The notes under the pieces: model-generated
Told to the model about the DNA's origin: nothing
Database searches by the model: none
What the model saw: the letters and a program-made list of their open reading frames with translations, nothing else
Shown: piece after piece, positions 1-64,000 of the stretch
How the letters are laid out: every line of letters starts with the position of its first letter
How positions within the stretch are numbered: the stretch's first letter is position 1
NCBI GenBank assembly: GCA_964654995.1
Contig: CAZZKF010000002.1
Span: 3,113 to 67,112, forward strand
Source of the DNA: an uncultured Alphaproteobacteria bacterium
GTDB lineage: Bacteria; Pseudomonadota; Alphaproteobacteria; CAZZKF01
Direction: 5' to 3'
Length of the DNA: 64,000 bases
Program-made: the position numbers and the translations under genes

Positions 1-373
1 CGGCAAGTCCGGCGCCCCAGTCGTCGGAAACCAGATTGCCGAGACGCGCCAGCAGCCACAGGGCAAACAGGGCGATCAGCGGCGCCCCGCGCACCGGCAG
101 TCGCCCGGTCCAGTTGGGCACCGCGGTGAGCAGAAAGCCGGCCATGGCAGCGCCGGCAAAGCCGAACACCATTTCGTGGCTGTGCCAGGTCGAAAACACC
201 AGCCGCGAGGGCAGATCGACCGCGCCCTCGAACATGGCGAGCCAGATCGGCACCGCCACCGCCGCCCAGACCGCGGCCCCGAGAAAGAATGGCCGAAAGC
301 CGTAACTGAAAAACACCGGTCCCGGAACCGGGCGCCGGGCGGCACCTCCCGGATGATTGTCGCTCTCGCTCAT
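1..373 (-). CDS. nnrS: NnrS family heme-copper membrane protein (partial; C-terminus lies beyond the window start)
   Basis: Own translation of minus strand from ATG ~373: MSESDNHPGGAARRPVPGPVFFSYGFRPFFLGAAVWAAVAVPIWLAMFEG...STWHSHEMVFGFAGAAMAGFLLTAVPNWTG; FRPFFL / HxHEM / NWTG motifs typical of NnrS. Not in ORF table because it runs off the edge. Confidence 0.7.
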   Translation of the reverse strand, partial: MSESDNHPGGAARRPVPGPVFFSYGFRPFFLGAAVWAAVAVPIWLAMFEGAVDLPSRLVFSTWHSHEMVFGFAGAAMAGFLLTAVPNWTGRLPVRGAPLIALFALWLLARLGNLVSDDWGAGLA

Positions 374-474
374 GTCGGATATTCCCTGCCTGTCGATACC
401 ATGAATCCAGGCCGCCACATTAGCGGGCGGCGCCTTTGCCCATCAATGCGGCAATATGCGCATCGGTACCACGA

Positions 475-2151
475 TCACATCGCGTGGGCGCTGACCTGCG
501 TGATCTTGCGGCCGATATCGAAGCGATAGAGCCGATCATGCGCATGATCGATGCGGAAATACCAGTTCTTGCCGCCGGCCAGATCGAGCCGCGAGACCAC
601 CTTGGCGTTGCGCCAGTTGACACCCAGGACGCTCAGCACCAGGCGTTTTCGCTTCTTCTTGCCGACCTGCAGATAGACCATGTAGTAGCTCCGGCTCTTG
701 GGCGAGATTGCCGGCATGGCGCCGGTCTCGATCACCGCCCGGTCGGCGATCTCGGGGTCGGAGAACAGCGTCGACCACTGAATGAGCCGCATGTCGGGGT
801 CGAAAATCATGATGTGGTGCCGGCCGCGGATGATGACATCGCGCCCCACAAGCTCGGCCGACAGTGGCAAATCCCCGTATTCGATGCCGCGCGAGCCCAT
901 GCCCAGCATGCCGCCGCCGCCCTTGGTGCCGCCCAGGCTGCTGGTCTTGGAAAAGCCGCCGCCAATGGAAAAGCCACCCGATTTTTCCTTGAAAATGCCG
1001 AACAGGCGATCCCAGCGCAGCGGCGATTCGATCCGCGCAATCCCACTGTTCAGGCTCAGGCCGACGACATGGGCGGCATCGGCAAAGATCACCAGCCCGC
1101 GTGTCCGGTCGATCACCAGATTGGTGATCCCGCCCTCGGCATCCATGTAGCGCCAGCGGACCTTGCCGCCCTCGCGGTTGATGGCGGCGACGCCAAAGGG
1201 TTTTCGCGCCTCCAGCCTGGCCCCCGTGGTAAACACGCCGCCGAGCCGGGCCAGCACCACGTCGCCCGCCACCCGCAGCTCCGAGACAAGGGGGGTGCCG
1301 CGCAGCTTGGCCTGCCACAGCGTCTTGCCGCTGACCCGGTCAAAGGCCATGACCAGGCCGGCGCCGGCGGCATAGACGGTATCGCCGTCAACCAAAGGTA
1401 CCGCCCGGGCGTGGCGCAAGGTTCCGTCGCCGGTCCTGAACGTCGTGCCCCACTTGAGGCGGCCGCTGCCAAGGTCATAGGCGTGCAGCCCGAGGTAGGG
1501 GATGTACAGGGTATCGCCATCGACGACCGCTTCGGGAAAGCGCGCCAGGCCAGGCCCCGTGCCCTTCCCGCCACGGCCGCGGGTTTTTCCGTTGCCCAGC
1601 AGCCGCGCCTTCGTACCCGTATATTTGACCTGCCACAAGGGCGCGCCGTCGGACAGGTCGTAGGCCTGCATGTAGATACCGCTGTCCTTGCGCTTTTTGG
1701 CTTTGACGTCGGCAAACAGGATCGCCATGTGATGGCTTGGCGCCGGCACGACGCCGCCGAGGCGGGCGGTGTAACCGTCGATCTGCCACGCCGTTTCACC
1801 ATTTTTCAGATCGACGGCATACAGGGTCGTCGTGCGCTTGCGGCGCTTGCCGGTGGTCACCGGGATCAGCACCAGATCTTCGCCGTCCAGGGCGTGGACC
1901 TGGGCGCGGGCGATTCCTTTCAGGTCATTCCGGGTCCAGAGAACGGCGCCGGTCTCGGCCTCATGGCGTGCCAGCCCGGCCTCGGCCATCAGCAACAGAT
2001 CGCCATTCGCCATGACCCGGTGCCAGGCCGGCGGTTTCTTGAACTCCAGCCGCCAGAGCTCGCCGGCGGTCGCCGCCTGCCCGGCCAGGACGATGCTGAC
2101 GGCGATGATGCCGAGCAGCCAGACCCCGCGCAATGCCTTGATTGCCTTCAT
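475..2151 (-). CDS. secreted PQQ-like beta-propeller repeat protein with a Gly-rich insert
   Basis: 558 aa ORF; N-terminal signal peptide MKAIKALRGVWLLGIIAVSIVLAGQA; repeated '...LYAxDxxxGxxLW' propeller blades (LYAVDLKNGETAWQ, LHAYDLGSGRLKW, VMAFDRVSGKTLWQ); Gly-rich loop GGFSIGGGFSKTSSLGGTKGGGGMLGMG. Confidence 0.65.
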   Translation of the reverse strand: MKAIKALRGVWLLGIIAVSIVLAGQAATAGELWRLEFKKPPAWHRVMANGDLLLMAEAGLARHEAETGAVLWTRNDLKGIARAQVHALDGEDLVLIPVTTGKRRKRTTTLYAVDLKNGETAWQIDGYTARLGGVVPAPSHHMAILFADVKAKKRKDSGIYMQAYDLSDGAPLWQVKYTGTKARLLGNGKTRGRGGKGTGPGLARFPEAVVDGDTLYIPYLGLHAYDLGSGRLKWGTTFRTGDGTLRHARAVPLVDGDTVYAAGAGLVMAFDRVSGKTLWQAKLRGTPLVSELRVAGDVVLARLGGVFTTGARLEARKPFGVAAINREGGKVRWRYMDAEGGITNLVIDRTRGLVIFADAAHVVGLSLNSGIARIESPLRWDRLFGIFKEKSGGFSIGGGFSKTSSLGGTKGGGGMLGMGSRGIEYGDLPLSAELVGRDVIIRGRHHIMIFDPDMRLIQWSTLFSDPEIADRAVIETGAMPAISPKSRSYYMVYLQVGKKKRKRLVLSVLGVNWRNAKVVSRLDLAGGKNWYFRIDHAHDRLYRFDIGRKITQVSAHAM

Positions 2152-2270
2152 GATTTCCCCCCCATTGAAGATCAGCCCGCGAGCCTAGCCTAGCACATTT
2201 GCGCTTGCGCCGCTGTGACCATGCGGATCCGCCCCTTCGCAAGGCCGGTCAGGGCCGCTAATCTTGCGCC

Positions 2271-2717
2271 ATGAAAGCGGTGTTGCAGCGGGTCAGCGAG
2301 GCGGCGGTGACGATCGACGGCGCCGAACACGCGAAGATCGGGCCGGGGCTGGTCATCCTGCTGTGTGTGGAACCGGATGATGATGCCGAGCGCGCCGCCT
2401 GGTTCGCCCGCAAGATCGCGCATATGCGCATCTTCGCCGATGCGGCCGGTAAATCGAACCTCTCGGTCCGCGATGTCGGCGGCGCCGCCCTGGTAATCAG
2501 CCAGTTCACCCTTGCGGCCGACTGGCGCAAGGGCAATCGCCCGGGCTATGCACGCGCCGCCGCGCCGGAGCTGGCCAAACGCCTTTATGACGACTTCTGC
2601 GCCCGGCTGTCCGGGCACGGCGTACCGGTGGTCACCGGCGTCTTTGGTGCCGACATGAAGGTTCGCCTCACCAACGACGGGCCGGTGACCATCTGGATGG
2701 ACTCACGGGATCGCTAG
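2271..2717 (+). CDS. dtd: D-aminoacyl-tRNA deacylase
   Basis: 148 aa, MKAVLQRVSEAAVTIDG...SQFTLAAD...TGVFGADMKVRLTNDGPVTIW, canonical Dtd length and motifs. Confidence 0.85.
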   Translation: MKAVLQRVSEAAVTIDGAEHAKIGPGLVILLCVEPDDDAERAAWFARKIAHMRIFADAAGKSNLSVRDVGGAALVISQFTLAADWRKGNRPGYARAAAPELAKRLYDDFCARLSGHGVPVVTGVFGADMKVRLTNDGPVTIWMDSRDR

Positions 2718-2721
2718 TCTG

Positions 2722-2744
2722 CGGCGATCAGCCGTCGCCGTTTT
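2722..2744. terminator. candidate intrinsic terminator after dtd (hairpin cggcga-N7-tcgccg followed by TTTT), overlapping the last codons of the convergent gene
   Basis: Seen in sequence: cggcgatcagccgtcgccgtttt immediately after dtd TAG. Confidence 0.3.
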
Positions 2745-3177
2745 CCTCGAACTCGTCATCGCCATTATCGTTGTCCGTCGGCTGGATGAGTTCGAACTTG
2801 CCCAGGCCGCAGGTGGTGCCGCGCCGGAGCACGGTGATGGTATCGACCGAGCACAGACGGTTGATCGAGGTCGCATAGGCGAAGCCGTCCTCGAACCGCA
2901 GCCCGTTGCATTCATAGGGCAGCTTGTTGCGATAGGTCTTGCCGGAGCGCATGTGAAACAGGATCGTCGAATCATCGACAATCTCGGTCTCGCGAATGCG
3001 GTCGACCTGCAGGCAGTAGGGTGGGCCGGCGGCCTCGATCCGGGCCTTGTCCTTCTTCGGGGCCTTGGCCGCATCGGCCTCGCCCGCCATGGCAGTCGCC
3101 GAGGCAAGAAGCGCAGCGCCAGCGATCAACGTGACCATACCGGTACATCTGTGTTTGATCATCGATCTTCTCCTCAT
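2728..3177 (-). CDS. small secreted hypothetical protein (4 Cys, acidic C-terminal tail)
   Basis: ORF with signal peptide MIKHRCTGMVTLIAGAALLASATAMA (likely true start at the internal Met ~3162); mature part has C-x33-C-x19-C-x12-C and tail DNDNGDDEFEENGDG; immediately downstream of and co-oriented with the SBP gene. Confidence 0.45.
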   Translation of the reverse strand: MRRRSMIKHRCTGMVTLIAGAALLASATAMAGEADAAKAPKKDKARIEAAGPPYCLQVDRIRETEIVDDSTILFHMRSGKTYRNKLPYECNGLRFEDGFAYATSINRLCSVDTITVLRRGTTCGLGKFELIQPTDNDNGDDEFEENGDG

Positions 3178-3201
3178 CTGTCCCGTGGCTGTCGGCCGCG
3201 T

Positions 3202-4833
3202 CTACTGGGCAATGTTCTGGCCGGGACCGGCCTTTTCGATCCACATCCAGCGGGTCGGATGCCAGTTCCCGGCATTGTCCGCATATCCCTTCACATAGGG
3301 TTTCACCAGGTGGGTGTTAACCCCGAAGTACAGCGGAATGACCGGCAAGTCCGATATCAGGACCTCCTCCGCGCGGCGCAGGATGCCGGCCCGCTTGTTC
3401 AGATCCAGTTCGCGGTTGGCGGCGTCCAGCAGGGCGTCGTACTCGGGATTGCGATAATCGGGCGTGTTCATCGGCCCGGCATCCGAGCGGAAGATTTCGA
3501 GAAAGGTGTAGGGATCGTTGTAATCACCGACCCAGGCATCGCGGGCGATCTCGTACTGTTTCAGATTGCGGCTGTTGATCAGCGCCTTCCATTCCTCGTT
3601 GCGCAAGGTAGTCTTCACGCCGAGGCGCTTCCACATGGCAGCGATTGCTACCGCCAGCTTCTTGATCGATTCACTGGTGTTGTAGAGGATTTCGACCTTG
3701 AGCGGATTATCCCGCGTATAACCCGCCTCTGCTATCAGCTTTTGCGCCAGCGCCAGGCGCTCAGCCTGGCTCATCCCTGCCCATTCCGGCTCCCACTGCT
3801 GATGGTTGGCGACGATGGGGGGCACCATGGTAAAGGCCGGGATCTGGCCCTGGCGCAAAATCTTGTCGACCAGAATACGGCGGTCGATGGCCAGCATCAG
3901 GGCCTTGCGCACCCGCGGGTCCTTGAACTTTTCGCGCCGCATGTTGATGTCGTAATACTGGATGACCAGCCCCGGCGCTGCATGCAGCTCGTCGGGAATG
4001 TTCTCCTTGATCCACTTGAGCGCGCTCAGCGCCACCGTCGAGGTATAGTCCAGCTCGCCGGCCCGGTAGCGCTTCACCTCGGTCGCCACATCCTCGGTAT
4101 TGACGAAATAGACGGTGTCGATCCGCACATTCGCGGCATCGTGGAAGTAGGGGTTTTTGACCAGCTTGATGTGCGACTGCGGCTCCCATTCGACCAGCTT
4201 GTAAGCGCCGTTGGAAACCAGATTGCCGGGCTTGATCCATTGGCTGCCCTTTTCCAGCAGCGTCCTGCGATGGACCGGAAAGGTCGTCGAATGGGTGAGC
4301 AGCCCGAGGAAATAGGGCGTCGGCTTCGACAATGTGATCTGCAACGTGCGGTCATCGAGCGCCTTGACGCCCAGGGCATCGACGTCCTTGAGGCGCCCCG
4401 ACGAGATCTCCGGGGCGTTCAGGATCGGATTGACGATGAAGGCATAGGGCGCGGCCGTGGCTGGATTGACCAGGCGTTTGAGCGCGAATTCAAAATCCTG
4501 CGCAGTCACCGGATCGCCGTTCGACCAGCGGCCGTCGGCGCGCAAGTGGAAGGTGTAGACGAGGCCGTCGTCGCTCACCTCCCAGCGCTCGGCGGCACCC
4601 GGGATCAATGTCCCGTCCGCCTTTTCGGTGATCAGCCCTTCGAACAGATCGCGCTGAATGTGCGACGACGGCGTGCCCTGGGCCAGATGCACGTCGAGCG
4701 TCTGGGGCTCGGTGCCGTTGCCGCGCCGCAGTACCATCTCCGCCATCGCCGGCCAGGAAGCGGCAAGCAAGACAAACAGGAAAACGAAGGCCATGGCCGC
4801 GGCTCCGCACCGGCGGCCCCTGAATGTGTTCAT
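3202..4833 (-). CDS. ABC transporter substrate-binding protein, family 5 (oligo/dipeptide OppA/DppA/MppA-like), paralog 1
   Basis: ORF 3202..4914; probable start at Met 4833 giving signal peptide MNTFRGRRCGAAAMAFVFLFVLLAASWPAMA; family-5 SBP hallmarks (RRGNGTEPQTLD..., WSNGDPVTAQDF, NPYFHDA, ILYNTSE). No permease/ATPase genes adjacent. Confidence 0.85.
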   Translation of the reverse strand: MNTFRGRRCGAAAMAFVFLFVLLAASWPAMAEMVLRRGNGTEPQTLDVHLAQGTPSSHIQRDLFEGLITEKADGTLIPGAAERWEVSDDGLVYTFHLRADGRWSNGDPVTAQDFEFALKRLVNPATAAPYAFIVNPILNAPEISSGRLKDVDALGVKALDDRTLQITLSKPTPYFLGLLTHSTTFPVHRRTLLEKGSQWIKPGNLVSNGAYKLVEWEPQSHIKLVKNPYFHDAANVRIDTVYFVNTEDVATEVKRYRAGELDYTSTVALSALKWIKENIPDELHAAPGLVIQYYDINMRREKFKDPRVRKALMLAIDRRILVDKILRQGQIPAFTMVPPIVANHQQWEPEWAGMSQAERLALAQKLIAEAGYTRDNPLKVEILYNTSESIKKLAVAIAAMWKRLGVKTTLRNEEWKALINSRNLKQYEIARDAWVGDYNDPYTFLEIFRSDAGPMNTPDYRNPEYDALLDAANRELDLNKRAGILRRAEEVLISDLPVIPLYFGVNTHLVKPYVKGYADNAGNWHPTRWMWIEKAGPGQNIAQ

Positions 4834-4968
4834 GATTGCAAACACCCATGTGTTGAAAGACGGTCGTTGAGGCTCAGGAAAGGCCACCGGGACGGGCTTG
4901 TCAACCGGTGGCATGCATGATCGGCCGGTCGGCGTCAGGTCGGGACGCCGGCGTCCGGGGCATTGTTT

Positions 4969-5988
4969 TCACGGGCGCTCCTGGTACGCGAACATCAGCA
5001 GCAGGGTACGTTGTGCCGGGTTGAAATTGTCGTCCGAGAGCAGATAGACAAGGATCTCGCCGTCTTCGCTCCGGCGGATATCGATCGCCTCCATGTTGTC
5101 GATGGAAAGCGGCGGCGCCAGGCGGGCGACCTCGAGCGGGTGCAGCTCGGCGCCGGCAACCACCGCCGCCGCCGGCAGCCGGACCAGGCGAAGCCCCAGG
5201 CCCTCCGACCAGGAAAAACGGCGTTCGAGGATCAGCAGATCGCCATCCGGCAGGCGCGCCGCCCCGGTCGGGCGGTAGCTGCCGAGGCGCCGGTAGCGCA
5301 GTTGCGCCCACGCTCCGTCGCGCCGGAGAAAGACCTGGCCCCGGGCTTCCCCCTTGCCTTCGGCGACTGCCAGGAGGCTGTTGTCGGTCAAGGTCACGAG
5401 CGCCTCGATACCGTTGTTTTTGGGCAGCTTGACGAAACCGGCCGGCGCCGGCACGGGTACCGCCGGGCCACGCAACGGCGCCTCGCCCGCGGCATACCGC
5501 CAGAGACGGTGTTGGCGCTCGAAAGCGACCAGAATCGATCCGTCCGCCATGCGGGCCATCGCCTCGGCGTCCTGTTCGCTCTTGCCTTTCAGTGGTCTGC
5601 CGGCGGTATCACGCAGGGGACCCGTCCAGCCATCGGAGAGGCCGGTCAGAAAACCATCGGCATCATAGGAGATGGCCGCCGCGAGCCAGGATCCTTCATC
5701 GGCCACCGCGATCAGCTCCCGCCCGTCGGCAGAGACCAGCAGGCCGGACAGCCCACCCATGCGGGTGTTCGGGAAGGTGATCTCGATGCCGCCGCGCCAG
5801 GCCAGGCGCCGGCCAACGCGCATCTGCTCCGGCGCCGCCCGGTTCAATGGTACCGGGCGCGTCATGATCTCGATTTTCCTGGCGCCGGCATCCGGCGCGG
5901 CCGCCGCCCAGGCTATGGCCGAGGCTACCAGAACCACGCCGATGACGGTCGCCGCGACGCCATGGCTGCCGGTGTTCGGCGGTCTCAT
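4969..5988 (-). CDS. secreted esterase-like-activity-of-phytase family protein
   Basis: C-terminal 340 codons of minus ORF 4969..6774; start at Met ~5988 gives signal peptide MRPPNTGSHGVAATVIGVVLVASAIAWAAAAP; body GGLSGLLVSADG...NNGIEALVTL...NMEAIDI resembles the phytase-like esterase family. The upstream 260 codons of the table ORF are antisense to the PP-loop gene and are not called. Confidence 0.5.
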   Translation of the reverse strand: MRPPNTGSHGVAATVIGVVLVASAIAWAAAAPDAGARKIEIMTRPVPLNRAAPEQMRVGRRLAWRGGIEITFPNTRMGGLSGLLVSADGRELIAVADEGSWLAAAISYDADGFLTGLSDGWTGPLRDTAGRPLKGKSEQDAEAMARMADGSILVAFERQHRLWRYAAGEAPLRGPAVPVPAPAGFVKLPKNNGIEALVTLTDNSLLAVAEGKGEARGQVFLRRDGAWAQLRYRRLGSYRPTGAARLPDGDLLILERRFSWSEGLGLRLVRLPAAAVVAGAELHPLEVARLAPPLSIDNMEAIDIRRSEDGEILVYLLSDDNFNPAQRTLLLMFAYQERP

Positions 5989-6132
5989 GATATCCTTGTC
6001 CCGCCTGTCGAAAGCCAGACCTCGCGGTTCAGAAAAGGCCACCGCACAGAGCTTGTCAACCGGCGCCGCTTGACCGCCGGGCCCGCCGCATGGAACTCTT
6101 CCGCCCCAGCCGAAGCCGGAACAAGGATTGCG

Positions 6133-6849
6133 ATGTCCGTGACGACACCCGAATCCAAGCCTGAAGATGCGCCCTGTCCGGTTGCCGTCTCGTGGAGCGG
6201 CGGCAAGGACAGCGCGCTGATGCTGCAGGCGCTGAGGCGCGATCCCCGGTATCGTCCGGCCGCCCTGCTGACCACCGTGACCGGGCCGGATGCGCGAATC
6301 AGCTATCACCGGGTGCGCGTCGACCTGCTCGATCGCCAGGCGGCGGCGCTCGATCTGCCGCTTTACAAGATGGTGCTGACGGCCGAGCACGCCCCCAACA
6401 CAGAATACATCCGCGCCTTCGGTGAAAGCGCCGCACGCCTGCGCGAGGCCGGGATCGACACCATCGCCTTCGGCGACATCTTTCTCGAAGACCTGCGCCG
6501 CTGGCGCGAGGAGCGGATGGCCGAGATCGATATGCACCCGATCTTTCCGATCTGGGGGCGCGACAGTGTCGAACTGATGGATGAATTCCTCACCACCGGC
6601 TTTCGCGCCCGCCTGGTCTGCGTGGATGCGAAAAAACTGGGCCGCGATTTCGCCGGCCGGCTGCTGGACCGCGCCCTGCTTGACGATCTGCCCGACGGCG
6701 TCGATCCGTGCGGCGAGAACGGCGAATACCATTCTTTCGTCTTCAACGGCCCCGGCTTTACCGCTCCCGTGCATCTGCGTGTTGGCCAGATCGAGGCCCG
6801 GGACGGGCGGTTTTACGCCGACCTGATGGTGGAGGATGCAGCGCCGTGA
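6133..6849 (+). CDS. PP-loop ATP pyrophosphatase, Dph6/MJ0570-related (diphthine-ammonia-ligase-like) family
   Basis: Real start is the internal ATG at 6133 of ORF 4963..6849 (upstream part is antisense noise); MSVTTPESKPEDAPCPVAVSWSGGKDSALMLQAL..., PP-loop SGGKDS, 238 aa typical for bacterial COG2102 proteins. Confidence 0.75.
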   Translation: MSVTTPESKPEDAPCPVAVSWSGGKDSALMLQALRRDPRYRPAALLTTVTGPDARISYHRVRVDLLDRQAAALDLPLYKMVLTAEHAPNTEYIRAFGESAARLREAGIDTIAFGDIFLEDLRRWREERMAEIDMHPIFPIWGRDSVELMDEFLTTGFRARLVCVDAKKLGRDFAGRLLDRALLDDLPDGVDPCGENGEYHSFVFNGPGFTAPVHLRVGQIEARDGRFYADLMVEDAAP

Positions 6850-7652
6850 CCGGCGTGCCCGAACGCATCGTCTGTTTGAGCGCCGAGACGGTGGATCTGC
6901 TCTACCGGCTGGGCGTCGGCGATCAGGTGGTCGGAGTGTCCGGCTATACAGTGTTTCCGCCGCAAGCCCGCAAAAAGCCGTTCGTGTCCGCCTTCACTTC
7001 GATCCGTTACGAGGTGATCGACGAGCTCAACCCCGACCTCATTCTGGCCTATTCCGACCTTCAGGCCGAGGCGGCCGCCGAGCTCGGCAAGAAGGGCTAT
7101 CCGGTGGTGCTCACCAACCAGCGCAATCTCGACGAATGTTTCGAGACCTTCGCGCTCATCGGCCGCATCGTCGGGTGCGCCTGCGAGGCGGACGCCCTGA
7201 TCGCCGATCTGACACAGCGTCTGGAGTCCGCACGGGCCGGCGCCGCCGAGGCCGGCGGTCGACGCCCGCGGGTGTTTTTCGAGGAGTGGGACGAGCCGCT
7301 GATTTCCGGCATCGGCTGGATCGACGACCTGATCCGGGCGGCCGGTGGCGAGCCGGTCTTTCCCGAACTCGCCAGTGCCCGTGCCGCCGGTGATCGCATC
7401 GTCTCACCCGATGCCGTGGTGACGGCCGCGCCCGATATCGTCATCGCCTCATGGTGCGGGCGCAAGGCGAACCTGGCGCGCATCCGGGCACGCCCGGGCT
7501 GGGAAACAATCCCGGCGGTGCAAACGGGCGCGATCCACGAGATCAAATCGGCTTATTGCCTGCAGCCCGGCCCGGCGCTTATCACCGAAGGCCTGCCGCG
7601 TTTCATCGATATCATCGACGACTGGCGGACCCGGGTGCAACAAAGCGCCTGA
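6846..7652 (+). CDS. BtuF/FecB-like (cobalamin/siderophore type) periplasmic-binding-protein fold protein without signal peptide
   Basis: GTG at 6846 overlaps the upstream TGA (GTGA coupling); VTGVPERIVCLSAETVDLLYRLGVGDQVVGVSG... aligns with the mature N-terminus of BtuF-type binding proteins; conserved W/PDIVIASWCG/PGPALI features; no hydrophobic leader. The 6708..6845 extension in the ORF table overlaps the upstream gene and is rejected. Confidence 0.65.
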   Translation: MTGVPERIVCLSAETVDLLYRLGVGDQVVGVSGYTVFPPQARKKPFVSAFTSIRYEVIDELNPDLILAYSDLQAEAAAELGKKGYPVVLTNQRNLDECFETFALIGRIVGCACEADALIADLTQRLESARAGAAEAGGRRPRVFFEEWDEPLISGIGWIDDLIRAAGGEPVFPELASARAAGDRIVSPDAVVTAAPDIVIASWCGRKANLARIRARPGWETIPAVQTGAIHEIKSAYCLQPGPALITEGLPRFIDIIDDWRTRVQQSA

Positions 7653-7688
7653 GCCCGGCGGCAAACCGCCGGGACTTGGCCACCGACG

Positions 7689-8168
7689 CTACTTGCTGTC
7701 TTTCGCCTCGATATGGCGATGCGCCAATTCGGTCTTGGTGCGGGCCAGGGTCGCTGTATAGCGTGCGAACAGGGCCTGGGCTTTCTCCGCCCCGCCTTCC
7801 TGTTCGGCCAAAGCGGCCCAGAAAGCCTCGGTGCGCGGGCTGGTGATCCAGTTGAATGCCGCCGGCCCTTCCGTCAGACGAAAGTAGGCGGCACTGTCCC
7901 AGGGACCGGTCTGAAAATCGATGATCGTCGCCGGATTGCCGGCCTTTTTGCCGGCCGGCACAAGATGGTCGTAAATGAGCTTGTAGCCCTCGTCGCTCTT
8001 GCCCGGTTTGAAGGCGATATAGAGCACGCTGTAATAGATGACATTTTCGCGCTTTTCCGCCTTCGGCAGATCGGCGGCCGAGGCCGGCAGGGCAGCCAGC
8101 ACAATGCCGACGGCGATGACGGTTGCGCACAGCGCACGCATGGGTGTTGCGATCGTGGATGCGATCAT
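7689..8168 (-). CDS. secreted hypothetical protein
   Basis: ORF 7689..8231; likely start MIASTIATPMRALCATVIAVGIVLAALPASAADL (signal peptide); no recognisable family. Confidence 0.4.
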   Translation of the reverse strand: MIASTIATPMRALCATVIAVGIVLAALPASAADLPKAEKRENVIYYSVLYIAFKPGKSDEGYKLIYDHLVPAGKKAGNPATIIDFQTGPWDSAAYFRLTEGPAAFNWITSPRTEAFWAALAEQEGGAEKAQALFARYTATLARTKTELAHRHIEAKDSK

Positions 8169-8300
8169 TGGTTGCTCCCCCCGTTTTTCGGATAGCGTAT
8201 CCCTCATCCGCACCGGAATGATGCAGACCAACCGAGAGTAGTCTATCCGCGCTAGTCTGTCGCGAATAATCGGTACAAGGAGAACGGCGGCAAACGGCCC

Positions 8301-8408
8301 TCAGATTCGCTCCGGCACCAGATCGTTCGTCCGGGCAATGATTTTGCGCATCATCTCGGAAGTGCCGGCGCCGACCGTGAATCCCAGCGAATCGCGGGCC
8401 AGAATCAT
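8301..8408 (-). pseudogene. 35-codon remnant resembling the C-terminal helices of an acyl-CoA dehydrogenase
   Basis: Own translation: MILARDSLGFTVGAGTSEMMRKIIARTNDLVPERI*, compare the ACAD C-terminal consensus ...ARDxRIxQIYEGTSEIQRLIIAR...; AAGGAGG 6 nt upstream of the ATG; lies between the SBP-2 stop (8451) and the hypothetical secreted gene. Confidence 0.35.
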
Positions 8409-8450
8409 CGCGGCCCTCCTTGGTGTTCAGGCCCGGGCCGGAGGCGCCGG

Positions 8451-10100
8451 TCAGCGGGCGATGTTCTGGCCCGGGCCGGTCTTGTCGATCCACATCCAGC
8501 GGGTCAGATAACGGCCCATGATATTGCCCTGAAAGCCCTTGAGGTAGGGCTTGACCATGTGCCGGTCGACATAGAAATAGATCGGGATGATGGGGAGATC
8601 CTCGAGCATCACCGCTTCCGCCTTGGCCAGCAGGTCGGCCCGGCGCTCCGGATCAAGCTCGCGATTGGCGGCATCCAGCAGCGCGTCGAATTCGGGATTG
8701 GCATAGCCCGGATTGTTCATCGGCCCGGCATCCGAGCGCAAAATCTCAAGAAATGTGTAAGGATCGTTGTAATCGCCGATCCAGCCGTCGCGCGCGACCT
8801 CGAACTGCTTCAGGTTGCGGCTGTTGATCAGCGCCTTCCATTCCTCGTTACGCATCGAAGTGACCACCCCGATGCGCTTCCACATGGAGGCAATGGCAAT
8901 GGCGATGCGCTTGTGATCCTCCATGGTGTTGTAGAGGATTTCGACTTTCAGCGGTTGCTCCCGCGAATAGCCGGCCTCTGCCATCAGCTCCCTGGCTTTC
9001 TTCGTACGCTGGGCTTGCGTCCACTTGGCCCACTCGGGTGTGACCGGGCGGTGGTGGGCGGTGGCCGGCGGCACGAAGGAATAGGCCGGAATCTGTCCCT
9101 GCCGGGTGATCTTGTTGGCGATCACCTCGCGGTCGATCGCCATATTCAGCGCCTTGCGCACCCGCGGGTCCTTGAACTTGTCGTTTTCCAGATTGATGTC
9201 GTAGTAATAGGCGCCGAGATACGGCGTGATGCTGGCCTCAGCCTTCAGATTCTTCATCACCCAGCGGTAATCGGTGAGCGAGATGACATAGGTGAAATCG
9301 AGCTCGCCAGCCCGGTACTGTTTCATCTCGGCCGCCGTGTCTTCGGTCGGGTAGTAGATCACCTTGTCGATGCGGACATTCTCGGCATCGTGGAAGTAGG
9401 GGTTCTTGACCAGCGTGATATGTGACTGCGGCGCCCATTCGGTGAGCTTGTAGGCGCCGTTCGAGATCATGTTGCCGGGCTTGATCCATTTGGTGCCCAG
9501 CGCCTCGACGCTCTTGCGGTGCACCGGATACATGCTGGAGTGCGTCAGCATGCCCAGGAAATAAGGGGTCGGGCGCTCAAGCGTGATCCTGAGCGTCAGG
9601 TCGTCAACCGCCTCGACGCCCATTTTGGACAAATCCGTCTCGGCGCCCGAGGCAATCGCCTTGGCGTTCAGAATCGGATAGGCGATGAAGGCATAGGGCG
9701 CCGCGGTCGCTGGATTGACCAGCCGGCGCATGGCATAGACGAAATCCTGTGCGGTGACCGGATCACCGTTCGACCAGCGCCCGTCCTTGCGCAGATGGAA
9801 GGTGTAGACGGTGCCATCGTCGCTGATTTCCCAGCGCTCTGCCGCGCCGGGAATGAGCGTCGCGTCCATCGCTTCGGTCACCAGGCCTTCGAACAGATCG
9901 CGCTGAATGTTCGATGCCCCCACCCCTTGCGAGGTATGCACATCCAGGGTCTCCGGCTCGGCGCCGTTGCCACGGCGCAAGACGGTCTCCGCCGCCACGC
10001 CGGGCGCAAACACGCCGGCCAGCAGGACCATGCCCGCCAGCACGGCCAGGGCCCGAAGGCCGGTTCCTGCTCGTGGTATCACGCTCACTCCCCTCCCCAT
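8451..10100 (-). CDS. ABC transporter substrate-binding protein, family 5 (oligo/dipeptide-type), paralog 2
   Basis: 549 aa, about 70% identical to the 3202..4833 product over most of the length (ETVLRRGNGAEPETLDVH..., WSNGDPVTAQDF identical); signal peptide; alternative GTG start 18 nt downstream with GGGAGGGGAG SD. No transporter membrane components adjacent. Confidence 0.85.
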   Translation of the reverse strand: MGRGVSVIPRAGTGLRALAVLAGMVLLAGVFAPGVAAETVLRRGNGAEPETLDVHTSQGVGASNIQRDLFEGLVTEAMDATLIPGAAERWEISDDGTVYTFHLRKDGRWSNGDPVTAQDFVYAMRRLVNPATAAPYAFIAYPILNAKAIASGAETDLSKMGVEAVDDLTLRITLERPTPYFLGMLTHSSMYPVHRKSVEALGTKWIKPGNMISNGAYKLTEWAPQSHITLVKNPYFHDAENVRIDKVIYYPTEDTAAEMKQYRAGELDFTYVISLTDYRWVMKNLKAEASITPYLGAYYYDINLENDKFKDPRVRKALNMAIDREVIANKITRQGQIPAYSFVPPATAHHRPVTPEWAKWTQAQRTKKARELMAEAGYSREQPLKVEILYNTMEDHKRIAIAIASMWKRIGVVTSMRNEEWKALINSRNLKQFEVARDGWIGDYNDPYTFLEILRSDAGPMNNPGYANPEFDALLDAANRELDPERRADLLAKAEAVMLEDLPIIPIYFYVDRHMVKPYLKGFQGNIMGRYLTRWMWIDKTGPGQNIAR

Positions 10101-10194
10101 GCGAACGGCTTTCCACCGTCGCCTATCAAGCTAGAAGATGATTGTGGCGAAATCCAGACCGGCCGGCGGCCTGCAATCGCGCCCATGCGCCGGC

Positions 10195-11058
10195 CTAAGC
10201 CCGTGCCGAACACGCCCAGGCGGCGCCGGGAAGCGAGGCTCGCGTGCCGTCGTGATAAGGCGCGAGGACTTTCGCCACCACCGTCTCGGCCCGCCTGATC
10301 GTTTCTTCGTCGGCCTCCGCCAGCAGCCGCGCCACCGGGCCCAACCGAAGGATCAGCCGGGTGACGTCCTCAAGCGTGCCGGTGCCGCCGATGATCATCT
10401 GCCGGTCCATCGGCTCGATCGAAATCTGGGCAAAGCCGGCGCCCTCGAGGATGGCTTCGATGCGGGCCCGCTCGGCCATCGAAAACGGGCCCGGCGCACC
10501 GGGTTCCGGTTCCGGCACTTCGATGAATTCGGCCACTGCCTGGATCGGCAAGGCCGCCCACGGGTTGTCCGAGAGCGCCCGCCAGCAGGCAAACGCAATC
10601 CGGCCGCCGGGCTTGAGCGCGCGGCGCAGATTGGCGAATGCCGCCACCGGATCGGTAAAGAACATCACGCCAAAGCGCGAAAAGATGGCATCGAAGACGG
10701 CGTCGGCGAAGGCATAGGTGGCGGCGTCGGCATTGATGATCTCGACATTGGCAAGCCCCGCCTCGGCGACGCGCTCACGGGCCCGGGCCAGCATCGGCGC
10801 CGAGATGTCCACCGCCGTCACATGGCCACTCTCGCCGACGCGTGCCGCCAGTTGCAGCGCCGTCTGGCCGCAGCCGCAGCCGACATCGAGCAGCCGCTCG
10901 CCCGGCGCCGGGGCAAGGCGATCCATGACCTCGAGGCCGAATCCCTCGATCTGCTGATCCAGCAGCTCCTGAAAGGCGACCCATTTGGCGCCGGCTTCGG
11001 CATTCCAGTATTCGATCTGATCGGCGTTGGGACCGGCGGCTTCGATTGTCTGCATCAT
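10195..11058 (-). CDS. class I SAM-dependent methyltransferase
   Basis: Start at [14 protein letters not shown] (CAGGAGAG SD upstream); [18 protein letters not shown] motif I; upstream 67 codons of the table ORF not called. Confidence 0.7.
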
Positions 11059-11186
11059 GCGCTCTCCTGGGTTTCGGCGCCCCGACCTTAGGATACCGCA
11101 TGGCCCCTGCCAAGAGGGCAACGCACGCTTGCCGCCATGCGCGTCATGAACTAAGTAGACGGCGTAACTCCCAACACGAGCGGACC

Positions 11187-11906
11187 ATGACCGAAGCCGA
11201 GCAAAACAAGGCGGTTGTGCTGCTGAGCGGCGGGCTCGACTCGGCGACCGTTCTGGCAATTGCCGCCGATCAAGGCTATGCGCTGCATGCCCTGACCTTT
11301 CGCTATGGCCAGCGTCACGCCGTCGAGATCGAGGCGGCGCGCCAGATCGCCGCCCGCACCGGTGTTGCCGCCCATACGATTGTCGACATCGACCTGCGCC
11401 GCTTCGGTGGCTCGGCGCTGACCGATGCCATTGCCGTACCCAAGCACCGCTCGGATGCCGAGATCGCTGACGGCATCCCGATCACCTATGTGCCGGCCCG
11501 CAACACGATCTTTTTGAGCTATGCGCTGGCCTGGGCCGAAGTTCTGGGATGCGGCGACATTTTCATCGGAGTCAACGCGCTGGATTACTCCGGTTATCCC
11601 GACTGCCGGCCCGAATTCATCGCCGCCTTCGAGCGCGTCGCCAACCTCGGCACCAGGGCGGGGGTGGAAGGCCGCCGGGCGATTCGCATTCACGCGCCGC
11701 TGATCGAGCTGACCAAGGCCGAGATCATCGCCCGCGGCCTCGCGCTCGGCGTCGATTACGGTTTGACCACAAGCTGCTACGACCCGGACGAGCGTGGCGC
11801 CGCCTGCGGCGCCTGCGATTCCTGCCGGTTGCGCCTCAAGGGCTTTGCCGAACTGGGGCGCCAGGACCCCCGCCCCTATCGCCCAAGGGCAGAGGTGACG
11901 CCGTGA
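11187..11906 (+). CDS. queC: 7-cyano-7-deazaguanine synthase
   Basis: [26 protein letters not shown]... PP-loop SGGLDS, C-terminal CxxC...C zinc motif ([17 protein letters not shown]). Confidence 0.9.
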
Positions 11907-12541
11907 CCTACGCGGTCAAGGAAATCTATTTCACCCTTCAGGGCGAGGGCGCGAATGTCGGGCGCGCCGCCGTCTTCTGCCGCTTTGCGGGCTGCAATCT
12001 GTGGTCGGGCCGTGAAGAGGACCGGGCAAGCGCCATCTGTTCCTTTTGCGATACCGATTTCGTCGGCACCGATGGCCCCGGCGGCGGCCGGTTCGAGACG
12101 CCGCAGGCGCTGGCCCGGGCGGTCCGCGCCGCCTGGCCCACGGATGGAGACTCTGACCGAGCCTTGCTGGTCTGCACCGGCGGCGAGCCGGCCCTGCAAC
12201 TGGACGCGGCGGCGACCCGCGCCTTTCACGACGCCGGCTTCGAGGTGGCGATCGAGACCAACGGCACCCGGCCGATCCCCGCCGGCGTCGACTGGATCTG
12301 CGTCAGCCCCAAGGCCGGAACGGACCTGGTGGTGCGCCGTGGCGACGAGCTGAAACTGGTCTACCCGCAGGCCGGGGCCGAACCGACACTTTACGAAGGG
12401 CTCGATTTCCGGCATTTCTTCCTGCAGCCGATGGACGGGCCGGATCGGGACGATAACACCCGGGCCGCCCTCGCCTACTGCCTGGCCCACCCGAAGTGGC
12501 GGCTCAGCCTGCAGACCCACAAATATCTCGGCATCGCCTGA
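11903..12541 (+). CDS. queE: 7-carboxy-7-deazaguanine synthase (radical SAM)
   Basis: GTG overlapping queC stop (GTGA); [36 protein letters not shown]... typical QueE N-terminus with CxxxCxxC-like cluster. Confidence 0.85.
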
Positions 12542-12553
12542 AAGACCGGGTCC

Positions 12554-12910
12554 ATGGAAATCTACAAGGAATTCTCGTTCGAGGCCGCCCACCGCCTGCC
12601 GAATGTGCCGGAGGGGCATAAATGCGCGCGGCTGCACGGGCATTCATTCCAGGTGGTGGTCCATGTCGCCGGTGCGATCGACGAGCATCGCGGCTGGGTC
12701 GCCGATTTCGCCGATATCCGCGATGCCTTTGCGCCCTTGCTGCGCCAGCTCGACCACACCTACCTCAACGAGGTCGAGGGGCTGGAAAACCCGACGTCGG
12801 AAAACATCGCCCGCTGGATCTGGACGCGCCTCGCCCCCGTCCTCCCCGGTCTTTCCAGGATCGTCATCCGCGAGACCTGTACCGCCGGGTGCATCTACAC
12901 CGGCGACTGA
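12554..12910 (+). CDS. queD: 6-carboxy-5,6,7,8-tetrahydropterin synthase
   Basis: 118 aa MEIYKEFSFEAAHRLPNVPEGHKCARLHGHSF... CxxxHGH motif. Confidence 0.85.
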   Translation: MEIYKEFSFEAAHRLPNVPEGHKCARLHGHSFQVVVHVAGAIDEHRGWVADFADIRDAFAPLLRQLDHTYLNEVEGLENPTSENIARWIWTRLAPVLPGLSRIVIRETCTAGCIYTGD

Positions 12911-12911
12911 C

Positions 12912-13265
12912 TTATCTTCCCCGACTCTTTGCCGCCCGCGCCCTGAACGCCGAGTCCAATGCCCGGCGCCCCCATTCGGCCATCTCGTCGGGGTCGTCGA
13001 ACACCGTGTCCGGCGCCTCGAAATACGAGCGCATTTCACGTATGCCTTCCCGCCTGTTGTAGGTGAACGGGGCAAGGCCCTGTTCCTCGAACAGCGGCCG
13101 GGTGTCATCGTCGACCCGAAGATACAGGCGCTCGGAGAAAATCAGCGCAAACATCACGTCGCCAACGAACAGCCCCCAGCCGCCGAACATGCGGCGTGGG
13201 TCGGGCGCCAGCTCAGGCCCCATGAGTTCGACCACGTAAGCGACGAACTCGGGTGGGCCGGACAA
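12912..13265 (-). CDS. TfoX/Sxy N-terminal-domain family protein
   Basis: 117 aa; ...MFGGWGLFVGDVMFALIFSERLYLRVDD... resembles the TfoX_N domain; last gene of the isc-like string. Confidence 0.5.
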   Translation of the reverse strand: MSGPPEFVAYVVELMGPELAPDPRRMFGGWGLFVGDVMFALIFSERLYLRVDDDTRPLFEEQGLAPFTYNRREGIREMRSYFEAPDTVFDDPDEMAEWGRRALDSAFRARAAKSRGR

Positions 13266-13268
13266 GGC

Positions 13269-13604
13269 CTAAAGCCCCAGCAGGTTGCGGGTTTCCGGTG
13301 GCAGGCGCACCACCAGACCGTCAAGATCGTCGGTCAGCACAAGCTGGCACGACAGCCGCGAGGTCGGGGCGATATGGGCGGTGAGGTCCAGCATGTCGCG
13401 CTCTTCCTCCGACGGCGGCGGCAGCCGGTCATAGAAACGGGGATCGACGATCACATGGCAGGTGGAGCACGCCATCGAGGCTTCGCACGCGCCTTCCATG
13501 TCGATGCCATTGGCCTGGGCGATGTCCAGCACGCTTTCGCCTGCCGGGGCGTTGACTCGGGCGAGAATGCTGCCATCCGCAGCTTGAAAGATGATTTCCG
13601 GCAT
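13269..13604 (-). CDS. fdx: [2Fe-2S] ferredoxin, adrenodoxin/ISC type
   Basis: 111 aa; GACEASMACSTCHV...C pattern of Fdx (CxxxxxCxxC...C). Confidence 0.8.
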   Translation of the reverse strand: MPEIIFQAADGSILARVNAPAGESVLDIAQANGIDMEGACEASMACSTCHVIVDPRFYDRLPPPSEEERDMLDLTAHIAPTSRLSCQLVLTDDLDGLVVRLPPETRNLLGL

Positions 13605-13626
13605 GTGTTTGGGACCAACTCCGACT

Positions 13627-14805
13627 TCAGGCCGCCTGGCTGCGCAGGCGCTCGACCTGGGCGCTTACTGTCTCGATGGCAAAATCGATTTCCTGCTCGC
13701 TGGTGAACCGGCCGAGGCCGAAGCGAACGGCCGCTGCCACCTCGTCATCCGCCAGCCCCAGCGCGGCCAGCACATGCGAGGGCTCGCGCTCGGCCGAGGC
13801 GCAGGCCGCCCCCCAGGACACCGCTAGGTCGCGAAGGCCGGCGATCAGCAGATCGGAGCGCACGCCTGCAAAGCTCAGGTTGAGGTTTCCGGGCCAGCGC
13901 CGGGTCGCATGGCCGTTGAGACGCACGCCCGACAAGCGTTCCCGCAAGCCATCGAGCAGGCGCTTCGACAAAGTTTGGATGCGGGCACGATCGGCCTCCA
14001 TCTCCTGGGCTGCCAGCGCACAGGCCGTGCCCAGCCCGACGCATTGGGCCGGGGCCAGCGTGCCGGAGCGCACCCCCATTTCCTGGCCACCGCCGGAAAA
14101 CAGCGGCTCCAGCCGGATGCGGCGGCGGCGATAGAGCGCGCCCACGCCCTTGGGACCGTAAATCTTGTGGCCCGAGATGCTCATCAGGTCAATGTTCATG
14201 GCCTTCACGTCCAGCGGGATCTTGCCGACCCCTTGCGCCGCGTCGGTGTGAAACAGAACCCCATGGGCGTGCGCCAGCGCGCCGATTTCCGCCAACGGCT
14301 GAATTACGCCGATTTCGTTGTTCACCGCCATGACCGAGATCAGAACCGTGCGCTCGGTGATCGCCGCCGCAAGCGCGTCGAGATCAATGAGCCCGTCCGC
14401 ATCGACCGGCAGATAGGTGACCGCAAAGCCCTCGCGCTCCAGGGACCGCGCCGACTCTAGAACGCATTTATGCTCGGTGGACACGGTGATGAGGTGATTG
14501 CGCCGCGCGCCATAGGCCCGCGCCACGCCCTTGAGCGCCAGATTGTTGGACTCGGTGGCGCCCGAGGTAAAGACGATGTCGCGGGGCTCGGCGCCGATCA
14601 GGGCGGCCACCTGCTCACGCGCCCGCTCGACCGCCTCGGCCGCCTCCCAGCCAAAAACGTGGGAGGTCGAATGGGGGTTGCCGAAGGTGTCGGTCAAGTA
14701 CGGCATCATCGCGTCCAGCACCCGCCGATCGAGTGGCGTGGTCGCCTGATAATCCATATAGACCGGTAACTTAAGGCCTTTTTCCTGGCTTTCGGATGAA
14801 GGCAT
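13627..14805 (-). CDS. iscS: cysteine desulfurase (IscS-type)
   Basis: LPVYMDYQATTPLD (IscS N-terminus; true start may be Met ~14757), SxHK PLP lysine (SISGHKIYGPKGVGALY), C-terminal SSGSACxS-like catalytic Cys (AACASAER). Confidence 0.85.
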   Translation of the reverse strand: MPSSESQEKGLKLPVYMDYQATTPLDRRVLDAMMPYLTDTFGNPHSTSHVFGWEAAEAVERAREQVAALIGAEPRDIVFTSGATESNNLALKGVARAYGARRNHLITVSTEHKCVLESARSLEREGFAVTYLPVDADGLIDLDALAAAITERTVLISVMAVNNEIGVIQPLAEIGALAHAHGVLFHTDAAQGVGKIPLDVKAMNIDLMSISGHKIYGPKGVGALYRRRRIRLEPLFSGGGQEMGVRSGTLAPAQCVGLGTACALAAQEMEADRARIQTLSKRLLDGLRERLSGVRLNGHATRRWPGNLNLSFAGVRSDLLIAGLRDLAVSWGAACASAEREPSHVLAALGLADDEVAAAVRFGLGRFTSEQEIDFAIETVSAQVERLRSQAA

Positions 14806-14808
14806 GAC

Positions 14809-15975
14809 CTAACGTCCCAGTGCCCGCTGCTTGCCGGAGTCCGGGTCGGCCGGCGCCGTACCCACCAGCCTTTCATAAAGCGCCAGCCAGCAGCTTGCAA
14901 AGGCTTCGACATCCTGGGCCTGCGTTGTCCAGCCGAGGCTGATGCGAATCGCCTGGCCAGCCAGCTCCGGCGCGACGCCCATCGCGACGAGCACCGACGA
15001 GGCCCGAACCTTGCCGGACGAACAGGCCGAGCCGGCGCTGACCGCGAAGCCGTCGAGATCGAAGGCGATCACCTGGGTCTCGGCCGCCACGCCGGGCATC
15101 GCCAGGCACGAGGTGTTGGCCAGCCGTGGCGCTTCGGCACCGAACACCTGCACCTCCGGGACCGCGTGGCGCAGCCGCGCCTCGAGCCGGTCGCGCAGGT
15201 CGGCCAGCGCCGCGAAACGCTCGAGATTGTCGCCTGCGAGCCGCGCCGCCACACCGAAGCCGACAATGCCCGGCAAATTCTCGGTGCCCGAGCGTCGCCC
15301 GGATTCCTGGCCGCCGCCAATGATGCGGGCAGCGACCTGCGTGCCCTCGCGCATAACCAGCGCGCCGACACCCATCGGCCCGGCGATCTTGTGGGCCGAC
15401 AGGCTCAGATAATCGACGCCCAGGGCGGCAAAATCGATGGCGATCTTGCCGGCCGCCTGCACCGCGTCGCAATGGACGCGGGCACCGCGGGCGCGGGCCA
15501 GGGCGGCAATTTCGGCGACCGGCTGAATGACGCCGGTTTCATTGTTGGCCAGCATCACCGAGACCAGATCGCCCTCACTCAGACTCTCGAATTCGGTGGC
15601 GCACCGATCGATGTCGATACGGCCATCCCGTGTGACCGGAAGGATACGAACCTCACGGCCGCTGTGCTCGGCCGCCGCCTGCACCGACGGGTGCTCGATC
15701 GCCGAGATGAACAGGCGCCGCGCCCCGGATTCCAGCACCGCCATATTGTTGGCCTCGGTGCCGCCACTGGTAAAGACGATCTGGCGCGGCTCAACCCCGA
15801 CCAGGCCGGCGACTTCTGCGCGCGCATCTTCGATCATCCGCCGCGCGCGCCGCCCCGGGCCATGCACCGACGAGGGATTGCCGACGCACTCCAGTGCCCG
15901 CGCCACCGCCTCGGCGACTTCCGGGCGCACGCACGTCGTCGCATTGTGATCCAGATAAACCGATGTGCCGGTCAT
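14809..15975 (-). CDS. second cysteine desulfurase (NifS-like)
   Basis: Start MTGTSVYLDHNATT at ~15975; SLSAHKIAGPMGVGALV, SAGSACSSG; upstream 78 codons of table ORF not called. Confidence 0.8.
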   Translation of the reverse strand: MTGTSVYLDHNATTCVRPEVAEAVARALECVGNPSSVHGPGRRARRMIEDARAEVAGLVGVEPRQIVFTSGGTEANNMAVLESGARRLFISAIEHPSVQAAAEHSGREVRILPVTRDGRIDIDRCATEFESLSEGDLVSVMLANNETGVIQPVAEIAALARARGARVHCDAVQAAGKIAIDFAALGVDYLSLSAHKIAGPMGVGALVMREGTQVAARIIGGGQESGRRSGTENLPGIVGFGVAARLAGDNLERFAALADLRDRLEARLRHAVPEVQVFGAEAPRLANTSCLAMPGVAAETQVIAFDLDGFAVSAGSACSSGKVRASSVLVAMGVAPELAGQAIRISLGWTTQAQDVEAFASCWLALYERLVGTAPADPDSGKQRALGR

Positions 15976-16000
15976 GGCACAGCCTGAATGAATTGGCGGA

Positions 16001-16513
16001 TCAACCAAGCCGGCCGGTCCGCCCGGCAGCCCCAACGGGAAGATCGTTGCCATTGCCCCGGGCCCGCGGCAGCGGCCCGTCAAACAGCGTCGAGCGCCCG
16101 AGAATCCGCTTGTCCAGCACGTCGGCCACGGTGATCGAACTGAGGAACAGATAGATCTGGTTGCCCAGCTCCTCCCACAGATCGTGGGTGATGCAGCGGC
16201 TGGCGTCACTGCGGCAGCCGCGTGGCGAACCGGGCTTGCACCGTGTCGCGCTCAACGGCTCGTCAACCGCCATGATGATGTCGGAAATGCGGCAATCCTC
16301 GGGCGCGCGGCCCAGCATGTAGCCGCCGCCCGGTCCACGCACCCCCTTCACCAGGCCGGCGCGTCGCAACCGCCCGAACAGCTGTTCCAGATAGGACAGC
16401 GAAATTTCCTGACGCTCGGCGATCTCGGCCAGGGTGACCGGTCGGCCCTTCTGATGCAGGGCCAGATCGACGATCGCCATCACCGAATAGCGTCCTCGCG
16501 TGCTCAGTTTCAC
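16001..16513 (-). CDS. iscR: Rrf2-family transcriptional regulator IscR
   Basis: MKLSTRGRYSVMAIVDLA... wHTH, three-Cys cluster ligands CKPGSPRGCRSDASRC. Confidence 0.85.
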   Translation of the reverse strand: MKLSTRGRYSVMAIVDLALHQKGRPVTLAEIAERQEISLSYLEQLFGRLRRAGLVKGVRGPGGGYMLGRAPEDCRISDIIMAVDEPLSATRCKPGSPRGCRSDASRCITHDLWEELGNQIYLFLSSITVADVLDKRILGRSTLFDGPLPRARGNGNDLPVGAAGRTGRLG

Positions 16514-16580
16514 AAGATTTCTCCCCCTTGCGCCGGTCGGAACGAAAGCCGCCCGCCGGCCTCAAGTCACATTGACAGGC

Positions 16581-17333
16581 TCATCCCGGGCTCGCACCGC
16601 CTTCGCCGGCCACATCTTCATCAGTCACATCGTCCGACGGGTGCGCCGCATAGAGGCCTTCGCCCCGATGTTCGGTGAGCTCGCCCTCGAGCTGCTCGAC
16701 CCGGGCACTCAGGCTTTGCACGGTATTGAGGAGCGCGTTCAATGAGCGGCTGACCGGGTCCGGCAACTCGCCGGCCGGGGTGCCGTAGGCACAGAATTCC
16801 TCGTCATCCTTGGGGGCGCGCCGCACCGCCTTGGCCGGCACGCCGACGACGGTGGCATGATCGGCGACATCCTTGACAACGACCGCGTTGGAGCCGATCC
16901 GCGCCCCTTCGCCAATGGTGATCGGGCCCAGCACCTTGGCACCGGCGCCGACGATGACCCCGTCCCGCAGGGTCGGATGGCGCTTGCCCTTTTCCAGCGA
17001 GGTACCGCCCAGGGTCACGCCCTGATACAAGGTCACGTCGTTGCCGATCTCGGTGGTCTCGCCGATCACCACGCCCATCCCGTGATCGATGAAAAAGCCA
17101 CGGCCGATTTCGGCCGCCGGGTGAATCTCGATCCCGGTCAGCCAGCGCCCGAGATGGGAAATCACGCGGCCCAGCAGCTTGAAGCCGCGCCGCCACAGCC
17201 CATGCGCCAGGCGGTAGAAAAGCACCGCATGAAAGCCGGGATAGGCCAGGACCACCTCGAGACGCGAGCGTGCCGCCGGATCGCGCGTCAGGGCGGCGTC
17301 AATGTCGCTTCGCAGTTCCTCGAAAAGTCTCAT
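16581..17333 (-). CDS. cysE: serine O-acetyltransferase
   Basis: Start [15 protein letters not shown] at ~17333; hexapeptide repeats; unusual acidic C-terminal tail; upstream part of table ORF not called. Confidence 0.85.
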
Positions 17334-17438
17334 CAGACCCTTGCGCTTTCGGATCGGGAATATGATATAACCTTGCGCGGCCCGGTGACAGGCCCCGCAG
17401 CCACCCTGTGCGCAACGGAATGAACGCCTGAGATCCGG

Positions 17439-17452
17439 ATATAACCGGTTAT
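17439..17452. promoter_or_regulatory. perfect 14-bp palindrome TATAACCGGTTATA in the AT-rich cysE / hydrolase divergent intergenic region (candidate operator)
   Basis: Seen in sequence; ~105 nt upstream of cysE start, ~190 nt upstream of the divergent gene; region is the most AT-rich in the window. Confidence 0.3.
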
Positions 17453-17630
17453 AGATATCCCGACTGGACAAGTCAAGTTTTGTCGAGGTGTATGCTGTAA
17501 GCGGCTTGGAGTTATTATAAAAAACCAGATCGACAGGCCAGTTTTTTCCACATATTCGATGCAGTTTAGCGCGACTGTGACAGCGGGTCGCGCGGCCTGA
17601 TACGCTCTAGAGAACGAGACGGATTACCGA

Positions 17631-18278
17631 ATGCCAGACGTGATTTTCAACGGTCCCGCCGGTCGGCTGGAAGGGCGCTACACCCCGGGCGCCGGCCCGG
17701 CCGCGCCGATTGCCATCGTGCTGCACCCGCACCCGCAGTTCGGCGGCACCATGAACAACAAGGTGGTTTACCGTATTTTCCATGCCTTTGCCCGGCGTGG
17801 ATTTGCCACCCTGCGGTTCAACTTCCGCGGCGTCGGGCGCAGCCAGGGCACCTTTGACAACGGTGTTGGCGAATTGAGCGATGCGGCCGCCGCACTCGAC
17901 TGGCTGCAGACCTTCAACCCGGATGCGCCGCATTGCTGGATCGCAGGCTTTTCTTTCGGGGCATGGATTTCGATGCAGCTTCTGATGCGCCGCCCCGAAA
18001 TCGCCAGCTTCATTTCGGTGGCGCCGCCGGCCAACATGTATGATTTTGGCTTTCTGGCGCCATGCCCGTCCTCCGGCCTGATCGTTCAGGGCACCGCCGA
18101 CGAGGTGGTCTCCGAAAGCTCGGTCGCCAAGCTTGCGGCCAAGGTCAGCAGCCAGAAGTCGATCACCGTCAAATACGCCAAGATCGAGGGCGCCAACCAT
18201 TTCTTCAGCGACAAGCTCGATGAAATGATGCAGGTGATCGACGACTATCTGACCAGCCGTCTCGGCCCCCCGGCCTAG
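17631..18278 (+). CDS. alpha/beta-fold hydrolase (dienelactone-hydrolase-like)
   Basis: 215 aa; GFSFGAW nucleophile elbow (GxSxG), catalytic His near C-terminus. Confidence 0.6.
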   Translation: MPDVIFNGPAGRLEGRYTPGAGPAAPIAIVLHPHPQFGGTMNNKVVYRIFHAFARRGFATLRFNFRGVGRSQGTFDNGVGELSDAAAALDWLQTFNPDAPHCWIAGFSFGAWISMQLLMRRPEIASFISVAPPANMYDFGFLAPCPSSGLIVQGTADEVVSESSVAKLAAKVSSQKSITVKYAKIEGANHFFSDKLDEMMQVIDDYLTSRLGPPA

Positions 18279-19438
18279 CGCACCGGTGCCCGGGTCAGGC
18301 GCCCGCCGGTGATCGGCCGGGGCACGCCGGTGGTGCCGGGAAAGCTGAGCGCCAGGCCCTCAAGACTGCGCACCGCGAGATAGGCGAAGGCTTCGGCCTC
18401 CAGCGCATCGCCGCGCCAGCCCTGGCTCTCGACCGGCTCGACCGCCACACCCAGTTCGGCCGCCAGCGCCGCCATCAGTGTGGCGTTATGGCGCCCGCCG
18501 CCGGTGACCAGCCAGCGCCGCGCCGGCTCGGGAAACAGGGCGGCCCCGGCCGCCACCGCACGCGCCACCCAGGCGGTGAGCGTCGCGGCACCGTCGGCCA
18601 GCGACAGGGACGCCGCGGCGTCAATCGAAAGGTCGTTGCGATCCAGAGACTTCGGCAGCGCCCGGGCAAAATAGGGCTGATCCATCAGCCGCCCGAGCAC
18701 CCGGTCATCGATGCGGCCGCCGGCGGCCAGCCGGCCGTCTACGTCCATCTCGCCCGCCCCATGGGCCCGCAGCCAGTCGTCGATGGGGGCGTTGCCGGGG
18801 CCGGTATCGAAGGCCATCAGCGCCTCTTGCGGGCAATCGCCAACGGCGTCGGGATCCGGAATCCAGGTGACATTGGCAACCCCGCCGATGTTCAGCACCG
18901 CCAGGGGCCACACTTCATTGGGCCGAAGCCCGGGCAAATCGGCCCGGGCCAGCGCCAGATGATAGACCGGGGCCAGGGGCGCGCCCTGGCCGCCGGCCGC
19001 CATGTCGGCACCGCGAAAATCACTGACCACATCGATCGCGGTCAGCTCGGCCAGCAGCGCCGGGTCGCCGATCTGCCATGTCCAGCCGCCCTCTGGGCAG
19101 TGCAGAACCGTATGACCGTGAAATCCGATTACATCGATATTTTCGGGTGTTAGGTCGCTTTCCTTGAGCAATTCATGAATCACGTCGGCGTGTACCCGGG
19201 TGATCATCTCCTGGGCTTCGATCAGCACATCGGGCGGCGTGTCCCGAACCTCGGGCGCCGCTGCCCGCACCGCCGCATCCAGCAGGTCGCGGTCGGCCGG
19301 CTCGTATGGTCGGGTCGTCCAAGGCCCGAACCCGTGGATCGTGGTGCCACAGGTGCGCACAATGGCGGCGTCGATGCCGTCCATCGAGGTACCGCTCATC
19401 AAGCCGATCGCGGTTCTGATGCGTGACGCCTGGTTCAT
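18275..19438 (-). CDS. anmK: anhydro-N-acetylmuramic acid kinase
   Basis: [18 protein letters not shown]-terminus and overall AnmK length; divergent from tyrS as in many Proteobacteria. Confidence 0.85.
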
Positions 19439-19560
19439 GGCTTCTCGTTCCCCTGCGCCGCCAGTCTAGGCGGCGTTGTGGGGGGCCGGCAATTGTGTTA
19501 CATGATCGACCGCCGGCGCCGGCCGGCGGCACGCCTGAAACAGACCAGATCAGACCTCCG

Positions 19561-20820
19561 ATGACACGTTTTCGCTCGGACTTCCTGCGCACCATCGAGG
19601 CGCGCGCCTATCTGCATCAGTGTACCGACCCCGAAGGGCTCGATGAGCTGGCGTGCAGCCAGGCCATCGCCGGCTACATCGGCTTCGACTGCACGGCGCC
19701 AAGCCTGCACGTCGGCAGCCTGGTGCAGATCATGTTGCTGCGCCATCTGCAGCGCAGCGGTCACCGGCCGATCGTGCTGCTCGGCGGCGGCACCACCAAG
19801 ATCGGTGACCCGTCGGGCCGGGATGAATCGCGCCGGCTGCTGAGCGAAGAGGAAATCGCCGCCAACACTGCCGCCATCCGCGCCGTCATCGGCCGGTTTC
19901 TCAGCTTTGGCGATGGCCCGCAGGACGCCATTCTGGTCGACAACGCCGAATGGCTGGACGGCCTCGCCTTGATCCCCTTCCTGCGCGACTACGGGCGCCA
20001 TTTCTCGATCAACCGGATGCTGACCATGGACAGCGTGCGCCTGCGCCTCGAGCGTGAGCAGCCGCTCTCCTTTCTCGAGTTCAATTACATGGTGCTCCAG
20101 GCCTATGATTTTCTCGAGCTCTACCGGCGCTACGACTGCCGGTTGCAGATGGGCGGCTCGGACCAGTGGGGCAACATCGTCGCCGGCATCGATCTGGCGC
20201 GCCGGGTCGAGCAGGCAACTCTCTTCGGCCTGACCGCGCCGCTGATCACCACCAGCGCCGGCATCAAGATGGGCAAGACGGCGGAAGGCGCCGTCTGGCT
20301 CAGCCCCGAGCTGCTCTCGCCCTACGACTACTGGCAGTTCTGGCGCAATACCGATGATGCCGATGTCGGGCGTTTCCTGCGCCTGTTCACCGAGCTGCCG
20401 CTCGACGAGATCGCCCGGCTGGAGCGCCTCGAAGGCGAAGAGATCAATGCCGCCAAAAAGGTGCTGGCCAACGAGGCGACCCGGCTGTGCCATGGCGAGG
20501 CGGCGGCACGCGCCGCCGAAGAGACGGCGCGGCGCACCTTCGAGGAAGGCGCGATCGGTGCCGACCTGCCGACCCTGGAGGTTGCGCCCGCCCGCCTTGA
20601 AGCTGGCATCCCCGCCTACGTACTGTTGCGCGAGGCCGGGCTGTGTGCGTCGAACGGCGAGGCCCGGCGCCTGATCCGCGGCGGTGGCGCGCGATTGAAC
20701 GGCGAGAAGATCACGGCTGAAGACACCCCGATTTCAACCCGTGATCTTGGCCCCGACGGACTGCTCAAGCTGTCGGCCGGCCGCAAGCGCCACGCCCTGG
20801 TGCGCATTCAGCCGCAATAG
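19561..20820 (+). CDS. tyrS: tyrosine--tRNA ligase
   Basis: Start MTRFRSDFL at 19561; HIGH-like [19 protein letters not shown] (KMSKS) motif, C-terminal S4 domain. Confidence 0.9.
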
Positions 20821-20833
20821 GTACGTTCGAACC

Positions 20834-23800
20834 TCAGCCGTCGTCAGGAGCCGCTGGTGCCGGCGTTTCCGGTTCGCTCGCGGGCTCCGTTTCATCCGGG
20901 GGTGGCGGCGGCGCCGGATCAGCCGGGACAACGCTGTCCGGCGCGTCTTCGGCCGGTGCGACGGCGTCCGGTTCGCTTGGTACGGCACCGTCGATCTTGT
21001 CGTCGGCGGTTTCGCCCTCGGCCGGGCGTTCGGGTTCGGGCACCGAGCCGCCGAACAGGCTGCGCAGAATCCCCGGCGCCAGGCCTGAGAGCGGATTGAC
21101 CGAAATCTCGGGCGCGTCGCGAGCACCGCTGACCTTGTAGGTAAAGGCGAACAGGCCCTCGCCCTTGGGTCCGGTCAGGATGGTACCGACGATCGGCAGG
21201 CTGCGCAGAATCGTGTTCAGCGTATAGGCCGGGATGACGGTGCCGCGCATCTCGATGGTCGAGCGGCGGTTGTCGACCCAGCCCTCGACGGTGATGCCCA
21301 AGGCCGGCCCGTGGGCCCGCGCCTTTCTGGTGCGCAGCAGGCCGTCCTTGAGGGTAAACGGTATCTTCAACTTCCTGAAGGTGATCCCCTCGCCATTGAG
21401 CAGCTCGCCGATACCGGTGAGCGAACCGAGTGTCAGGATGCGGGCGAGGACCGGCGCATTCACCACCCGGAACCCCTTGACCAGCAATTCGCCTTCCATC
21501 GGACTGCCGGCCACCGTATCGTCGATCCTGGCGGTCAGCGTCAGCTCGCCACCGATACCGTTGTCATAGATGCCCAGCGCCCGGGCGACACGCCCGGCAT
21601 CGGTCGAGCGAATCTCCAGACTGCGGGTATCGCCCTCGCTGGTCATGACAAAGCTGAGCGGTGCGCCGTCCTCGAATTCGGCCTCGGCCCGGGCCGCGCG
21701 CCAGCGGTCCTGGTGATAGCTCGCCTGGGCGGAAAAATTGCCGATTTCCACATCGCCTTCGGCGATCACGGTTTCGAAACTGACCTGGGCATCGAAATCC
21801 GGCGGGCTCGCCCGCAGGGCCGAGGGCACGAGCAGCGAGCGTATCAGCGGCCGGATATCGAATGAGGGGCCGTCGAGCGTGATCGCCAGCACCCCGTCGG
21901 CGCCGCGCTCGGCCCGGGCCGACAATTCGGTGCGGCCATGCTTCAAGTGATCGATGGCAAAGGATTCGAGTCCTTCGTCCGGGCCGAGAACGAACTGTCC
22001 GTCCGCCTCCAGATCCGGAGCGATGAGGCGGAAATGGTCGGCCCGCAATCGATCTCCGTCCGAGCGCAACGGCACCTCGAGGCGCGCCGGTGCGCCCACC
22101 GGTTTCATCCAGCCGAGCTCGTGCACCGTCACATCGGCGCCCGAAAGATCGAAGCGCATCAAGCCCTCATCGACCCGCCGGCCACGGCCGGTCACCGTGA
22201 GCACCGCGTCGATCGGGCCCCGCACATAGCCGGCACCGGGCAGACCGAGACGGTCCAGATCCCCCTCTCCCAGCGTCGCGGCCAGCCGATAGCGGCTGCT
22301 TGAGCCTTGCCGGTTGGTGAAGTCCTCGTCCCAGGACAAGGCAAAGGGCACGTCGTTGAGGCGGATCTCGCCGCTGGCGGCGAGCCTGCGGTGAGTCGCC
22401 CGCACTCTTAAGTCCCCGCCGTCGATACGGAAGGACTTGAGCAAATTGGCGATGGAGGCGTCGCTCACCCGGGCATCCGCCTCGAACCACACCTGCTCGA
22501 AGGTCAGCCTGGGCACCAGCGGGAAGCGGAACCGCGCCCGGGTCTCGGCATGGCCGCCGGCATCCGCCGGATCAATGCCCACGCGCGTCATAAATTCCAG
22601 TGGCGGATAGTCGAGCATCCGCAGCGATTCCGCCAGCGACCCCGACACGGTGAGGGAAATATCGGCGGTCGCCTTGCCGCGACGGTTGATCTTGTCGAGG
22701 AAAATCCGGCCGCCTTCAATCGTCAGGCCAGCGACGTGGCCGCGTTCGACTTCGACATCGAGAAAGCCGTTGGTCAGCCGGCCGAACCCGTGGGCATCTT
22801 CGAGCAGCGGAAAAGCCTTGACGAATCGGGCGACCAGATCGGTGCCGCGAAAGCGAACGTCGATGGTATCGGCCGGCAGCGGGCGAACCTTCAGCATGCC
22901 GGGCTTGATGTCGACCTGCACGCTGCCCTCCGGGAAGCGCCCGGAGCGGATGTTGGCGGCGACCCAACGCCGGGCATTGGGCGCCAGCGGCAGCGGCCAG
23001 TATCGGTGCACGTCGGCGACCGTCAGGTCCTGAAACTGGCCGTAAAAACGAATCCCTGTGCCGTCGGCCCCGAAAGTGACGCGCCCCTCGCCCTCCACCG
23101 CGCCGCGGCCGAAACGGACGTAAAGGGCGTCGACCGCCAGCTCGACCGCGGCCTTGTCAAAGCGGGCGCGCAGGCTGGCGCCATCGACCGGCACCGGCTC
23201 CGGGTACACCGCGGGCAGGTTGAGGCGCCCCTCGGCCACCGAAACATCGATGTCGATATTTTCCACCACGCCATCGGGTGACAGCGTCAGGCCGAGGGTG
23301 CCGGTCAGCGGTGCGTCCAGTGGCGCCAGCTGGCCAAGCAGGCCCTTGACCCCGGCAAAGGCGGCCGGAACCACATCGAAAAAGCCGATCCGGATGCGGG
23401 TGTTTTCGGTCCGCGCCTGATAGCCGATCTCGGCCTCGATCCGCCACAACTGCCCGAGAACGCCGAGGTGCCCGGAGACCGTGCCGCTGAGGCCGGCGGC
23501 ATCGCGCCGCAACTCGACGGCCGCGTCGGGCAGCCGCCACAAGGTGTCCGACTGTTGATCGTAGAGCAGGAAATCGCCGTCGGCGACGCGGATTCGCTCG
23601 AGATACGCGCCGGTCGAGCCCGGTGCCGGATGCTGCGAAAGAATCGACAACAGTGCCGCCAGCAGCCGAGTCGAGCCCGGCGGCTGGGCCGGTTCTCCGG
23701 GCACCGTGGCGCCCAGCATGACGCGGCCTTCTTCGGTCCGCAGCAGCCGCGCCGTCGGGCCGCGGACCGTCAATTCGCGCGGCGCCAGACGGCCGTCAAA

Positions 23801-24118
23801 AAGCGCCGCCGCGCTCAGTTCCACGGAAACTTCGGGAATTGCGCCGACCTGGGCACCACTGCGCTCATACAGGCGAAAGCCGACGGCGCGGATATCCAGT
23901 CCCCGGCCCCAGCCGCCCCAGGTCAGCACCAGATCATCGAAATCAGCCTGGTACCCGGCCTCGCCGAAGGTCAAGGCCTGGCGCGCGAGCGGCGCGAACG
24001 ACGCCAGAGACAGCGGCGCCGACGCCAGCCGCAACAGAATCGCAGCGCTGGCACCGATGACGATGATCGCCACCACCAGGGCGGCCTTGAGTAGAAATCT
24101 GCCGGTCGGGCGAATCAC
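20834..24118 (-). CDS. YhdP/AsmA-like (DUF3971-type) large inner-membrane protein with acidic Pro/Glu-rich C-terminal tail
   Basis: 1094 aa, N-terminal TM helix LLKAALVVAIIVIGASAAILL, long beta-rich body, C-terminal AsmA-like region; tail PEPERPAEGETADD...PAPPPPPDETEPASEPETPAPAAPDDG. Confidence 0.65.
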   Translation of the reverse strand: MIRPTGRFLLKAALVVAIIVIGASAAILLRLASAPLSLASFAPLARQALTFGEAGYQADFDDLVLTWGGWGRGLDIRAVGFRLYERSGAQVGAIPEVSVELSAAALFDGRLAPRELTVRGPTARLLRTEEGRVMLGATVPGEPAQPPGSTRLLAALLSILSQHPAPGSTGAYLERIRVADGDFLLYDQQSDTLWRLPDAAVELRRDAAGLSGTVSGHLGVLGQLWRIEAEIGYQARTENTRIRIGFFDVVPAAFAGVKGLLGQLAPLDAPLTGTLGLTLSPDGVVENIDIDVSVAEGRLNLPAVYPEPVPVDGASLRARFDKAAVELAVDALYVRFGRGAVEGEGRVTFGADGTGIRFYGQFQDLTVADVHRYWPLPLAPNARRWVAANIRSGRFPEGSVQVDIKPGMLKVRPLPADTIDVRFRGTDLVARFVKAFPLLEDAHGFGRLTNGFLDVEVERGHVAGLTIEGGRIFLDKINRRGKATADISLTVSGSLAESLRMLDYPPLEFMTRVGIDPADAGGHAETRARFRFPLVPRLTFEQVWFEADARVSDASIANLLKSFRIDGGDLRVRATHRRLAASGEIRLNDVPFALSWDEDFTNRQGSSSRYRLAATLGEGDLDRLGLPGAGYVRGPIDAVLTVTGRGRRVDEGLMRFDLSGADVTVHELGWMKPVGAPARLEVPLRSDGDRLRADHFRLIAPDLEADGQFVLGPDEGLESFAIDHLKHGRTELSARAERGADGVLAITLDGPSFDIRPLIRSLLVPSALRASPPDFDAQVSFETVIAEGDVEIGNFSAQASYHQDRWRAARAEAEFEDGAPLSFVMTSEGDTRSLEIRSTDAGRVARALGIYDNGIGGELTLTARIDDTVAGSPMEGELLVKGFRVVNAPVLARILTLGSLTGIGELLNGEGITFRKLKIPFTLKDGLLRTRKARAHGPALGITVEGWVDNRRSTIEMRGTVIPAYTLNTILRSLPIVGTILTGPKGEGLFAFTYKVSGARDAPEISVNPLSGLAPGILRSLFGGSVPEPERPAEGETADDKIDGAVPSEPDAVAPAEDAPDSVVPADPAPPPPPDETEPASEPETPAPAAPDDG

Positions 24119-24202
24119 TGAATCGTCTCGTTCGGCGATCGCAGCGTCTTGACGCGTTTTTCGCCGTTCCTCATTGTCCTCCGGTTACCACAACGGGGCC
24201 CC

Positions 24203-27148
24203 ATGCACCAGCTTTCACACTGCTACCGCCAACATCCGCCGCCGGCACCCCATGATCGTCGCCGCGTGCGCGACGCACTCGACGCGTGGCGGGCGGCCGC
24301 TTGCGACGCCGGCCTCGAGACCGACAGCGACCCCGAGACGGAGGCGACACTGGCGGCGATTTTCGGCAACAGCCCGTTTCTGACCGGCTGTATCCTGCGC
24401 GATCCGACGTTTGCCGCCGACCTGCTCGGCAGCCCTCCGGATGTCGTGCTGGAGCGGATTTTCGAGAATCTGGCGCAGACCGCGCCGCATCTGCAGGCGA
24501 CGCCCGCCTTGATGCGGGTTCTGCGCATTGCCCGCCAGCGCATCGCCCTGACCACGGCACTGGCCGATGTCATGGGCGTCTGGGACCTGGAAGCCGTCAC
24601 CGGAGCCTTGAGCCGCTTTGCCGAGGCCGCATTGGGTTATGCATGTGCCCATCTGTTGCGCCAGCGCGCCGAAGCCGGCGACATCACCCTGGGACCGGCG
24701 GCGGATGCGCCCGCACCGACGCCCGAGGCGATCATGGCGGGAAGCGGCCTCATCGTCCTTGGCATGGGCAAGCTGGGGGCGGGCGAGCTCAACTACTCCA
24801 GCGACATCGACCTGATCGTGCTCTATGACCCCGAGGTCGCACGCCACGGCACGAGGCGCGCCTCGCAGGCCGCGTTCATCCGGCTCGCCCGCGACCTGGT
24901 GCGCATTCTGCAGGAGCGCACCGGCGACGGCTATGTCTTTCGGGTGGACTTGCGCCTGCGCCCCGACCCCGGCGCAACGCCGGTGGCACTGTCGACCGAT
25001 GCCGCCGAGATCTATTACCAGAGCGTCGGCCTCAACTGGGAACGCGCGGCGATGATCAAGGCGCGGCCGGTGGCCGGCGATATCGCTGCCGGCACCGACT
25101 TTCTCGAGCGCATCGCGCCTTTCGTCTGGCGCCGCCATCTCGATTACGCGGCGCTCGAGGACATCCACGCCATCCGCCTGCAGATCGAGAGTTTCCATCA
25201 CCAGCGTGATATCGCGCTGCCCGGCCACGACCTCAAGCTCGGGCGTGGCGGCATCCGCGAGATCGAATTTTTCGCTCAGACCCAGCAACTGATCGTTGGT
25301 GGGCGCGATCCCTCGGTGCGCGAGCCCACCACCCTGGGCGCATTGGCGGCCCTGTGCGCCGCCGGCTGGATCGATACGGATGTCCGCGATGAGTTGAGCG
25401 CGGCCTATCGCTACCTGCGGCGCCTCGAGCACCGGCTGCAGATGATCAACGACGAGCAGACCCACACCATCCCCACCCGGCCTGACGATATCGCCCGACT
25501 GGCCGCCTTTGCCGGTGCGCCGTCGGCGGCGGCGCTCGAGGTCGAGCTGCTGGGGCATTTGCGCCGCGTTCACCGGCGCTACCAAGACCTGTTCGAGGAC
25601 AGCGCCGTGCGCGCCGCCGGACCGGCGCTGACGATCACCTCGGGACCGGACACGGCCGAGCAGATCCGGGCGCTTGGCGATCTCGGCTATGCGGATGCAG
25701 AGCGCGCGCTGGCTACCGTGAAGGCCTGGCAGCATGGGCGTTATCGGGCCTGTCGCAGCGACCGCGCGCGCCGGCTTCTCGGCGATTTGACACCGGCAAT
25801 TCTCAAGGCGCTGGGTGCGTCCGCGGATGCCGACGGGGCGCTTGCCCGCTTCGACGAGTTTCTCTCGCGCCTGCCTTCAGGCGTGCAGCTTTTCTCGCTG
25901 TTCCATGCCCACCCGTGGCTGCTCGAGCTGTTGTCCGAAATCCTCGGCGGGGCACCGCGTCTGGCCGACGCGTTGAGCCGCGCCCCGGGGCTGCTCGACG
26001 CGGTTCTGGGGCCGGATTTCTTCGCGCCGCCGCCGGGTCCGGAGACCCTCGAGCAATCGCTGGACGAAGCCCTGGCGCCGGCCCGCGATTATCAGGATCT
26101 GCTCGACCTGGCGCGGCGCTGGTGCAATGAGCTCAAGTTCCGCATCGGCGTTCTCGTCCTTCGCAACGTGATCGACGGCCTGGCCGCCGGGCGCGCCCAG
26201 AGTGACATCGCGGACGCCCTGATCCGTGCACTTCTGCCCCGCGTGGCAGATGAATTCGCCCGCCAGCACGGGCGCATCGAAGGTGCCGGCCTGGCGGTCG
26301 TGGCGCTGGGCAAGCTGGGTGGGCGGGAATTGACGCCGACCTCGGATCTCGATCTGGTGTTCATCTACGAGGCCAGGGACGATGACGCGGTCTCGGGCGG
26401 CGCCAGGCCGTTGCCGGTGAGCCAGTATTTCGCCCGGCTCAGCCAGCGGCTCATCGCGGCGCTCACCGCGCTGACCGCAGAAGGCCGGCTTTATCAGGTC
26501 GACATGCGGCTGCGCCCGTCCGGCCGGGCCGGGCCGATCGCCGTGTCGCTCGACCGGTTCGAAACCTACCACCGCGACCATGCCTGGACCTGGGAACATA
26601 TGGCGCTGACACGCGCCCGCCCGGTGGCCGGACCGCCGGCGCTGTGCACGCGCATCGACCGTATCACGCGCGCGGTGCTGACCCGCCCCCGTGACCCGGA
26701 TGAGCTGCGCGCCGATGTTGCCGAGATGCGCACCCGTCTGGAAGCCGAATTTCCGACCACCAACCCCTGGGACATCAAGCATGTCCGCGGCGGTCTTCTC
26801 GATCTCGAGTTCATCGCCCAGTATCTGGTGCTGCGCCACGCGGCAGACGCCCGGCGGGTGCTGTGTCCGACGACGGCGGAAGTATTTTCGCGGCTGGCCG
26901 CAGCCGGGCTGATGCCCGAGATGGAGGCCAGAGAGTTCCGCGCAGCGACCGAATTTCAGCAGAACATCCAGCAGTTCCTGAGGCTGTGTTTCGAAGGCCC
27001 GTTCACCGAAGATTCGGCCCCGGCGGGCCTCAAGCGGGCATTGGCCGCCGCCGCCGGATGTTCCGGCTTTGACGCCCTCAAACGCCGCTTGCTGGAAACC
27101 CAGGATTGGGTCCGTAGCCGCTACGCCAAGTATCTGGAGACGCCCTGA
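24203..27148 (+). CDS. glnE: bifunctional glutamine synthetase adenylyltransferase/adenylyl-removing enzyme
   Basis: Start MHQLSHCYRQ at 24203; two nucleotidyltransferase modules (GMGKLGAGELNYSSDIDL and ALGKLGGRELTPTSDLDL). Confidence 0.9.
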   Translation: MHQLSHCYRQHPPPAPHDRRRVRDALDAWRAAACDAGLETDSDPETEATLAAIFGNSPFLTGCILRDPTFAADLLGSPPDVVLERIFENLAQTAPHLQATPALMRVLRIARQRIALTTALADVMGVWDLEAVTGALSRFAEAALGYACAHLLRQRAEAGDITLGPAADAPAPTPEAIMAGSGLIVLGMGKLGAGELNYSSDIDLIVLYDPEVARHGTRRASQAAFIRLARDLVRILQERTGDGYVFRVDLRLRPDPGATPVALSTDAAEIYYQSVGLNWERAAMIKARPVAGDIAAGTDFLERIAPFVWRRHLDYAALEDIHAIRLQIESFHHQRDIALPGHDLKLGRGGIREIEFFAQTQQLIVGGRDPSVREPTTLGALAALCAAGWIDTDVRDELSAAYRYLRRLEHRLQMINDEQTHTIPTRPDDIARLAAFAGAPSAAALEVELLGHLRRVHRRYQDLFEDSAVRAAGPALTITSGPDTAEQIRALGDLGYADAERALATVKAWQHGRYRACRSDRARRLLGDLTPAILKALGASADADGALARFDEFLSRLPSGVQLFSLFHAHPWLLELLSEILGGAPRLADALSRAPGLLDAVLGPDFFAPPPGPETLEQSLDEALAPARDYQDLLDLARRWCNELKFRIGVLVLRNVIDGLAAGRAQSDIADALIRALLPRVADEFARQHGRIEGAGLAVVALGKLGGRELTPTSDLDLVFIYEARDDDAVSGGARPLPVSQYFARLSQRLIAALTALTAEGRLYQVDMRLRPSGRAGPIAVSLDRFETYHRDHAWTWEHMALTRARPVAGPPALCTRIDRITRAVLTRPRDPDELRADVAEMRTRLEAEFPTTNPWDIKHVRGGLLDLEFIAQYLVLRHAADARRVLCPTTAEVFSRLAAAGLMPEMEAREFRAATEFQQNIQQFLRLCFEGPFTEDSAPAGLKRALAAAAGCSGFDALKRRLLETQDWVRSRYAKYLETP

Positions 27149-27211
27149 TTTTCTTGATATATGACCTTAGCGTCATAAATTAACGATCTGTAATAACGGG
27201 AGGAACATGAC

Positions 27212-27688
27212 ATGCCGAAAGAGCTTTCCGAGGGCGATTCAGCGCCTGATTTCACCCTGCCGCGCGACGGCGGCGGCACCGTGTCACTGGCCGATTTCGC
27301 CGGTCGGCCGCTGGTTCTCTATTTCTATCCCAAGGACGATACGCCCGGCTGCACCCGCGAAGCGATCGCCTTTAGCGAACTGGCCGAGCGTTTTGCCAAG
27401 GCCGGAGCGGCAATCGTCGGCGTCTCCAAGGACAGCGTTGCCCGCCACGACAAATTCCGCGACAAGCACGGCCTCAAGGTCATCCTTGCTTCCGACGAGG
27501 ACGCCAAAACCATCGAGGCTTACGGCGTCTGGGTCGAAAAGAAGCTTTACGGCCGCACCTACATGGGGATCGAGCGCGCGACCTTCCTGATCGACGGCAC
27601 CGGTACCATCCGGCGCATCTGGCGCAAGGTCAGGGTCAAGGGCCATGCCGAAGAGGTCCTGGCCGCGGTCGAAGCTCTCGGCGCCTGA
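27212..27688 (+). CDS. bcp: thioredoxin-dependent peroxiredoxin Bcp/PrxQ
   Basis: 158 aa; FTPGCT peroxidatic Cys motif (DDTPGCTREA). Confidence 0.85.
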   Translation: MPKELSEGDSAPDFTLPRDGGGTVSLADFAGRPLVLYFYPKDDTPGCTREAIAFSELAERFAKAGAAIVGVSKDSVARHDKFRDKHGLKVILASDEDAKTIEAYGVWVEKKLYGRTYMGIERATFLIDGTGTIRRIWRKVRVKGHAEEVLAAVEALGA

Positions 27689-27701
27689 CCGGCCGTCGCA
27701 G

Positions 27702-28595
27702 ATGACCGCCCCGGCGCCTGAAAACACTGCTGGCGGCACCCTGATCGCCCATGGCCTTGCCGTGCTTCACGAGGCCGACCCATGGGCCAAGGCACGGCGC
27801 ACGGCGGATGTGGCCCGTTTGTGGCGCAGTCGCAAACTGTCTGTCGGCATCGAACGCGGGGAGGACCGCCCGGCGCCGCCCGAGCACCCGGCACGCCCGG
27901 CGCGGCCCCGGCTGATGGCGCCCCGGGCCATGGCGCGGCGCCGGGCCGGCTCGGGGACACGCGGGCGAATCGCTCTCATCCACGCCCTGTCCCATATTGA
28001 GCTCAATGCCATCGATCTCGCCTGGGATCTGATCGTGCGATTCGCCGAATCGTCGCTGCCGCGGGCCTTCTTCGACGACTGGGTGACGGTCGCCGCCGAC
28101 GAGGCTCGCCATTTCCTGATGTTGAGCGGCAGGCTTGGTGAGCTCGGCGCCGGCTACGGCGACCTGCCGGCCCATGACGGCCTGTGGCAGGCCGCCTCTG
28201 AGACCCGCCATGACCTGCTGGCCCGTCTCGCCGTGGTGCCACTGGTGCTGGAAGCCCGTGGACTTGACGTGACACCTGCCATGGCGGACCGGCTCGCGCG
28301 CGCCGGCGATTCCTTAACCTCCGGAATCATAAGGGAAATCATGAATGACGAAATCGCCCATGTCGGCGCCGGCCGGCACTGGTTCGAGCATCTTTGCCGA
28401 TCACGCGGACAGGACCCGATCGCCACCTATCAGGCGCTGGTGCGGCGCCATTTCCGAGGGCGCATCAAGCCGCCGTTCAATACGGCAGCACGTGATCGTG
28501 CCGGTTTCGGCGCCGAATATTATCGCTCCCTGGTGCCGACAGCGGCCAATAGCCAGACGGTAGAAGATCATGCCGGTGGTGCGCGGAATGGTTAG
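27702..28595 (+). CDS. ferritin-like DUF455 family protein
   Basis: Start MTAPAPEN at 27702, 14 nt after bcp stop; HALSHIELNAIDLAWD and DEARHF...EIAHV di-iron-like ExxH pairs. Confidence 0.55.
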   Translation: MTAPAPENTAGGTLIAHGLAVLHEADPWAKARRTADVARLWRSRKLSVGIERGEDRPAPPEHPARPARPRLMAPRAMARRRAGSGTRGRIALIHALSHIELNAIDLAWDLIVRFAESSLPRAFFDDWVTVAADEARHFLMLSGRLGELGAGYGDLPAHDGLWQAASETRHDLLARLAVVPLVLEARGLDVTPAMADRLARAGDSLTSGIIREIMNDEIAHVGAGRHWFEHLCRSRGQDPIATYQALVRRHFRGRIKPPFNTAARDRAGFGAEYYRSLVPTAANSQTVEDHAGGARNG

Positions 28596-28597
28596 CC

Positions 28598-28666
28598 TAA
28601 TGGTTTGTTAATGGCTGTCGAATAGCGTTAATCGGTTGAAAAATGTCCGTTTATGGTTTGCAATGG
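28598..28666. promoter_or_regulatory. array of TTAATGG-like direct repeats at 11/20/22/11-nt spacing upstream of the M23 peptidase/bactofilin pair
   Basis: Seen in sequence: taatgg(28598) ttaatgg(28608) ttaatcgg(28628) tttatgg(28650) caatgg(28661). Confidence 0.25.
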
Positions 28667-28716
28667 CGGCCACATTCACATATCGATCGTGTCTTTAGAC
28701 GTTGGGTCGGGGTGTT

Positions 28717-29991
28717 ATGACTGAAAGCGTCTGGGGGAAGGCTGTGCGTCTTTTGCACCAGTATTTCCCCGAGCGGCAAATCTATTTCCGCACGCGCGGA
28801 TCGGTGCGTTATTTCGTCCTGAGCACCCGGGTTCAGGCGATTGGCGCAGTCGGACTGGCTTTGTTCGCGGTCTGGGTCGGGATTGCCAGCGCCAACCTCA
28901 TCCTTGAAGATCAGATCATCGCCGCCAAGGAACGCGAGATCGCCAAGCTGTCCAGCCAATACAAGGCGCTGGACACCGAGCTCAGCAACCTTCAGAAGAA
29001 CGTCGTCGCCACCGCCAAGGAGCTGGAAGCGCGCCAGCGCTACCTCAACAGCCTGATTGCCCGGTCCGGCGCCCCGAAGATCGAACCGGCCGGGGCGCTC
29101 AAGCTCGAGCGTCTCAACGCCACGAGCCCCGGCGCCGAAGCAACGCCGGAGCCGCAGAAACCAGCTGCCAAGCCGAAATCCGACACCGTCGGCCAATTGC
29201 ATACGCCCCCGCTCTCCGAGACCCTTCTGGCGAGTGCAACGACGCGGCCGGGCACCCCCGGCGAAAGATCTGAAAACGATCCGCTGGCCGATGTCGCCCG
29301 CCGGCTGGCCTGGGTGGATGAGGCCCAGCAAACGGTCGCCGCCCTGTTTCTGGCCGACGCCCGTGCCACCTTCAACGAGCTTGAACGCAAGATCGAAGTC
29401 ACCGGTCTCACCGGCGAAAAGCTGCTGGCGGCCATGGACGAGCCCCACCGCGGCCAAGGCGGTCCGTTCGTGCTCGATACCGGCGACCCTGTCTCGTTCG
29501 GAGCGGCCAAGCCCGGGGATGTATTCTTCAAGCTGCTCAACGAAGTGCAGAAGCTGCAGGACCTGAAATCGATTCTGACCAGCTTGCCGGTATTAAAACC
29601 CGTCGATCAGTACTATATTTCCAGTGGCTTCGGGCGCCGGCGCGATCCCTTCAACGGCCGCCTGGCCATGCACGCGGCGCTCGACATGGCCGGCCCCTGG
29701 CGCTCGCCGGTTTATTCGACGGCACCCGGCGTCGTCACCAAGGCCGGCTGGAACGGACCCTACGGTCGTTTTGTCGAAATCGACCATGGACACGGGTTCA
29801 AAACCCGTTTCGGCCACCTTGATAAGATTTTAGTAACCAAAGGCGAGGAAATTGGGGCAAGACAGAAGATCGGACTCATGGGCAAGTCGGGGCGCGCCAC
29901 CAGCACACATGTTCATTACGAAGTCTGGTTCGAGGGCGTTCCGCAGGACCCCATGAAATTTTTCAAGGCAGCACAATATGTTACAGAATAG
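28717..29991 (+). CDS. bitopic M23-family metallopeptidase with cytoplasmic N-terminus, TM helix, coiled coil and C-terminal LytM domain (LmdC-like)
   Basis: Start MTESVWGKA; TM AIGAVGLALFAVWVGIASANLIL; coiled coil (KEREIAKLSSQYKALDTELSNLQKN...); M23 motifs HxxxD (MHAALDMAG) and HxH (THVHYEV). Confidence 0.75.
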   Translation: MTESVWGKAVRLLHQYFPERQIYFRTRGSVRYFVLSTRVQAIGAVGLALFAVWVGIASANLILEDQIIAAKEREIAKLSSQYKALDTELSNLQKNVVATAKELEARQRYLNSLIARSGAPKIEPAGALKLERLNATSPGAEATPEPQKPAAKPKSDTVGQLHTPPLSETLLASATTRPGTPGERSENDPLADVARRLAWVDEAQQTVAALFLADARATFNELERKIEVTGLTGEKLLAAMDEPHRGQGGPFVLDTGDPVSFGAAKPGDVFFKLLNEVQKLQDLKSILTSLPVLKPVDQYYISSGFGRRRDPFNGRLAMHAALDMAGPWRSPVYSTAPGVVTKAGWNGPYGRFVEIDHGHGFKTRFGHLDKILVTKGEEIGARQKIGLMGKSGRATSTHVHYEVWFEGVPQDPMKFFKAAQYVTE

Positions 29992-30463
29992 CGATCGCAA
30001 GAGACCAGAAAAGCCGAGCCTCGTCGCCCCGTCCATCGTCGGGTCCGACGTACGCGTCACCGGCGATATCGCCACGCCCGGCGAGTTGCAGTTCGATGGC
30101 ACCATCGAAGGCGACGTCCATTGCGGCTCCTTGACCATCGGCGAACAGGCGGCGGTGACCGGCGGCGTTGTTGCCGACACGGTTCTGGTTCACGGCTCGG
30201 TCATCGGCACCATCCGCGCCCGCTCGGTCCACCTCAGCCACACCGCCAAGGTCGTCGGCGACATCTGGCACGAAGACCTGGTGGTCGAATCCGGCGCCTT
30301 CATCGAAGGCCGCTGCGCCCATGTCGACAACCCGCTCGAAGGCACCGACACCGAGGGCCAGCCGCACCGCAAGTACATCGAGGCACGTTCGACCAGCCTT
30401 GATGAGACGGACGTCGACGAGACCGTCGAGGATGCGGCGGTCGAGCCCGAAGCCGACGCCTAG
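29978..30463 (+). CDS. bactofilin family cytoskeletal protein
   Basis: 161 aa; overlaps upstream gene by 14 nt; beta-helical repeats (VTGDIATPGELQFDGTIEGDVHCGSLTIGEQAAVTGGV...), acidic tail. Confidence 0.75.
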   Translation: MLQNSDRKRPEKPSLVAPSIVGSDVRVTGDIATPGELQFDGTIEGDVHCGSLTIGEQAAVTGGVVADTVLVHGSVIGTIRARSVHLSHTAKVVGDIWHEDLVVESGAFIEGRCAHVDNPLEGTDTEGQPHRKYIEARSTSLDETDVDETVEDAAVEPEADA

Positions 30464-30510
30464 CAGGTCTTGATCGGCCGGCGCGCCGTCGCCGGCTGCA
30501 TGCAAAGCCG

Positions 30511-31657
30511 TCAGCGCGCCGCTTCGGCGGCGTTCCCCTGTTTGTCTACGCTGTCGCTGCCGCCGACCCGGGCGGCCAGAGCGGCGGCCAGAAATGCATC
30601 CAGATCGCCGTCAAGAACCGTCTTCGGCGTCGGCGATTCGACGCCGGTGCGCAGATCCTTGACCATCTGGTAGGGCTGCAACACGTAAGAGCGGATCTGA
30701 TGGCCCCAGCCGATTTCGGTCTTGGCGGCGCTTTCGGCCTGCGCCTGTTCCTCGCGCCGGCGCAATTCCGCCTCATAGAGGCGGGCTTTCAGCATCTTCA
30801 TCGCGGTCGCCCGGTTCTTGTGCTGCGAGCGTTCGTTCTGACACTGGACGACAATGCCGGTCGGCAGATGGGTGATGCGCACGGCGCTGTCGGTGGTGTT
30901 CACATGCTGGCCGCCGGCCCCTGAGGCCCGATAGGTATCGACGCGCAGGTCCTTGTCGGCAATTTCGATCTCGATGGTGTCATCGATCGCCGGATAGACC
31001 CAGACGCTGGCAAAACTGGTGTGGCGCCGCGCGCTGGCGTCGAACGGCGAAATGCGCACCAGGCGATGAACGCCGCTTTCCGTCTTCAGCCAGCCGAAGG
31101 CGTTTTCGCCCTTGATCAGCAGGGTGGCGGACTTGATCCCTGCCTCCTCGCCGGGGCTTTCCTCGATCACCTGAACCGAATAGCCGTGCGATTCCGCCCA
31201 GCGCATGTACATGCGGGCCAGCATCTGAGCCCAGTCCTGGCTTTCGGTGCCGCCCGCCCCGGCATGAATTTCGACATAGGCATCATTGGCGTCGGCCTCG
31301 CCCGAAAGCAGCGTTTCGATGCGCCTTTTTTCGGCTTCCACCGCTAGGCGCGCGATCGCCGATTCGGCGTCGGCGATCAGGTCGGCGTCGTCGTCCGCTT
31401 CCGCCAGCTCGATCAACTCGATATTGTCGGCCAGCTCGCGCTCGAGCGCCTCGCAGGCCGCAATCGCGTCGGCCAGGCGGGTGCGCTCGCGCATCAGTCG
31501 GCGTGCCAGCGCCGGATCGTTCCACAAACTCGGGTCTTCGGCCCGCGCGTTCAGCTCGGCCAGCCGGGCCTGGGCGCGATCCCAGTCAAAGATGCCTCCT
31601 CAGCAGTTCCAGCGACTGCTTGATGTTGTCGATCTGTGCCTGAACTTCGGCGCGCAT
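30511..31657 (-). CDS. prfB: peptide chain release factor 2 (requires programmed +1 frameshift)
   Basis: Frame 0: [23 protein letters not shown]-stop; +1 frame continues [31 protein letters not shown]...[16 protein letters not shown] (GGQ motif). Table lists the two frames as separate ORFs 31586..31843 and 30511..31527. Confidence 0.9.
31586..31591 (-). other. prfB: prfB +1 ribosomal frameshift site CUU UGA C with AGGAGG SD-like element 3 nt upstream
   Basis: Minus-strand mRNA reads ...CUG AGG AGG CAU CUU UGA CUG GGA...; identical logic to the E. coli prfB autoregulatory site. Confidence 0.85.
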
Positions 31658-31757
31658 GATCCTGTCCTTCGATAACTCTGCCTCATCACCCACGCGCCGG
31701 CCCCGACAGGCGCGCCCACCGCCCCTGCCCGGCCGGAACCGGCATCGGATGGATGGT

Positions 31758-34217
31758 CTAATAGATTCCGCCGGTGCCGTCGCGCGTGTTGGCATTGACT
31801 TGCAGCACTTTGTCCGATCCGTCAAGAACCGGGCGGCTGCCACGAGGCTCGGTGCCGGGAATGAAGGCCTCGAAAATCACGTTCTTGTCACCCGGCGCCG
31901 CCGGCAGGCCGGTTCGGGCATTGACGCGGACCAGCCGGATCCCCGGCGGAATCCGGAACGGAACAGCTGGTTTGCCCTTGAGCGCGGCGGCCATGAAATC
32001 GCGGAACACGGGCACTGCCGTGGTGTTGCCGAATTCGTGCTTGCCCAGCGACATCGGCGTATCGAACCCCATGAACACGCCGACCACCAGATCCGGCGAA
32101 AAACCGATAAACCAGGTATCGACGCTGTCGTTGCTGGTCCCGGTCTTGCCGGCCAGCGGCTTGCCCACGGAACGGATGCGGATGCCGGTGCCGCGCTGCA
32201 CCACGCCTTCCAGTAGCGAGACAATCTGATACGCCGTGCGCGGATCGAGTACCTGATCGCGGGTGTCGGGAAGCTGCGGCGGTGGTGTGCCATCCCAGGC
32301 GGCCAGACGACAGTTCGGGCATTCACGGGCATCGTGGCGATAGATGGTCCGCCCGTGGCGATCCTGAATGCGGTCAATCAGGGTGGGGTGAATGCGCTTG
32401 CCGCCGTTGACGAAAATGGCGTAAGCCGCCGTGAGCCGCATCAAGGTGGTCTCGCCGGCGCCCAGGGCCATCGACAGGATCGGCGGCATGTTGTCAACGA
32501 CGCCGAAGCGCTTGGCATAGGTGATCACCTTGTCAATGCCGATGTACTGGGCAAGACGCACAGTCATCAGGTTGCGCGATTTTTCGATGCCCAGGCGCAG
32601 CGTGCTGGGGCCATAGAACTTGTTGCTGGAATTGGCCGGCTTCCACTTGCCCAGCCCGTAGCCCTGATCGATCACGAAGGGTGCATCGAGGATCAGGCTC
32701 GACGGCGTAAATCCCTGATCGAGCGCCGCGGCATAGACGATCGGCTTGAACGCCGAGCCCGGCTGGCGCAGGGCCTGGGTCGCCCGGTTGAACTGGCTGG
32801 CGCGGTAATCGAAACCGCCGACCAGCGCCAGAACCCGGCCCGTATGCGGGTCCATGGCGATCAGCGCGCCATCCAGCCTGGGCACCTGGCGCAGGGCGTA
32901 GCGCGCAACATCGAGCGCTGCCTGCTCGCTCAACGGCTCGACGGCGATCACATCGCCCGGGGCCAGCACGTCCGATGGCCGGGTGATTTTCGGGCCGCGC
33001 CGGTTGACGTCGATGAACTTGCGCGCCCAGGTCATCTGGTCAAGCGGAATATAGCCGCTGCTGCCGTCTTCCAGCCCGATGAACGCGCCCTCGTCGTCGA
33101 GATCAAGCACCACCGCCGGGCGCCAGGTCTTGGGGCCGAGGTGAATATCGAGGGCGGTCAAGCCCTCCAGCCAGTTGTCGCTGAGTGACAGGCGGGCCAG
33201 CGGGCCACGCCAGCCATGGCGGCGATCGTAGGCGATGATCCCGGCCCGCAGGGTTCGGTCGGCAATCGCCTGCAATTGCGGCGACAGCGTCGTGCGCACC
33301 GACAACCCGCCCTCGTAAAGCTGACGCTCGCCGTAAAGATCATAAAGCTGACGGCGCACCTCCTCGTTGAAATAGGCGGCGTTGACATAATGGAGATCGG
33401 CGCGCGGCCGAATCTCCAGCGGCTCGGCCTTGGCCGCTTCGGCCTCTTGCGGCGTGATGAAGCCGTCCTCGACGAGGCGCGAGAGCACCCAGTTGCGCCG
33501 CGCCACGGCCGCCTTGGGGTGGCGCAGGGGGTGATAGTTGTTGGGTGCCTTCGGCAGCGCCGCGAGGTACGCCATTTCCGCCAGCGTCAGTTCATCCAGC
33601 GCCTTGTTGAAATAGTTGAGCGCCGCCGCCGCGACCCCGTAGGAGCCCATGCCGAGATAAATCTCGTTGAGATAAAGCTCGAGAATCTGATCCTTGGAAA
33701 AGGCGTGTTCGATGCGAAAGGCGAGGATCGCTTCGCGGATCTTGCGGCGGTAGCTGACTTCGCCACTGAGCAGAAAATTCTTGGCCACCTGCTGGGTGAT
33801 CGTCGAGGCGCCGACCGGCCGGCGGTCCGTGCCGATATTGCGCAGATTGATCAGAATGGCACGAACGATGCCGAGATAATCAAGCCCCTGATGGTGATAG
33901 AAATTCTTGTCCTCGGCGGCCAGGATGGCATTGATCAGGGGCTTCGGGATCGCCGAGATCGGCACGAACAGGCGTTTCTGGCGGGCGTATTCGGTCAGCA
34001 GACTGCCGTCGGCCGCATGCACCCGGGTCATCACCGGCGGCTCGTAATCGGCCAATTGCTTGTAGTCGGGAAGATCGCGTCCGAACCGATAAAGCGCGTA
34101 TGCCCCGCCGCCCACCGCGCCGATGCCCACGACCGCCGTAATCAGCACGGCGTAAAGCGTGCCGCGTACCACCCGGCGCAGCCCGGTCGCGAGTCGTTTG
34201 ACTCTGGTTTGCGACAT
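31758..34217 (-). CDS. mrcA: penicillin-binding protein 1A (bifunctional transglycosylase/transpeptidase)
   Basis: 819 aa; N-terminal TM, GT51 motifs (EDKNFYHHQG, RKIREA), transpeptidase SxxK (SAFK), SxN, KTG (KTGTSND). Confidence 0.9.
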   Translation of the reverse strand: MSQTRVKRLATGLRRVVRGTLYAVLITAVVGIGAVGGGAYALYRFGRDLPDYKQLADYEPPVMTRVHAADGSLLTEYARQKRLFVPISAIPKPLINAILAAEDKNFYHHQGLDYLGIVRAILINLRNIGTDRRPVGASTITQQVAKNFLLSGEVSYRRKIREAILAFRIEHAFSKDQILELYLNEIYLGMGSYGVAAAALNYFNKALDELTLAEMAYLAALPKAPNNYHPLRHPKAAVARRNWVLSRLVEDGFITPQEAEAAKAEPLEIRPRADLHYVNAAYFNEEVRRQLYDLYGERQLYEGGLSVRTTLSPQLQAIADRTLRAGIIAYDRRHGWRGPLARLSLSDNWLEGLTALDIHLGPKTWRPAVVLDLDDEGAFIGLEDGSSGYIPLDQMTWARKFIDVNRRGPKITRPSDVLAPGDVIAVEPLSEQAALDVARYALRQVPRLDGALIAMDPHTGRVLALVGGFDYRASQFNRATQALRQPGSAFKPIVYAAALDQGFTPSSLILDAPFVIDQGYGLGKWKPANSSNKFYGPSTLRLGIEKSRNLMTVRLAQYIGIDKVITYAKRFGVVDNMPPILSMALGAGETTLMRLTAAYAIFVNGGKRIHPTLIDRIQDRHGRTIYRHDARECPNCRLAAWDGTPPPQLPDTRDQVLDPRTAYQIVSLLEGVVQRGTGIRIRSVGKPLAGKTGTSNDSVDTWFIGFSPDLVVGVFMGFDTPMSLGKHEFGNTTAVPVFRDFMAAALKGKPAVPFRIPPGIRLVRVNARTGLPAAPGDKNVIFEAFIPGTEPRGSRPVLDGSDKVLQVNANTRDGTGGIY

Positions 34218-34381
34218 GAGTCCTCTTTTGTTCCCTAGGGCTTTTCCATTACATCCCGGTTGTCACATTCCGGCTGAAAGGCCCGTTTGCCGCCCTTTGG
34301 CACTGATCCATTTCATAATCCAGAAATGTGTCGGAGATATGGCGAAGCTGTGTTCCGGCATGTGGCATGGCGGGCCTGCGG

Positions 34382-35569
34382 TCAGGTCCGGCGCTCCCGG
34401 AAAAACTGCTCGATAGCGCGGAAAATCGCTTCGGCAATGCCGCGGCGCCCGGACGGCGACGACATGATCCGGGCATCCTCGGGATTCGACAGATAGCCCA
34501 TCTCGACCAGCACCGACGGCACGTCCGGCGCCTTGAGCACGACGAAGCCGGCGAACCGATGGCTGTTCGAGCGCAACTTCACACGACGCCCGAGCTCCGG
34601 CACCATCAGCGTCGCCAACTGGGCCGAATAATTCATCGTCTCGCGCTGCGCCAGATCGATCAGAATATTGGTGACATCGTCAGAGGCACCGTCGAGGTCG
34701 ACCCCGGCGATGACATCGGACTTGTTTTCCTTGGCCGCCAGCGCCGCCGCCTCCTGGTCAGAGGCCTGTTCCGAAAGCGTATAGACGGTGGCACCGCGGA
34801 CCTTGCGATTGTTCAGCGAGTCCGCATGGATCGAGATCAGCAGATCGGCCCCGGCCCGGCGTGCCCGCTGAACGCGTTCGCGCAAGGGAACGAATATGTC
34901 GCGATTCCGGGTAAGCATCGGCTGATAACGCCCGCTGGCATCGAGTATCCGCTTGAGCTCCAGCGCCACCTGAAGGGTGATCCTCTTTTCCGGCAGGCCG
35001 TTGACGCCGGCCGCCCCCGGGTCAATCCCGCCATGGCCGGCATCGATGGCGATGACGCGGCGAAAATCGTTGGCCTTGCGCACTGGCGGCGCCTCGACCT
35101 GGCGTGGTCTGGCGCGGCGTCGCGGCCCGGCACTGGCACGGAAGCTGGCGGCATCGGTGGCTTTGAGATCGAGAACAAGACGGTAATGGCGGACCTTGCC
35201 GCGCGGCGGAATGAGGAAGGCGCGCTTGACCGCCACCGGGCCCTTGGCATCGAGAACGACCCGCGAATTGCCGGGCCGGAACAGGCCGTAACGATACTGG
35301 GCGATGAGGCCGGCACCCCGGCCACGCTGGCTGCCATTGATCGACCAGTTGATCTCGGGCAGGTCGATGACCACCCGATAGGGGTCGGCAAGGGTGAAAA
35401 TCTCGAACTTGACCGGCGCGCTCAGATCAATCACGAAGCGCGTCGATTGGGGATGCTGGCCAAGACGAACCGCCGTTGCCTCGGGTTGGGACAATGCCGC
35501 CTGCATCGCCCCGATGAGGCCGAAAACCGCCAGCAGCAGACCCCTGAACGTCGTTTTCAGACCGGTCAT
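34382..35569 (-). CDS. amiC: N-acetylmuramoyl-L-alanine amidase (AMIN domain + Amidase_3)
   Basis: Start MTGLKTTFRGLLLAVFGLIGAMQA (signal peptide); IDAGHGGIDPGA, LLISIHADS Amidase_3 zinc ligands. Confidence 0.8.
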   Translation of the reverse strand: MTGLKTTFRGLLLAVFGLIGAMQAALSQPEATAVRLGQHPQSTRFVIDLSAPVKFEIFTLADPYRVVIDLPEINWSINGSQRGRGAGLIAQYRYGLFRPGNSRVVLDAKGPVAVKRAFLIPPRGKVRHYRLVLDLKATDAASFRASAGPRRRARPRQVEAPPVRKANDFRRVIAIDAGHGGIDPGAAGVNGLPEKRITLQVALELKRILDASGRYQPMLTRNRDIFVPLRERVQRARRAGADLLISIHADSLNNRKVRGATVYTLSEQASDQEAAALAAKENKSDVIAGVDLDGASDDVTNILIDLAQRETMNYSAQLATLMVPELGRRVKLRSNSHRFAGFVVLKAPDVPSVLVEMGYLSNPEDARIMSSPSGRRGIAEAIFRAIEQFFRERRT

Positions 35570-35626
35570 CCTGTGCCATTCAACGCTTCGGGCCCATATA
35601 TAAAAACTCTTTTCCGGTCCTGGCAA

Positions 35627-36045
35627 CGACCAATTGATCGGTGATTCGGCTTAAAAATCAGGTTATTTGCATAAAACCGTTTGTAAGCGCGCACCGCCTC
35701 CGACTATTTTAGGGGCGCTACTGCCCGCGAGGGTCACGGCCCGCAGGCTCCGGCCAGGGACCGGGGCCCATTTTCGCGATCCCGGTCCGAGTGCCGACCG
35801 GTGACGCGTCTTATGGTCTTTGAAGCGGCCTCCCGCGGTGCAGGTCTGACAAGGATTTATCGGATCAACCGGGATGCGAAACCCAAGCGCGAAGCTTACC
35901 AGCCCAGGCCGAAGTGCGCCCATGGCGCCTCACCTTGGCGCCGGGCCCGGAGCGGCTATGGCGCAAGCGGTTTCCCCCCAACAGAGAAACCGGCGCCCCG
36001 CCTGTTCACAGGCGATGCAAGGCGCGCCGGACGGAGTACAACTGA
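35627..36045 (+). promoter_or_regulatory. ~420-nt structured leader upstream of rne (candidate autoregulatory 5'-UTR)
   Basis: No credible ORF; several GC stems (ggaccggggccc...cccggtcc; ccggtttcc-N10-ggaaaccgg written as aagcggtttcccccc aacagagaaaccggcg). Confidence 0.35.
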
Positions 36046-38655
36046 ATGTCCATGCGTATGCTTATCGATGCGGCCCATCCGGAAGAAACCCGGGTGGTGG
36101 TCGCCAAAGGGAACCAGATCGAGGAATTTGATTTTGAATCGACGGCCAAGAAACAGCTCAAAGGGAACATCTATCTCGGTCGCGTAACCCGCGTGGAGCC
36201 GTCGCTCCAGGCGGCGTTCGTCGAATTCGGCGGCAATCGTCACGGATTTCTGGCGTTCAGCGAAATCCATCCCGATTATTACCGGATCCCGGTCGCCGAC
36301 CGGCAGAAACTGATCGAGCAGGAGGCGGAAGTCGCCGCGGCCCGCGAATCCGCCGACGCTGCCGCCGATGAGGCGGATTCCGGAAACGCGGACGCCAACG
36401 GCAATGATGCCCAGGTCGAATCGCTGGGCACCAATGACGAAATCGAGGAAGAGGTTCGCGCCGCGCCGCGTATCGAGCGCCGCTACAAGATCCAGGAAGT
36501 GATCAAGCGCCGCCAGGTTCTGCTGGTCCAGGTGGTCAAGGAAGAGCGCGGCACCAAGGGGGCCGCATTGACCACGTACCTGTCGCTGGCCGGGCGCTAT
36601 TGCGTGCTGATGCCCAACAGCCCGCGTGGCGGCGGCATCAGCCGCAAGATCTCCAACGCCGCCGACCGGCGGATGCTGCGCGGGGTCCTCGAAAGCCTCG
36701 ACGTGCCCCAGGGCATGGGGGTGATCATCCGCACCGCAGGCGTCGAGCGCGCCAAGACGTCGATCAAGCGCGATTTCGAATATCTGATGCGGTTGTGGGA
36801 AAACATCTGCGAGCTGACGCTGCAATCCACCGCGCCGGCGCTGATTTACGAGGAAGGCAATCTGATCAAGCGTGCCATTCGAGATCTCTACACCAAGGAG
36901 ATCGAGGAAATCCTCGTCGAGGGTGATGAGGGTTACCGCACGGCCAAGAACTTCATGCGCCTCATCATGCCCAGCCACGCCCGCAAGGTTCAGCCCTATC
37001 GCGACCGCATCCCGCTGTTCCACCGCTTCCAGGTGGAAAGCCAGCTGGACACCATGTTCAACCCGACGGTGCGGCTGAAATCGGGCGGCTACATCGTCAT
37101 CAACCCGACCGAGGCCCTGGTCGCCATCGATGTCAACTCGGGCCGCGCCACCCGCGAGGCCAACATCGAGCAGACGGCCTTGAAGACCAACCTCGAAGCG
37201 GCCGAGGAAATTGCCCGGCAGCTGCGGCTGCGCGACCTCGCCGGCCTGATCGTCATCGATTTCATCGACATGGAGGAAAACCGCAGCAACCGGGCCGTCG
37301 AGCGTCGCCTCAAGGAATGTCTCAAGAACGACCGTGCCCGGCTCCAGGTCGGCCGGATCAGCCCGTTCGGCATGCTCGAGATGTCGCGCCAGCGCCTGCA
37401 TCCCGGTTTGCTCGAGGCCAGCACCGTCGTCTGTCCGGCCTGCGATGGCGCCGGGATCATCCGGTCGACACCGTCGACCGCCCTGCACATTCTGCGTCTG
37501 GCGGAAGATGAGGGTATTCGGCAGCGCAGCTCGAAATACGAGGTGCGGGTGCCGCCCGAGGTCGCCACCTACGTGCTCAACGAAAAACGCCGGCAACTGG
37601 CCGAGATCGAGGACCGCTACGGCTTCCACATCGTGATTACCGGCGACGAGGACCTGATCGCCGGCCAGATCGAGACCGAGCGCACCGGGCGTGGCGAGGA
37701 CGGTGGCGAGACCCAGGCGGTCACTGCCGAAGCCGCCTATCCCGAGGCGGCCGCCAATGGCGAGGACAGCACCGGCAAGCGGCGGCGGCGGCGGCGCAAG
37801 CCGCGGCGCCGCACCGACGAGGCCGAGGCGGAAGTGGTCGAGGCTGCTGCCGCTGCTTCCGAAGAAAGCGCCGCGCCTGAGGCTGAGGCCGAGGCCGGCG
37901 AAACGCGTCCCTCCGGGTCCCGGCGACGGCGTGGCCGACGCGGTGGCCGGCGGCGCGCAGCCGCCGCCGAAGCGGCACCGCCAGAAGCCGGTCCCGAAAC
38001 CGGTGCCGACGAGGCCGTCACAATTGCCGAGGAGGCTCCCGCCACGGACGACACGGCCGTCGCCGAGCTGGTGCCGGGCGAGCCCGAGGCCGCGCAGGCA
38101 GCCGAGCCTGCGGAAACGGAAGCCGCTGCGGAAACCCAAGCAGCCACGGATGACGGAGCCAAGAAGCCCAAGAAGAAGGCTGCGGCCAAGCGCAAACCGG
38201 CGCGCCGCCGCAGCAAGGCCAAACCCAAGGCCGCCGCCGCCGAGCCGACGCCTGAAGACGCACCCGAAGACAAGCCCTTGGCCGACGAGGTTGACGACAC
38301 GGAGCCGGCCAAAACCGCCGCCGCCGCGCCGCCACCCGAGGCCAAGGCCAAGCCGGCCACCCGTCCCAAGCGGCGGCGAACCAGGGCCAAGAAGACCGTG
38401 CCTGACAGTGACGGGCCCCCGTCCGAGGCAGAGCCGGATACCGCATCGGAAGGCGGCAAACCGTCCGAGGACACGTCTTCAGGCAGCGGTGACGAGGATG
38501 AGCGCGACGTGCCCGCCGTTGCCGCCGCGGCGCCAGCCGTCGATGTCTCGTCGCTGGCGTCGGCAACCCCGGATGTGGCTGCGGATGCGGTCGCTGGCGC
38601 CGAGTCGGAAGCCAAGCCACGTCGGCGCGGCTGGTGGCAACGCCGCGCCACCTGA
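36046..38655 (+). CDS. rne: ribonuclease E
   Basis: 869 aa; S1/DNase-I-like catalytic N-terminal half (MSMRMLIDAAHPEETRVVV...KGAALTTYLSLAGRYCVLMP...VAIDVNSG), alphaproteobacterial acidic insertion in S1, Zn-link CPxCxGxG (CPACDGAG), Ala/Pro/Arg/Glu-rich scaffold tail. Confidence 0.9.
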   Translation: MSMRMLIDAAHPEETRVVVAKGNQIEEFDFESTAKKQLKGNIYLGRVTRVEPSLQAAFVEFGGNRHGFLAFSEIHPDYYRIPVADRQKLIEQEAEVAAARESADAAADEADSGNADANGNDAQVESLGTNDEIEEEVRAAPRIERRYKIQEVIKRRQVLLVQVVKEERGTKGAALTTYLSLAGRYCVLMPNSPRGGGISRKISNAADRRMLRGVLESLDVPQGMGVIIRTAGVERAKTSIKRDFEYLMRLWENICELTLQSTAPALIYEEGNLIKRAIRDLYTKEIEEILVEGDEGYRTAKNFMRLIMPSHARKVQPYRDRIPLFHRFQVESQLDTMFNPTVRLKSGGYIVINPTEALVAIDVNSGRATREANIEQTALKTNLEAAEEIARQLRLRDLAGLIVIDFIDMEENRSNRAVERRLKECLKNDRARLQVGRISPFGMLEMSRQRLHPGLLEASTVVCPACDGAGIIRSTPSTALHILRLAEDEGIRQRSSKYEVRVPPEVATYVLNEKRRQLAEIEDRYGFHIVITGDEDLIAGQIETERTGRGEDGGETQAVTAEAAYPEAAANGEDSTGKRRRRRRKPRRRTDEAEAEVVEAAAAASEESAAPEAEAEAGETRPSGSRRRRGRRGGRRRAAAAEAAPPEAGPETGADEAVTIAEEAPATDDTAVAELVPGEPEAAQAAEPAETEAAAETQAATDDGAKKPKKKAAAKRKPARRRSKAKPKAAAAEPTPEDAPEDKPLADEVDDTEPAKTAAAAPPPEAKAKPATRPKRRRTRAKKTVPDSDGPPSEAEPDTASEGGKPSEDTSSGSGDEDERDVPAVAAAAPAVDVSSLASATPDVAADAVAGAESEAKPRRRGWWQRRAT

Positions 38656-38713
38656 CGATCGCCGCGGATTGCGGCGGGAGGCTCGTGAAGCCCTCACGGA
38701 CTCTTGAATTTGT

Positions 38714-38764
38714 GCGCGAACAAAACCTTATACAGATTTGTTATAGTTTGCGTTCGCAGATTTG
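38714..38764 (+). terminator. candidate rne terminator (imperfect stem gcgcgaacaaaac / gtttgcgttcgc + U-tract)
   Basis: Seen in sequence in AT-rich stretch after rne stop; long loop, so low confidence. Confidence 0.25.
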
Positions 38765-38883
38765 GGAATTGGCCTGCTGGTGGGCCCTGGAAAGCCCCCG
38801 GGGGCGGAGCACGAGGCGCGGCCATTGACCGGACGTGGCTGGCGCTCCTACTGTTGAAGGTTGGCGAACCGGAGTCCCCTGTC

Positions 38884-40302
38884 GTGCGCAAGATACTTGC
38901 CGTCGTGATCTCTTTCGCCCTGGTGGCCGTCTGGCCCGATACCGGGTGGAGCCAGCGGCGCGGCCTGTCGATCCTTCGCGACGCCGAGATCGAACGGGAT
39001 TTGCGGGCCTTCACCGATCCGCTGTTTGAGGCTGCCGGCATCGACAAACAGGCGGTTCGCCTGTTTCTGGTCAACGACAAGTCGATCAATGCCTTTGTCG
39101 CCGGCGGCCAGAACCTGTTCGTACATACCGGCCTGTTGATGGCGGCCAAGAAGCCGTCCGAGGTGATCGGCGTGCTTGCCCATGAAACCGGCCATATCGC
39201 CGGCGGCGACGTCAGCCGTTCCGGCCGTGCCATCCGCAGCGCCGGCACCGTTTCGATCATCTCCATGCTGGCCGGTATCGCGGCGGCGGTGGCCGGGGCG
39301 GCCAATGCCGGCGCCAGCCTGATCGCCAGCAGCGGCCAGTTCGCCCAGCGCTCCTTTCTGGCCTACAGCCGCACCCAGGAATCCCAGGCCGACCAGGCGG
39401 CTCTGAACTTCCTGCGCCGCACCAAGCAGTCGGCCAACGGATTGATTTCCTTTTTTGAGCTGCTGGCCAGCGAAGAAGCCAAGGTGACGACCAATCGCGA
39501 TCCCTATATCCGCAGCCATCCGCTCAACCGCGAACGGATTTCCAGGCTGCTGGATGCGGCCCGTCAGTCCCCTTACTGGGACGCACCGGAAAACCCGGTC
39601 TATGTCGACATGCTCAAGCGCATGCAGGCGAAGCTGCGTGGCTATCTGCTGAGCCCGCGCCAGACACTCAGCATCTATCCGCCTTCTGACAAGAGCGTCT
39701 ATGCGCGCTATGCCCGGGCCTTCGCCTACCACAAGGCGGCCCTGACCGACAAGGCGATCGCCGAGATCGATGCCATGCTCGATGATGTGCCGAACGATCC
39801 CTATTTCCTCGAGCTCAAGGGGCAGATCCTGTTCGAAAGCGGCAAGGTGAAGCGCGCCATCGAACCGTTCCGCGAGGCAGTTCGCTATGCGCCTGGCGAG
39901 ACCTTGCTGCGGGTGGGCCTGGCGCAAGCAATCATCGCCTCCGAAGATCCCGCCTATCTCGACGAGGCAATCACCCAGTTGACGGTCGCCAATCAGCGCG
40001 ATCCCTATAATTCCTTCGGCTGGTATCAGCTTGCCATCGCGTATAGCCGCAAGGGCAACAAGCCGATGGCCGATCTGGCGACGGCCGAGCGCTATCTGCT
40101 GACCGGGCGCTTTCGCGAGGCGGTGAGACTGGCCAAGCGGGCATCGACCGAAATCCCCGAAAACACCCCCGGCTGGTGGCGGGCCCAGGACATCGTTTAT
40201 CTGGCCAAGAGCGAAGCCGAAGCGAACGGCAAGCATGGCCCGGACGAGGGCGACGACAGCGACGCGCCCACTGGCGACAATGACGGAGGCCACGACGACT
40301 GA
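38884..40302 (+). CDS. M48-family zinc metalloprotease with C-terminal TPR domain (BepA/YfgC-like)
   Basis: Probable GTG start giving signal peptide (M)RKILAVVISFALVAVWPDTGWSQ; HETGH zinc motif; TPR-like C-terminal half; acidic tail. Table ORF starts earlier at 38704. Confidence 0.7.
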   Translation: MRKILAVVISFALVAVWPDTGWSQRRGLSILRDAEIERDLRAFTDPLFEAAGIDKQAVRLFLVNDKSINAFVAGGQNLFVHTGLLMAAKKPSEVIGVLAHETGHIAGGDVSRSGRAIRSAGTVSIISMLAGIAAAVAGAANAGASLIASSGQFAQRSFLAYSRTQESQADQAALNFLRRTKQSANGLISFFELLASEEAKVTTNRDPYIRSHPLNRERISRLLDAARQSPYWDAPENPVYVDMLKRMQAKLRGYLLSPRQTLSIYPPSDKSVYARYARAFAYHKAALTDKAIAEIDAMLDDVPNDPYFLELKGQILFESGKVKRAIEPFREAVRYAPGETLLRVGLAQAIIASEDPAYLDEAITQLTVANQRDPYNSFGWYQLAIAYSRKGNKPMADLATAERYLLTGRFREAVRLAKRASTEIPENTPGWWRAQDIVYLAKSEAEANGKHGPDEGDDSDAPTGDNDGGHDD

Positions 40303-41132
40303 TGACACGACACCGCAACAGACTTGCCTTTCTGGCCTTCGTTCTCGCCCTTCTGGCAAGCGTCGGAGTGGTCACCCTGGCGCTCCGGCCCGCTTCGTCG
40401 GATGGACCGGCAAAATCCGACATCGAGCGCATCGTGCACAGCTACATCGTCGAGCATCCGGAAGTCCTGCAGGAAGCCGTGGCGGTCTTGCGCGAGCGCC
40501 AGGGCCAGGAAGCTGCCCAACGGGACCGCAAACTGCTGGCGGCGCACCGCAAGGCGCTTTACGGGGATCTCGGTGCGGTGGTTACCGGCAACCCGAACGG
40601 CGACGTCACCATCATCGAATTCTTCGATTACAACTGCCCCTACTGCAAGGAAGTGTTCCCGACGCTTGAGCGCTTGCAAGCCAGCGATCCCGACATCCGC
40701 CTTGTGCTCCGCGAATTTCCGGTGTTGGCGCCAAGCTCGCTGACCGCCGCGCGGGCGGCGCTGGCGGCCGAACGGCAGGGGCTTTACGTCGAGCTGCACA
40801 ATGCCCTGATGTCGACGCCGGGGCGCCTCACCGACGAGGCGATCATGGACATCGCCCGACGCATCGGCCTGGACATGGATCGCCTGCGCGCCGACATGAA
40901 GGATCCCGCGATCGACCGGGCGATTTCCGCCAATCTGAACATCGCCCAGCAGCTCGGGCTGTCGGGTACGCCGTCATTCGTGATCGGGGACTCGATCCTG
41001 CGCGGGCTGGCCGGGATCGAAAAGTTCGAAGCCCTGGTCAAAGAGGCGCGCGCCGGCTGCGAGACCTGCGTGGTGGCCGAGCAGCAGCCCAATGGCGTCT
41101 CACCCGATGGCGCCTCAGATGAGGCCGGCTAG
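40302..41132 (+). CDS. DsbA-family thiol:disulfide oxidoreductase (CPYC)
   Basis: 276 aa; ATG overlaps upstream stop (ATGA); N-terminal anchor/signal, thioredoxin fold with [10 protein letters not shown]. Confidence 0.75.
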
Positions 41133-42119
41133 CGGCGAGGATGGATCGGCGTATTTCTTTTTCGCCATGCGCCCGGCGAGATAGGCCAGGCGGCCGGCCT
41201 CAACCGCGTGCTTCATGGCCCGCGCCATCATCACCGGATCGCGCGCTTCGGCAATCGCGGTGTTCATCAGCACGCCGTCACAGCCCAGTTCCATCGCCAC
41301 CGCGGCATCGGACGCGGTACCGACCCCGGCATCGACGATCACCGGCACCGAGGCGGCCTCGACGATCAGGCGGATGTTCACCGGGTTCTGTATGCCCAGC
41401 CCCGAGCCGATCGGGGCCGCCAAGGGCATGATCGCGCAGCACCCCAGATCCTCGAGCCGCTTGGCAAGGATCGGATCGTCGCTGCAATAGACCATCACCT
41501 CGAAGCCGTCGCCCACCAGCATTTCGGCCGCCCGCAGGGTCTCGGTCATGTCCGGATAAAGGGTCTTCTGGTCGCCCAGGACCTCCAGCTTGACCAGCGT
41601 CCAGCCACCGCCCTCGCGGGCCAGACGCAAGGTGCGCACGGCATCTTCCGCCGTATAGCAGCCGGCGGTATTCGGCAGATAGGTGTAGCGCTCGGGATCG
41701 AGATAATCGACCAGCATCGGCTGGCCGGGCTCGGCGATATTGACCCGGCGCACGGCGACGGTGACGATGTCGGCGCCCGAGGCCTCGACGGCGCGCCGCG
41801 TTTCCTCGAAATCGCGGTATTTGCCGGTGCCGACAATGAGGCGCGAGGCGAAGCGCCGGCCGGCGACCACCAGTCTATCGTCCGCCTCGTCGCGGCGCGG
41901 GGCCGGCTCGCCATTGCCGCCGCCGATGAAATGGACGATTTCGAGCTCATCGCCGTCCTCGACCGGTGTATCGGGATACTGCGAGCGTGGCACGATCTCG
42001 CGATTGCGCTCCAGTGCAATCTTGCGTGCATCCAGCTCCAGTTTCTCGAGCAGCGCCGCAACCGTCAGCGCGTCTGGAAATTCCCGTGTCTCGCCGTTGA
42101 TCCTGACCGTAATCACCAT
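41115..42119 (-). CDS. thiG: ThiS-ThiG fusion: sulfur-carrier ThiS domain fused to thiazole synthase
   Basis: Start [14 protein letters not shown]...[10 protein letters not shown] (ThiS with C-terminal GG) followed directly by ThiG TIM-barrel (RLIVGTGKY...KLEVLGD...); upstream 54 codons of table ORF not called. Confidence 0.85.
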
Positions 42120-42329
42120 GATGACCCTGTTGATGACCCTGCAAAGTCTCGTCTTCGCCCTCACCGTCCGATGGACCCCCAAGCGTAAGCGAAGTATGCT
42201 GCGCCGGGCGTTGGCTTGCAACCGCCTCATCGGACCGGCCGGAGCCCGGTTGTCGATGCCCTCGGATCGCTTCCCTAGCAAGGTGCGCCTGGTATATAAA
42301 CTGCTTTTCGATTCATAGCTGGCAGATTC

Positions 42330-42782
42330 ATGGCAAACACCCGAAAGCCGTCGATCCTGGTCCTCAACGGACCCAATCTCAACATGTTGGGACGGCGCGA
42401 ACCCGATGTCTATGGCACGATTGGCCTAGACGAGATCGAAGAGATGACCCGGACACAGGCCGTCAGCCGGGGCCTCGATGTCACCTTCAGGCAGTCCAAT
42501 CACGAAGGCGAGCTGATCGACTGGATCCAGGCCGCACCTGGCGATCACGACGTCATCGTCATCAATGCGGCCGGGCTGACGCATACGTCGATTGCGCTGT
42601 TCGATGCCCTCAAGCTCGCCGGCCTGCCGGTGATCGAGGTGCACCTGAGCAACATCTATCGCCGCGAGGCGTTCCGCCAGAATTCCTACATCAGCCGCAT
42701 CGCCCACGGTGTTATCTGCGGGTTTGGTGCGACCGGCTATCGCCTGGCGATCGAGGCGGCCGCCGACATTCTGGCGCCGTAA
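42330..42782 (+). CDS. aroQ: type II 3-dehydroquinate dehydratase
   Basis: 150 aa; [17 protein letters not shown]...HLSNIYRRE. Confidence 0.9.
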
Positions 42783-42798
42783 CGGGGAGAACCGGATC

Positions 42799-43260
42799 AT
42801 GGCCAAGCTGGAACTGGACAAGGAGCTGATCCGAGAGCTTGCCGCCCTGCTCGAGGAAACCGGGCTGTCCGAGATCGAGATCACCGATGAAGGCCGAAGC
42901 CTGCGGGTCTCCAGGGCCGGCACCGTCAATGCCGTCGCCGCCGCAACGCCGGCGAGCACACCTGCTGCGCCGCCCGCAACCGGCGAGGCGGCCCCGGTGG
43001 CACCCGACGCGGATCTGAGCCAGCATCCCGGCGCGGTGCTTTCGCCGATGGTCGGCACCGCCTATGTGGCGCCGGAGCCCGGCGCGCCGCCGTTCGTCAC
43101 CGTCGGCGATACGGTCAGCGAAGGCCAGCCGCTGCTCATCGTCGAGGCGATGAAGACCATGAACCAGATCCCGGCGCCGCGGTCCGGCAAGATCACCCGC
43201 ATTCTGGTCACCGACGCCCAGCCGGTGGAATATGGCGATCCGCTGATGATCATCGAGTAG
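42799..43260 (+). CDS. accB: acetyl-CoA carboxylase biotin carboxyl carrier protein
   Basis: Start MAKLELDKEL; Ala/Pro linker; biotinyl-lysine motif EAMKTMNQI. Confidence 0.9.
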   Translation: MAKLELDKELIRELAALLEETGLSEIEITDEGRSLRVSRAGTVNAVAAATPASTPAAPPATGEAAPVAPDADLSQHPGAVLSPMVGTAYVAPEPGAPPFVTVGDTVSEGQPLLIVEAMKTMNQIPAPRSGKITRILVTDAQPVEYGDPLMIIE

Positions 43261-43284
43261 GCGGGCGGTCGGGAGCCGACAGAC

Positions 43285-44631
43285 ATGTTCGAGAAGCTGC
43301 TGATCGCCAATCGCGGCGAAATTGCGCTGAGGATCCACCGGGCGTGTCGCGAGATGGGCATTCACACGGTGGCCGTCCATTCGACGGCGGACACGGATGC
43401 CATGCACGTGCGCCTCGCAGACGAAAGCGTGTGCATCGGCCCGGCAGACCCGCGCCAGAGCTATCTCAACATCCCGGCGATCATCTCCGCCGCCGAGATC
43501 ACCGACGCGGATGCCATTCATCCCGGTTACGGCTTTCTGTCGGAAAACGCCAATTTCGCCGAGATCGTCGGCGATCACGGGTTCACTTTCGTCGGTCCGC
43601 GGCCTGAGCATATCCGCCTGATGGGCGACAAGATCGCTGCCAAGACGACCATGCGCGAGCTCGGCGTGCCGGTGGTGCCGGGCTCGGACGGTCCGGTCAA
43701 GGAAGACAAGGCGGCCCGCAAAATTGCTGCCGACATCGGCTATCCGGTGCTGGTCAAGGCGGCGGCCGGCGGCGGCGGGCGCGGCATGAAGGTGGCCCGC
43801 GACGAGGGCGAGTTGGCGAATGCCCTGGCCACGGCGCGCAACGAATCCAAGGCTGCCTTTGGCGATGACACCCTCTATCTGGAAAAATATCTCGGCCGGC
43901 CCCGCCATATCGAGGTTCAGGTCGTCGCCGACGGCCAGGGCCACGCCGTCCACCTTGGCGAGCGCGACTGTTCGCTGCAACGCCGCCACCAGAAGGTGCT
44001 GGAAGAGGCGCCGTCGCCGGCGCTCAATGATGCCGACCGGCAGCGCATCGGGGATCTGGTCTCGCGCGCGATCGCCGGCATGGGTTATCTTGGTGTCGGC
44101 ACTGTCGAGTTCCTTTACGAAGACGGCGAGTTTTATTTCATCGAGATGAATACGCGCCTCCAGGTCGAACATCCGGTGACCGAAATGATCACCGGCATCG
44201 ATATCGTGCGGGAGCAGATCCGCATCGCATCGGGTGCGACGCTCACGCTCCGGCAGTCGGATATCGATTTCTCGGGCCATGCCATCGAATGCCGGATCAA
44301 TGCCGAAAACCCCGAGACCTTTGCGCCTTCGCCCGGACGGGTGCGTGACTACCATCCCCCTGGCGGGCTGGACGTACGGGTCGACTCAGCCCTTTATGCC
44401 GGTTGGACGGTGCCCCCCTATTACGACAGCCTGATCGCCAAACTGGTGGTGCGCGGGCGCAATCGCAATGAATGCCTGATGCGGCTCTCCCGGGCACTCG
44501 AGGAATTCGTCATCGGCGGTATCGAGACGACGATTCCGCTGCACCAGAGGCTGATTTCCGAGCCCGATTTCATCAACGGCGATTATGATATTCACTGGTT
44601 GGAGCGTTACCTCGAACCGGACAGCGGATGA
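43285..44631 (+). CDS. accC: acetyl-CoA carboxylase biotin carboxylase subunit
   Basis: 448 aa; [17 protein letters not shown]..., ATP-grasp. Confidence 0.95.
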
Positions 44632-45284
44632 CGCCGGCGCTGACTCCTGAGATGCTGCTCAAGGCCTATGCCGCGGGCGTGTTCCCGATGGCCGAGGCCC
44701 GCGATGACCCCGAGCTGTTCTGGCTGGCCCCCAAGGCGCGCTGCCTGTTGCCGCTCGATGCCTTCCACGTTCCCCGGCGCCTGGCGCGGACCATCCGCCA
44801 GGACCGCTTCCACATCACCGTGGATGAGGATTTCGGGGCCGTCATCCGGGCCTGCGCCGAAGCCGGCGGGCGCAGCAGCAGCACCTGGATCAGCCATGTC
44901 ATCGTCGAACTTTACGAGGGGCTTTACAACCTCGGCCACGCCCACTCGGTCGAGTGCCGCAATGCCGACGGGGCGCTGGTCGGCGGGCTGTACGGTGTCT
45001 CCTTAGGCGCCGCCTTTTTTGGCGAAAGCATGTTCTCAGGTACCCGCGATGCCAGCAAGGTGGCGCTGGTGCATCTGGTGGCGCGGCTCCGGCACGGTGG
45101 CTACCGGCTGCTGGATGCCCAGTTCATGACCGAGCACCTGCGTCAGTTCGGGGCGATCGAGATCGACCGCGATGCCTACCACGCACGCCTCGCCGAAGCG
45201 GTTGCGGCCACGGCCGACTTTTATTCCCTGCCCGATTCGGTCTCGGGCAGAGGGATTTTGCAGTTGGTCACCCAGACGTCGTAG
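44628..45284 (+). CDS. aat: leucyl/phenylalanyl-tRNA--protein transferase
   Basis: 218 aa; GVFPM...[20 protein letters not shown]...GGLYGVSLG. Confidence 0.85.
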
Positions 45285-45721
45285 ACCGGGTGCTCGAGGG
45301 CCGAGACCGCCGGGCTCGAAGCGAACATCCAGCCGCTGAATCGCGGCGCGGCATCTTCGCCGTCACGCACATCGCGGATTTCGAGGAAGGCTGAAACCTC
45401 GGGCGTCTCTTCCGGCGGGCGCTTGTAGCATGAACGCGCAATGATGCTCAGCGTGCCGAAGCGCACCGCCTTGTTGATCGGCGCCTCGAGAGTCGAGACC
45501 CGGGCGGTGACCTTGTCGAGCGCGCCCAGAACCGCAATCTTGTAGGGTATCTCGGTGACTTCCGCGAACTGCGGCGGATCCAGGCGGGTCTTTGCCCTGC
45601 CCTCCCCAATCGGTGCTGCCAGGCCCGTGCTGCTGGCCGCAAAACCCCAGGCAACAATCAAGATGATCGCCCTTGCCAGTCGGGCGCCCGTGAAATCTCG
45701 AATGCCGGCCCGCCCGGTCAC
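45221..45721 (-). CDS. DUF2155-like secreted protein
   Basis: 166 aa with signal peptide; conserved neighbour of MlaD/NDUFA12 in Alphaproteobacteria; 64-nt convergent overlap with aat 3' end (one of the two ends may be mis-called). Confidence 0.5.
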   Translation of the reverse strand: MTGRAGIRDFTGARLARAIILIVAWGFAASSTGLAAPIGEGRAKTRLDPPQFAEVTEIPYKIAVLGALDKVTARVSTLEAPINKAVRFGTLSIIARSCYKRPPEETPEVSAFLEIRDVRDGEDAAPRFSGWMFASSPAVSALEHPVYDVWVTNCKIPLPETESGRE

Positions 45722-46182
45722 TTCTGCTCCTCGCTGGCCGTGGCCCCGGTACTGAACAGCGCCCGGCTGACCAGCCCCATCAGATCGATCGAGCCCTGGG
45801 TGTATTGAACTTCGCTGCCGGGCTCGAGCAGGTCTTCGCTGCCGCCCGGCTCGATCGAGATATAGTTGCCGCCCAGCAGGCCTTCCGAGGCAACCTTGGC
45901 GGCCGTGTCGTCGGGCAACCGGATGTCCGAGTCGATGCTCAGCGTGACCACCGCCTCGAAGGTTTCGGGGTCGAGGCGCTGGTCGGTCACGGTGCCGATC
46001 TTGATGCCGCTCATCCGCACGTCGCTGCCCACCGACAGGCCGTCGATGCGGTCAAACCGGGCATACAGCGTGTAGCCATGGACGGTACCGATATCGGTGT
46101 TGGTATAGGCGAATGCCAGGAACCCGACCGCGACCAGAAGGACGACGGCGCCGATCACCGATTCGACCGGATTGCCACCCAT
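45718..46182 (-). CDS. MlaD/Mce-domain protein
   Basis: 154 aa; N-terminal TM, Mce domain (RFDRIDGLSVGSDVRMSGIKIGTVTD). Confidence 0.65.
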   Translation of the reverse strand: MGGNPVESVIGAVVLLVAVGFLAFAYTNTDIGTVHGYTLYARFDRIDGLSVGSDVRMSGIKIGTVTDQRLDPETFEAVVTLSIDSDIRLPDDTAAKVASEGLLGGNYISIEPGGSEDLLEPGSEVQYTQGSIDLMGLVSRALFSTGATASEEQK

Positions 46183-46252
46183 CAGACCGTGCTCCCCGAA
46201 CGTACAACTCTACCCGCTCGTGGCCGGTTACCGGCAGCCCTCTGGATCGTGT

Positions 46253-46645
46253 TTATGGCCGCCACGGTTCGTAATCGCCGACGGCGCGTGCCCGATGGCC
46301 CGATTCGTTCAGGCTGCCCGGCGGAAAATAAGCCGCCGACGTGCCGGTCAGATTCGGCACATGCGCCTTTTCCCAGGGCTTGACCTCGGGTGGCGCCACG
46401 GTTGGCGGATCGTCGACGGTGTAATGAAGCCAGGCGTGCCATTCCGGTGGAATCCGCGAGGCCTCGATCTCGCCATTGTAGATGACCCAGCGACGCCATC
46501 CCTTGCGTTCCCGATAATAGCGGTTGCCGAATTCGTCGGCCCCCACATATTCGCCTTTCAACCAGGTGTACAGGGCGGTCCCCAGGGTCCGATCATGCCA
46601 CCAGGTGAACATGTGCAAAAACCAGTTTTTCATCGCGCCCATCAC
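46253..46645 (-). CDS. NDUFA12 (B17.2)-like NADH:ubiquinone oxidoreductase accessory subunit family protein
   Basis: 130 aa; [12 protein letters not shown]...WHAWLHY motifs of NDUFA12 family. Confidence 0.8.
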
Positions 46646-46972
46646 TTGCTAGCCGGCAACAGGCGCGACTATGGCACCGGGAATGCGCCTCGTCCAGCCC
46701 GAGATGTGCCGCAACCGTCAGGTTGCGCCAGAAAGCCGCGGCCCCATGGCCACCAGATCGCCTGCTGAAGACTCGCCGGCGTTCATGCACCACCATGTCT
46801 GCCGGCGCTGTGGCGACCAGCCGGGTACAACGGCTTCAACCAATTTCTCAACACTTCTCACCTAACAACAAGATTTGGGAGACCGCCCCAAGAAATCCAC
46901 AAAATGTTGTTATTTTGCTATTGCCAAAATGGCGTTGTCGGTTCTAGACTTCGTGTCCTGTCGGGGGCATAA

Positions 46973-46988
46973 GCACAATATATTGTGC
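46973..46988. promoter_or_regulatory. NrdR box: perfect palindrome GCACAATATATTGTGC in nrdJ leader
   Basis: Matches NrdR-box consensus acaCwAtATaTwGtgt at all conserved positions; ~130 nt upstream of nrdJ ATG. Confidence 0.55.
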
Positions 46989-46996
46989 CCAGCCAC

Positions 46997-47018
46997 CACA
47001 ATCGAAAATCGCATTGTG
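46997..47018. promoter_or_regulatory. second, imperfect NrdR-like inverted repeat CACAAT-N10-ATTGTG
   Basis: Half-sites identical to box 1 but spacer expanded; centre ~27 nt from box 1. Confidence 0.25.
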
Positions 47019-47115
47019 CGAGAAAAGGTGGGGTGACCCAAGTCACCGCACGAGGGGAAGGAGTCTCTGAAACCGGTCGCAGGCAGGTGCGGCCCAGACC
47101 AGGCGGGGGTGTTTA

Positions 47116-50100
47116 ATGCGTATCCAGCGAAAATTCACGAAGTCGGGGACTTCCCCATACGACGGCATTGAGTTCAAGACGATTTCCAGCGAGATCCGCA
47201 ACCCGGACGGCTCGGTGGTGTTCCAGCTCGATGGCATCGAGGTGCCGGCCGAATGGAGCCAGGTGGCCTGTGACATTCTGGCCCAGAAGTATTTCCGCAA
47301 GGCCGGCGTGCCGCGGCACCTCAAGCGGGTCGAAGAAGACGGCGTTCCCGACTGGTTGTGGCGCTGCATGCCCGACGACGATGCCCTGGCCGATGTGCCG
47401 GAAGATGAGCGCACCGGCAGCGAGATGAGTGCCCGCCAGGTCTTCGACCGGCTGGCCGGAACCTGGACCTATTGGGGCTGGAAAGGCGGCTATTTCGACC
47501 GTGAGACGGATGCTCGCGCCTTTTTCGATGAATTGCGGCACATGCTGGCGCGCCAGATGTGCGCCCCCAACTCGCCACAGTGGTTCAATACCGGCCTTTA
47601 TTGGGCCTATGGCATCGACGGACCGGCGCAAGGCCATTACTACGTCGATCACGCGACCGGCAAACTGGTGAAGTCGAAAAGTGCCTACGAGCACCCCCAG
47701 CCCCACGCCTGCTTCATCCAAAGTGTTAATGATGACTTGGTAAATGCCGGTGGCATAATGGATTTATGGGTGCGCGAGGCGCGCCTGTTCAAATATGGCT
47801 CGGGTACGGGCAGCAATTTCTCCAGCCTGCGCGGCGATGGCGAACCGCTCTCGGGCGGTGGCCGGTCGTCGGGGCTGATGAGCTTTCTCAAGATCGGCGA
47901 CCGTGCCGCCGGCGCCATCAAGTCGGGCGGCACCACGCGGCGCGCCGCCAAGATGGTGGTGGTGGATATCGATCACCCGGATATCGAGGACTACATCAAC
48001 TGGAAGGTCCGCGAGGAGCAGAAGGTGGCCTCGATGGTCGCCGGCTCGAAGATGTGCGAAAAGCAGCTCAACGCGGTGCTGCGCGCCTGCCATGCCGATG
48101 CGGACGGCCTTGACGACGACGCCCGTTTCGATCCCAGACAGAACGCCGCCCTCAAGCAGGCGATCCTGGCGGCCCGCAACTGCATGATCCCGGAGAACTA
48201 TATCCAGCGGGTGTTGCAGTTCGCCCGCCAGGGCTTTACCAGCATCACTTTCCGGACCTATGACACCGACTGGGATTCAGAGGCCTATCTCACCGTCTCC
48301 GGCCAGAATTCCAACAATTCGGTGCGGGTTACCGACGACTTCATGCGGGCGGTCGAAGAGGACGGTACCTGGGATCTCATCCGCCGCACCGACGGCCAGG
48401 TGGCGAAGACGCTGCCGGCCCGCGAGTTGTGGGATCAGATCTGCCATGCCGCCTGGTCGTCGGCCGATCCGGGCCTGCAGTATCACACCACGATCAACGA
48501 TTGGCACACCTGCCCGGCCTCGGGCCCGATCCGGGCCTCGAACCCGTGCTCGGAATACATGTTCCTGGATGATACGGCGTGCAATCTGGCGTCGCTCAAT
48601 CTGATGGCGTTTCGCGACGCCGCGGGCAACTTCGACGTGGATGCGTTCGAGCATGCGGTACGGCTGTGGACGATCGTGCTGGAAATCTCGGTGCTGATGG
48701 CCCAGTTCCCGTCGCGCCGCATTGCCGAGCTGTCCTATGAATACCGCACTTTGGGCCTGGGCTTCGCCAATATCGGCGGCCTGCTGATGGCCTCCGGCCT
48801 GCCTTATGACAGCGACGCCGGGCGCGCCATTGCCGGGGCGATTGCCGCGGTGATGACCGGCGTGGCCTATGAAACTTCGGCCGAAATGGCCGGCGAGTTG
48901 GGCCCCTTCCCCGGTTTCAAGAAAAACCGCGAGCATATGCTGCGGGTCATCCGGAACCATCGCCGCGCCGCCCATGGCGAGCGTGATGGTTATGAGCAGT
49001 TGCACACCACCCCTTGCGCGCTGGACATTGCGGCCTGTCCTGATCCCAGGCTTGCGAAAGCGGCCGGCGCCGCTTGGGACCGGGCCCTGGAAAAGGGCGA
49101 AAAGCACGGCTATCGCAATGCCCAGGCGACGGTGATCGCGCCCACCGGGACCATCGGCCTGGTGATGGATTGCGACACCACCGGCATCGAGCCCGACTTC
49201 GCCATGGTCAAGTTCAAGAAGCTGGCCGGCGGCGGCTATTTCAAGATCATCAACCGCACGGTGCCCGAGGCGCTGGCCAAGCTCGGCTATGACGAAGCCC
49301 AGATCGGCGACATCATCCGCTATGCGGTGGGCCGCGGCACCCTCAAGGACGCACCCGGCGTCAATCATCAGCGTCTGCGTGCCAAGGGCTTTGCCAAGGC
49401 CCAGCTCGACGCCCTTGAAGAGGCCCTGGCGGCTGCCTTCGACATCCGCTTTGCCTTCAACAAATGGACCTTGGGCGAAGATTTCTGCACCCAGGTTCTG
49501 GGGTTTGAGGCCGCCCGGCTCGATGATGTCTCATTCGACATGCTCTCGTCGCTGGGCTTCACGACGGAAGACATCGAAGCCGCCAACATATACTGCTGCG
49601 GGGCAATGACACTGGAAGGCGCGCCGCACATCCGCGATGAACACCTGCCGATCTTCGACTGCGCCAACCCTTGCGGACGGATCGGCAAGCGCAGCCTGTC
49701 GGTGGAAAGCCACATCCGCATGATGGCGGCCGTTCAGCCGTTCATTTCGGGGGCGATTTCCAAGACCATCAACATGCCGGCCAGCGCCACGGTCGCCGAT
49801 TGCGACCGCGCTTACCGGCTGTCCTGGCGCCTGGCCCTCAAGGCCAATGCGCTTTACCGCGATGGCTCGAAGCTGAGCCAGCCGCTGAATGCGGTGGCCC
49901 TGGTGGATGACGAGGCGGAAGAGGAGACGCAGGTCCGCGAGCCGCGCCTGGTGGCCGAGCGCGTGGTCGAGCGCATCATCGAGCACCGCCGCGCCAGCCG
50001 CGACCGCCTGCCGCAGCGGCGCAAGGGCTATACCCAGAAGGCCATCGTCGGCGGCCACAAGGTTTACCTGCGCACCGGCGAGTACGATGACGGCAGCCTG

Positions 50101-50778
50101 GGCGAGATTTTCATCGACATGCACAAGGAAGGGGCGGCGTTCCGCAGCCTGATGAACAATTTTGCCATCGCCATTTCGATCGGCCTGCAATACGGCGTGC
50201 CGCTCGACGAGTTCGTCGACGCCTTCACCTTCACCCGCTTCGAGCCGTCGGGCATGGTCGAGGGCAACGATGCCATCAAGATGGCGACCTCGATCCTCGA
50301 CTATGTGTTCCGCGAACTGGCCATCTCGTACCTGGGGCGCGACGACCTTGCCCATGCCGAGCCCGCGGACATGCGCTTCGACGCCCTGGGAAGCGGGCGG
50401 ACCGGCGGCGACCGGGCACCGGCGGCCAATGGCGAGGACTCGGTCATCAAGGCGGCCATGGAGCTGACCAGCACCGGCTATGTGCGGCGCAGCTTCTATG
50501 TCCTGCACAATACCGCCGGGGGCCAGGCTGGCGGGCATGGCTCTGAGGCCGTCGCCACTGCGGCCATGGTGCTGCACGAATCCGAGGCCGCCAACCTGCA
50601 GGGCAACATCAGCGCCGCCGCGGCGACGCCCAACAGCACGCCCGAAGCGCAGGTGCGTGCCGCCCGCATGAAAGGCTATGAGGGGGATCCCTGCGGCGAA
50701 TGTGGCAATTTCACGCTGTTGCGCAACGGCACCTGCCTCAAGTGTGATACCTGCGGCGGTACCAGCGGCTGTTCCTGA
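47116..50778 (+). CDS. nrdJ: class II (adenosylcobalamin-dependent) ribonucleotide reductase, long alphaproteobacterial form
   Basis: 1220 aa; [20 protein letters not shown]..., active-site region ACFIQSV...SGTGSNFS, C-terminal Cys cluster [22 protein letters not shown]. Confidence 0.9.
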
Positions 50779-50806
50779 AGCCCATCCGGCGGGTAGTCTG
50801 CACGGT

Positions 50807-50845
50807 GGCCCCGGCTCGATTTTCGGGTCGGGGCCGTGGTGTTTC
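50807..50845 (+). terminator. candidate nrdJ terminator hairpin ggccccgg-N15-cggggcc followed by weak U-tract
   Basis: Seen in sequence ~30 nt after nrdJ stop. Confidence 0.25.
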
Positions 50846-50948
50846 CAGCCAGACCATGCGCGGTACCAAGAGCCGGCAATTTACTAAAAATTTACAGACC
50901 TAAACCTAAGGTTTCCCGTGGGCCGGCGATGGGGACGCCTGTTCGTTC

Positions 50949-52754
50949 TTGAAACAACGCCACCGGGTGCAGAAGCGGGTTCAGAGTGTGCAACCAGAAA
51001 AACTAGTTGGCAACCGGCCGCCGTCAGCGGTGTCGGCTCCGCCTGCACTCGCCGCGTCCGATGCCGAAACCATCGTTGCTCATCTGCCGATCGGCCTTCT
51101 GCTGATCGACGTGTTCGCCGACGACCGGTTTCAGATCGCCCGGGCCAATGCCTCGGTACAGGCGATTCTCGATGCCGCCGGTCTGACCGACGGAACCGTC
51201 TGGTTCGATGGATGGACAGCGCCGCCGGCGCTCTTGCCCTTGATCGACAACCTGCGCCGCTGCGTCGCCGAGGCTCGCTCCGTCACCTTCCAGTGGCATC
51301 AGAGCGCCACCGCCTCAACCCCGACCTATCTCGAATGCCACATGGTTCCGGTTCAAGCCGCCAGCGGCCGCGTGGTCCGCGTCGTCGCGACCATCAGCGA
51401 TCGCACACCGCAGCATCGCATCGAGCGCCAGATGCTGCACGAAGCCCTGCACGACAGCCTCACCAGCCTGCCCAACCGCACCCTGTTCATGGATTTGATG
51501 GAGCAGTTGAGCCAGGCGGCGCGGGAGGATCCGGATCACCGCTTCGGCCTCATTTTGCTCAATGTCGATCGCCTCAATGTCGTCAATGAGAGCCTCGGCC
51601 ACCTCGCCGGCGATGAATTGCTGGTTGCGGTCGCCCGCCGGCTGTCCAAATGCGTCCGCGAAAACGATGTGCTGGCGCGCCTCGGCGGTGACGAATTCGC
51701 GCTATTGATGCATCGCATCGCCGATGAAGGCGAAGCCCGGGCCATCGCCGACCAGTTGCACGCCAGCATGCGCATCCCCTTCAACCTGGGCGGCACCGAG
51801 GTCTATGTGTCGATCAGTATCGGCATCGCCACCGGGCGCGGCGGCGACAGCGACATCGAAACGCTCGTCAGTCACGCCAATATGGCCATGACCCAGGCCA
51901 AGGCCCTGGGCAAGGGCCGCACCGAGATCTACAGCTCGAGCTTTCAGCAGCGCCCACCGGCGCTGTTGCAGTTGGAAACCGATTTCCGGCGCGGCCTCGC
52001 CCGCGGTGAATTCAAGCTGCATTACCAGCCCATCGTCCGGCTTGAGGACGGCACCATCGCCGGTTTCGAGGCCCTGGCCCGCTGGAACCATCCGGATCAC
52101 GGGGCGGTGTCTCCGGGGCGCTTCATCCCGATTGCCGAAAACACCGGCCTGATCGTCGATTTCGGCAAATGGGCGATTGACGAGGCCTGCCGTCAGTATG
52201 CCGCCTGGGCCCGGCAGGCGGCGAACGGCACGCCGCCGACGCTGAGCGTGAATATCTCCAGCCTGCAGTTCCGCGAGAAGGATCTGGTCGCCGACATCCG
52301 CGATATCCTCGCCCGCCATGACGTCGCCGGCAGCGGCCTGAAGCTGGAGATCACCGAAAGCACGATCATGGAGAACGCCGACCTCGCCGCCGCCGTCCTG
52401 CATCACCTCAAGAGCCTGGATCTGTCGGTGGCAATCGACGATTTCGGCACCGGATATTCGTCGCTCGCCTATCTCAACCGCTTCCCCATCGACGTGCTGA
52501 AGATTGACCGCTCGTTCATTGCCGGAATCGACGACAGCGAGGACAGCCGCAAGATTGTCGAAATCATTACCATGCTGGCCAAGGCGCTGGATTTATCCAT
52601 CGTCGCCGAAGGCGTCGAGACCCGTAGTCAGCTTCGGCTGTTGCGCCACCTCGGATGCGACCTCGCACAGGGTTACCTGTTTGCCCGTCCGCTGCCTGCA
52701 CCCGAGGCCACGCGGCTGCTGGCTGAATCCCGGCCTTTCCAGATCGACGCCTGA
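50949..52754 (+). CDS. PAS-GGDEF-EAL protein (diguanylate cyclase/phosphodiesterase)
   Basis: 601 aa; GGDEF motif (RLGGDEFALL), EAL motif (FEALARW), downstream EGVE/ QGYLFARP signatures. Confidence 0.85.
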   Translation: MKQRHRVQKRVQSVQPEKLVGNRPPSAVSAPPALAASDAETIVAHLPIGLLLIDVFADDRFQIARANASVQAILDAAGLTDGTVWFDGWTAPPALLPLIDNLRRCVAEARSVTFQWHQSATASTPTYLECHMVPVQAASGRVVRVVATISDRTPQHRIERQMLHEALHDSLTSLPNRTLFMDLMEQLSQAAREDPDHRFGLILLNVDRLNVVNESLGHLAGDELLVAVARRLSKCVRENDVLARLGGDEFALLMHRIADEGEARAIADQLHASMRIPFNLGGTEVYVSISIGIATGRGGDSDIETLVSHANMAMTQAKALGKGRTEIYSSSFQQRPPALLQLETDFRRGLARGEFKLHYQPIVRLEDGTIAGFEALARWNHPDHGAVSPGRFIPIAENTGLIVDFGKWAIDEACRQYAAWARQAANGTPPTLSVNISSLQFREKDLVADIRDILARHDVAGSGLKLEITESTIMENADLAAAVLHHLKSLDLSVAIDDFGTGYSSLAYLNRFPIDVLKIDRSFIAGIDDSEDSRKIVEIITMLAKALDLSIVAEGVETRSQLRLLRHLGCDLAQGYLFARPLPAPEATRLLAESRPFQIDA

Positions 52755-52842
52755 CTCGCCCGTTGCAACAACCACAGGAAAACCGGCTATATCATTGCCG
52801 GCGTTAACGAATCCTTGGGGCGATGCTGGGTAACATCGGGTC

Positions 52843-53271
52843 ATGACGGATGTGCAGACGACAACGAGTGAGACCCTGGCGAGCTCGCGAATCGCGCGCT
52901 TTGGGCTGGCTGCCTTCGGTCTGATCAATGTCTGCCTGGGCGTGATCGGGGCGGTGGTTCCGGTGATGCCGTCGACGATCTTTTTTCTGATCGCGCTGTG
53001 GGCCTTCTCCAAAAGCTCGAAACGCCTGCATGACTGGCTGTTCTATCATCGGCTGTTCGGAAGACTCTTGCGCGACTGGCACCAGCATCGGGTGATTCCG
53101 CTCAAGATCAAGATCTTCGCCGTCACCGTGATGGCCCTCGTGCTGGCCTATATCACGGTTGCGATTGCCGATGGCCCGGCCCTGCCGGTGGCCTTGGCCA
53201 TCGTCCTGAGTGGCGTGACCGGCTACATCCTGTCACGCCCCAGTGCCGTCGAGCGGTCGGACACCGCCTGA
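52843..53271 (+). CDS. DUF454/YbaN-family small inner-membrane protein
   Basis: 142 aa, four predicted TM segments, conserved W/R pattern (LWAFSKSSKRLHDWL). Confidence 0.55.
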   Translation: MTDVQTTTSETLASSRIARFGLAAFGLINVCLGVIGAVVPVMPSTIFFLIALWAFSKSSKRLHDWLFYHRLFGRLLRDWHQHRVIPLKIKIFAVTVMALVLAYITVAIADGPALPVALAIVLSGVTGYILSRPSAVERSDTA

Positions 53272-53395
53272 CCCTCCCGGTGCTTCCTTCTGGCCGTTTC
53301 CCGCTTGGCCCGACAGATATGGCTTGATTAAGGCGAGCGCGGCCTTACATAGAAGGCAGCCAATCCGGCCGCGTCAGAGCGACGGGAGAAACGCC

Positions 53396-53758
53396 ATGAG
53401 CACCCAGACAGAGACCAACGAAACAGGCACCACGCAGACGCGCGGCACGGCCGAGCGCTCCAGCCCGTGGTTGCGCCTGTTGCCACTCATTTTCTTCGGC
53501 ATCATCGCCGATGTCGTGCTGCTGCTGTATTACGTCATGACCGCGGTCCAGTTCGTGGTCGTGATCGTCACCGGCGCGCCCAACGACCAGATGCGCGCGT
53601 TCGGCGAGCGTCTGTCGGCCTATTTGCGCGAGATTCTCGACTATCTGATCTATCGCACCGATCAGATGCCGTTTCCCTTCGCCGCCTTTCCCGGAACCGA
53701 ATCCGGGACGAGCGCCAAGCCCGATACCGGCAAGGAGAAACCGGCCGCCGACGCATAA
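53396..53758 (+). CDS. small membrane protein (DUF4389-like)
   Basis: Start MSTQTETNE at ~53396 inside ORF 53243..53758; single hydrophobic hairpin LRLLPLIFFGIIADVVLLLYYVMTAVQFVVVIVTG; family assignment tentative. Confidence 0.4.
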   Translation: MSTQTETNETGTTQTRGTAERSSPWLRLLPLIFFGIIADVVLLLYYVMTAVQFVVVIVTGAPNDQMRAFGERLSAYLREILDYLIYRTDQMPFPFAAFPGTESGTSAKPDTGKEKPAADA

Positions 53759-53898
53759 GGCGGGCCAAATATTCGATTCTGCCTGCTGCCGGCGCCGCAT
53801 CGCGGCGCCGGACTTGATTCCGCCCCGCGCTTGCCGACACAATACCGTCGTCGGCGCTGCGGCATCGGGGGTCGCGGGCAAATCGGGGGAGGACCGCC

Positions 53899-56034
53899 AT
53901 GAAGGTACGGGGATGGCTGCTGGCAGCCCTTGCTTTGATCGCTGTCGGCATCGCTTCGGTGACCTGGACGACACGCGAGAAACCCCTTAATAAAAATATT
54001 AATAAATCCGTACAAGCCGTTGATACAAAACGCATAGCATCGCCTGATGCGGAGCCGGAAAACTGGCTTGCCTACGGCCGCGGCTACAATGAACAACGGC
54101 ACAGCCCGCTGGTTCAGATCAACGAGGAAACGGTCGGCCGGCTCGGGCTCGCCTGGTCCTATGCCCTTCCCACCCGGCGCGGGCTCGAGGCGACGCCGCT
54201 GATCGTCGATGGCGTGCTTTACACCACCGGATCGTGGAGCATGGTCTACGCGCTCGACGCCGCGACCGGCAAACTGCTGTGGTCCTGGGATCCCGAGGTG
54301 CCGCGCAAATGGGGCCGTTTTGCCTGCTGCGACGTGGTCAACCGCGGCCCCGCCGTGTGGAAGGGCAAGGTCTATGTCGGCACGCTGGATGGCCGCCTGG
54401 TGGCCCTCGATGCGGCCACCGGCAAGCCGGTGTGGAGCGTTCAGACGACACCAAAGAATATGCCCTACACAATTACCGGCGCGCCCCGCGTGTTCGATGG
54501 CAAGGTGGTGATCGGCAACGGCGGCGCCGAATATGGCGTGCGCGGGTTTGTCACCGCCTATGACACCGAGACCGGCAAGCAGCTCTGGCGTTTCTATACG
54601 GTGCCTGGCGATCCCTCGAAACCATTTGAATCACCGGCCATGGAGCTGGCAGCGAAAACCTGGTCCGGAACCGATTGGTGGCAGTACGGCGGCGGCGGCA
54701 CGGCCTGGGATTCGATGGTCTACGACCCGGAATTTCACATTCTCTACGTCGGGGTCGGCAACGGCAGCCCCTGGGATCGCGATCTGCGCAGCCCCGAAGG
54801 CGGTGACAATCTGTTCCTCGCCTCGATCGTCGCGCTGGATGCCGAAACCGGGCACATGATCTGGTACTACCAGACGACCCCGGGCGAGAGCTGGGATTAC
54901 ACGGCGACGCAGCCGATGATGCTGGCCGAGCTGAAGATCGACGGCAAGGCCCGCAAGGTCCTGATGCAGGCGCCCAAGAACGGATTTTTCTATGTACTCG
55001 ATCGGCTGACCGGCGAATTGCTGTCGGCCAAGCCTTATGTAACCATCACCTGGGCGAGCCACGTCGACATGGCGACCGGCCGGCCGGTCGAGGTGGCGGC
55101 GGCCCGCTACAAGGACAAGCCGGCCCTGGTGCTGCCCGGCCCGGCCGGCGGCCACAACTGGCAGCCGATGGCGTTCAATCCCAAGACCGGCCTGGTTTAC
55201 ATTCCGGCGATGGACATGCCCTATGTCTATGGCAAAGAACAGGATTTTCGCTTTCGCCCACAGGCCATCAACCTTGGCATCGACGCGATGCTGAACGTCC
55301 CGCCGGAAACCGACGCGGCGGACGACTCCGGCCCGCCGCTTGCCGGCCGGCTGCTCGCCTGGGACCCGATCGCCGGGCGGGCCGTCTGGTCGGTGGAACT
55401 GCCCGGGTTCTGGAACGGCGGCGTGCTGAGCACCGCGGGCAATCTGGTGTTTCAGGGCACCGCGAACGGCGAACTGGTCGCCTATCGCGCCACCACCGGC
55501 GAGATATTGTGGCGGGGCGAAACCGGCACCGGGGTCATCGCGCCGCCGGTGACTTATGCCGTGGACGGTGTCCAGTACATTGCCCTGATGGCCGGCTGGG
55601 GCGGCGCCGCGCCGCTCGAGGGCGGCCCCTTTGCCTGGGGCTCGGGCCGCAAGGCCGTCAACGTCAGCCGCATCCTCGCCTTCAAGCTGGATGGTGCCGC
55701 CAAACTGCCGCCGCCGCCACCGGCGCCGCCCTTGCCGGAGCCGCCGGCCCTGAACGCGCCGAAGGCGGTGATCGCCAGGGGCCGCCGGCTCTATCACGAG
55801 GTCTGCGGGGTCTGCCATGGCGGCGGCGTCATGGCGGGCGGAGTGATATCCGACCTGCGCTACATGGACGAGGCGACGCATGAAGCGTTCAACGACATCG
55901 TTCTCGGCGGGCTTTATGAAGAGAAAGGCATGGCGTCCTTCGCCGACCTGCTCAGTGAAGAGGATGCGGCCGCCATCCATGCCTATATCATCAAGCGCGC
56001 CAACGACGCCAGGGTCCTGGAGGACCGACCATAG
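53899..56034 (+). CDS. PQQ-dependent alcohol dehydrogenase, type II quinohemoprotein (C-terminal cytochrome c domain)
   Basis: 711 aa; signal peptide; vicinal-disulfide CC (GRFACCDVVNRG), propeller W-motifs, C-terminal heme site CGVCHG. Confidence 0.85.
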   Translation: MKVRGWLLAALALIAVGIASVTWTTREKPLNKNINKSVQAVDTKRIASPDAEPENWLAYGRGYNEQRHSPLVQINEETVGRLGLAWSYALPTRRGLEATPLIVDGVLYTTGSWSMVYALDAATGKLLWSWDPEVPRKWGRFACCDVVNRGPAVWKGKVYVGTLDGRLVALDAATGKPVWSVQTTPKNMPYTITGAPRVFDGKVVIGNGGAEYGVRGFVTAYDTETGKQLWRFYTVPGDPSKPFESPAMELAAKTWSGTDWWQYGGGGTAWDSMVYDPEFHILYVGVGNGSPWDRDLRSPEGGDNLFLASIVALDAETGHMIWYYQTTPGESWDYTATQPMMLAELKIDGKARKVLMQAPKNGFFYVLDRLTGELLSAKPYVTITWASHVDMATGRPVEVAAARYKDKPALVLPGPAGGHNWQPMAFNPKTGLVYIPAMDMPYVYGKEQDFRFRPQAINLGIDAMLNVPPETDAADDSGPPLAGRLLAWDPIAGRAVWSVELPGFWNGGVLSTAGNLVFQGTANGELVAYRATTGEILWRGETGTGVIAPPVTYAVDGVQYIALMAGWGGAAPLEGGPFAWGSGRKAVNVSRILAFKLDGAAKLPPPPPAPPLPEPPALNAPKAVIARGRRLYHEVCGVCHGGGVMAGGVISDLRYMDEATHEAFNDIVLGGLYEEKGMASFADLLSEEDAAAIHAYIIKRANDARVLEDRP

Positions 56035-56044
56035 GGTTTGACGA

Positions 56045-57196
56045 TCACGTCACGCCGAGTTCGCGATAAAGTGCCTCCACACGGGCGGCATTGCCGTCCC
56101 AGGTGAAATCGCGCTCGACAATCGTGGCCCCGGCCCGGTGCCCCAGATGGCGGCGCAGATCGGCATCGGCGCAGACCCGCTCAAGCGCCCGTTCCAGGGC
56201 CCCTTCGGCATCCGCATCGAACAGCACGGCATTGTCGCCATCAACCAGGATCTCGCGGATATTCGGCCGGTCCGGGGCAACGATCGCCTTTTCCATCGCC
56301 ATATACTCGAACATCTTGAGGGGCGAGGCGTAGGCAACCACATCCGGCTGCAAGGCGACATCGAAGGCGGCGACATGATCGGCCACATGCTCGCGCGCCA
56401 CCACGCCGGTCACGGTGACCGCTTCAGGAATGCCCAGCTCATGGGCCAGTGCTTCCAGGGGTGCGCGTGCCGGGCCATCGCCGACCATCAGCAGGTGCAG
56501 CTCCGGGCGCCCGGCCCGGGCGATAAAGCGCACCACCCGATCGAGCCCGTGCCAGGGCCGCATGAAGCCGGTAAAGCCCAGCACCAGCTTGCCGGACAGG
56601 CCAAGCCGCGCCTTGGCGGCCTCAACGTCGATCGTACCGGCAAAGCGGCTGCTATCGATGCCGTTGTGGATCACCCGGATGCGCGCGTCCGGCACCCCGG
56701 CGGCGCGCACATGTTCGGCCAGAACTTCGGTCACCGGCAGAGCATAATCGGCGCCGCGCCAGGCATAGCGCTCGCTCCAGCGCGCCAGGCGTTTGAGCGC
56801 CAGGCCGGAAAAGCGGGCCCGTTCATCGGCCAGCGGCGCGTTGATCTCGACCAGCATTGGCAGGCCAAAGCGTTTCTTGAGCCAGACGCCGGAGGGCAGA
56901 AACAGATTGTAGCGCTCATAGAGACAGTCGGGGGCATGGCGGCGCACGGCGCGCCGCAGGCGCCAGTAGGCGGGCACCGCATAGGCCAGCTCGGCCAATT
57001 CGTAGAGAAATCGCGGCAAAATCTTCCTGAGGCGCGCGACAAAGCCGGCCTCGGCGCCGAAAGCATCTGACTCCACCGCTTTGGGCCCGACGATCACCAC
57101 CTCGTGCCCGCGCCGGGCGAGCGCGTTCGTCAACTCTTCGATATGCACGAACTGCCCGTCCTTGGAACCGATGCGATGGTGATAGAGAATTTTCAC
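56045..57196 (-). CDS. GT4-family glycosyltransferase
   Basis: GTG start (VKILYHHRIG...) 4-nt overlap with upstream stop; EX7E-like C-terminal motif (KMFEYMAMEKAIVA). Confidence 0.7.
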   Translation of the reverse strand: MKILYHHRIGSKDGQFVHIEELTNALARRGHEVVIVGPKAVESDAFGAEAGFVARLRKILPRFLYELAELAYAVPAYWRLRRAVRRHAPDCLYERYNLFLPSGVWLKKRFGLPMLVEINAPLADERARFSGLALKRLARWSERYAWRGADYALPVTEVLAEHVRAAGVPDARIRVIHNGIDSSRFAGTIDVEAAKARLGLSGKLVLGFTGFMRPWHGLDRVVRFIARAGRPELHLLMVGDGPARAPLEALAHELGIPEAVTVTGVVAREHVADHVAAFDVALQPDVVAYASPLKMFEYMAMEKAIVAPDRPNIREILVDGDNAVLFDADAEGALERALERVCADADLRRHLGHRAGATIVERDFTWDGNAARVEALYRELGVT

Positions 57197-58386
57197 GATG
57201 CCCCCCGCTCCGCCACCACCTTCGAGAACAGATCGATCTGGCCGCGGGTGGTGGCCTCCCAGCTGAACCCTTCGGCGTAAGCCCGGGTGGCCGCGCGCTC
57301 GGGCGGCGCCGCCAGCAGCCGGCGCACGGCATCGGCCAGGGCTTCGGGCGTGCGTTCCTCCATCAACAGCCCGGCCTCGGGTGCCGCCACCACCTCCGGC
57401 GTGCCCCAGACGTTGGACGCCACCACCGGCGTGCCGCAGGCCATCGCTTCCAGGAGCACGTTGGCCCAGCCCTCGCGGCTCGAGGCCAGAACCAGAACGT
57501 CCGCCGCCCCGTAAACCTCGCACAACTGCTCATGGCCGATACGGCCGAGGAATCGGACCCGGTCCCCGACCCCCAATGTCTGTGCCAGACGGCGCAGATT
57601 GGCGTCTTCGGGGCCGTCGCCGGCGATCAGCAGGTCACAGCCAGGGAGCATCGGCAGGGCCTTGATCACCAGATCGTGGGCCTTGCGTTCGATCAGGTGA
57701 CCGACCGAAAGCAGCGTCGGGCGATCGAGGCCGAGGCGCGCGCGTGCAGCCGCACGGTCGCCGGGACGGAACATCTCCAGATCCACCCCGTTGCGCAGCA
57801 CCGTCACCCGCTCTTCCTCGACACCAAGCTCGACCAATGTGTTCTTCAAGGCCTGGCACACCGTGATCAGCCCGGCGGCTTCACGCGCTGCCCACTGGAT
57901 CAGGCGGCGCGGCACGGCATAGCGCGGGATCAGGTTGAGGTCGGTGCCGCGCGCGGTGATCACCACCGGCTTGTCGAACGCGCGGCCCAGCATCACGGCC
58001 GCCACCCCGTCGGGGTAGAAATAATGGGCATCGATAACATCGAAGTCCTCTTCTGCCGCCATCCGGGCGACGACGGGCCGCATCGCCCGATACATGAACA
58101 CCGGCGCCGTCGTCATGCCGATTTTCGGCAGGCGCAGGAAGCGCGGGTGCAGCACCGGGATGCCGTGGCGGGTGTCGGTCAGCGGCACGCCAGTCCATTG
58201 GGCGTATTCCGCGAAAGCCGCCCCGATCAAGGGACACCAGGGCACCGGCGCCACCACCCGGGTGCGCGCCGCGCCGCCGGCGACCAGATGGCGCAGGCGA
58301 TTCTCGACGAACACGCCGTGATGCGGCATGACCGGATTGGGGTAGAGCGTCGTGAATGTGAGCAGTCGCAGCATCGGTTGCATCAC
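57193..58386 (-). CDS. GT4-family glycosyltransferase
   Basis: 397 aa; GT-B fold, LLEAMACGTPVVAS motif. Confidence 0.75.
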   Translation of the reverse strand: MMQPMLRLLTFTTLYPNPVMPHHGVFVENRLRHLVAGGAARTRVVAPVPWCPLIGAAFAEYAQWTGVPLTDTRHGIPVLHPRFLRLPKIGMTTAPVFMYRAMRPVVARMAAEEDFDVIDAHYFYPDGVAAVMLGRAFDKPVVITARGTDLNLIPRYAVPRRLIQWAAREAAGLITVCQALKNTLVELGVEEERVTVLRNGVDLEMFRPGDRAAARARLGLDRPTLLSVGHLIERKAHDLVIKALPMLPGCDLLIAGDGPEDANLRRLAQTLGVGDRVRFLGRIGHEQLCEVYGAADVLVLASSREGWANVLLEAMACGTPVVASNVWGTPEVVAAPEAGLLMEERTPEALADAVRRLLAAPPERAATRAYAEGFSWEATTRGQIDLFSKVVAERGAS

Positions 58387-59549
58387 TGTTGTCGGGCCAC
58401 GCCGCCAGCTGATTCGAGGCCGAGAATTTCGCCGTAGCGGGCGAACATCTGCGCCTCGCTGAAGGACTCGCGGGCGCGAGCGCGATTGGCCTCGCCGAGG
58501 CGCCGGCGCAGGCTCTCATCGCCGGCCAGCGCCGAGAGCGCGGCAGCGAGCGCTCCTTCGTCGCCGCGCGGCACGATCAGCTTGCGGTTCTCCGGCGCCA
58601 CCATCGCTGCCACGTCACCAACATCGACGCCCGCCACCGGCAGCCCGGCGGCCATCGCCTGCAACACGGTGTTGGGCATCTGCTCGGTCAGGGAAGAGAG
58701 CGCGTAGATATCAAACAGGCCGATCACCTCTTCGGGTGCCTCCACCTGGCCGGCCCAGATCAGCCGATCGCCCAGCCCGGCCTCCCGCGCCACCGCGTCC
58801 AGCCGGTCCCGCTCCGGCCCGTCGCCGACAATCATCAGCCGCGCAGGCTCAATTCCGGAGGCGGCGAAGGCGCGAATCAGACCTTGCAGATTCTTCTCCG
58901 GCCGCAAGGGAGCGATGGTGCCGACGATCACCTCGCCTTGGCGTCGGACAAAACCGGGAACGCGCCCGGGTACCGGCGGCCGGGCGAAGCGATCGCAATC
59001 GACACCATTGGCGATGTGAATGATCCGCTCCTGCGGCACTCGCCAGCGTGTGCAGGCGATCTCGACCAAAGTGTGCGAGGGCACGATGAGCCCGGAAATC
59101 CTGGCCAAAGCCAGGCGGCGAAACAGATCGCGGCGTCGCACGGGGCGCTCCGCCTCGTCGCGCCCGAAGCCGCTTTCGAGATGAAAATGGGTGCAGACGG
59201 GCGCCAGCCGATGGGCGAGCGCCCATTCGATCGCCCCCCAGTTATAGGTCATCAGCACATCCGGACGCGCGTCGCGCAAGATGCGGCGTATCATTGCCAG
59301 CCGCAATGGCAAAGGCGCTTCGAGCGCCGGCGGGTCGCAGAGCTGCACCTGTGTCGCTGGCTCCAGGCGGCTGGCGGCATCGCGCCGTCCGTCCAGGGAG
59401 ACGATCGTGTGATGCGCCCCGCGGCCAGCGAAGTGATTGAGAACCGCGACCATGCGCAGTTCCACGCCGCCAAAGCCGAACGACGGGAAGACGTGGAGAA
59501 ACCGCCGGCCTGAGGCCGGCGCCCTGGGCCGACCGTCTGCCGCCATCAT
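58383..59549 (-). CDS. GT4-family glycosyltransferase
   Basis: Start MMAADGRPRAP... at ~59549; VLQAMAAGLPVAG motif; 4-nt overlap with downstream gene; upstream 46 codons of table ORF not called. Confidence 0.7.
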   Translation of the reverse strand: MMAADGRPRAPASGRRFLHVFPSFGFGGVELRMVAVLNHFAGRGAHHTIVSLDGRRDAASRLEPATQVQLCDPPALEAPLPLRLAMIRRILRDARPDVLMTYNWGAIEWALAHRLAPVCTHFHLESGFGRDEAERPVRRRDLFRRLALARISGLIVPSHTLVEIACTRWRVPQERIIHIANGVDCDRFARPPVPGRVPGFVRRQGEVIVGTIAPLRPEKNLQGLIRAFAASGIEPARLMIVGDGPERDRLDAVAREAGLGDRLIWAGQVEAPEEVIGLFDIYALSSLTEQMPNTVLQAMAAGLPVAGVDVGDVAAMVAPENRKLIVPRGDEGALAAALSALAGDESLRRRLGEANRARARESFSEAQMFARYGEILGLESAGGVARQQ

Positions 59550-59887
59550 GGTCGCGATCTGCGCCTCGCCCGTCACCACATCCACCTGTCTACCGTTGCC
59601 CCCGGCCGACCCGGTCACCGACCCGATGGCTCCGCAACACCGCATGGAAGCCACTGTGGCCCAACCGGGGCCGATGATGCCAGCCAAGACTTACTAAAAT
59701 CCCAAGGAGCAGCAAAATCCGCCGCGCCTTTTGCCGACAGCGGCCAGCAATTGCATCCGGAAATCGGCACCGAAGTGCAAAATCGTGCCAGATTGTTCAC
59801 GACGAGGTAAGGGTTTGGCGTTAAATAGGATATAAGCTGGGGAAATGGGGCGACGGGTGTTCCTGCTGATCGCAAGGGGGTGTGTAG

Positions 59888-61726
59888 GTGTTAAGGCATA
59901 TCTGGTTCCTGTTGGCGACCGTCTTTTCGGCGGTGATCGCCGTGGTTGCCTATCCATGGCTGCCGACGGCGATCGATGCCGTGACGCCGGGCGTTCTGAG
60001 CCAGGATTTCGTGCTGCTGTTCCGCCAGGATCCTTTCACCCTGATCGCCGGGTACGTCTCGATTGCGGCGCTTGCGCTGTTCGTCCTGGTTTTCGTGGGA
60101 TTGGCCGGTCTCGACGGAATCCGCATACAAATCGCCCGGCGCAAGCTGACACAATTACGCGATGACGCGGCCAGGACCGAGGACGTGCCGGTTCGCGAGC
60201 GCTTTCTCGCTGCCTTTTCCGACAGCCCGCAGTTCACGCGACTGGCCGAGCGCTATGCCGCCAGCATCGACGGTCACGATGCCGGTTCGTCCGAGGGCAG
60301 GCGCGCCGGTTCCCGCGAACTGTGGTCGACAATGCCGGCAACCGCCGTTTTCAACGCCTGGTCGCTGGGTGAGCGTCATCTTTATCTGTGGTTTTTTGCC
60401 GTGTTGCCGCTGGCGCTTGCCGGCCTCGGGGTTCTCAGTCTTGTCGTCAGCCTGCTGTTTGGCCCCACCATAACTGCCGGTGCGGCAACCGCCATCGGCG
60501 AGACCGGCGCAGCAATCCCGGTCAGCGCCCTTCCCGGCCTGATCTGCCTGGCCCTGACCTGGACGGCCGCGCTGATCATCGCCGTCGTCATGCGGGCGGT
60601 GCTGGCCTTGCGCCGGGATCAGGCCCGCGACCTCGCCGATATCGTCGATTCCCTGTTCCACGGCGGAGCCGAAATCCGCTATCTGGCCGATGTCGCCCAG
60701 GCCACCCGCGGCACGGCACGCGACATCACCGCCTCGATCAGCAAGCTCGGCAACAAGCTGCACCAGGATATGGTGACCTATGGCCAGCGCATGCTCGAGG
60801 CGTCTCAGGCCCATGCCGACGTGATGCTCGAGAAGTTGTCCGAGGCGATCGAGGCGGCCCTGTCCAAACCACTGGCCAAGCTCACCACCGCAACCCAGCA
60901 GCAGACCCGCAATCAGAATACGCGGGTCAAGAAACTGCTGGATTCCGTGCTTGTCGACTTCACCAAGGAGCTGGAAAAGCATTTCGGCGGTCAGGTCAAG
61001 GAGGTCGAGGCGCTGCTCAAGGCCTCGGCGAAGACCGCCGGCAACGTGGAGAAGAGCTTTCGCGATGCCGTTCAGGCCCTGGCCAAGCAATCGCAAGCCC
61101 ACGGTCAGGCACTGGCCGACCAGATCGCCTCAAGTCTGAAGCAGGTCAAGACCGACGAATCCGAACGCTACGCGGCCTTGGCTCAGGACCTGCGCGACTT
61201 CACCCAGGCCCTGCGCGACCAGGTGGAGACCCACTCGCAGCGCTTCGAGGAATTGCTGGAAAACCAGTTGAGCAAGACCGAAGAGCTGGCCAGTTCGGTG
61301 CTCAACAAGGGTGCCGCAGACATCGCCCGGACGGCCGCCAGTTTCGAGGCCCTGCAGGGCAGCCTTGAGAGCATGATCACCCTGATCACGCCGATCATGC
61401 GCCAGGTGATTGAAAATCAGGAAAGTCTGCTGTCGGCGGTAGAGGCCGAATCGAGCGCCAGCAAAGTGATCGGCCGGGCCTCATCGGAGCTGAGTGCAGC
61501 GGCCCAGGCCAGTCGCGAAACCGTCGAGCGGTTTATTGCTCTGGCCGAACGACTGCGCGAGATCGGCGCAACCATGAATGTCCGCAGCGGCACGGCCGGT
61601 GCGCGCAGTGAACGATCGTCACGACTCACCGTGCCGGCCCGCACCGAAAAGCTCACACAGGCCGTACGCGAACTGAAAAACGTCGCCCGGGAAACGTCCG
61701 AGGCCTTGCCCAAGCTCGACGAATAG
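59888..61726 (+). CDS. polytopic membrane protein (4 predicted TM helices) with ~370-aa C-terminal coiled-coil/helical-repeat domain; function unknown
   Basis: 612 aa; TM1 IWFLLATVFSAVIAVVAY, TM2 LIAGYVSIAALALFVLVFVGLAG, TM3/4 LYLWFFAVLPLALAGLGVLSLVVSLLF / LPGLICLALTWTAALIIAVVMRAV; remainder Ala/Gln/Glu/Lys-rich heptad-like repeats (QALRDQVETHSQRFEELLENQLSK...). GTG start. Confidence 0.55.
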   Translation: MLRHIWFLLATVFSAVIAVVAYPWLPTAIDAVTPGVLSQDFVLLFRQDPFTLIAGYVSIAALALFVLVFVGLAGLDGIRIQIARRKLTQLRDDAARTEDVPVRERFLAAFSDSPQFTRLAERYAASIDGHDAGSSEGRRAGSRELWSTMPATAVFNAWSLGERHLYLWFFAVLPLALAGLGVLSLVVSLLFGPTITAGAATAIGETGAAIPVSALPGLICLALTWTAALIIAVVMRAVLALRRDQARDLADIVDSLFHGGAEIRYLADVAQATRGTARDITASISKLGNKLHQDMVTYGQRMLEASQAHADVMLEKLSEAIEAALSKPLAKLTTATQQQTRNQNTRVKKLLDSVLVDFTKELEKHFGGQVKEVEALLKASAKTAGNVEKSFRDAVQALAKQSQAHGQALADQIASSLKQVKTDESERYAALAQDLRDFTQALRDQVETHSQRFEELLENQLSKTEELASSVLNKGAADIARTAASFEALQGSLESMITLITPIMRQVIENQESLLSAVEAESSASKVIGRASSELSAAAQASRETVERFIALAERLREIGATMNVRSGTAGARSERSSRLTVPARTEKLTQAVRELKNVARETSEALPKLDE

Positions 61727-61763
61727 GCGACAGCACACCCGGCTGATGGCAGCGGTGCGACAG

Positions 61764-64000
61764 CTACTTCTTCGTTTCCAACTGTTTGAGCAGCGCCCGG
61801 GCATCCTTGGCGCTTTCGAAATCCTTGCCCATGTTGAGGATGTCCTGAAGCTCACGCCGGGCATCCTGGATGCGCCCGTTCTGGTTCAGCGCGACCGCGA
61901 AATGATAGCGGATTTCAGGTGAGGTCGGGGCCATTGCCGCCGCCCGGCGCAAAAGGTCGAGCCCGCGGGTCTTGTCCCCCGAGGCCAGCACCGCCCACCC
62001 CAGCGTATCGGTGACTTCGGACGAATTGGGCGCCAGCGCATAGGCCTTTTCGGCGGTCGGCACCGCCTTGTCGCTGCCCACCCGCTGGTAAAGCCAGGCA
62101 AGGTTGTTGAGCACCACCACCCGATTGGCCGGATCATCCTGCTCGAGACGTTCGTATTGGGCGATGGCGTCGGCGAAACGCTCGGTATCCAGATAGGCGC
62201 CAGCCAGAACATGGCGAATGGCGATGTCCTTTGGATTGCTGTCCACCCAGGCCTTGAGCCCCGCCAGCGCCTGATCGACATCGCCCAACGCCCTTCGTGC
62301 CCGGTACAGCCGCACCGCCAAAGCCGAACTTGCCCCCTTCTTCTGGGCCTCGCCATAGGCGGCAAGCGCCTCCGCCGGCTGGTCCTGGCGCATATGAATG
62401 TCGCCCACCAGCATATCGATGGCCGCATCCTCGGGATATTTCGTGCGCATGTCCTGAGCCAGCGACATCGCCGTGTCCAGATTGCCCTCCTGAGTCTCGA
62501 GCGCGATCAGGGATTCCAGAGCCGGGCGAAAATCGGCATTCTCTGCCAGCGCCCGGCGAAACGCCCGGCGGGCGCCCTCGGCATCGGAGGACGCCGCCAG
62601 TGCCCGTCCCAGCAGATTATGGGCCTGCGGTGACCGCGGCAGCCGATCAGCCAGCTTGCGGAAGGTGGCCACCGCACTGTCGATATCCTTGGCCGCCAGC
62701 TGAGCCCGGCCCAGGGCCTCAAGAACGCGCGGCGCATCAGGATGCTTGAGCGCCAATTCGCTGGCCGCGGCGAGGGCCCGGTCGGCATTCTTGCTGACCA
62801 GATATAGGGCAATCAGCCGCAATCCCGGCTCGATGTTCTCAGGATCGGCGTTGATCGCTTTTTCCAGCCACTGCACCGCTTCCTCAGAATTGTTGGCACC
62901 GCGTTCCAGTTCGGCCAGGGCCATCATGGCGCCGACATTCTTGGGATCAGTCTTGAGAATCTTCCGGTATTGGCGGCGAGCGGCGTCCGGGTTCCCCTGG
63001 CGCAGGTCGATCTGGGCCAGGTTCATCATGGCCGGGTAATAATCTGACCGCAGCTTGAGAGCCCGTTCGAACGCGCGGCGGGCTTTTTCAAGGGCCCCCA
63101 TGCCGAGATAGGCGGCGCCGACGAGATTGGCCGCCAGGGGATTTTCCGGAGACCTGCGTTCCAGATCCTCGGCGGCCTTGAGCGCTTTCGGGAAATCGCG
63201 TTTGCGGAGCTCGACGAGGGCCAGAAGCACTGCCGCCTGTCCGACCTCGGGATCCAGTTCAACGGCGGTTTCGAGATTCGAGATCGCGCCTTCCGGATCA
63301 CCGCCGGCCAATTTGCTCAGCGCAAGCTGGGTGCGAATCGACGCTGCTTCGGGATTGGCCGAAGCGGCGCGCTCGAAATACTCGGTGGCCTTGGCATAAT
63401 CGCCAGATCCCATATAGGCGGCGCCGAGAAGCGCCAGCCCCTTGGCATCGGCACCTGCGCCTTCGGCCAGGGGCCGCAGGATTTTTACCGCTTCGTCAAA
63501 TTCGCTCTGGCGGATCAGCGCCGCACCCAGAAGGCGGCGCGCCGTCACATGTTGCGGAACTGCCTGGACAAACCGGCCAAGATTGGCGCGGGCCTGTTCG
63601 AAATGTCCCAAGGCATAATGAATAACGCCGCGCAGATAGACGTTCGGCAGATAGTTCTCAAGGACCTTGCCGGCCTTCTGCAAGGTTTCGTTGGCCTCCT
63701 CGAACTGGCGCTTCTTGGCCAGCCGCAGAGCCTCGAAATGAATGGCCAGCGGGTGCGACGGAGCGATCTCCCGGATTGAATCGATATCCTTTTGCGCCTC
63801 TTCGTCGCGATCGAGATCGATCAGCGACGCCGCCCGCCCCAGAAGCGCCGCCAGATTGCGCGGCTGGACCTCCAGCGCCGAGGTAAACAGGCTGACCGCC
63901 CGCTCACCGTCGCCGCGAAGCCGCGCCAGCTCGCCCTTGAGCACCAGCCCATTGGCAAACTGCGGCGAGATCTCAAGCGCCTTGTCGAGCTCGGCTTCGG
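61764..64000 (-). CDS. large TPR-repeat protein (N-terminus beyond window end)
   Basis: At least 745 aa of consecutive TPR units; frame stays open past the table's start at 63944 to the window edge; C-terminus at 61764. Confidence 0.7.
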   Translation of the reverse strand, partial: EAELDKALEISPQFANGLVLKGELARLRGDGERAVSLFTSALEVQPRNLAALLGRAASLIDLDRDEEAQKDIDSIREIAPSHPLAIHFEALRLAKKRQFEEANETLQKAGKVLENYLPNVYLRGVIHYALGHFEQARANLGRFVQAVPQHVTARRLLGAALIRQSEFDEAVKILRPLAEGAGADAKGLALLGAAYMGSGDYAKATEYFERAASANPEAASIRTQLALSKLAGGDPEGAISNLETAVELDPEVGQAAVLLALVELRKRDFPKALKAAEDLERRSPENPLAANLVGAAYLGMGALEKARRAFERALKLRSDYYPAMMNLAQIDLRQGNPDAARRQYRKILKTDPKNVGAMMALAELERGANNSEEAVQWLEKAINADPENIEPGLRLIALYLVSKNADRALAAASELALKHPDAPRVLEALGRAQLAAKDIDSAVATFRKLADRLPRSPQAHNLLGRALAASSDAEGARRAFRRALAENADFRPALESLIALETQEGNLDTAMSLAQDMRTKYPEDAAIDMLVGDIHMRQDQPAEALAAYGEAQKKGASSALAVRLYRARRALGDVDQALAGLKAWVDSNPKDIAIRHVLAGAYLDTERFADAIAQYERLEQDDPANRVVVLNNLAWLYQRVGSDKAVPTAEKAYALAPNSSEVTDTLGWAVLASGDKTRGLDLLRRAAAMAPTSPEIRYHFAVALNQNGRIQDARRELQDILNMGKDFESAKDARALLKQLETKK

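Follow-up and report, generated by a model that had tools for sequence, protein, structure and literature searches.

A probable mosaic of older and younger parts between two paralogous OppA-type binding protein genes of an uncultured alphaproteobacterium

The window analysed here is a stretch of 64,000 nucleotides from an uncultured alphaproteobacterium. It contains two minus-strand genes for family-5 solute-binding proteins (SBPs), SBP1 (3202-4833) and SBP2 (8451-10100), which flank four genes and a putative 35-codon tail of an acyl-CoA dehydrogenase (ACAD) gene; Pfam profile matches and GC3 confirm this gene content as it had been given in a preliminary description. Four of the gene calls are exact database proteins. 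The gene order is the same in an independent JGI assembly, in which two contigs (99.4 and 99.97% identical) span 1014-5744 and 5618-16215. Since these contigs reproduce the order, an assembly artefact was rejected.

Both SBPs match SBP_bac_5 (E 2e-90 for SBP1, 3e-93 for SBP2) over 365 of the 368 profile positions. The start of SBP1 at 4833 was taken from the orthologue in L081, the nearest relative in the collections searched (~80% nucleotide identity); the NCBI call is 4794, and the longest open reading frame extends up to 4914. The two genes had been described as ~70% identical, while we measured 65% identity for the proteins and ~72% for the DNA, limited to the coding sequences, with dissimilar flanks on both sides. 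Among 5.8 billion proteins, the nearest relatives of both SBPs are each other, the two L081 orthologues and one protein from a Sphingomonadales MAG, which upholds the proposed gene duplication and points to a lineage-restricted one. These five sequences form one clade in 100% of bootstraps, and each orthologue pair does likewise, but the duplication node itself is weak: the four paralogues exclude the outgroup protein P0004 in 60% of bootstraps, and SBP1 groups with P0004 in 37%. The idea that the duplication is recent is contradicted by the unlike flanks and by a deep divergence, with a dN of 0.29-0.31 between the paralogues versus 0.07-0.08 for the L081 orthologues, a difference of about fourfold. 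Deep divergence with similarity only in the coding regions had been named beforehand as an outcome that would refute the proposal. SBP1 is 85-87% identical to its L081 orthologue with a dN/dS of 0.11 and SBP2 is 87-89% identical to its own with a dN/dS of 0.12, indicating strong purifying selection on each copy.

The best PDB matches of SBP1 are OppA structures (E 3e-132), and SBP2 matches OppA 1b05 with an E-value of 9e-137. The SBP motif ARD(A/G)W(V/I)GDYNDP aligns with ARAGWCADYNEP of 1b05, showing that the equivalents of Arg413 and Asp419, the peptide-anchoring residues of OppA, are conserved. The equivalent of OppA His371 is Ile in SBP1 and also in its L081 orthologue; it is retained in SBP2 and in P0004. 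With 498 and 521 bits the SBPs score below the NCBIfam OppA equivalog cut-off of 947, and by their sequences they are classed as members of the OppA-type family and not as OppA equivalogs. SBP2 is the ancestral-type paralogue, both by its position, adjoining a methyltransferase gene and queC, and by its pocket residue, and SBP1 is the derived one. The term orphan, used for both genes before, is correct within the window, since no homologue of an Opp permease or ATPase is present in the 64 kb. Downstream of more distant SBP homologues (L002 and L003), two open reading frames of ~300 aa were found, which we took as permeases by size and N-terminal sequence.

Between the SBP genes, two plus-strand genes encode a PP-loop ATP pyrophosphatase of the DUF71-B12 type (6133-6849, 238 aa; Diphthami_syn_2, PF01902, E 5e-30) and a leaderless BtuF-like class-III binding protein (6846-7652, 268 aa; Peripla_BP_2, E 1e-42). 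The start codon of the second gene overlaps the stop codon of the first, consistent with translational coupling. DUF71-B12 is a subgroup of the DUF71/COG2102 PP-loop family that clusters with BtuCDF or cbiB (de Crecy-Lagard et al. 2012, PMC3541065). Its signature ENGE[F/Y]H replaces the Dph6 motif EGGE/DxE, its criterion at genome level is the presence of CbiB without bacterial CbiZ, and its role in cobamide salvage is a prediction made in 2012 (PMC3541065); no later work following up this prediction was found in the literature searched. In the alignment, the PP-loop protein bears the motifs SGGKDS (within VSWSGGKDS) and ENGEYH, and CGENGEYHSF is present both here and in the L081 orthologue (79% identical). 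At least 45 of 80 PP-loop homologue loci carry ENGE[F/Y]H. The window protein thus appears, from its motifs, to match the DUF71-B12 subgroup with its predicted function in cobamide salvage.

The BtuF-like protein contains the Peripla_BP_2 domain but is not a BtuF by the criteria applied: with 51.8 bits it stays under the NCBIfam BtuF cut-off of 234, and no signal peptide was detected, the upstream extension being Arg-rich and devoid of a hydrophobic signal-like stretch. A leaderless start is also seen in the 52-55% identical homologues from metagenome loci. The pair is kept in seven metagenome loci, and the annotated ones have FecCD and ABC ATPase genes alongside. In the 64-kb window no homologue of FecCD or of the ABC ATPase was detected, and near the pair there is neither a cobalamin riboswitch (Rfam) nor a B12 gene. 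The window lineage keeps just these two genes, with no BtuCD nearby.

Upstream of SBP1 lies the gene for a secreted phytase-like esterase of 339 aa (4969-5988, minus strand), an exact database protein with an N-terminal signal peptide that covers positions 1-284 of 284 of PF13449 (E 1.6e-40; 140 bits, gathering score 27.6). Esterase homologues with 61-68% identity adjoin rpmB in three of the four other contigs looked up; the fourth contig has cobT and an MFS gene next to the esterase gene, at which it ends. The esterase unit is bordered by a direct repeat of ~104 nt, identified by local alignment. Copy A (4830-4933, minus strand) is the promoter and leader of SBP1 down to the ATG and contains CCGGTTGACAAGC, with a TTGACA -35-like box, and GGTGGCCTTTCCTGA. 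Copy B (5985-6086, minus strand) is a second SBP1 promoter/leader, now located upstream of the phytase-like gene. The copies are ~62-68% identical with a single 2-nt gap, and their alignment score is 34, compared with 9.2 +/- 1.4 for 1000 shuffles. The 13-mer and 15-mer cores of the repeat occur only in copies A and B within the window. A unit bordered in this way suggests that the esterase gene is driven by the second copy of the SBP1 promoter/leader (putative) and would thus be co-regulated with SBP1.

On the other side of the pair, a GC-rich hairpin (CCCGGCGG-N4-CCGCCGGG, 7654-7673, not assigned to a strand) was read straight off the sequence between the convergent genes for the BtuF-like protein and a secreted hypothetical protein of 159 aa (7689-8168, minus strand). 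The latter has only five homologues among 5.8 billion proteins (49-52% identity), which lie in unrelated contexts in the three cases looked up. Its AF2 model (pLDDT 77) has a Foldseek match to PDB 1vqy (E 2.7e-4), and we regard it as a rare secreted ORFan with a predicted NIPSNAP or dimeric alpha-beta-barrel fold. The 35-codon open reading frame (8301-8408, also given as 8304-8408, minus strand) is preceded by the Shine-Dalgarno sequence AAGGAGG and resembles an ACAD C-terminus: it matches positions 124-147 of 150 of Acyl-CoA_dh_1, the last helix, with E 0.0012 and 19.5 bits, which is under the cut-off of 22.4, and its PDB matches, at E-values of ~1, are all ACAD C-termini. No ACAD gene matching it was found elsewhere in the 64-kb window.

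The comparison with L081, by which the earlier statement of conserved core synteny in the rest of the window was examined, reaches as far as window position 16784, where L081 ends. Colinear blocks are 475-4912, 6029-7653, 8450-9994 and 10216-16784, and the gene order of L081 is NifS-NifS-Fdx-TfoX-QueDEC-MT-SBP-PBP2-DUF71-SBP-DUF6491-Dtd-PQQ_2. L081 thus carries SBP2, the BtuF-like gene, the PP-loop gene and SBP1 in the same order as the window, and both the SBP duplication and the pair must be older than the split of the two lineages; the core of the supposed cargo is conserved synteny, as judged from this single comparison with one informative relative, supplemented by one distant outgroup. 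In that outgroup (L001/L162), a single orphan SBP gene adjoins queFDEC, and neither the esterase, the ORFan nor the ACAD relic is found beside it. Absent from L081 are only 4913-6028 (~1.2 kb), with the esterase gene, and 7654-8449 (~0.8 kb), with the 159-aa gene, and the corresponding L081 junctions are compact with 143 and 23 nt. The hairpin marks the left edge of the second segment. The suggestion that the stretch varies among relatives is therefore correct for these two segments and not for the pair, which is present in L081.

Taken together, the stretch is probably a mosaic of older and younger parts in a vertically inherited chromosomal locus and not a captured insert. It is a case of ordinary genome evolution. 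L081 has one copy of the repeat, which can be aligned with either window copy, positions 9925-9963 of L081 being shared by the two colinear blocks, and the presence/absence difference of 1155 bp is exactly one repeat period. This single copy fits a repeat-mediated deletion in L081 and an insertion with duplication in the window lineage equally well, and a three-way alignment of the repeat copies (A, B and L081) gave no polarity for the 1155-bp indel.

An ancestral origin of both segments, followed by their loss in L081, has, in our estimate, slightly less than an even chance. Recombination or slippage between the promoter repeats would have removed the esterase unit, leaving behind one copy and an indel of one period, as observed; a simple deletion would have taken the ORFan and the ACAD remnant as the last step in the decay of an ACAD gene that used to lie downstream of SBP2, and the truncated state of this gene implies that decay was already in progress at that spot. 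The divergence of the repeats suggests an old duplication, which also agrees with a loss. The outgroup, whose SBP gene has no such neighbours, and the usual neighbourhood of the esterase family, which lies elsewhere, argue against it.

It might also be possible that both segments were gained in the window lineage after the split from L081, a reading that we consider plausible but would rather not rely on. Here, the esterase gene would have been moved or copied from an rpmB-linked site and inserted in the leader of SBP1, duplicating the target, and the ORFan would have come with part of a neighbouring ACAD gene. The esterase homologues are located away from any SBP gene in all four contigs looked up, the ORFan is extremely sporadic and the L081 junctions are compact, as expected from a gain. 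However, the repeat copies are no more similar to each other than the orthologous intergenic regions of the window and L081 (~72%), which gives no clear sign that the duplication postdates the split; in addition, a target duplication of 104 nt would be unusual for an insertion, and no ACAD gene is located upstream of any ORFan homologue examined.

An improbable alternative is that the two promoters are not duplicates at all but resemble each other by functional convergence on the binding site of a shared regulator. Their best-conserved part is indeed the -35-like box with the adjoining 15-mer, possibly an operator, but the two regions align colinearly over ~104 nt and resemble each other beyond this core motif as well, the spacing from the box to the ATG is equal in both copies, and the motif occurs nowhere else in the 64 kb, including the region upstream of SBP2. 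Least probable is that a recent segmental SBP duplication captured the whole 3.5-kb stretch as island-like cargo, as had been proposed: SBP1 and SBP2 are each other's closest paralogues and enclose unrelated genes, a rare ORFan among them, as well as a gene relic, but their flanks are unrelated, their divergence is deep and the SBP-pair-SBP order is kept in L081. The composition of the four genes is native as well, with GC3 (0.76-0.82) and a CAI-like index (0.65-0.71) inside the window range, and searches of the stretch revealed no integrase or transposase match among its open reading frames, no tRNA, no Rfam match and no plasmid match.

For the mosaic we propose the following history. An OppA-type SBP gene beside the queuosine genes would have been duplicated around the split from the lineage of the Sphingomonadales MAG (L001), and both copies would then have been kept, SBP2 in the ancestral position with the ancestral pocket residue and SBP1 with a His-to-Ile exchange at the His371 position. 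Each may bring its own kind of peptide-like ligand to an Opp-type permease whose genes lie elsewhere, similar to E. coli MppA with OppBCDF. The DUF71-B12 enzyme and the leaderless BtuF-like protein would form a two-gene operon that was located between the SBP copies already in the ancestor shared with L081. Following the published prediction, they would work on corrinoids in the cytoplasm, in the salvage or remodelling of cobamides, with the BtuF-like protein holding the corrinoid for the enzyme. More speculative, and in our opinion rather unlikely, is that the pair is a self-contained cytoplasmic module in which the BtuF-fold protein presents a corrinoid or another large cofactor to the enzyme independently of a transporter; if true, it would allow the 2012 prediction to be tested in a minimal natural system. 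The 1155-bp unit would add a secreted esterase with rpmB-linked relatives elsewhere; as speculative as the cytoplasmic module is that the duplicated promoter links this relocated enzyme and SBP1 as a hydrolyse-and-capture pair. The 796-bp segment would add the NIPSNAP-fold ORFan together with the 3' tail of a destroyed ACAD gene, probably a rearrangement scar.

What appeared from one sequence to be an accessory insert is old, vertically inherited synteny with two small indels, and the stretch should therefore not be treated as an island. It provides a clean natural case of a gene behind the duplicated promoter/leader of its neighbour, matched by the one-copy state in a relative. In addition, a DUF71-B12/leaderless BtuF-like pair without transporter genes could help to test the unverified prediction of cobamide salvage.

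Several known systems resemble parts of this locus. Genomic islands differ from it in that the stretch has no mobility gene and no tRNA, is native in composition and has its core in L081, with only two sub-segments absent there. The 1155-bp difference of one period with a single copy in the relative is similar to indels bounded by short direct repeats; in contrast to those, the repeats here are diverged promoter/leader copies (62-68%) and not near-identical repeats or att sites. With DUF71-B12 clusters the pair shares PF01902, the PP-loop motif SGGKDS, ENGE[F/Y]H as the diagnostic signature and an adjacent BtuF-type gene; it differs in that BtuC/BtuD, cbiB and a riboswitch are missing nearby and its BtuF-like protein lacks a signal peptide. 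The cluster of the pair is also found among futalosine (mqn) genes instead of B12 genes in related metagenome loci. The SBPs have the fold and family (SBP_bac_5) of OppA and MppA from E. coli and Salmonella (1b05, 3tcf, 3o9p; PMC3173086), with E-values of 1e-129 to 1e-137 for OppA and ~1e-109 to 1e-113 for MppA. MppA is an orphan OppA paralogue of E. coli that delivers its ligand to OppBCDF, and the present locus is similar in having a paralogous SBP gene apart from permease genes and one copy with a changed pocket residue, whereas neither of the two copies here has permease genes within the 64 kb, and they are located 3.5 kb apart around unrelated genes.

Since the window has a G+C content of 65%, spurious open reading frames (ORFs) are common in it; gene calls were picked by GC at third codon positions (GC3) and by Pfam, and four calls are exact matches to database proteins. 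From left to right we found genes for a BamB-like PQQ_2 protein (475-2151, minus strand), Dtd (2271-2717, plus), a DUF6491 protein (2728-3177, minus), the solute-binding protein (SBP) SBP1 (3202-4833, minus), a secreted phytase-like esterase (4969-5988, minus), a PP-loop Diphthami_syn_2 protein (6133-6849, plus), a BtuF-like Peripla_BP_2 protein (6846-7652, plus), a secreted hypothetical protein of 159 amino acids (7689-8168, minus), a 35-codon ORF (8304-8408, minus) and SBP2 (8451-10100, minus), with a methyltransferase gene, queC/E/D, tfoX, a ferredoxin gene, two NifS-type genes and an Rrf2 regulator gene to the right of SBP2. The preliminary description had the gene content right; only its value of ~70% identity between the two SBPs had to be corrected, to 65% in protein and ~72% in DNA. 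Over the same 1.8 kb, two ORFs run in opposite directions, 4963-6849 (plus) and 4969-6774 (minus), both longer than 600 codons; each is genuine in one half only, as the PP-loop gene and the esterase gene, respectively. Such pairs are a typical high-GC artefact and would mislead a gene caller that takes the longest ORF.

That two SBP genes bracket unrelated genes is real: the arrangement is unchanged in an independent JGI assembly, in which two contigs are 99.4-99.97% identical to the window, and it is not an assembly artefact. The JGI assembly is broken inside the phytase-like gene, with contig L164 ending at window position 5744 and L163 starting at 5618, and L164 is a little less identical to the window than L163 (99.4% vs 99.97%); the break and the lower identity may be due to heterogeneity among strains at this gene.

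The stretch between the SBP genes (4915-8450) had been read as a single insert, captured or retained between the copies of a duplicated SBP gene. This reading is largely refuted by one informative relative, the ENA metagenome contig L081, in which both SBP genes and the PP-loop/BtuF-like pair are in place (gene order NifS-NifS-Fdx-TfoX-QueD-QueE-QueC-MT-SBP-Peripla_BP_2-Diphthami_syn_2-SBP-DUF6491-like-Dtd-PQQ_2). Protein identity between window and L081 orthologues is 74-89% and DNA identity ~80%, and blastn aligned the window with L081 in colinear blocks at 475-4912, 6029-7653, 8450-9994 and 10216-16784. The pair thus belongs to the conserved order, and only 4913-6028 and 7654-8449 are absent from L081 within the stretch. 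Conservation was judged on this one relative and over 64 kb of the window genome; a scan of genome contigs for further relatives gave nothing above 61%, a metagenome scan with the PP-loop protein nothing above 51%, and the JGI contigs were rejected as extra relatives because they come from the same organism as the window.

Composition and codon usage did not mark an insert either: the four genes of the stretch have a GC3 of 0.76-0.82 and a CAI-like index of 0.65-0.71, neither of which departs from the range seen in 25 other genes of the window. A plasmid or mobile origin was rejected, the 159-amino-acid gene having no plasmid match and the stretch only short gene-level matches of 67-70%. The stretch contains no tRNA, no Rfam match and no ORF matching a mobility gene; no cobalamin riboswitch or other RNA element was found in it, a consensus sigma-70 scan returned no promoter, and terminator-like sites are no more frequent than in shuffles. 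The stretch is made up of an old SBP duplication, a conserved DUF71-B12 pair and two small indels, the polarity of which can be read either way, and it holds nothing surprising to a specialist.

The first indel segment, 4913-6028, carries the esterase gene, which a direct repeat flanks on both sides. The SBP1 promoter and leader make up copy A (4830-4933), and copy B (5985-6086) precedes the esterase. Apart from a single 2-nt gap the copies are colinear over ~104 nt, the TTGACA box is equally far from the ATG in A and B, and their alignment score is 34 compared to 9.2 +/- 1.4 in 1000 shuffles. The repeat cores CCGGTTGACAAGC and GGTGGCCTTTYCTGA occur at only two sites in 64 kb, namely copies A and B. 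L081 has one copy, which aligns to both window copies, and the indel has the length of one repeat period (1155 bp). A deletion between the repeats in L081 would account for this, and an insertion with duplication in the lineage of the window would do so equally well. Three-way repeat identities gave no decision on the polarity, since B is closest to L081 in the left third and A in the right third, and the overall A-B identity (62-68%) is not above that of orthologous intergenic DNA (~72%). Many esterase homologues (60-68% identity) are present in Kiloniellales and other alphaproteobacterial MAGs. In three of four contigs looked up the homologue adjoins rpmB; in the fourth it is the last gene before the contig end, with cobT and an MFS gene as neighbours. 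The position in the window is therefore derived at some depth. Whichever direction the event took, the esterase gene now lies downstream of a copy of the SBP1 promoter, and we infer from this arrangement that the two genes may be co-regulated.

The second segment, 7654-8449, begins at a GC-rich hairpin directly past the stop codon of the BtuF-like gene. The 159-amino-acid protein has a signal peptide; a search of 5.8 billion proteins yielded just five homologues (49-52%), in contexts that were unrelated in all three cases looked up. Its AlphaFold model (pLDDT 77) has matches among dimeric alpha-beta-barrel proteins, including NIPSNAP (Foldseek 1vqy, E 2.7e-4, target-normalised TM ~0.6). Upstream of this gene and on the same strand lies a putative acyl-CoA dehydrogenase (ACAD) tail in the 35-codon ORF (MILARDSLGFTVGAGTSEMMRKIIARTNDLVPERI), which matches the last helix of Acyl-CoA_dh_1 (E 0.0012, just under the gathering score) and has ACAD C-termini as PDB matches. 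The tail probably marks a rearrangement. A perfect AAGGAGG Shine-Dalgarno sequence is located 6 nt ahead of the ATG of this ORF (8409-8450), and the ORF could be translated as a micro-protein instead of being a silent relic; the JGI annotation of the same organism lists it as a gene. No source of the tail was found in the window, in the three homologue contexts or in a Methylobacterium plasmid ACAD. An intragenomic source of either element was rejected, as neither has a second copy within the window, and so was a donor locus with both side by side, as none of the three homologue contexts contains an ACAD; the plasmid ACAD, located near a BtuF-like gene, is unrelated to the tail.

The conserved pair can be assigned to a described family. 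DUF71/COG2102 has been divided into Dph6 (EGGE/DxE) and DUF71-B12 (ENGE[F/Y]H), 75 of 102 DUF71-B12 members lie beside BtuCDF-type genes, and DUF71-B12 proteins were predicted to take part in the salvage of pseudo-B12 or cobinamide (De Crecy-Lagard et al. 2012, PMC3541065); later experimental work on this prediction was not found in the literature searched. The PP-loop protein of the window shows the motifs of DUF71-B12 (SGGKDS and CGENGEYHSF), and its gene adjoins a BtuF-like gene. PP-loop homologues with 33-51% identity are present at 80 metagenome loci, and at seven of these a 52-55% identical BtuF-like gene comes directly after the homologue. In annotated loci the cluster also contains a second DUF71 gene, an ABC ATPase and a FecCD permease, and in several it is located among futalosine-pathway genes. 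Four loci (L103, L104, L107 and L109, e.g. L109 5158-13528) have two DUF71 genes, ABC ATPase, FecCD and BtuF-like genes amid futalosine menaquinone genes, the neighbours being an MqnC-like radical SAM protein, MqnA/VitK2_biosynth and a PNP_UDP_1 nucleosidase, not B12 genes.

The BtuF-like protein begins with the mature domain and carries no signal peptide in the window, L081 and every homologue whose N-terminus was read (L087, L093, L103, L107, L109) (window 6846-7652; L087 5077-5868; L093 5796-6581; L107 5538-6446; L109 10716-11627), even where FecCD permease and ABC ATPase are in the same cluster. An importer with a leaderless protein as the only nearby binding protein is odd, and the absence of a leader suggests that the protein may bind in the cytoplasm. 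Homologues of FecCD or of the ABC ATPase are absent from the window. The 463-kb Methylobacterium aquaticum plasmid pMaq22A_2p carries (at 77874-78674) a stretch with ~70% DNA identity to the BtuF-like gene of the window, annotated 'cobalamin-binding protein', with an IS21 element and genes of acyl-CoA metabolism nearby; an adjacent DUF71 gene is apparently absent there, as far as the incomplete PLSDB gene table goes.

A segmental duplication of the SBP gene had also been proposed. The DNA similarity of SBP1 and SBP2, compared with their flanks, is limited to the coding sequence at both ends: upstream regions align at background score, and the 100 nt past the stop codons score 9 compared to 7.8 +/- 1.3, a value reached by 250 of 1000 shuffles, so that a duplication taking in the start of a downstream gene was rejected. 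The SBP genes have a GC of 58-61%, and foreign origin was rejected as its cause since their GC3 is normal (0.81-0.82) and the deficit lies in codon positions 1 and 2, reflecting amino-acid composition. L081 carries both copies; the identity of each to the respective window orthologue is 85-89%, and that to the other copy 64%. With a dN of 0.29-0.31 between paralogues and 0.07-0.08 between orthologues, the duplication is several times older than the L081 split, and the dN/dS of the orthologues (0.11-0.12) shows that both copies are kept by selection. The closest relatives of SBP2 among 5.8 billion proteins are SBP1 (65%), its L081 orthologue P0003 (62%) and P0004 (63%), an SBP from a Sphingomonadales MAG. 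A neighbour-joining tree groups the four paralogues with P0004 in 100% of bootstraps, and the order within this clade is poorly resolved (four paralogues together 60%, SBP1 with P0004 37%). The duplication is ancient and lineage-restricted, with both copies retained.

His371, Arg413 and Asp419 have known roles in OppA. The equivalents of Arg413 and Asp419 are conserved in all four window and L081 SBPs; that of His371 is His in SBP2, its L081 orthologue and P0004, and Ile in SBP1 and its L081 orthologue. P0004 is a single orphan SBP adjoining queF-queD-queE-queC, the position that SBP2 has in the window. The position and the His371 equivalent together identify SBP2 as the ancestral-type copy and SBP1 as the derived one. 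Orphan OppA-type SBP genes lie beside the queuosine genes queC/E/D in the window (8451-12910), in L081 (3876-8329) and in contig L162 of the distant Sphingomonadales MAG (6975-11572, here also with queF). This adjacency predates the SBP duplication; we know of no functional link between SBP and queuosine genes.

Genes for anhydro-MurNAc kinase (AnmK, 18275-19438) and a class-A PBP (31758-34217) are located in the same window as these OppA/MppA-like SBPs. It is conceivable that one of the SBPs acts in murein-peptide recycling. No Opp permease homologue is encoded within the 64-kb window, and in having no permease gene nearby the two paralogues are similar to MppA of E. coli, likewise an orphan paralogue, which relies on OppBCDF (PMC3173086).

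Follow-up and report, generated by a model that had tools for sequence, protein, structure and literature searches.

The closest described relatives of the enzyme considered here make up the DUF71-B12 subgroup, whose function is a prediction from comparative genomics (de Crecy-Lagard et al. 2012, PMC3541065). The subgroup, of which P. furiosus PF0295 is an example, is defined there by the motif ENGE[F/Y]H (section 13), with the catalytic Glu188 of Dph6 replaced by His; its genes adjoin B12 transporter genes such as btuCDF in 75 of 102 cases and stand next to cbiB in 18 of 102. A role in B12 salvage was predicted, and because the subgroup and bacterial CbiZ are strictly anti-correlated across bacterial genomes, CbiZ was proposed as its functional counterpart and a CbiZ-like function, not amidation, was cautiously suggested (PMC3541065). 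CbiZ itself, the adenosylcobinamide/pseudo-B12 amidohydrolase, is an ATP-independent hydrolase from an unrelated protein family, and homology between the two is not expected. In the literature that we searched, later papers just cite the 2012 study, and we found no experimental test of its functional prediction.

Two further systems provide the folds with which the present proteins are compared. The diphthine-ammonia ligase Dph6 (EC 6.3.1.14; PF0828, PDB 3RJZ, 3RK0 and 3RK1; PH1257, PDB 2D13) is a PP-loop enzyme that adenylates a carboxylate on a protein-borne substrate, which is then attacked by NH3. To our knowledge, diphthamide and EF2 are both absent from bacteria. BtuF, which binds vitamin B12 in the periplasm for the BtuCD-F importer (E. 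coli, 1N2Z and 1N4A; V. cholerae, 5YSC), has a two-lobe class III fold with a long backbone helix, and we take Y50, W66 and W85 of the E. coli protein to be B12-contact residues, W66 alone being backed in that role by PDB entry titles. As far as we know, little has been charted of what becomes of B12 in the bacterial cytoplasm after BtuCD has released it and before it is used or remodelled. Proteins that receive B12 after membrane transport and present or process it include the eukaryotic cytosolic chaperones MMACHC/CblC and MMADHC/CblD and the membrane protein BtuM of bacteria; according to PMC6072759, a cysteine of BtuM serves as the cobalt ligand.

An overlapping pair of a PP-loop gene and a signal-less BtuF-fold gene

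The locus lies in a window, by which we mean the whole 64-kb stretch of DNA that was analysed, and consists of two overlapping genes, ORF1 and ORF2 (Table 1). ORF1 matches Pfam PF01902 (Diphthami_syn_2; COG2102) with an E value of 3.7e-31 over residues 17-227, and this membership, together with the SGGKDS PP-loop and the ENGE[F/Y]H motif, assigns it to the DUF71-B12 subgroup. Across 31 homologues, residues W21, S22, G23, G24, K25, D26 and S27 are invariant, as are D191, P192, C193, G194, E195, G197, E198 and H200, and the invariance of the PP-loop argues for adenylation chemistry. A Foldseek search with the AF2 model of ORF1 (pLDDT 92.7) returned PH1257 (2D13) and PF0828 (3RK1) as the top PDB folds, with E values of about 1e-14 and TM scores of 0.67-0.80. 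ORF1 shares the two-domain fold and the PP-loop with Dph6, whose chemistry is likely ancestral to its own. However, ENGEYH stands in for the EGGE/DxE of Dph6, His200 is found where Dph6 has Glu188, and the TIGR03679 score is 78.6 bits against a cut-off of 197.3. In NCBI, proteins of this type are currently annotated as 'ATP-binding protein' or 'diphthine--ammonia ligase'.

Table 1. Features of the ORF1-ORF2 locus in window coordinates; the PP-loop, the ENGEYH motif, the Shine-Dalgarno sequence, the overlap and the hairpin were read directly from the sequence
Feature	Position	Strand	Remarks
Upstream region of ~100 nt	6029..6132	+	aligned with the closest relative, L163
ORF1, PP-loop ATP pyrophosphatase gene	6133..6849	+	ATG 6133; TGA 6847-6849; 238 aa
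SGGKDS PP-loop, ATP pyrophosphatase signature	6196..6213	+	residues 22-27
ENGEYH, subgroup signature	6715..6732	+	residues 195-200
GGAGGA, putative Shine-Dalgarno sequence for ORF2	6831..6836	+	within the 3' end of ORF1; 9 nt 5' of GTG
GTGA, 4-nt overlap of ORF2 start and ORF1 stop	6846..6849	+	translational-coupling type
ORF2, signal-less BtuF-fold (Peripla_BP_2) gene	6846..7652	+	GTG 6846; TGA 7650-7652; 268 aa
8-bp GC-rich hairpin, CCCGGCGG-CAAA-CCGCCGGG	7654..7673	.	directly 3' of the ORF2 stop

The putative Shine-Dalgarno sequence is kept as GGAGG in the closest relative, a locus about 80% identical (L163), where it stands 8 nt 5' of the ATG and where the pair is syntenic with an ATGA junction. 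For contigs of identical sequence, the gene calls of both JGI and Logan use the two starts given in Table 1, and dN/dS values against L163 of 0.25 for ORF1 and 0.22 for ORF2 indicate purifying selection on both. The region upstream of ORF1, which is kept in L163 although the upstream gene differs, is probably a promoter or operator and not a riboswitch. Rfam returned nothing at E<=1 for positions 5850-6250 and nothing at gathering score for the whole window, and the upstream region forms less stable structure than shuffled controls (z = +2.08); we rejected a structured leader or cobalamin riboswitch 5' of the pair. No sigma-70 consensus was seen within 6029-6132, and a promoter and intrinsic-terminator scan of 5800-7900 was unproductive. 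The hairpin behind ORF2, which sits between convergent genes, is followed by no T-run and was not called by the terminator scan, may act as a terminator.

ORF1 resembles the published subgroup in its family and motifs, its bacterial host and its linkage to a BtuF-type gene, which it overlaps. It differs in that no btuCD or cbiB genes lie near the pair, with no cob or cbi genes seen anywhere in the window, and its sole neighbour there of the B12-transport type, ORF2, is a signal-less paralog. ORF2 matches PF01497 (Peripla_BP_2) with an E value of 6.5e-43 over residues 8-236, and its AF2 model (pLDDT 95.5, pTM 0.92) adopts the two lobes and backbone helix of BtuF. Among PDB structures, its fold is matched best by V. 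cholerae BtuF, 4M7O, the heme-binding RhuT, BhuT and ShuT, and E. coli BtuF, with Foldseek TM scores of 0.70-0.79 against the BtuF entries 5YSC, 1N4A and 1N2Z. At the positions aligned to E. coli BtuF Y50, W66 and W85, the ORF2 family keeps nearly invariant aromatics. In contrast to BtuF, ORF2 lacks a signal peptide and scores 51.8 bits against the NF002894 cut-off of 234, and its family has invariant motifs of its own (RIVCL, SDLQ, NQ, FEEW, SWCG and LQPGP) and is encoded in many operons in addition to an exported BtuF. Two invariant cysteines occur among these motifs, and they may be set beside the cysteine ligand of BtuM; MMACHC, MMADHC and BtuM bear no sequence or fold relationship to ORF2, and the likeness would be one of function.

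The absence of a signal peptide was judged by a hydrophobicity heuristic and not by SignalP. The in-frame stretch upstream of ORF2 (6708-6845) is free of hydrophobic runs: over 12 residues its Kyte-Doolittle mean reaches 0.38 at most, compared to 2.0-3.35 in the exported paralogs of related loci. This stretch also falls inside the conserved 3' end of ORF1; therefore, a signal peptide for ORF2 is impossible, and the protein is predicted to be cytoplasmic. Among the 120 homologues listed, no more than about 20 residues of the called protein precede the domain, except in two with longer called N-termini, and none has a hydrophobic N-terminal run ahead of the domain. A hydrophobic in-frame upstream extension was found in 0 of 80 metagenome loci carrying an ORF2-type gene, and an in-frame stop precedes the gene by fewer than 15 codons in 34 of the 80. 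Of the 107 proteins representing clusters at 50% identity, about 94 have 14 or fewer residues ahead of the domain, and just one of the 13 with longer N-termini carries a real signal peptide.

The lack of a signal peptide is a trait of the whole ORF2 family and not of ORF2 alone, and the family is a large and tightly conserved one of signal-less BtuF paralogs; no fewer than 257 of the 50%-identity clusters have a match to ORF2 at E<=1e-30. Signal-less BtuF-type proteins fall into two independent subfamilies, and NCBIfam holds no model that captures either of these Peripla_BP_2 subfamilies or DUF6580. The JGI name for the ORF2-type partner is 'iron complex transport system substrate-binding protein'. 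Beside the signal-less protein, 24 of the 80 metagenome loci code for an exported paralog whose signal peptide is clear, which makes the signal-less one an extra component and not the binding protein of the transporter.

An earlier note on this DNA had named the two protein families, a translationally coupled GTGA junction, the missing signal peptide and an nrdJ gene in the same window. We find all of these, nrdJ lying at 47116-50778, and a search for a signal peptide starting upstream without clashing with ORF1 yielded none; the 269 aa given there for ORF2 should read 268. For the signal-less partner we found no description in the literature searched; no earlier account of a cytoplasmic BtuF paralog turned up there either. 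The terms 'signal peptide' and 'periplasmic' occur 0 times each in the text of PMC3541065, so that paper does not touch on whether the BtuF-type partner is cytoplasmic.

Recurrence of the pair and the cobalamin context of related loci

We counted partnerships from both sides, using the 80 independent metagenome loci of the ORF2-type gene and a genome scan comprising 80 DUF71-B12 loci. A DUF71-B12 gene stands directly upstream of the ORF2-type gene, on the same strand, in 24 of the 80 metagenome loci; the gap is 40 nt or less in 22 of these 24 pairs, and 7 have an ATGA overlap. In the genome scan, 11 of 80 DUF71-B12 genes adjoin a signal-less Peripla_BP_2 gene, with two subfamilies represented and either order of the genes. 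Together with the synteny in L163, the 24 metagenome pairs place the association of ORF1 and ORF2 far above chance. The partnership is facultative: about 70% of the signal-less BtuF paralogs in the metagenome loci have no adjacent PP-loop gene, about 86% of the DUF71-B12 genes from the genome scan lack a signal-less gene next to them, and the next-closest homologue of ORF1 stands alone. Homologues of ORF1 also occur in three named isolates of the scan (L067, L080 and L050, from the genera Hymenobacter, Adhaeribacter and Chryseobacterium), in none of which a signal-less gene adjoins them.

Three apparent natural fusions of the two proteins were found, P0242 and P0243 in a search with the concatenated pair and P0393 in the search of cluster representatives. 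P0243 is an in-frame candidate in which both domains are intact, including the C-terminus of the PP-loop domain; it is a single observation, and its linker holds a variable-copy 11-nt repeat. P0242, in which the C-terminal strands of the PP-loop domain are lost at the junction and whose contig carries several fragmented genes, most likely arose from a frameshift artefact. The fragmentary P0393, whose contig resembles that of P0242, was set aside as a probable frameshift artefact. Other long representatives, seen at the protein level only, appear to fuse BtuF-like domains to polyphosphate kinase or DUF1272, or to carry tandem Peripla_BP_2 domains.

A cobalamin riboswitch lies upstream on the same strand in 13 of the 68 loci scanned; as many of the contigs are short, this count is a minimum. 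The typical operon runs in the order riboswitch, ABC ATPase, FecCD permease, exported BtuF, DUF71-B12 and signal-less BtuF paralog, and homologues of ORF1 occur in TonB-receptor/BtuFCD clusters as well as in cobalamin-riboswitch operons. Across the 80 genome loci, where the identities of neighbour clusters were read by eye, the DUF71-B12 genes have as neighbours a TonB receptor (29), Peripla_BP_2 (29), an ABC ATPase (23) and a FecCD permease (19). Neighbours in related loci that Pfam confirms include CbiB, CobQ, CobU, a class I/II aminotransferase and a nitroreductase-family protein, the last being BluB-like by its context. In one locus (L159), a gene that by eye is CobA/CobO-like directly follows the signal-less BtuF paralog. 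In three loci, an unrelated transporter that by eye is modABC-like, for molybdate, precedes the family gene.

Among the corrinoid, heme and siderophore classes of ligand that the earlier note had entertained, this context favours a corrinoid, because cobalamin riboswitches and cbiB, cobQ, cobU, BluB-like and CobA/CobO-like neighbours occur in related loci; heme and siderophores are not favoured. Its pairing of a putative adenylating enzyme with a putative corrinoid-type binding protein is consistent with the evidence, and the conservation of the two genes as neighbours, on which it had staked that proposal, is borne out by L163 and the 24 metagenome pairs. Its implication that a pairing of this kind was unknown is not borne out: the clustering of DUF71-B12 genes with BtuCDF and cbiB was published in 2012, so as a kind the pairing is already a comparative-genomics prediction (PMC3541065).

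A proposed corrinoid module and the alternatives to it

Building on the family memberships, the absent signal peptide, a tight linkage that recurs, and the regulatory and genomic B12 context of related loci, we propose that the pair may be a cytoplasmic corrinoid salvage or tailoring module, in which ORF2 would hold a corrinoid and ORF1 would adenylate its carboxylate; we assign this reading a probability of roughly 0.45. ORF2 would be a BtuF paralog that has lost export and that, inside the cell, accommodates the corrinoid in its interlobe cleft. ORF1, as a Dph6-derived PP-loop enzyme, would use ATP to adenylate a carboxylate of the bound corrinoid with release of PPi, and the acyl-adenylate would then be resolved by ammonia or an amine, so that a deamidated or incomplete corrinoid is re-amidated or ligated. 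The two proteins would physically interact, ORF2 serving as substrate holder or presenter in the way that EF2 carries the carboxylate amidated by Dph6, and the gene overlap would cause them to be made in similar amounts. Several points weigh against the proposed module: the pair in the window has no cobalamin riboswitch, btuCD or cob genes beside it, the partnership is facultative, heme- and iron-chelate-binding proteins are about as close to ORF2 as BtuF is, and two of the three apparent fusions are probably frameshift artefacts. The only published hypothesis, moreover, is CbiZ-like and not amidation (PMC3541065).

A wider reading, which we put forward tentatively and with the odds against it, is that signal-less BtuF paralogs are widespread, hitherto undescribed cytoplasmic corrinoid chaperones of bacteria feeding tailoring enzymes, and that DUF71-B12 is an AMP-forming corrinoid-carboxylate amidoligase. 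At the inner side of the membrane, the paralogs would pick up what BtuCD delivers, B12 or incomplete corrinoids, and pass it on, and DUF71-B12 would repair, at the expense of ATP, deamidated corrinoids scavenged from the environment. Such an arrangement would unite, in bacteria, a cofactor-repair enzyme with an equivalent of the CblC/CblD trafficking step of eukaryotes. With a conserved, predicted-cytoplasmic BtuF paralog that is coupled to DUF71-B12 and, elsewhere among bacteria, co-regulated by cobalamin riboswitches, a concrete system of two proteins is at hand for work in vitro. If corrinoid carboxylates are indeed re-amidated or ligated, cofactor repair or salvage would gain a new reaction, with a bearing on how B12-requiring soil and sediment bacteria exploit degraded corrinoids; if they are not, the pair remains a cleaner annotation target than the present database names.

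The rival explanation that survives best, which we consider unlikely, is that both proteins are B12-related and co-regulated and yet act separately, the signal-less paralog being a general cytoplasmic corrinoid acceptor, chaperone or buffer that would, for example, accept B12 where BtuCD delivers it, at the membrane's inner face. Separate action fits the observations that the paralog often closes full btuB-btuFCD operons without a PP-loop gene (L139, L162, L137), that it also adjoins cobU, cobQ and the CobA/CobO-like gene read by eye, and that most DUF71-B12 genes have no signal-less neighbour. It does not account as readily for the nearly constant order and the short or overlapping junctions of the paired genes (22 of 24), for the recruitment of two unrelated signal-less subfamilies beside DUF71-B12 genes, or for the one candidate fusion, P0243.

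Amide hydrolysis requires no ATP, and we know of no PP-loop enzyme that catalyses it. Together with the invariant PP-loop of the ORF1 homologues and the lack of experimental follow-up in the literature searched, this makes it improbable, in our judgement, that ORF1 replaces bacterial CbiZ, yielding cobyric acid by cleaving or remodelling adenosyl-pseudo-B12 or cobinamide, with an accessory binding role for ORF2. What speaks for this published hypothesis is the strict anti-correlation with bacterial CbiZ, the clustering with cbiB and the loss of the catalytic Glu188 to His (PMC3541065).

Still less probable, we think, is a ligand that is heme, another tetrapyrrole or a metal chelate, with the pair modifying or trafficking such a compound. 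ORF2 is about equally close, in sequence and fold, to heme- or iron-chelate-binding proteins and to BtuF: its best PDB sequence match is 4M7O, deposited as 'iron-binding protein', and the heme binders ShuT, RhuT, BhuT and HmuT score about level with BtuF against it. The IsdE model gives ORF2 25 bits against a cut-off of 298. B12 context is absent immediately around the pair in the window, but across the family the context is cobalamin-specific, with the 13 riboswitches and the cbiB, cobQ and cobU neighbours; no heme-uptake context was seen in 160 loci, and no heme- or siderophore-pathway family occurs among the recurrent neighbour clusters.

It is very improbable that ORF2 is an ordinary exported binding protein, its start mis-set or its export non-classical and its adjacency to ORF1 that of a transporter operon: ORF2 shares its fold and family with periplasmic binding proteins, and of the residues aligned to BtuF Glu72 (N-lobe) and Glu202 (C-lobe), which we take to be the docking glutamates, the first is acidic in 118 of 120 homologues, but the second is acidic in just 96 of 120, btuCD is not near the pair in the window, no start codon yields a signal peptide in ORF2 or the 80 loci, upstream stops close the frame in 34 of these, and exported paralogs with clear signal peptides are already present in 24.

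An overlapping gene pair in the window

The two same-strand genes proposed by the earlier note are present in the window at the positions tabulated below. ORF1, the PP-loop ATP pyrophosphatase gene, has the length, motif and family claimed for it, ORF2, the BtuF-fold gene, has the family but is one residue shorter than the proposed 269 aa, and the two overlap in the expected GTGA. Gene calling done independently for JGI and Logan contigs of identical sequence chose the same two starts. At L163, the closest relative locus, the junction reads ATGA and the Shine-Dalgarno sequence is kept; comparing the window with this ~80% identical locus yields dN/dS ratios of 0.25 for ORF1 and 0.22 for ORF2, and both genes are under purifying selection.

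Also borne out is the B12-dependent nrdJ; apart from it and the pair, no B12-related gene was found in the window (~35 annotated genes). Around the pair lie a Phytase-like gene, a secreted-protein gene with no match in a Pfam search, and SBP_bac_5 genes. The first two are missing from L163, which is otherwise syntenic. The ~100-nt region upstream of the pair is conserved in L163 despite a different upstream gene, and in the window neither matches Rfam nor has a stable fold; L163 carries TGGAAC-N5-TTGC there, with sigma-54-like spacing, where the window instead has CGCC at -12. A queC-queE-queD cluster, QueC being another PP-loop enzyme, is syntenic in the relative (L001/L163 equivalents) and has no evident link to the pair.

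Coordinates of the genes and elements discussed (L, homologous locus)
Feature	Location	Strand	Remarks
ORF1	window, ATG 6133 to TGA 6847-6849	+	238 aa; Pfam PF01902 (Diphthami_syn_2), E 3.7e-31
PP-loop SGGKDS of ORF1	residues 22-27	+	from the sequence
Shine-Dalgarno GGAGGA	within ORF1, 9 nt 5' of ORF2 GTG	+	from the sequence
ORF2	window, GTG 6846 to TGA 7650-7652	+	268 aa; PF01497 (Peripla_BP_2), E 6.5e-43
Phytase-like gene	window:4969-5988		divergent, upstream of pair
Conserved upstream region	window:6029-6132
Secreted-protein gene	window:7689-8231	-	159-180 aa; convergent, downstream of pair; N-terminal hydrophobic segment
queC-queE-queD	window:11046-12910		preQ0 synthesis; ~3.5 kb 3' of pair
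nrdJ	window:47116-50778		class II ribonucleotide reductase
L159 unit	L159:371-2431
Cobalamin riboswitch, L159 unit	371-576
98-aa ORF, L159 unit	707-1003		no family assignment
Signal-less BtuF paralog, L159 unit	1004-1780
CobA/CobO-like adenosyltransferase gene, L159 unit	1823-2431		assigned by eye
Second PP-loop paralog	L090:1279-2112, L096:1777-2574, L106:1231-2595, L111:1233-2036; also L167, L168
DUF6580 gene (examples)	L048:8551-9241, L158:1667-2350
11-nt repeat region	L168:6340-6400, L096:5940-6000, L090:5470-5530
12-tRNA-gene array	L113:9269-11704		~2.5 kb downstream of signal-less BtuF paralog

The two protein families

The ATP-pyrophosphatase motif of ORF1 is intact on a Dph6 fold: its AlphaFold model (pLDDT 92.7) is closest to PH1257 and PF0828, archaeal structures of the Dph6 type (TM 0.67-0.80), with other PP-loop enzymes, among them QueC, TilS and LarE, far weaker. 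We reject the identification of ORF1 as Dph6 itself, since it scores 78.6 bits against a curated cut-off of 197.3 and carries DPCGENGEYH in place of EGGE/DxE. The ENGE[F/Y]H motif, invariant in 31 ORF1 homologues, is the signature by which De Crecy-Lagard et al. (2012; PMC3541065) defined the DUF71-B12 subgroup, and ORF1 is a member, displaying all of its testable defining features. That study found B12 transporter genes (btuCDF, for example) beside 75 of 102 DUF71-B12 genes and cbiB beside 18 of 102, reported a strict anti-correlation of the subgroup with bacterial CbiZ, and proposed a role in B12 salvage, which it cautiously took to be CbiZ-like; it does not mention signal peptides. Consequently, both the family of ORF1 and the tie of that family to BtuF-type genes had already been published, as a prediction, and the pairing is less unfamiliar than the earlier note supposed. 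In the literature searched we found no experimental follow-up of DUF71-B12, later papers just citing the 2012 study, and no description of a cytoplasmic BtuF paralog family. What is new is the placing of the BtuF-type partner in a large family of predicted cytoplasmic paralogs embedded in cobalamin regulons.

The ORF2 model (pLDDT 95.5, pTM 0.92) has the two-lobe fold of class III binding proteins, and the PDB structures closest to it are V. cholerae BtuF, 4M7O, the heme binders RhuT, BhuT and ShuT, and E. coli BtuF (TM 0.70-0.80). ORF2 shares this fold with BtuF but scores far under every curated NCBIfam cut-off, that of BtuF included; and whereas BtuF is exported, ORF2 has no export signal by hydropathy. 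There are no btuCD genes around the pair in the window. The N-terminus of ORF2 is not hydrophobic, in line with the earlier note's view that it lacks a signal peptide. Its frame is open upstream to 6708, and the stretch 6708-6845 overlaps the conserved ORF1 C-terminus and contains no hydrophobic segment by hydropathy.

As scored by hydropathy (12-residue maximum) rather than SignalP, the whole family shares this lack of a signal peptide. The best 120 homologues are mostly 256-290 aa long, and in nearly all of them the P-x-R-I-V-C-L motif starts at most ~20 residues into the protein as called, and no hydrophobic stretch precedes it. At least 257 representatives of 50%-identity clusters match ORF2 at E<=1e-30, and of the 107 whose N-terminus is complete, ~94 place <=14 residues ahead of the domain; among the other 13, which extend further, only one has a genuine signal peptide or lipobox. 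None of 80 metagenome loci has a hydrophobic in-frame upstream extension, and a stop codon <15 codons upstream leaves no physical room for a signal peptide in 34 of the 80.

Invariant in all 120 homologues are E14, S70, Q73, N91, FEEW 145-148, W158, SWCG 202-205 and LQPG 239-242; C10, L72, Q92 and P243 are conserved in 118 or 119, and C10 and C204 are the conserved cysteines. Judging from the alignment to BtuF, these tightly conserved loops probably line the inter-lobe cleft. Positions aligning with BtuF Y50, W66 and W85, which we take to be B12 contacts in BtuF structures, are nearly invariant Y/F, F/Y and F/Y. PDB entry titles support this role for W66 alone.

Several representatives have additional domains, possibly through gene-call mergers: polyphosphate kinase in P0374 (994 aa), an N-terminal Cys-rich DUF1272 in P0373 (323 aa), and, among P0420, P0475 and P0490, a tandem second Peripla_BP_2.

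Pairing and cobalamin regulation in relatives

Gene neighborhoods were examined by calling stop-to-stop ORFs with purpose-built HMMs. A metagenome scan with the ORF2-family alignment gave 80 loci, 24 of which have a DUF71-B12 gene upstream on the same strand (19/63 among loci having >=750 nt of upstream sequence); the gap is <=40 nt in 22 of these 24, and the genes overlap by ATGA in seven and by more in four. A scan with the ORF1-family alignment, one genome per species, gave a further 80 loci, several neighbor identities being assigned by eye, and a signal-less Peripla_BP_2 gene adjoins DUF71-B12 in 11. One of these (L064) is the window-type paralog in reversed gene order; ~10 belong to a second signal-less subfamily of ~310-330 aa starting MRIVSLLPSATE or similar. 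That two unrelated signal-less subfamilies lie beside the same enzyme argues for a functional relationship. The linkage is tight, ordered and recurrent, and the pairing, whose conservation the earlier note had made a test, is real and general. The two genes are not always together: in the genome scan, most DUF71-B12 genes stand alone or in TonB-receptor/BtuFCD clusters, where an exported BtuF sits 1.7-5 kb upstream, and P0003, which at 56% identity is nearest to ORF1 of all homologues from outside the window's lineage, stands alone.

Regulation and context in these relatives are cobalamin-specific. Rfam scans place a cobalamin riboswitch upstream of the signal-less BtuF paralog, on the same strand, in 13 of 68 loci, a minimum figure, since many contigs are short. 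A recurring operon runs from the riboswitch through a second PP-loop paralog (in some loci), an ABC ATPase, a FecCD permease and an exported Peripla_BP_2 to DUF71-B12 and the signal-less paralog. Of 80 loci, 24 also encode, beside the signal-less protein, an exported paralog whose signal peptide is clear; this makes the signal-less protein an added component rather than the transporter's binding protein. The hydropathy maxima of the exported paralogs (2.0-3.35) double as a positive control for the heuristic. Pfam-confirmed neighbors include CbiB, CobQ, CobU, a class I/II aminotransferase, DUF6580 and a nitroreductase-family protein (BluB-like by context), and the corrinoid partner enzymes encoded nearby all act inside the cell.

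DUF6580 (PF20221), an uncharacterised membrane protein, lies directly 3' of DUF71-B12 in 21 of the 80 genome loci (within L006-L081) and directly 3' of the signal-less paralog in four metagenome loci (L138, L147, L156, L158); it is possibly another membrane component related to B12. The second PP-loop paralog (PF01902), more divergent and with the motif DPCGE[LH]GEYHT, heads a btu-type operon ending in DUF71-B12 and the signal-less paralog in all six of its loci, giving two PP-loop enzymes per B12 operon, and in L090 and L096 is the first gene after the riboswitch. Metagenome contig L113 carries a dense tRNA-gene array.

A proposed cytoplasmic corrinoid-handling module and its alternatives

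With a non-exported BtuF-fold protein as the partner of ORF1, we favor a module in which ORF2 would bind a corrinoid in the cytoplasm, ORF1 would adenylate a corrinoid carboxylate, and ammonia or an amine would then resolve the acyl-adenylate. For an enzyme descended from diphthine-ammonia ligase this is the most conservative chemistry. That ligase acts on a carboxylate displayed on a protein, EF2, and by analogy ORF2 could carry the substrate carboxylate. The finding sharpens a 14-year-old prediction for DUF71-B12 into a testable two-protein system and offers a candidate for the stage of bacterial B12 trafficking that takes place in the cytoplasm.

Against it, the partnership is facultative, ORF2 is about equally similar to heme binders and BtuF, and the window itself has no riboswitch and no cob/btu context. 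The facultative pairing would suit two B12-related proteins acting independently, the alternative that survives best; the close, ordered spacing of the genes speaks for the joint module. Less probably, ORF1 has the CbiZ-like role published in 2012 (PMC3541065), as the anti-correlation of its subgroup with CbiZ would suggest; the PP-loop, invariant in the family, argues for adenylation. A ligand other than a corrinoid is less probable still, as the context in relatives is that of cobalamin. Export of ORF2 after all is improbable, since neither here nor in any of the 80 metagenome loci does an upstream start offer a signal peptide.

We also sought natural fusions by searching with the concatenated pair. 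P0242 most likely arose from a frameshift error, P0393 is incomplete and sits on a contig just as error-prone, and P0243, with both domains intact and a linker holding a variable-copy 11-nt repeat, is at best one candidate Rosetta-stone case. The tandem repeat, GGGGTCAGAMC, lies in the C-terminal tail of the PP-loop gene and differs in copy number between relatives: in L096 the stop codon and the following start overlap, in L090 the stop falls 7 nt before that start, and in L168, which encodes P0243, the stop is lost, leaving both proteins fused in frame.

Follow-up and report, generated by a model that had tools for sequence, protein, structure and literature searches.

An overlapping lmdC-bacA gene pair for a predicted bitopic M23 metallopeptidase and a bactofilin in an alphaproteobacterial genome

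Introduction

Does a gene for a predicted membrane-bound M23 (LytM) peptidase, whose end runs into a bactofilin gene, represent the lmdC-bacA morphogenetic operon of Pöhl et al. (2024), and does it reveal anything about the cell that carries it? The question was raised by a locus in a 64-kb window (the whole stretch of DNA analysed here), which belongs to the metagenome-assembled genome (MAG) of an alphaproteobacterium from an uncultured lineage.

LmdC and BacA were compared with the proteins of two congeners, Rhodospirillum sp. A1_3_36 and Hyphomonas sp. CY54-11-8, and not with those of the published strains, R. rubrum ATCC 11170 and H. neptunium ATCC 15444 being outside the sample. The reference loci used were L043, L069, L063 and L058. 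Binding, activity and phenotype were taken over from proteins sharing only about 30% identity.

The lmdC-bacA gene pair

An open reading frame on the forward strand was listed at 28702..29991, and translation from the in-frame ATG at 28717 yields a protein of 424 residues (Table 1). This ATG was taken as the start because it is preceded by a Shine-Dalgarno-like run, GGGG(T/C)G, and because both start and context are conserved in L083 and L003; on these grounds it is supported as the true start of lmdC. The overlap with bacA is out-of-frame and reads ATGTTACAGAATAG, and an AAGG lies about 10 nt 5' of the bacA ATG. An independent metagenome contig and a Logan contig both carry the identical gene pair. 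Both ORFs are real genes, far beyond chance.

Table 1. Position of the features of the lmdC-bacA locus and of the nearby amiC in the window
Feature	Position	Strand	Basis
Promoter-like TTGAAA-N17-TGCAAT (putative function)	28636..28664	+	Read from the sequence of the 121-nt intergenic region 5' of lmdC
lmdC-like gene, 424-aa bitopic M23 metallopeptidase (predicted), DUF5930 + Peptidase_M23	28717..29991	+	ORF listing, Pfam, homologues
Cytoplasmic beta-hairpin, residues 19-36 ERQIYFRTRGSVRYFVLS, presumed bactofilin-binding determinant	28771..28824	+	AF2, conservation, alignment
Single transmembrane helix (predicted), about residues 39-63	28831..28905	+	Kyte-Doolittle, AF2
Periplasmic stalk (predicted): helix to residue 117, Pro/Ala/Lys-rich disordered linker 118-188, helices 189-229, 233-241 and 269-288	28906..29580	+	Heptad scan, AF2
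M23 (LytM) catalytic domain, residues 296-424	29602..29988	+	Pfam, conservation, ShyA/Csd1 alignment, Foldseek
lmdC stop region/bacA start overlap, 14 nt, out-of-frame	29978..29991	+	ORF coordinates
bacA, 161-aa bactofilin	29978..30463	+	ORF listing, Pfam PF04519, homologues, alignment
amiC, AMIN + Amidase_3 gene	34382-35626	-	Domain content

The arrangement was then compared across related genomes. Among the matches listed, 71 of 80 related loci have bacA directly 3' of lmdC and in the same orientation, and four of the nine loci without an adjoining bacA are contig ends. An overlap of 11-44 nt, always of the form 3n+2, was found in 65 of 71 related loci (again among the matches listed). When the start codon was chosen automatically, the overlaps of L081 and L030 came out at 146 and 233 nt, which is spurious; inspected by eye, bacA of L030 starts with MFSK and overlaps by 17 nt. 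Order (lmdC then bacA) and out-of-frame overlap are as in H. neptunium and R. rubrum, the overlap of H. neptunium being 17 bp (PMC10945521). Judged from these sequences, the overlap is a conserved trait of the family. The survey, which covered about 70 genomes at species level from many orders of Alphaproteobacteria, adds a little to what has been published and supports a probable tight co-expression of both genes.

The 121-nt region 5' of lmdC contains a GTTAATC box (28627-28633) just upstream of the promoter-like element. Both are kept in the two nearest relatives, L083 and L003, and absent from the other 79 related loci among the matches listed; because of this restriction they are uninformative on the family. 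A strict sigma-70 promoter scan of 28400-30700 gave no match, the promoter-like 28636..28664 included. In the same interval, terminator-like sites occurred at chance level, none of them after bacA, and no intrinsic terminator was detected. Visual inspection of the intergenic region for a possible CtrA-type TTAA-N7-TTAA box showed no full site, and such a box was discarded.

Membrane topology and cytoplasmic hairpin of LmdC

The N-terminal part of LmdC corresponds to DUF5930 (residues 2-112; Pfam, E 8.7e-12, 45.2 bits, cut-off 27). The AF2 model (mean pLDDT 83.5) consists of a helix at residues 5-16, a beta-hairpin, a continuous helix from 37 to 117 that runs through the transmembrane segment, a disordered linker, further helices and the M23 domain at 300-424. 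The sole hydrophobic segment was found at residues 39-63, with a Kyte-Doolittle maximum of 2.15 at residues 45-63 (averaged over 19 residues). Residues 1-40 contain seven K/R vs two D/E (net +5), and the 25 residues following the transmembrane helix four K/R vs five D/E. No lipobox was found in the topology analysis of LmdC. With a positively charged N-terminus and one transmembrane helix, the M23 domain is therefore predicted to face the periplasm. Hydropathy, charge heuristics (the positive-inside rule) and the single long AF2 helix spanning the hydrophobic segment thus support a bitopic LmdC with a cytoplasmic N-terminus and a periplasmic M23 domain, in agreement with the initial annotation. 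A heptad pattern was detected at residues 58-113, and AF2 placed coiled-coil-type helices at 37-117, 189-229 and 269-288.

The cytoplasmic hairpin FPERQIYFRTRGSVRYFVLS was modelled with strands at residues 20-26 and 29-35 and a pLDDT of about 91. In R. rubrum LmdC, mutating the clusters R25/H26/L27 or R30/S31 abolished the BacA-dependent localisation (PMC10945521). The published numbering of R. rubrum LmdC matches exactly that of L043. In the alignment, residues E19-R20-Q21-I22-Y23-F24-R25-T26 of the window protein correspond to E24-R25-H26-L27-M28-L29-R30-S31 of Rhodospirillum sp. LmdC, so that R20/Q21/I22 and R25/T26 stand opposite R25/H26/L27 and R30/S31. The N-terminal region thus corresponds position by position to the hairpin motif of LmdC. 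Neither of the two outcomes that would have spoken against the initial annotation, a cytoplasmic M23 domain or an N-terminal region unlike that of LmdC-type proteins, was observed. Some cluster residues differ from R. rubrum (H26 to Q, L27 to I, S31 to T), but within the family Q, I and S/T either predominate or are frequent at these positions.

Across 86 homologues, R20, Q21, R25 and G28 are conserved in at least 90% and Q40 is invariant. The motif FPER[QH][IL]Y.R[ST].G.V was present in 71 of 81 loci (among the matches listed), and the hairpin is one of the most conserved parts of LmdC outside the M23 domain. When the N-terminal 120 residues were used alone as query, 446 clusters were retrieved; in the best 150 of these 446, the match was almost always N-terminal and mostly in proteins of 400-500 residues. 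The conservation of the hairpin motif is about equal to that of the catalytic centre, which supports a likely conserved docking interface.

Over the full length, LmdC is 31% identical to the protein of Rhodospirillum sp. and 30% to that of Hyphomonas sp.; full-length similarity to LmdC of Rhodospirillum sp., Hyphomonas sp. and Caulobacter sp. amounts to 30-33%. Between LmdC of Rhodospirillum sp. and that of Hyphomonas sp., this test gave 28% identity, which is the same range.

M23 domain of LmdC

Peptidase_M23 (PF01551) was detected at residues 318-412 (Pfam, E 1.3e-26, 93 bits). The motifs HxxxD (H319, D323) and HxH (H398, H400) as well as H367 are intact, as had been noticed initially for HxxxD and HxH, and all five residues are invariant across the 86 homologues. 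They align with the active-site motifs of ShyA and Csd1, and Foldseek matched the domain to ShyA, NMB0315, Csd1 and lysostaphin.

By its layout of coiled coil and LytM domain, the protein resembles EnvC, and EnvC structures were among the Foldseek and sequence matches. With amiC about 4 kb away, it could be considered as a catalytically dead LytM regulator of the EnvC/NlpD/DipM kind that activates amidases. These regulators share the M23/LytM fold but differ in their N-terminal architecture and have degenerate active sites (PMC10945521), whereas here the complete set of metal-binding and catalytic residues is present and family-invariant. NCBIfam models of LytM regulators reached overall 30-45 bits against cut-offs of 270-900, far under them in the case of EnvC (35.8 vs 270), NlpD (42 vs 311), DipM (37.7 vs 740) and ActS (45.4 vs 375). 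EnvC is, moreover, a secreted protein and not a bitopic one with its N-terminus inside, which also counts against a dead regulator. The best matches are the active enzymes ShyA, MepM and Csd1, and LmdC of H. neptunium was demonstrated to be an active DD-endopeptidase (PMC10945521). A regulatory, inactive LmdC is thus very improbable.

ShyA and MepM are the strongest NCBIfam matches of LmdC, and they share with it the M23/LytM fold and the full catalytic residue set. It could therefore be argued that LmdC is a housekeeping DD-endopeptidase of that kind involved in general wall expansion, the adjacency of bacA being an inherited gene order with no physical partnership here. The neighbourhood (bcp, prfB, PBP1A, amiC and rne) is a conserved housekeeping synteny, and in H. 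neptunium lmdC is essential, yet a bacA deletion mutant was obtained (PMC10945521). However, the scores stay far under the equivalog cut-offs (ShyA 93.9 vs 700, MepM 88 vs 341, ShyC 79.1 vs 700), the matches span the M23 domain only, and the N-terminal architecture of MepM and ShyA is different. A cytoplasmic hairpin would serve no purpose in an enzyme that acts only in the periplasm, but the hairpin is highly conserved, and the out-of-frame overlap with bacA is maintained across orders. A housekeeping enzyme unconnected with BacA is therefore regarded as improbable. No NCBIfam model for LmdC or bactofilin reached its cut-off.

Among solved structures, the M23 domain has its best sequence match in the H. 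pylori Csd1-Csd2 complex 5j1l (chain A, E 6.7e-25), which is also among the top fold matches. The echo of Csd1/CcmA in the initial annotation is thus a fair one: 5j1l is the closest solved sequence relative of this domain, and both systems have an M23 endopeptidase functionally tied to a bactofilin. CcmA of H. pylori is described as being in contact with a membrane-spanning complex including Csd1, and it acts at the outer curve (PMC10945521). The resemblance does not reach beyond the M23 domain, leaving the DUF5930-type hairpin and coiled coil unmatched, and, unlike in that system, tblastn with LmdC found no second M23 gene, hence no Csd2-type paralogue, in the whole 64-kb window.

BacA and its N-terminus

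BacA carries the bactofilin domain PF04519 at residues 19-113 (Pfam, E 1.4e-23). It is composed of an N-terminal tail (residues 1-18, MLQNSDRKRPEKPSLVAP), the beta-helical core (19-113) and an acidic C-terminal tail. The core can be aligned with that of BacA from the Rhodospirillum, Hyphomonas and Caulobacter loci. BacA is 48% identical to the protein of Rhodospirillum sp. and 43% to that of Hyphomonas sp., again in the range seen between these two reference genera, and 44% to that of Caulobacter sp.

The canonical membrane-targeting sequence of bactofilins has the consensus MFSKKKK, whose important positions are M1, F2 and two basic residues. BacA of C. crescentus depends on the sequence MFSKQAKS with F2 being critical (PMC12448750); the window protein has Leu at this position. 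Its start, MLQNSDRKRPEK, has a hydrophobic L2, an Asp at position 6, the basic residues R7/K8/R9 and no Phe. It thus begins with MLQN where the canonical sequence has MFSK, and the tail is the shortest among those compared. An MF start was found in 62 of 71 LmdC-linked bactofilins among the matches listed. The protein departs here from the H. neptunium/R. rubrum system, with MLQNSDRKR vs MF(S/T)K, the shortest N-terminal tail and an acidic C-terminal tail. The N-terminus, a trait of its lineage, is the one peculiarity of the locus.

A frameshift or sequencing error as the cause of the MLQN start was considered and rejected. The closest relative, L083 (84% identical), shares MLQN on an independent assembly, and codon 2 (TTA vs TTC) differs by a single substitution; MLQN is therefore not an error. 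Lacking the canonical F2, BacA may differ in its membrane association, as far as can be read from its residues. One could speculate that, in the lineage of the window and L083, the change of F2 to Leu, the 18-residue tail and the acidic C-terminal tail reflect a weakened intrinsic membrane binding of BacA, attachment being delegated largely to the co-translated bitopic LmdC; this is considered rather unlikely. If true, it would be a natural case of the effect in which a client protein replaces the membrane-targeting sequence, seen only upon overproduction of PbpC in C. crescentus (PMC12448750).

Gene neighbourhood and host lineage

The pair is flanked by bcp upstream and by prfB and PBP1A downstream, with amiC and rne also in the neighbourhood. 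The PBP1A gene is located 1.3 kb downstream of bacA in convergent orientation, with prfB in between. In C. crescentus, no client of BacA other than PbpC has so far been reported (PMC12448750), and an lmdC-like gene is present 5' of bacA there as well (L051). The bactofilins are homologous, and in both cases a bitopic cell-wall enzyme is, or here would be, recruited via a short cytoplasmic N-terminal tail; the client in C. crescentus is, however, a synthase (class A PBP) and not a hydrolase. The main client of BacA could accordingly be another membrane protein such as a PbpC-like class A PBP, LmdC being a minor or accessory interactor. Against this stands that the neighbouring PBP1A is a conserved housekeeping enzyme, 63-74% identical across many lineages, encoded on the opposite strand beyond prfB, and that a cursory look at it gave no hint of a PbpC-type bactofilin-binding tail. 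Client relationships with LmdC and with a PBP are, furthermore, not mutually exclusive. That LmdC is only accessory to another client has hardly any probability.

The initial annotation had deduced a curved or spiral host of the Rhodospirillales type from this module. The same module with its overlap is present in loci that carry the labels Phenylobacterium, Brevundimonas, Caulobacter, Parvibaculum, Kordiimonas, Maricaulis and Hyphomonas, among others; it is spread across Caulobacterales, Parvibaculum, Kordiimonas and Emcibacter-like lineages. The bcp/prfB/PBP1A flanks are common to the window and the lineages of these labelled loci but not to the Rhodospirillum, Pararhodospirillum and Caenispirillum loci. 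Caulobacter-type loci display the same order (bcp, lmdC-like gene, bacA, prfB, PBP1A), while the flanking genes of Rhodospirillum-type loci differ. The nearest named relatives are of the Emcibacter, Luteithermobacter and Kordiimonas type, at only 38-65% identity. For PBP1A, identity was flat at 63-67% across many lineages of Alphaproteobacteria, with Emcibacter nanhaiensis (65%) as the closest isolate that has a name. Because the module is widespread and the local gene order is unlike that of the three Rhodospirillum-like loci, the deduction of a curved or spiral Rhodospirillales host finds no support.

Discussion

The gene structure, the domains, the predicted topology, the conservation of hairpin and catalytic residues, the synteny and the overlap are properties of the window itself. 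Since the topology, the hairpin, the coiled coil, the intact M23 domain and the overlapping downstream bactofilin gene are all present, the pair is very probably an orthologue of the lmdC-bacA operon of Pöhl et al. (2024), with a bactofilin-guided local DD-endopeptidase as model. LmdC of H. neptunium and R. rubrum is likewise built from a beta-hairpin and one transmembrane helix, followed by a coiled-coil stalk and, at the C-terminus, an M23 domain whose active site is intact (PMC10945521). The order of a bitopic protein (cytoplasmic N-terminus, transmembrane helix, coiled coil, M23) and an overlapping bactofilin gene, recognised from the start, is thus borne out and fits the lmdC-bacA module. 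By analogy with the systems characterised in H. neptunium and R. rubrum, from which we infer that LmdC binds BacA, that it has DD-endopeptidase specificity and that the pair acts in cell shape, bactofilin-guided local DD-endopeptidase activity is the most likely role of LmdC-BacA.

In such a model, lmdC and bacA are probably co-transcribed and would be translationally coupled via the 14-nt overlap. The cytoplasmic beta-hairpin of LmdC would dock on the BacA polymer, and the periplasmic coiled-coil stalk would bring the zinc M23 DD-endopeptidase, active in this proposal, to the peptidoglycan. Cleavage of cross-links would then be confined to bactofilin-marked sites and would result in a local change in cell-wall growth.

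The module of the window is an ordinary copy of a known one that is common throughout Alphaproteobacteria. What morphology results from it cannot be read from the genes of the window, and the lmdC-bacA pair opens no new question and says nothing on the shape of the host cell. Its value lies in annotation: both genes, which are unnamed or called 'M23 family metallopeptidase' and 'polymer-forming cytoskeletal protein' in the source databases, can be named lmdC and bacA with good confidence.

Gene pair and domain content

The initial annotation described a bactofilin gene (bacA) overlapping the end of an M23 peptidase gene (lmdC) by 14 nt, and both genes with their overlap were recovered, at the coordinates given, from the six-frame ORF list of the window. 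The start of lmdC is preceded by a G-rich Shine-Dalgarno-like run, and start and context are kept in the two closest relatives, loci L083 and L003, where the proteins begin with MAENVWG and MRVNVWG, respectively. Pfam gave no support to the antisense ORFs of the region that were tested; such ORFs are typical of DNA with 61–68% G+C. The same gene pair, identical and with the same neighbours, was detected in a JGI metagenome contig (3300023440) and in a Logan contig.

Coordinates of lmdC, bacA and associated features in the window
Feature	Position	Strand	Remark
lmdC ORF	28702..29991	+	In-frame ATG at 28717; 424-aa product
bacA ORF	29978..30463	+	161 aa
lmdC/bacA overlap	29978..29991		14 nt, ATGTTACAGAATAG; different frames
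BacA N-terminal tail	29978-30031		18 residues
Motif upstream of lmdC	28627-28664		GTTAATC box, then TTGAAA-N17-TGCAAT
bcp/PrxQ peroxiredoxin ORF	27212..27688		ORF-list start
DUF455 ORF	27645..28595		ORF-list start
Overlap of the listed bcp and DUF455 ORFs	27645-27688		44 nt
anmK	18275-19438	-	Anhydro-MurNAc kinase
prfB	30511-31657	-	Release factor 2
prfB frameshift site	31585-31591	-	Canonical programmed +1 frameshift
PBP1A	31758-34217	-	Class A
amiC	34382-35626	-	AMIN-domain amidase (AmiC-like)
Housekeeping neighbourhood	20834-38655

Pfam analysis identified DUF5930 at residues 2-112 of LmdC (E 8.7e-12, exceeding the cut-off), Peptidase_M23 at residues 318-412 (E 1.3e-26) and Bactofilin (PF04519) at residues 19-113 of BacA (E 1.4e-23). 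NCBIfam gave only sub-threshold matches on LmdC, all confined to the M23 domain (ShyA, 93.9 bits vs a cut-off of 700; MepM, 88 vs 341; lower scores for EnvC, NlpD, DipM and ActS). LmdC is therefore no equivalog of any named LytM regulator or housekeeping endopeptidase. Homologues from a database search numbered 546, and nearly all of the best 120 listed combine DUF5930 with M23 in 385-650 aa. Several members of 520-650 aa (P0028, P0029, P0033-P0037 and P0049) display extra coiled-coil-type Pfam matches between the two regions, indicating that the length of the periplasmic stalk varies widely in the family.

Predicted topology and active site of LmdC

Hydropathy analysis revealed a single hydrophobic segment in LmdC (residues 39-63; Kyte-Doolittle maximum of 2.15 with a 19-residue window) and no lipobox was found. 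Residues 1-40 contain seven K/R vs two D/E, and acidic residues are in slight excess in the 25 positions past the segment. The positive-inside rule predicts a cytoplasmic N-terminus and a periplasmic M23 domain. The AlphaFold2 model (input alignment of 86 sequences; mean pLDDT 83.5, pTM 0.64) comprises a helix (5-16), a beta-hairpin with strands 20-26 and 29-35 (pLDDT about 91), an unbroken helix (37-117) that passes through the membrane segment and continues as a stalk with a heptad pattern, a Pro/Ala/Lys-rich disordered linker (~118-188), further long helices (189-229, 233-241, 269-288) and, at 300-424, a compact domain rich in beta structure. The continuous helix, together with the single hydrophobic segment and the positive N-terminus, argues against a cytoplasmic M23 domain.

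A Foldseek search of the PDB with the 300-424 domain matched ShyA, NMB0315, Csd1/Csd2, lysostaphin and LytM. By sequence, the best solved relative of the M23 domain is 5j1l chain A from the Csd1-Csd2 complex of H. pylori (E 6.7e-25), followed by ShyA. Two alignments, with 25 and 86 homologues, show no variation at H319 and D323 (HxxxD), H367, or H398 and H400 (HxH), and these residues align with the motifs of ShyA and Csd1. The motifs had been considered intact from the sequence alone, and this intact active site contradicts the view that the protein is a dead LytM regulator.

Likeness to the described LmdC-BacA module

In the bitopic LmdC described by Pöhl et al. 2024, a short cytoplasmic N-terminus and a TM helix precede a periplasmic coiled-coil region, and the M23 domain lies at the C-terminus (PMC10945521). 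The enzyme from H. neptunium has DD-endopeptidase activity, and its residues 1-38 are bound by BacA (KD about 15 uM; PMC10945521). A conserved cytoplasmic beta-hairpin with the clusters R25/H26/L27 and R30/S31 is needed for BacA-dependent localisation of R. rubrum LmdC (PMC10945521). Comparison loci (at least 80) were collected by a genome scan with the LmdC family alignment and include Rhodospirillum sp. A1_3_36 (L043), Pararhodospirillum oryzae (L069), Caenispirillum (L030), two Hyphomonas (L058, L063) and several Caulobacterales.

The N-terminus of LmdC from Rhodospirillum sp. A1_3_36, MSEFDPQELSLSQFHRKLRRYFPERHLMLRS, carries R25, H26, L27, R30 and S31 numbered exactly as in PMC10945521. 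The stretch holding them aligns with E19-R20-Q21-I22-Y23-F24-R25-T26 of the window protein, where R20/Q21/I22 and R25/T26 stand in place of R25/H26/L27 and R30/S31. Across the family, both hairpin arginines reach at least 90% conservation, with Q, I and S/T as majority residues or common alternatives, and the motif FPER[QH][IL]Y.R[ST].G.V...Q is present in 71/81 loci. The window LmdC shares 31, 30 and 33% full-length identity with its counterparts from Rhodospirillum sp., Hyphomonas and Caulobacter, respectively (28% between Rhodospirillum and Hyphomonas in the same test); the corresponding values for BacA are 48, 43 and 44%. The N-terminal 120 residues as query retrieved 446 clusters (50% identity) out of 1.84 billion representatives; among the best 150, the match was almost always N-terminal and mostly in proteins of 400-500 aa, which identifies a module specific to the LmdC family. 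The LmdC-like architecture proposed initially is supported, also by the similarity of the N-terminal region, and the window pair belongs to the already described LmdC-BacA module.

Gene overlap and neighbourhood

In 71 of the 80 loci, the gene immediately downstream of lmdC, in the same orientation, encodes a bactofilin; contig ends account for four of the nine loci that lack this arrangement. In 65 of these 71, bacA starts 11-44 nt within the 3' end of lmdC, always by 3n+2, which marks the overlap as an old, conserved feature, consistent with translational coupling. The commonest length is 17 nt (26 loci), as in H. neptunium (17 bp; PMC10945521), whereas the 14 nt of the window recur in three other loci. 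In about 70 alphaproteobacterial species genomes, a shared run of bases specifies, in two frames, both the C-terminal residues of LmdC and the MFSK start of BacA. A free housekeeping endopeptidase is contradicted both by this conserved overlap and by the conserved cytoplasmic hairpin.

Within 4-kb flanks, related loci share bcp upstream (51), convergent prfB (37), PBP1A (29), yhdP (25) and DUF455 (15); none of these flanking genes occurs at the three Rhodospirillum-like loci (Rhodospirillum, Pararhodospirillum, Caenispirillum). The window order is anmK, tyrS, yhdP, glnE, bcp, DUF455, lmdC, bacA, prfB, PBP1A, amiC, rne and an M48-TPR protease. The conserved neighbourhood of housekeeping genes (yhdP or glnE, bcp, (DUF455), lmdC, bacA, convergent prfB/PBP1A/amiC, rne) is shared with loci that carry Caulobacterales, Parvibaculum or Parvibaculales, and Kordiimonas labels. 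The peptidoglycan genes anmK, PBP1A and amiC are located within 12 kb of the module. In prfB, a short first frame of 23 residues stops at CTT TGA C, with an internal AGGAGG 3 nt upstream, and the +1 frame continues as DWDRAQARL... into the 338-aa main ORF. The motif upstream of lmdC is kept in L083 and, despite an LmdC identity of only 48%, in L003, and is absent from the remaining related loci; it may represent a lineage-specific promoter or operator.

N-terminus of BacA

The LmdC-linked bactofilins start with MF in 62 of 71 cases, following the pattern MF(S/T/R)(K/N/S) and most often as MFSK. This start is the membrane-targeting sequence (MTS), in which M1, F2 and the basic residues proved important for C. 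crescentus BacA (PMC12448750). The window BacA starts with MLQNSDRKRPEK; its N-terminal tail is the shortest among those aligned and its C-terminal tail is acidic. An error was ruled out, as the 84%-related L083, an independent assembly, has the same change (MLQNNDRKRPEK; L083 2397-2450). Since relatives at 58-73% identity start with MFRNNK or MFSSKK, this is a real lineage-specific F2L substitution (TTC to TTA). With a hydrophobic leucine ahead of three basic residues, membrane binding may well persist. More speculatively, anchoring could lean on LmdC; the observation that the anchor of an overproduced client can substitute for the MTS (PMC12448750) leaves room for this alternative.

Host and proposed function

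The initial annotation read the module correctly but went too far in deducing a curved or spiral Rhodospirillales-type host. Genomes that carry the module are labelled Phenylobacterium, Brevundimonas, Caulobacter, Asticcacaulis, Maricaulis, Hyphomonas, Henriciella, Parvibaculum, Kordiimonas, Ferrovibrio and others, so a curved or spiral cell is not predicted by its presence. Metagenomic sequences and a MAG with the label Sphingomonadales bacterium come closest to the window genes (LmdC 48%, BacA 73%, PBP1A 73%). Among named taxa, Luteithermobacter, Kordiimonas and Emcibacter are nearest (LmdC 38%, BacA 51%, PBP1A 65%), the first and last being Emcibacterales (NCBI). PBP1A identity is flat, at 63-67%, over many lineages, among them MAGs with a Rhodospirillales label, so that an assignment to that order has no specific support but could still hold.

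The analysis established the gene structure, the domain content, the conserved motifs and the synteny, along with a predicted topology; binding of LmdC to BacA, the specificity of the enzyme and an effect on cell shape, if any, would apply by analogy with H. neptunium and R. rubrum. Another primary client of BacA would be compatible with the main reading. In this best-supported mechanism, lmdC and bacA would be co-expressed, BacA would form membrane-associated polymers on which the hairpin of LmdC docks, and the M23 domain on its periplasmic stalk would cut peptide cross-links locally, so that wall growth would be biased at bactofilin-marked sites.
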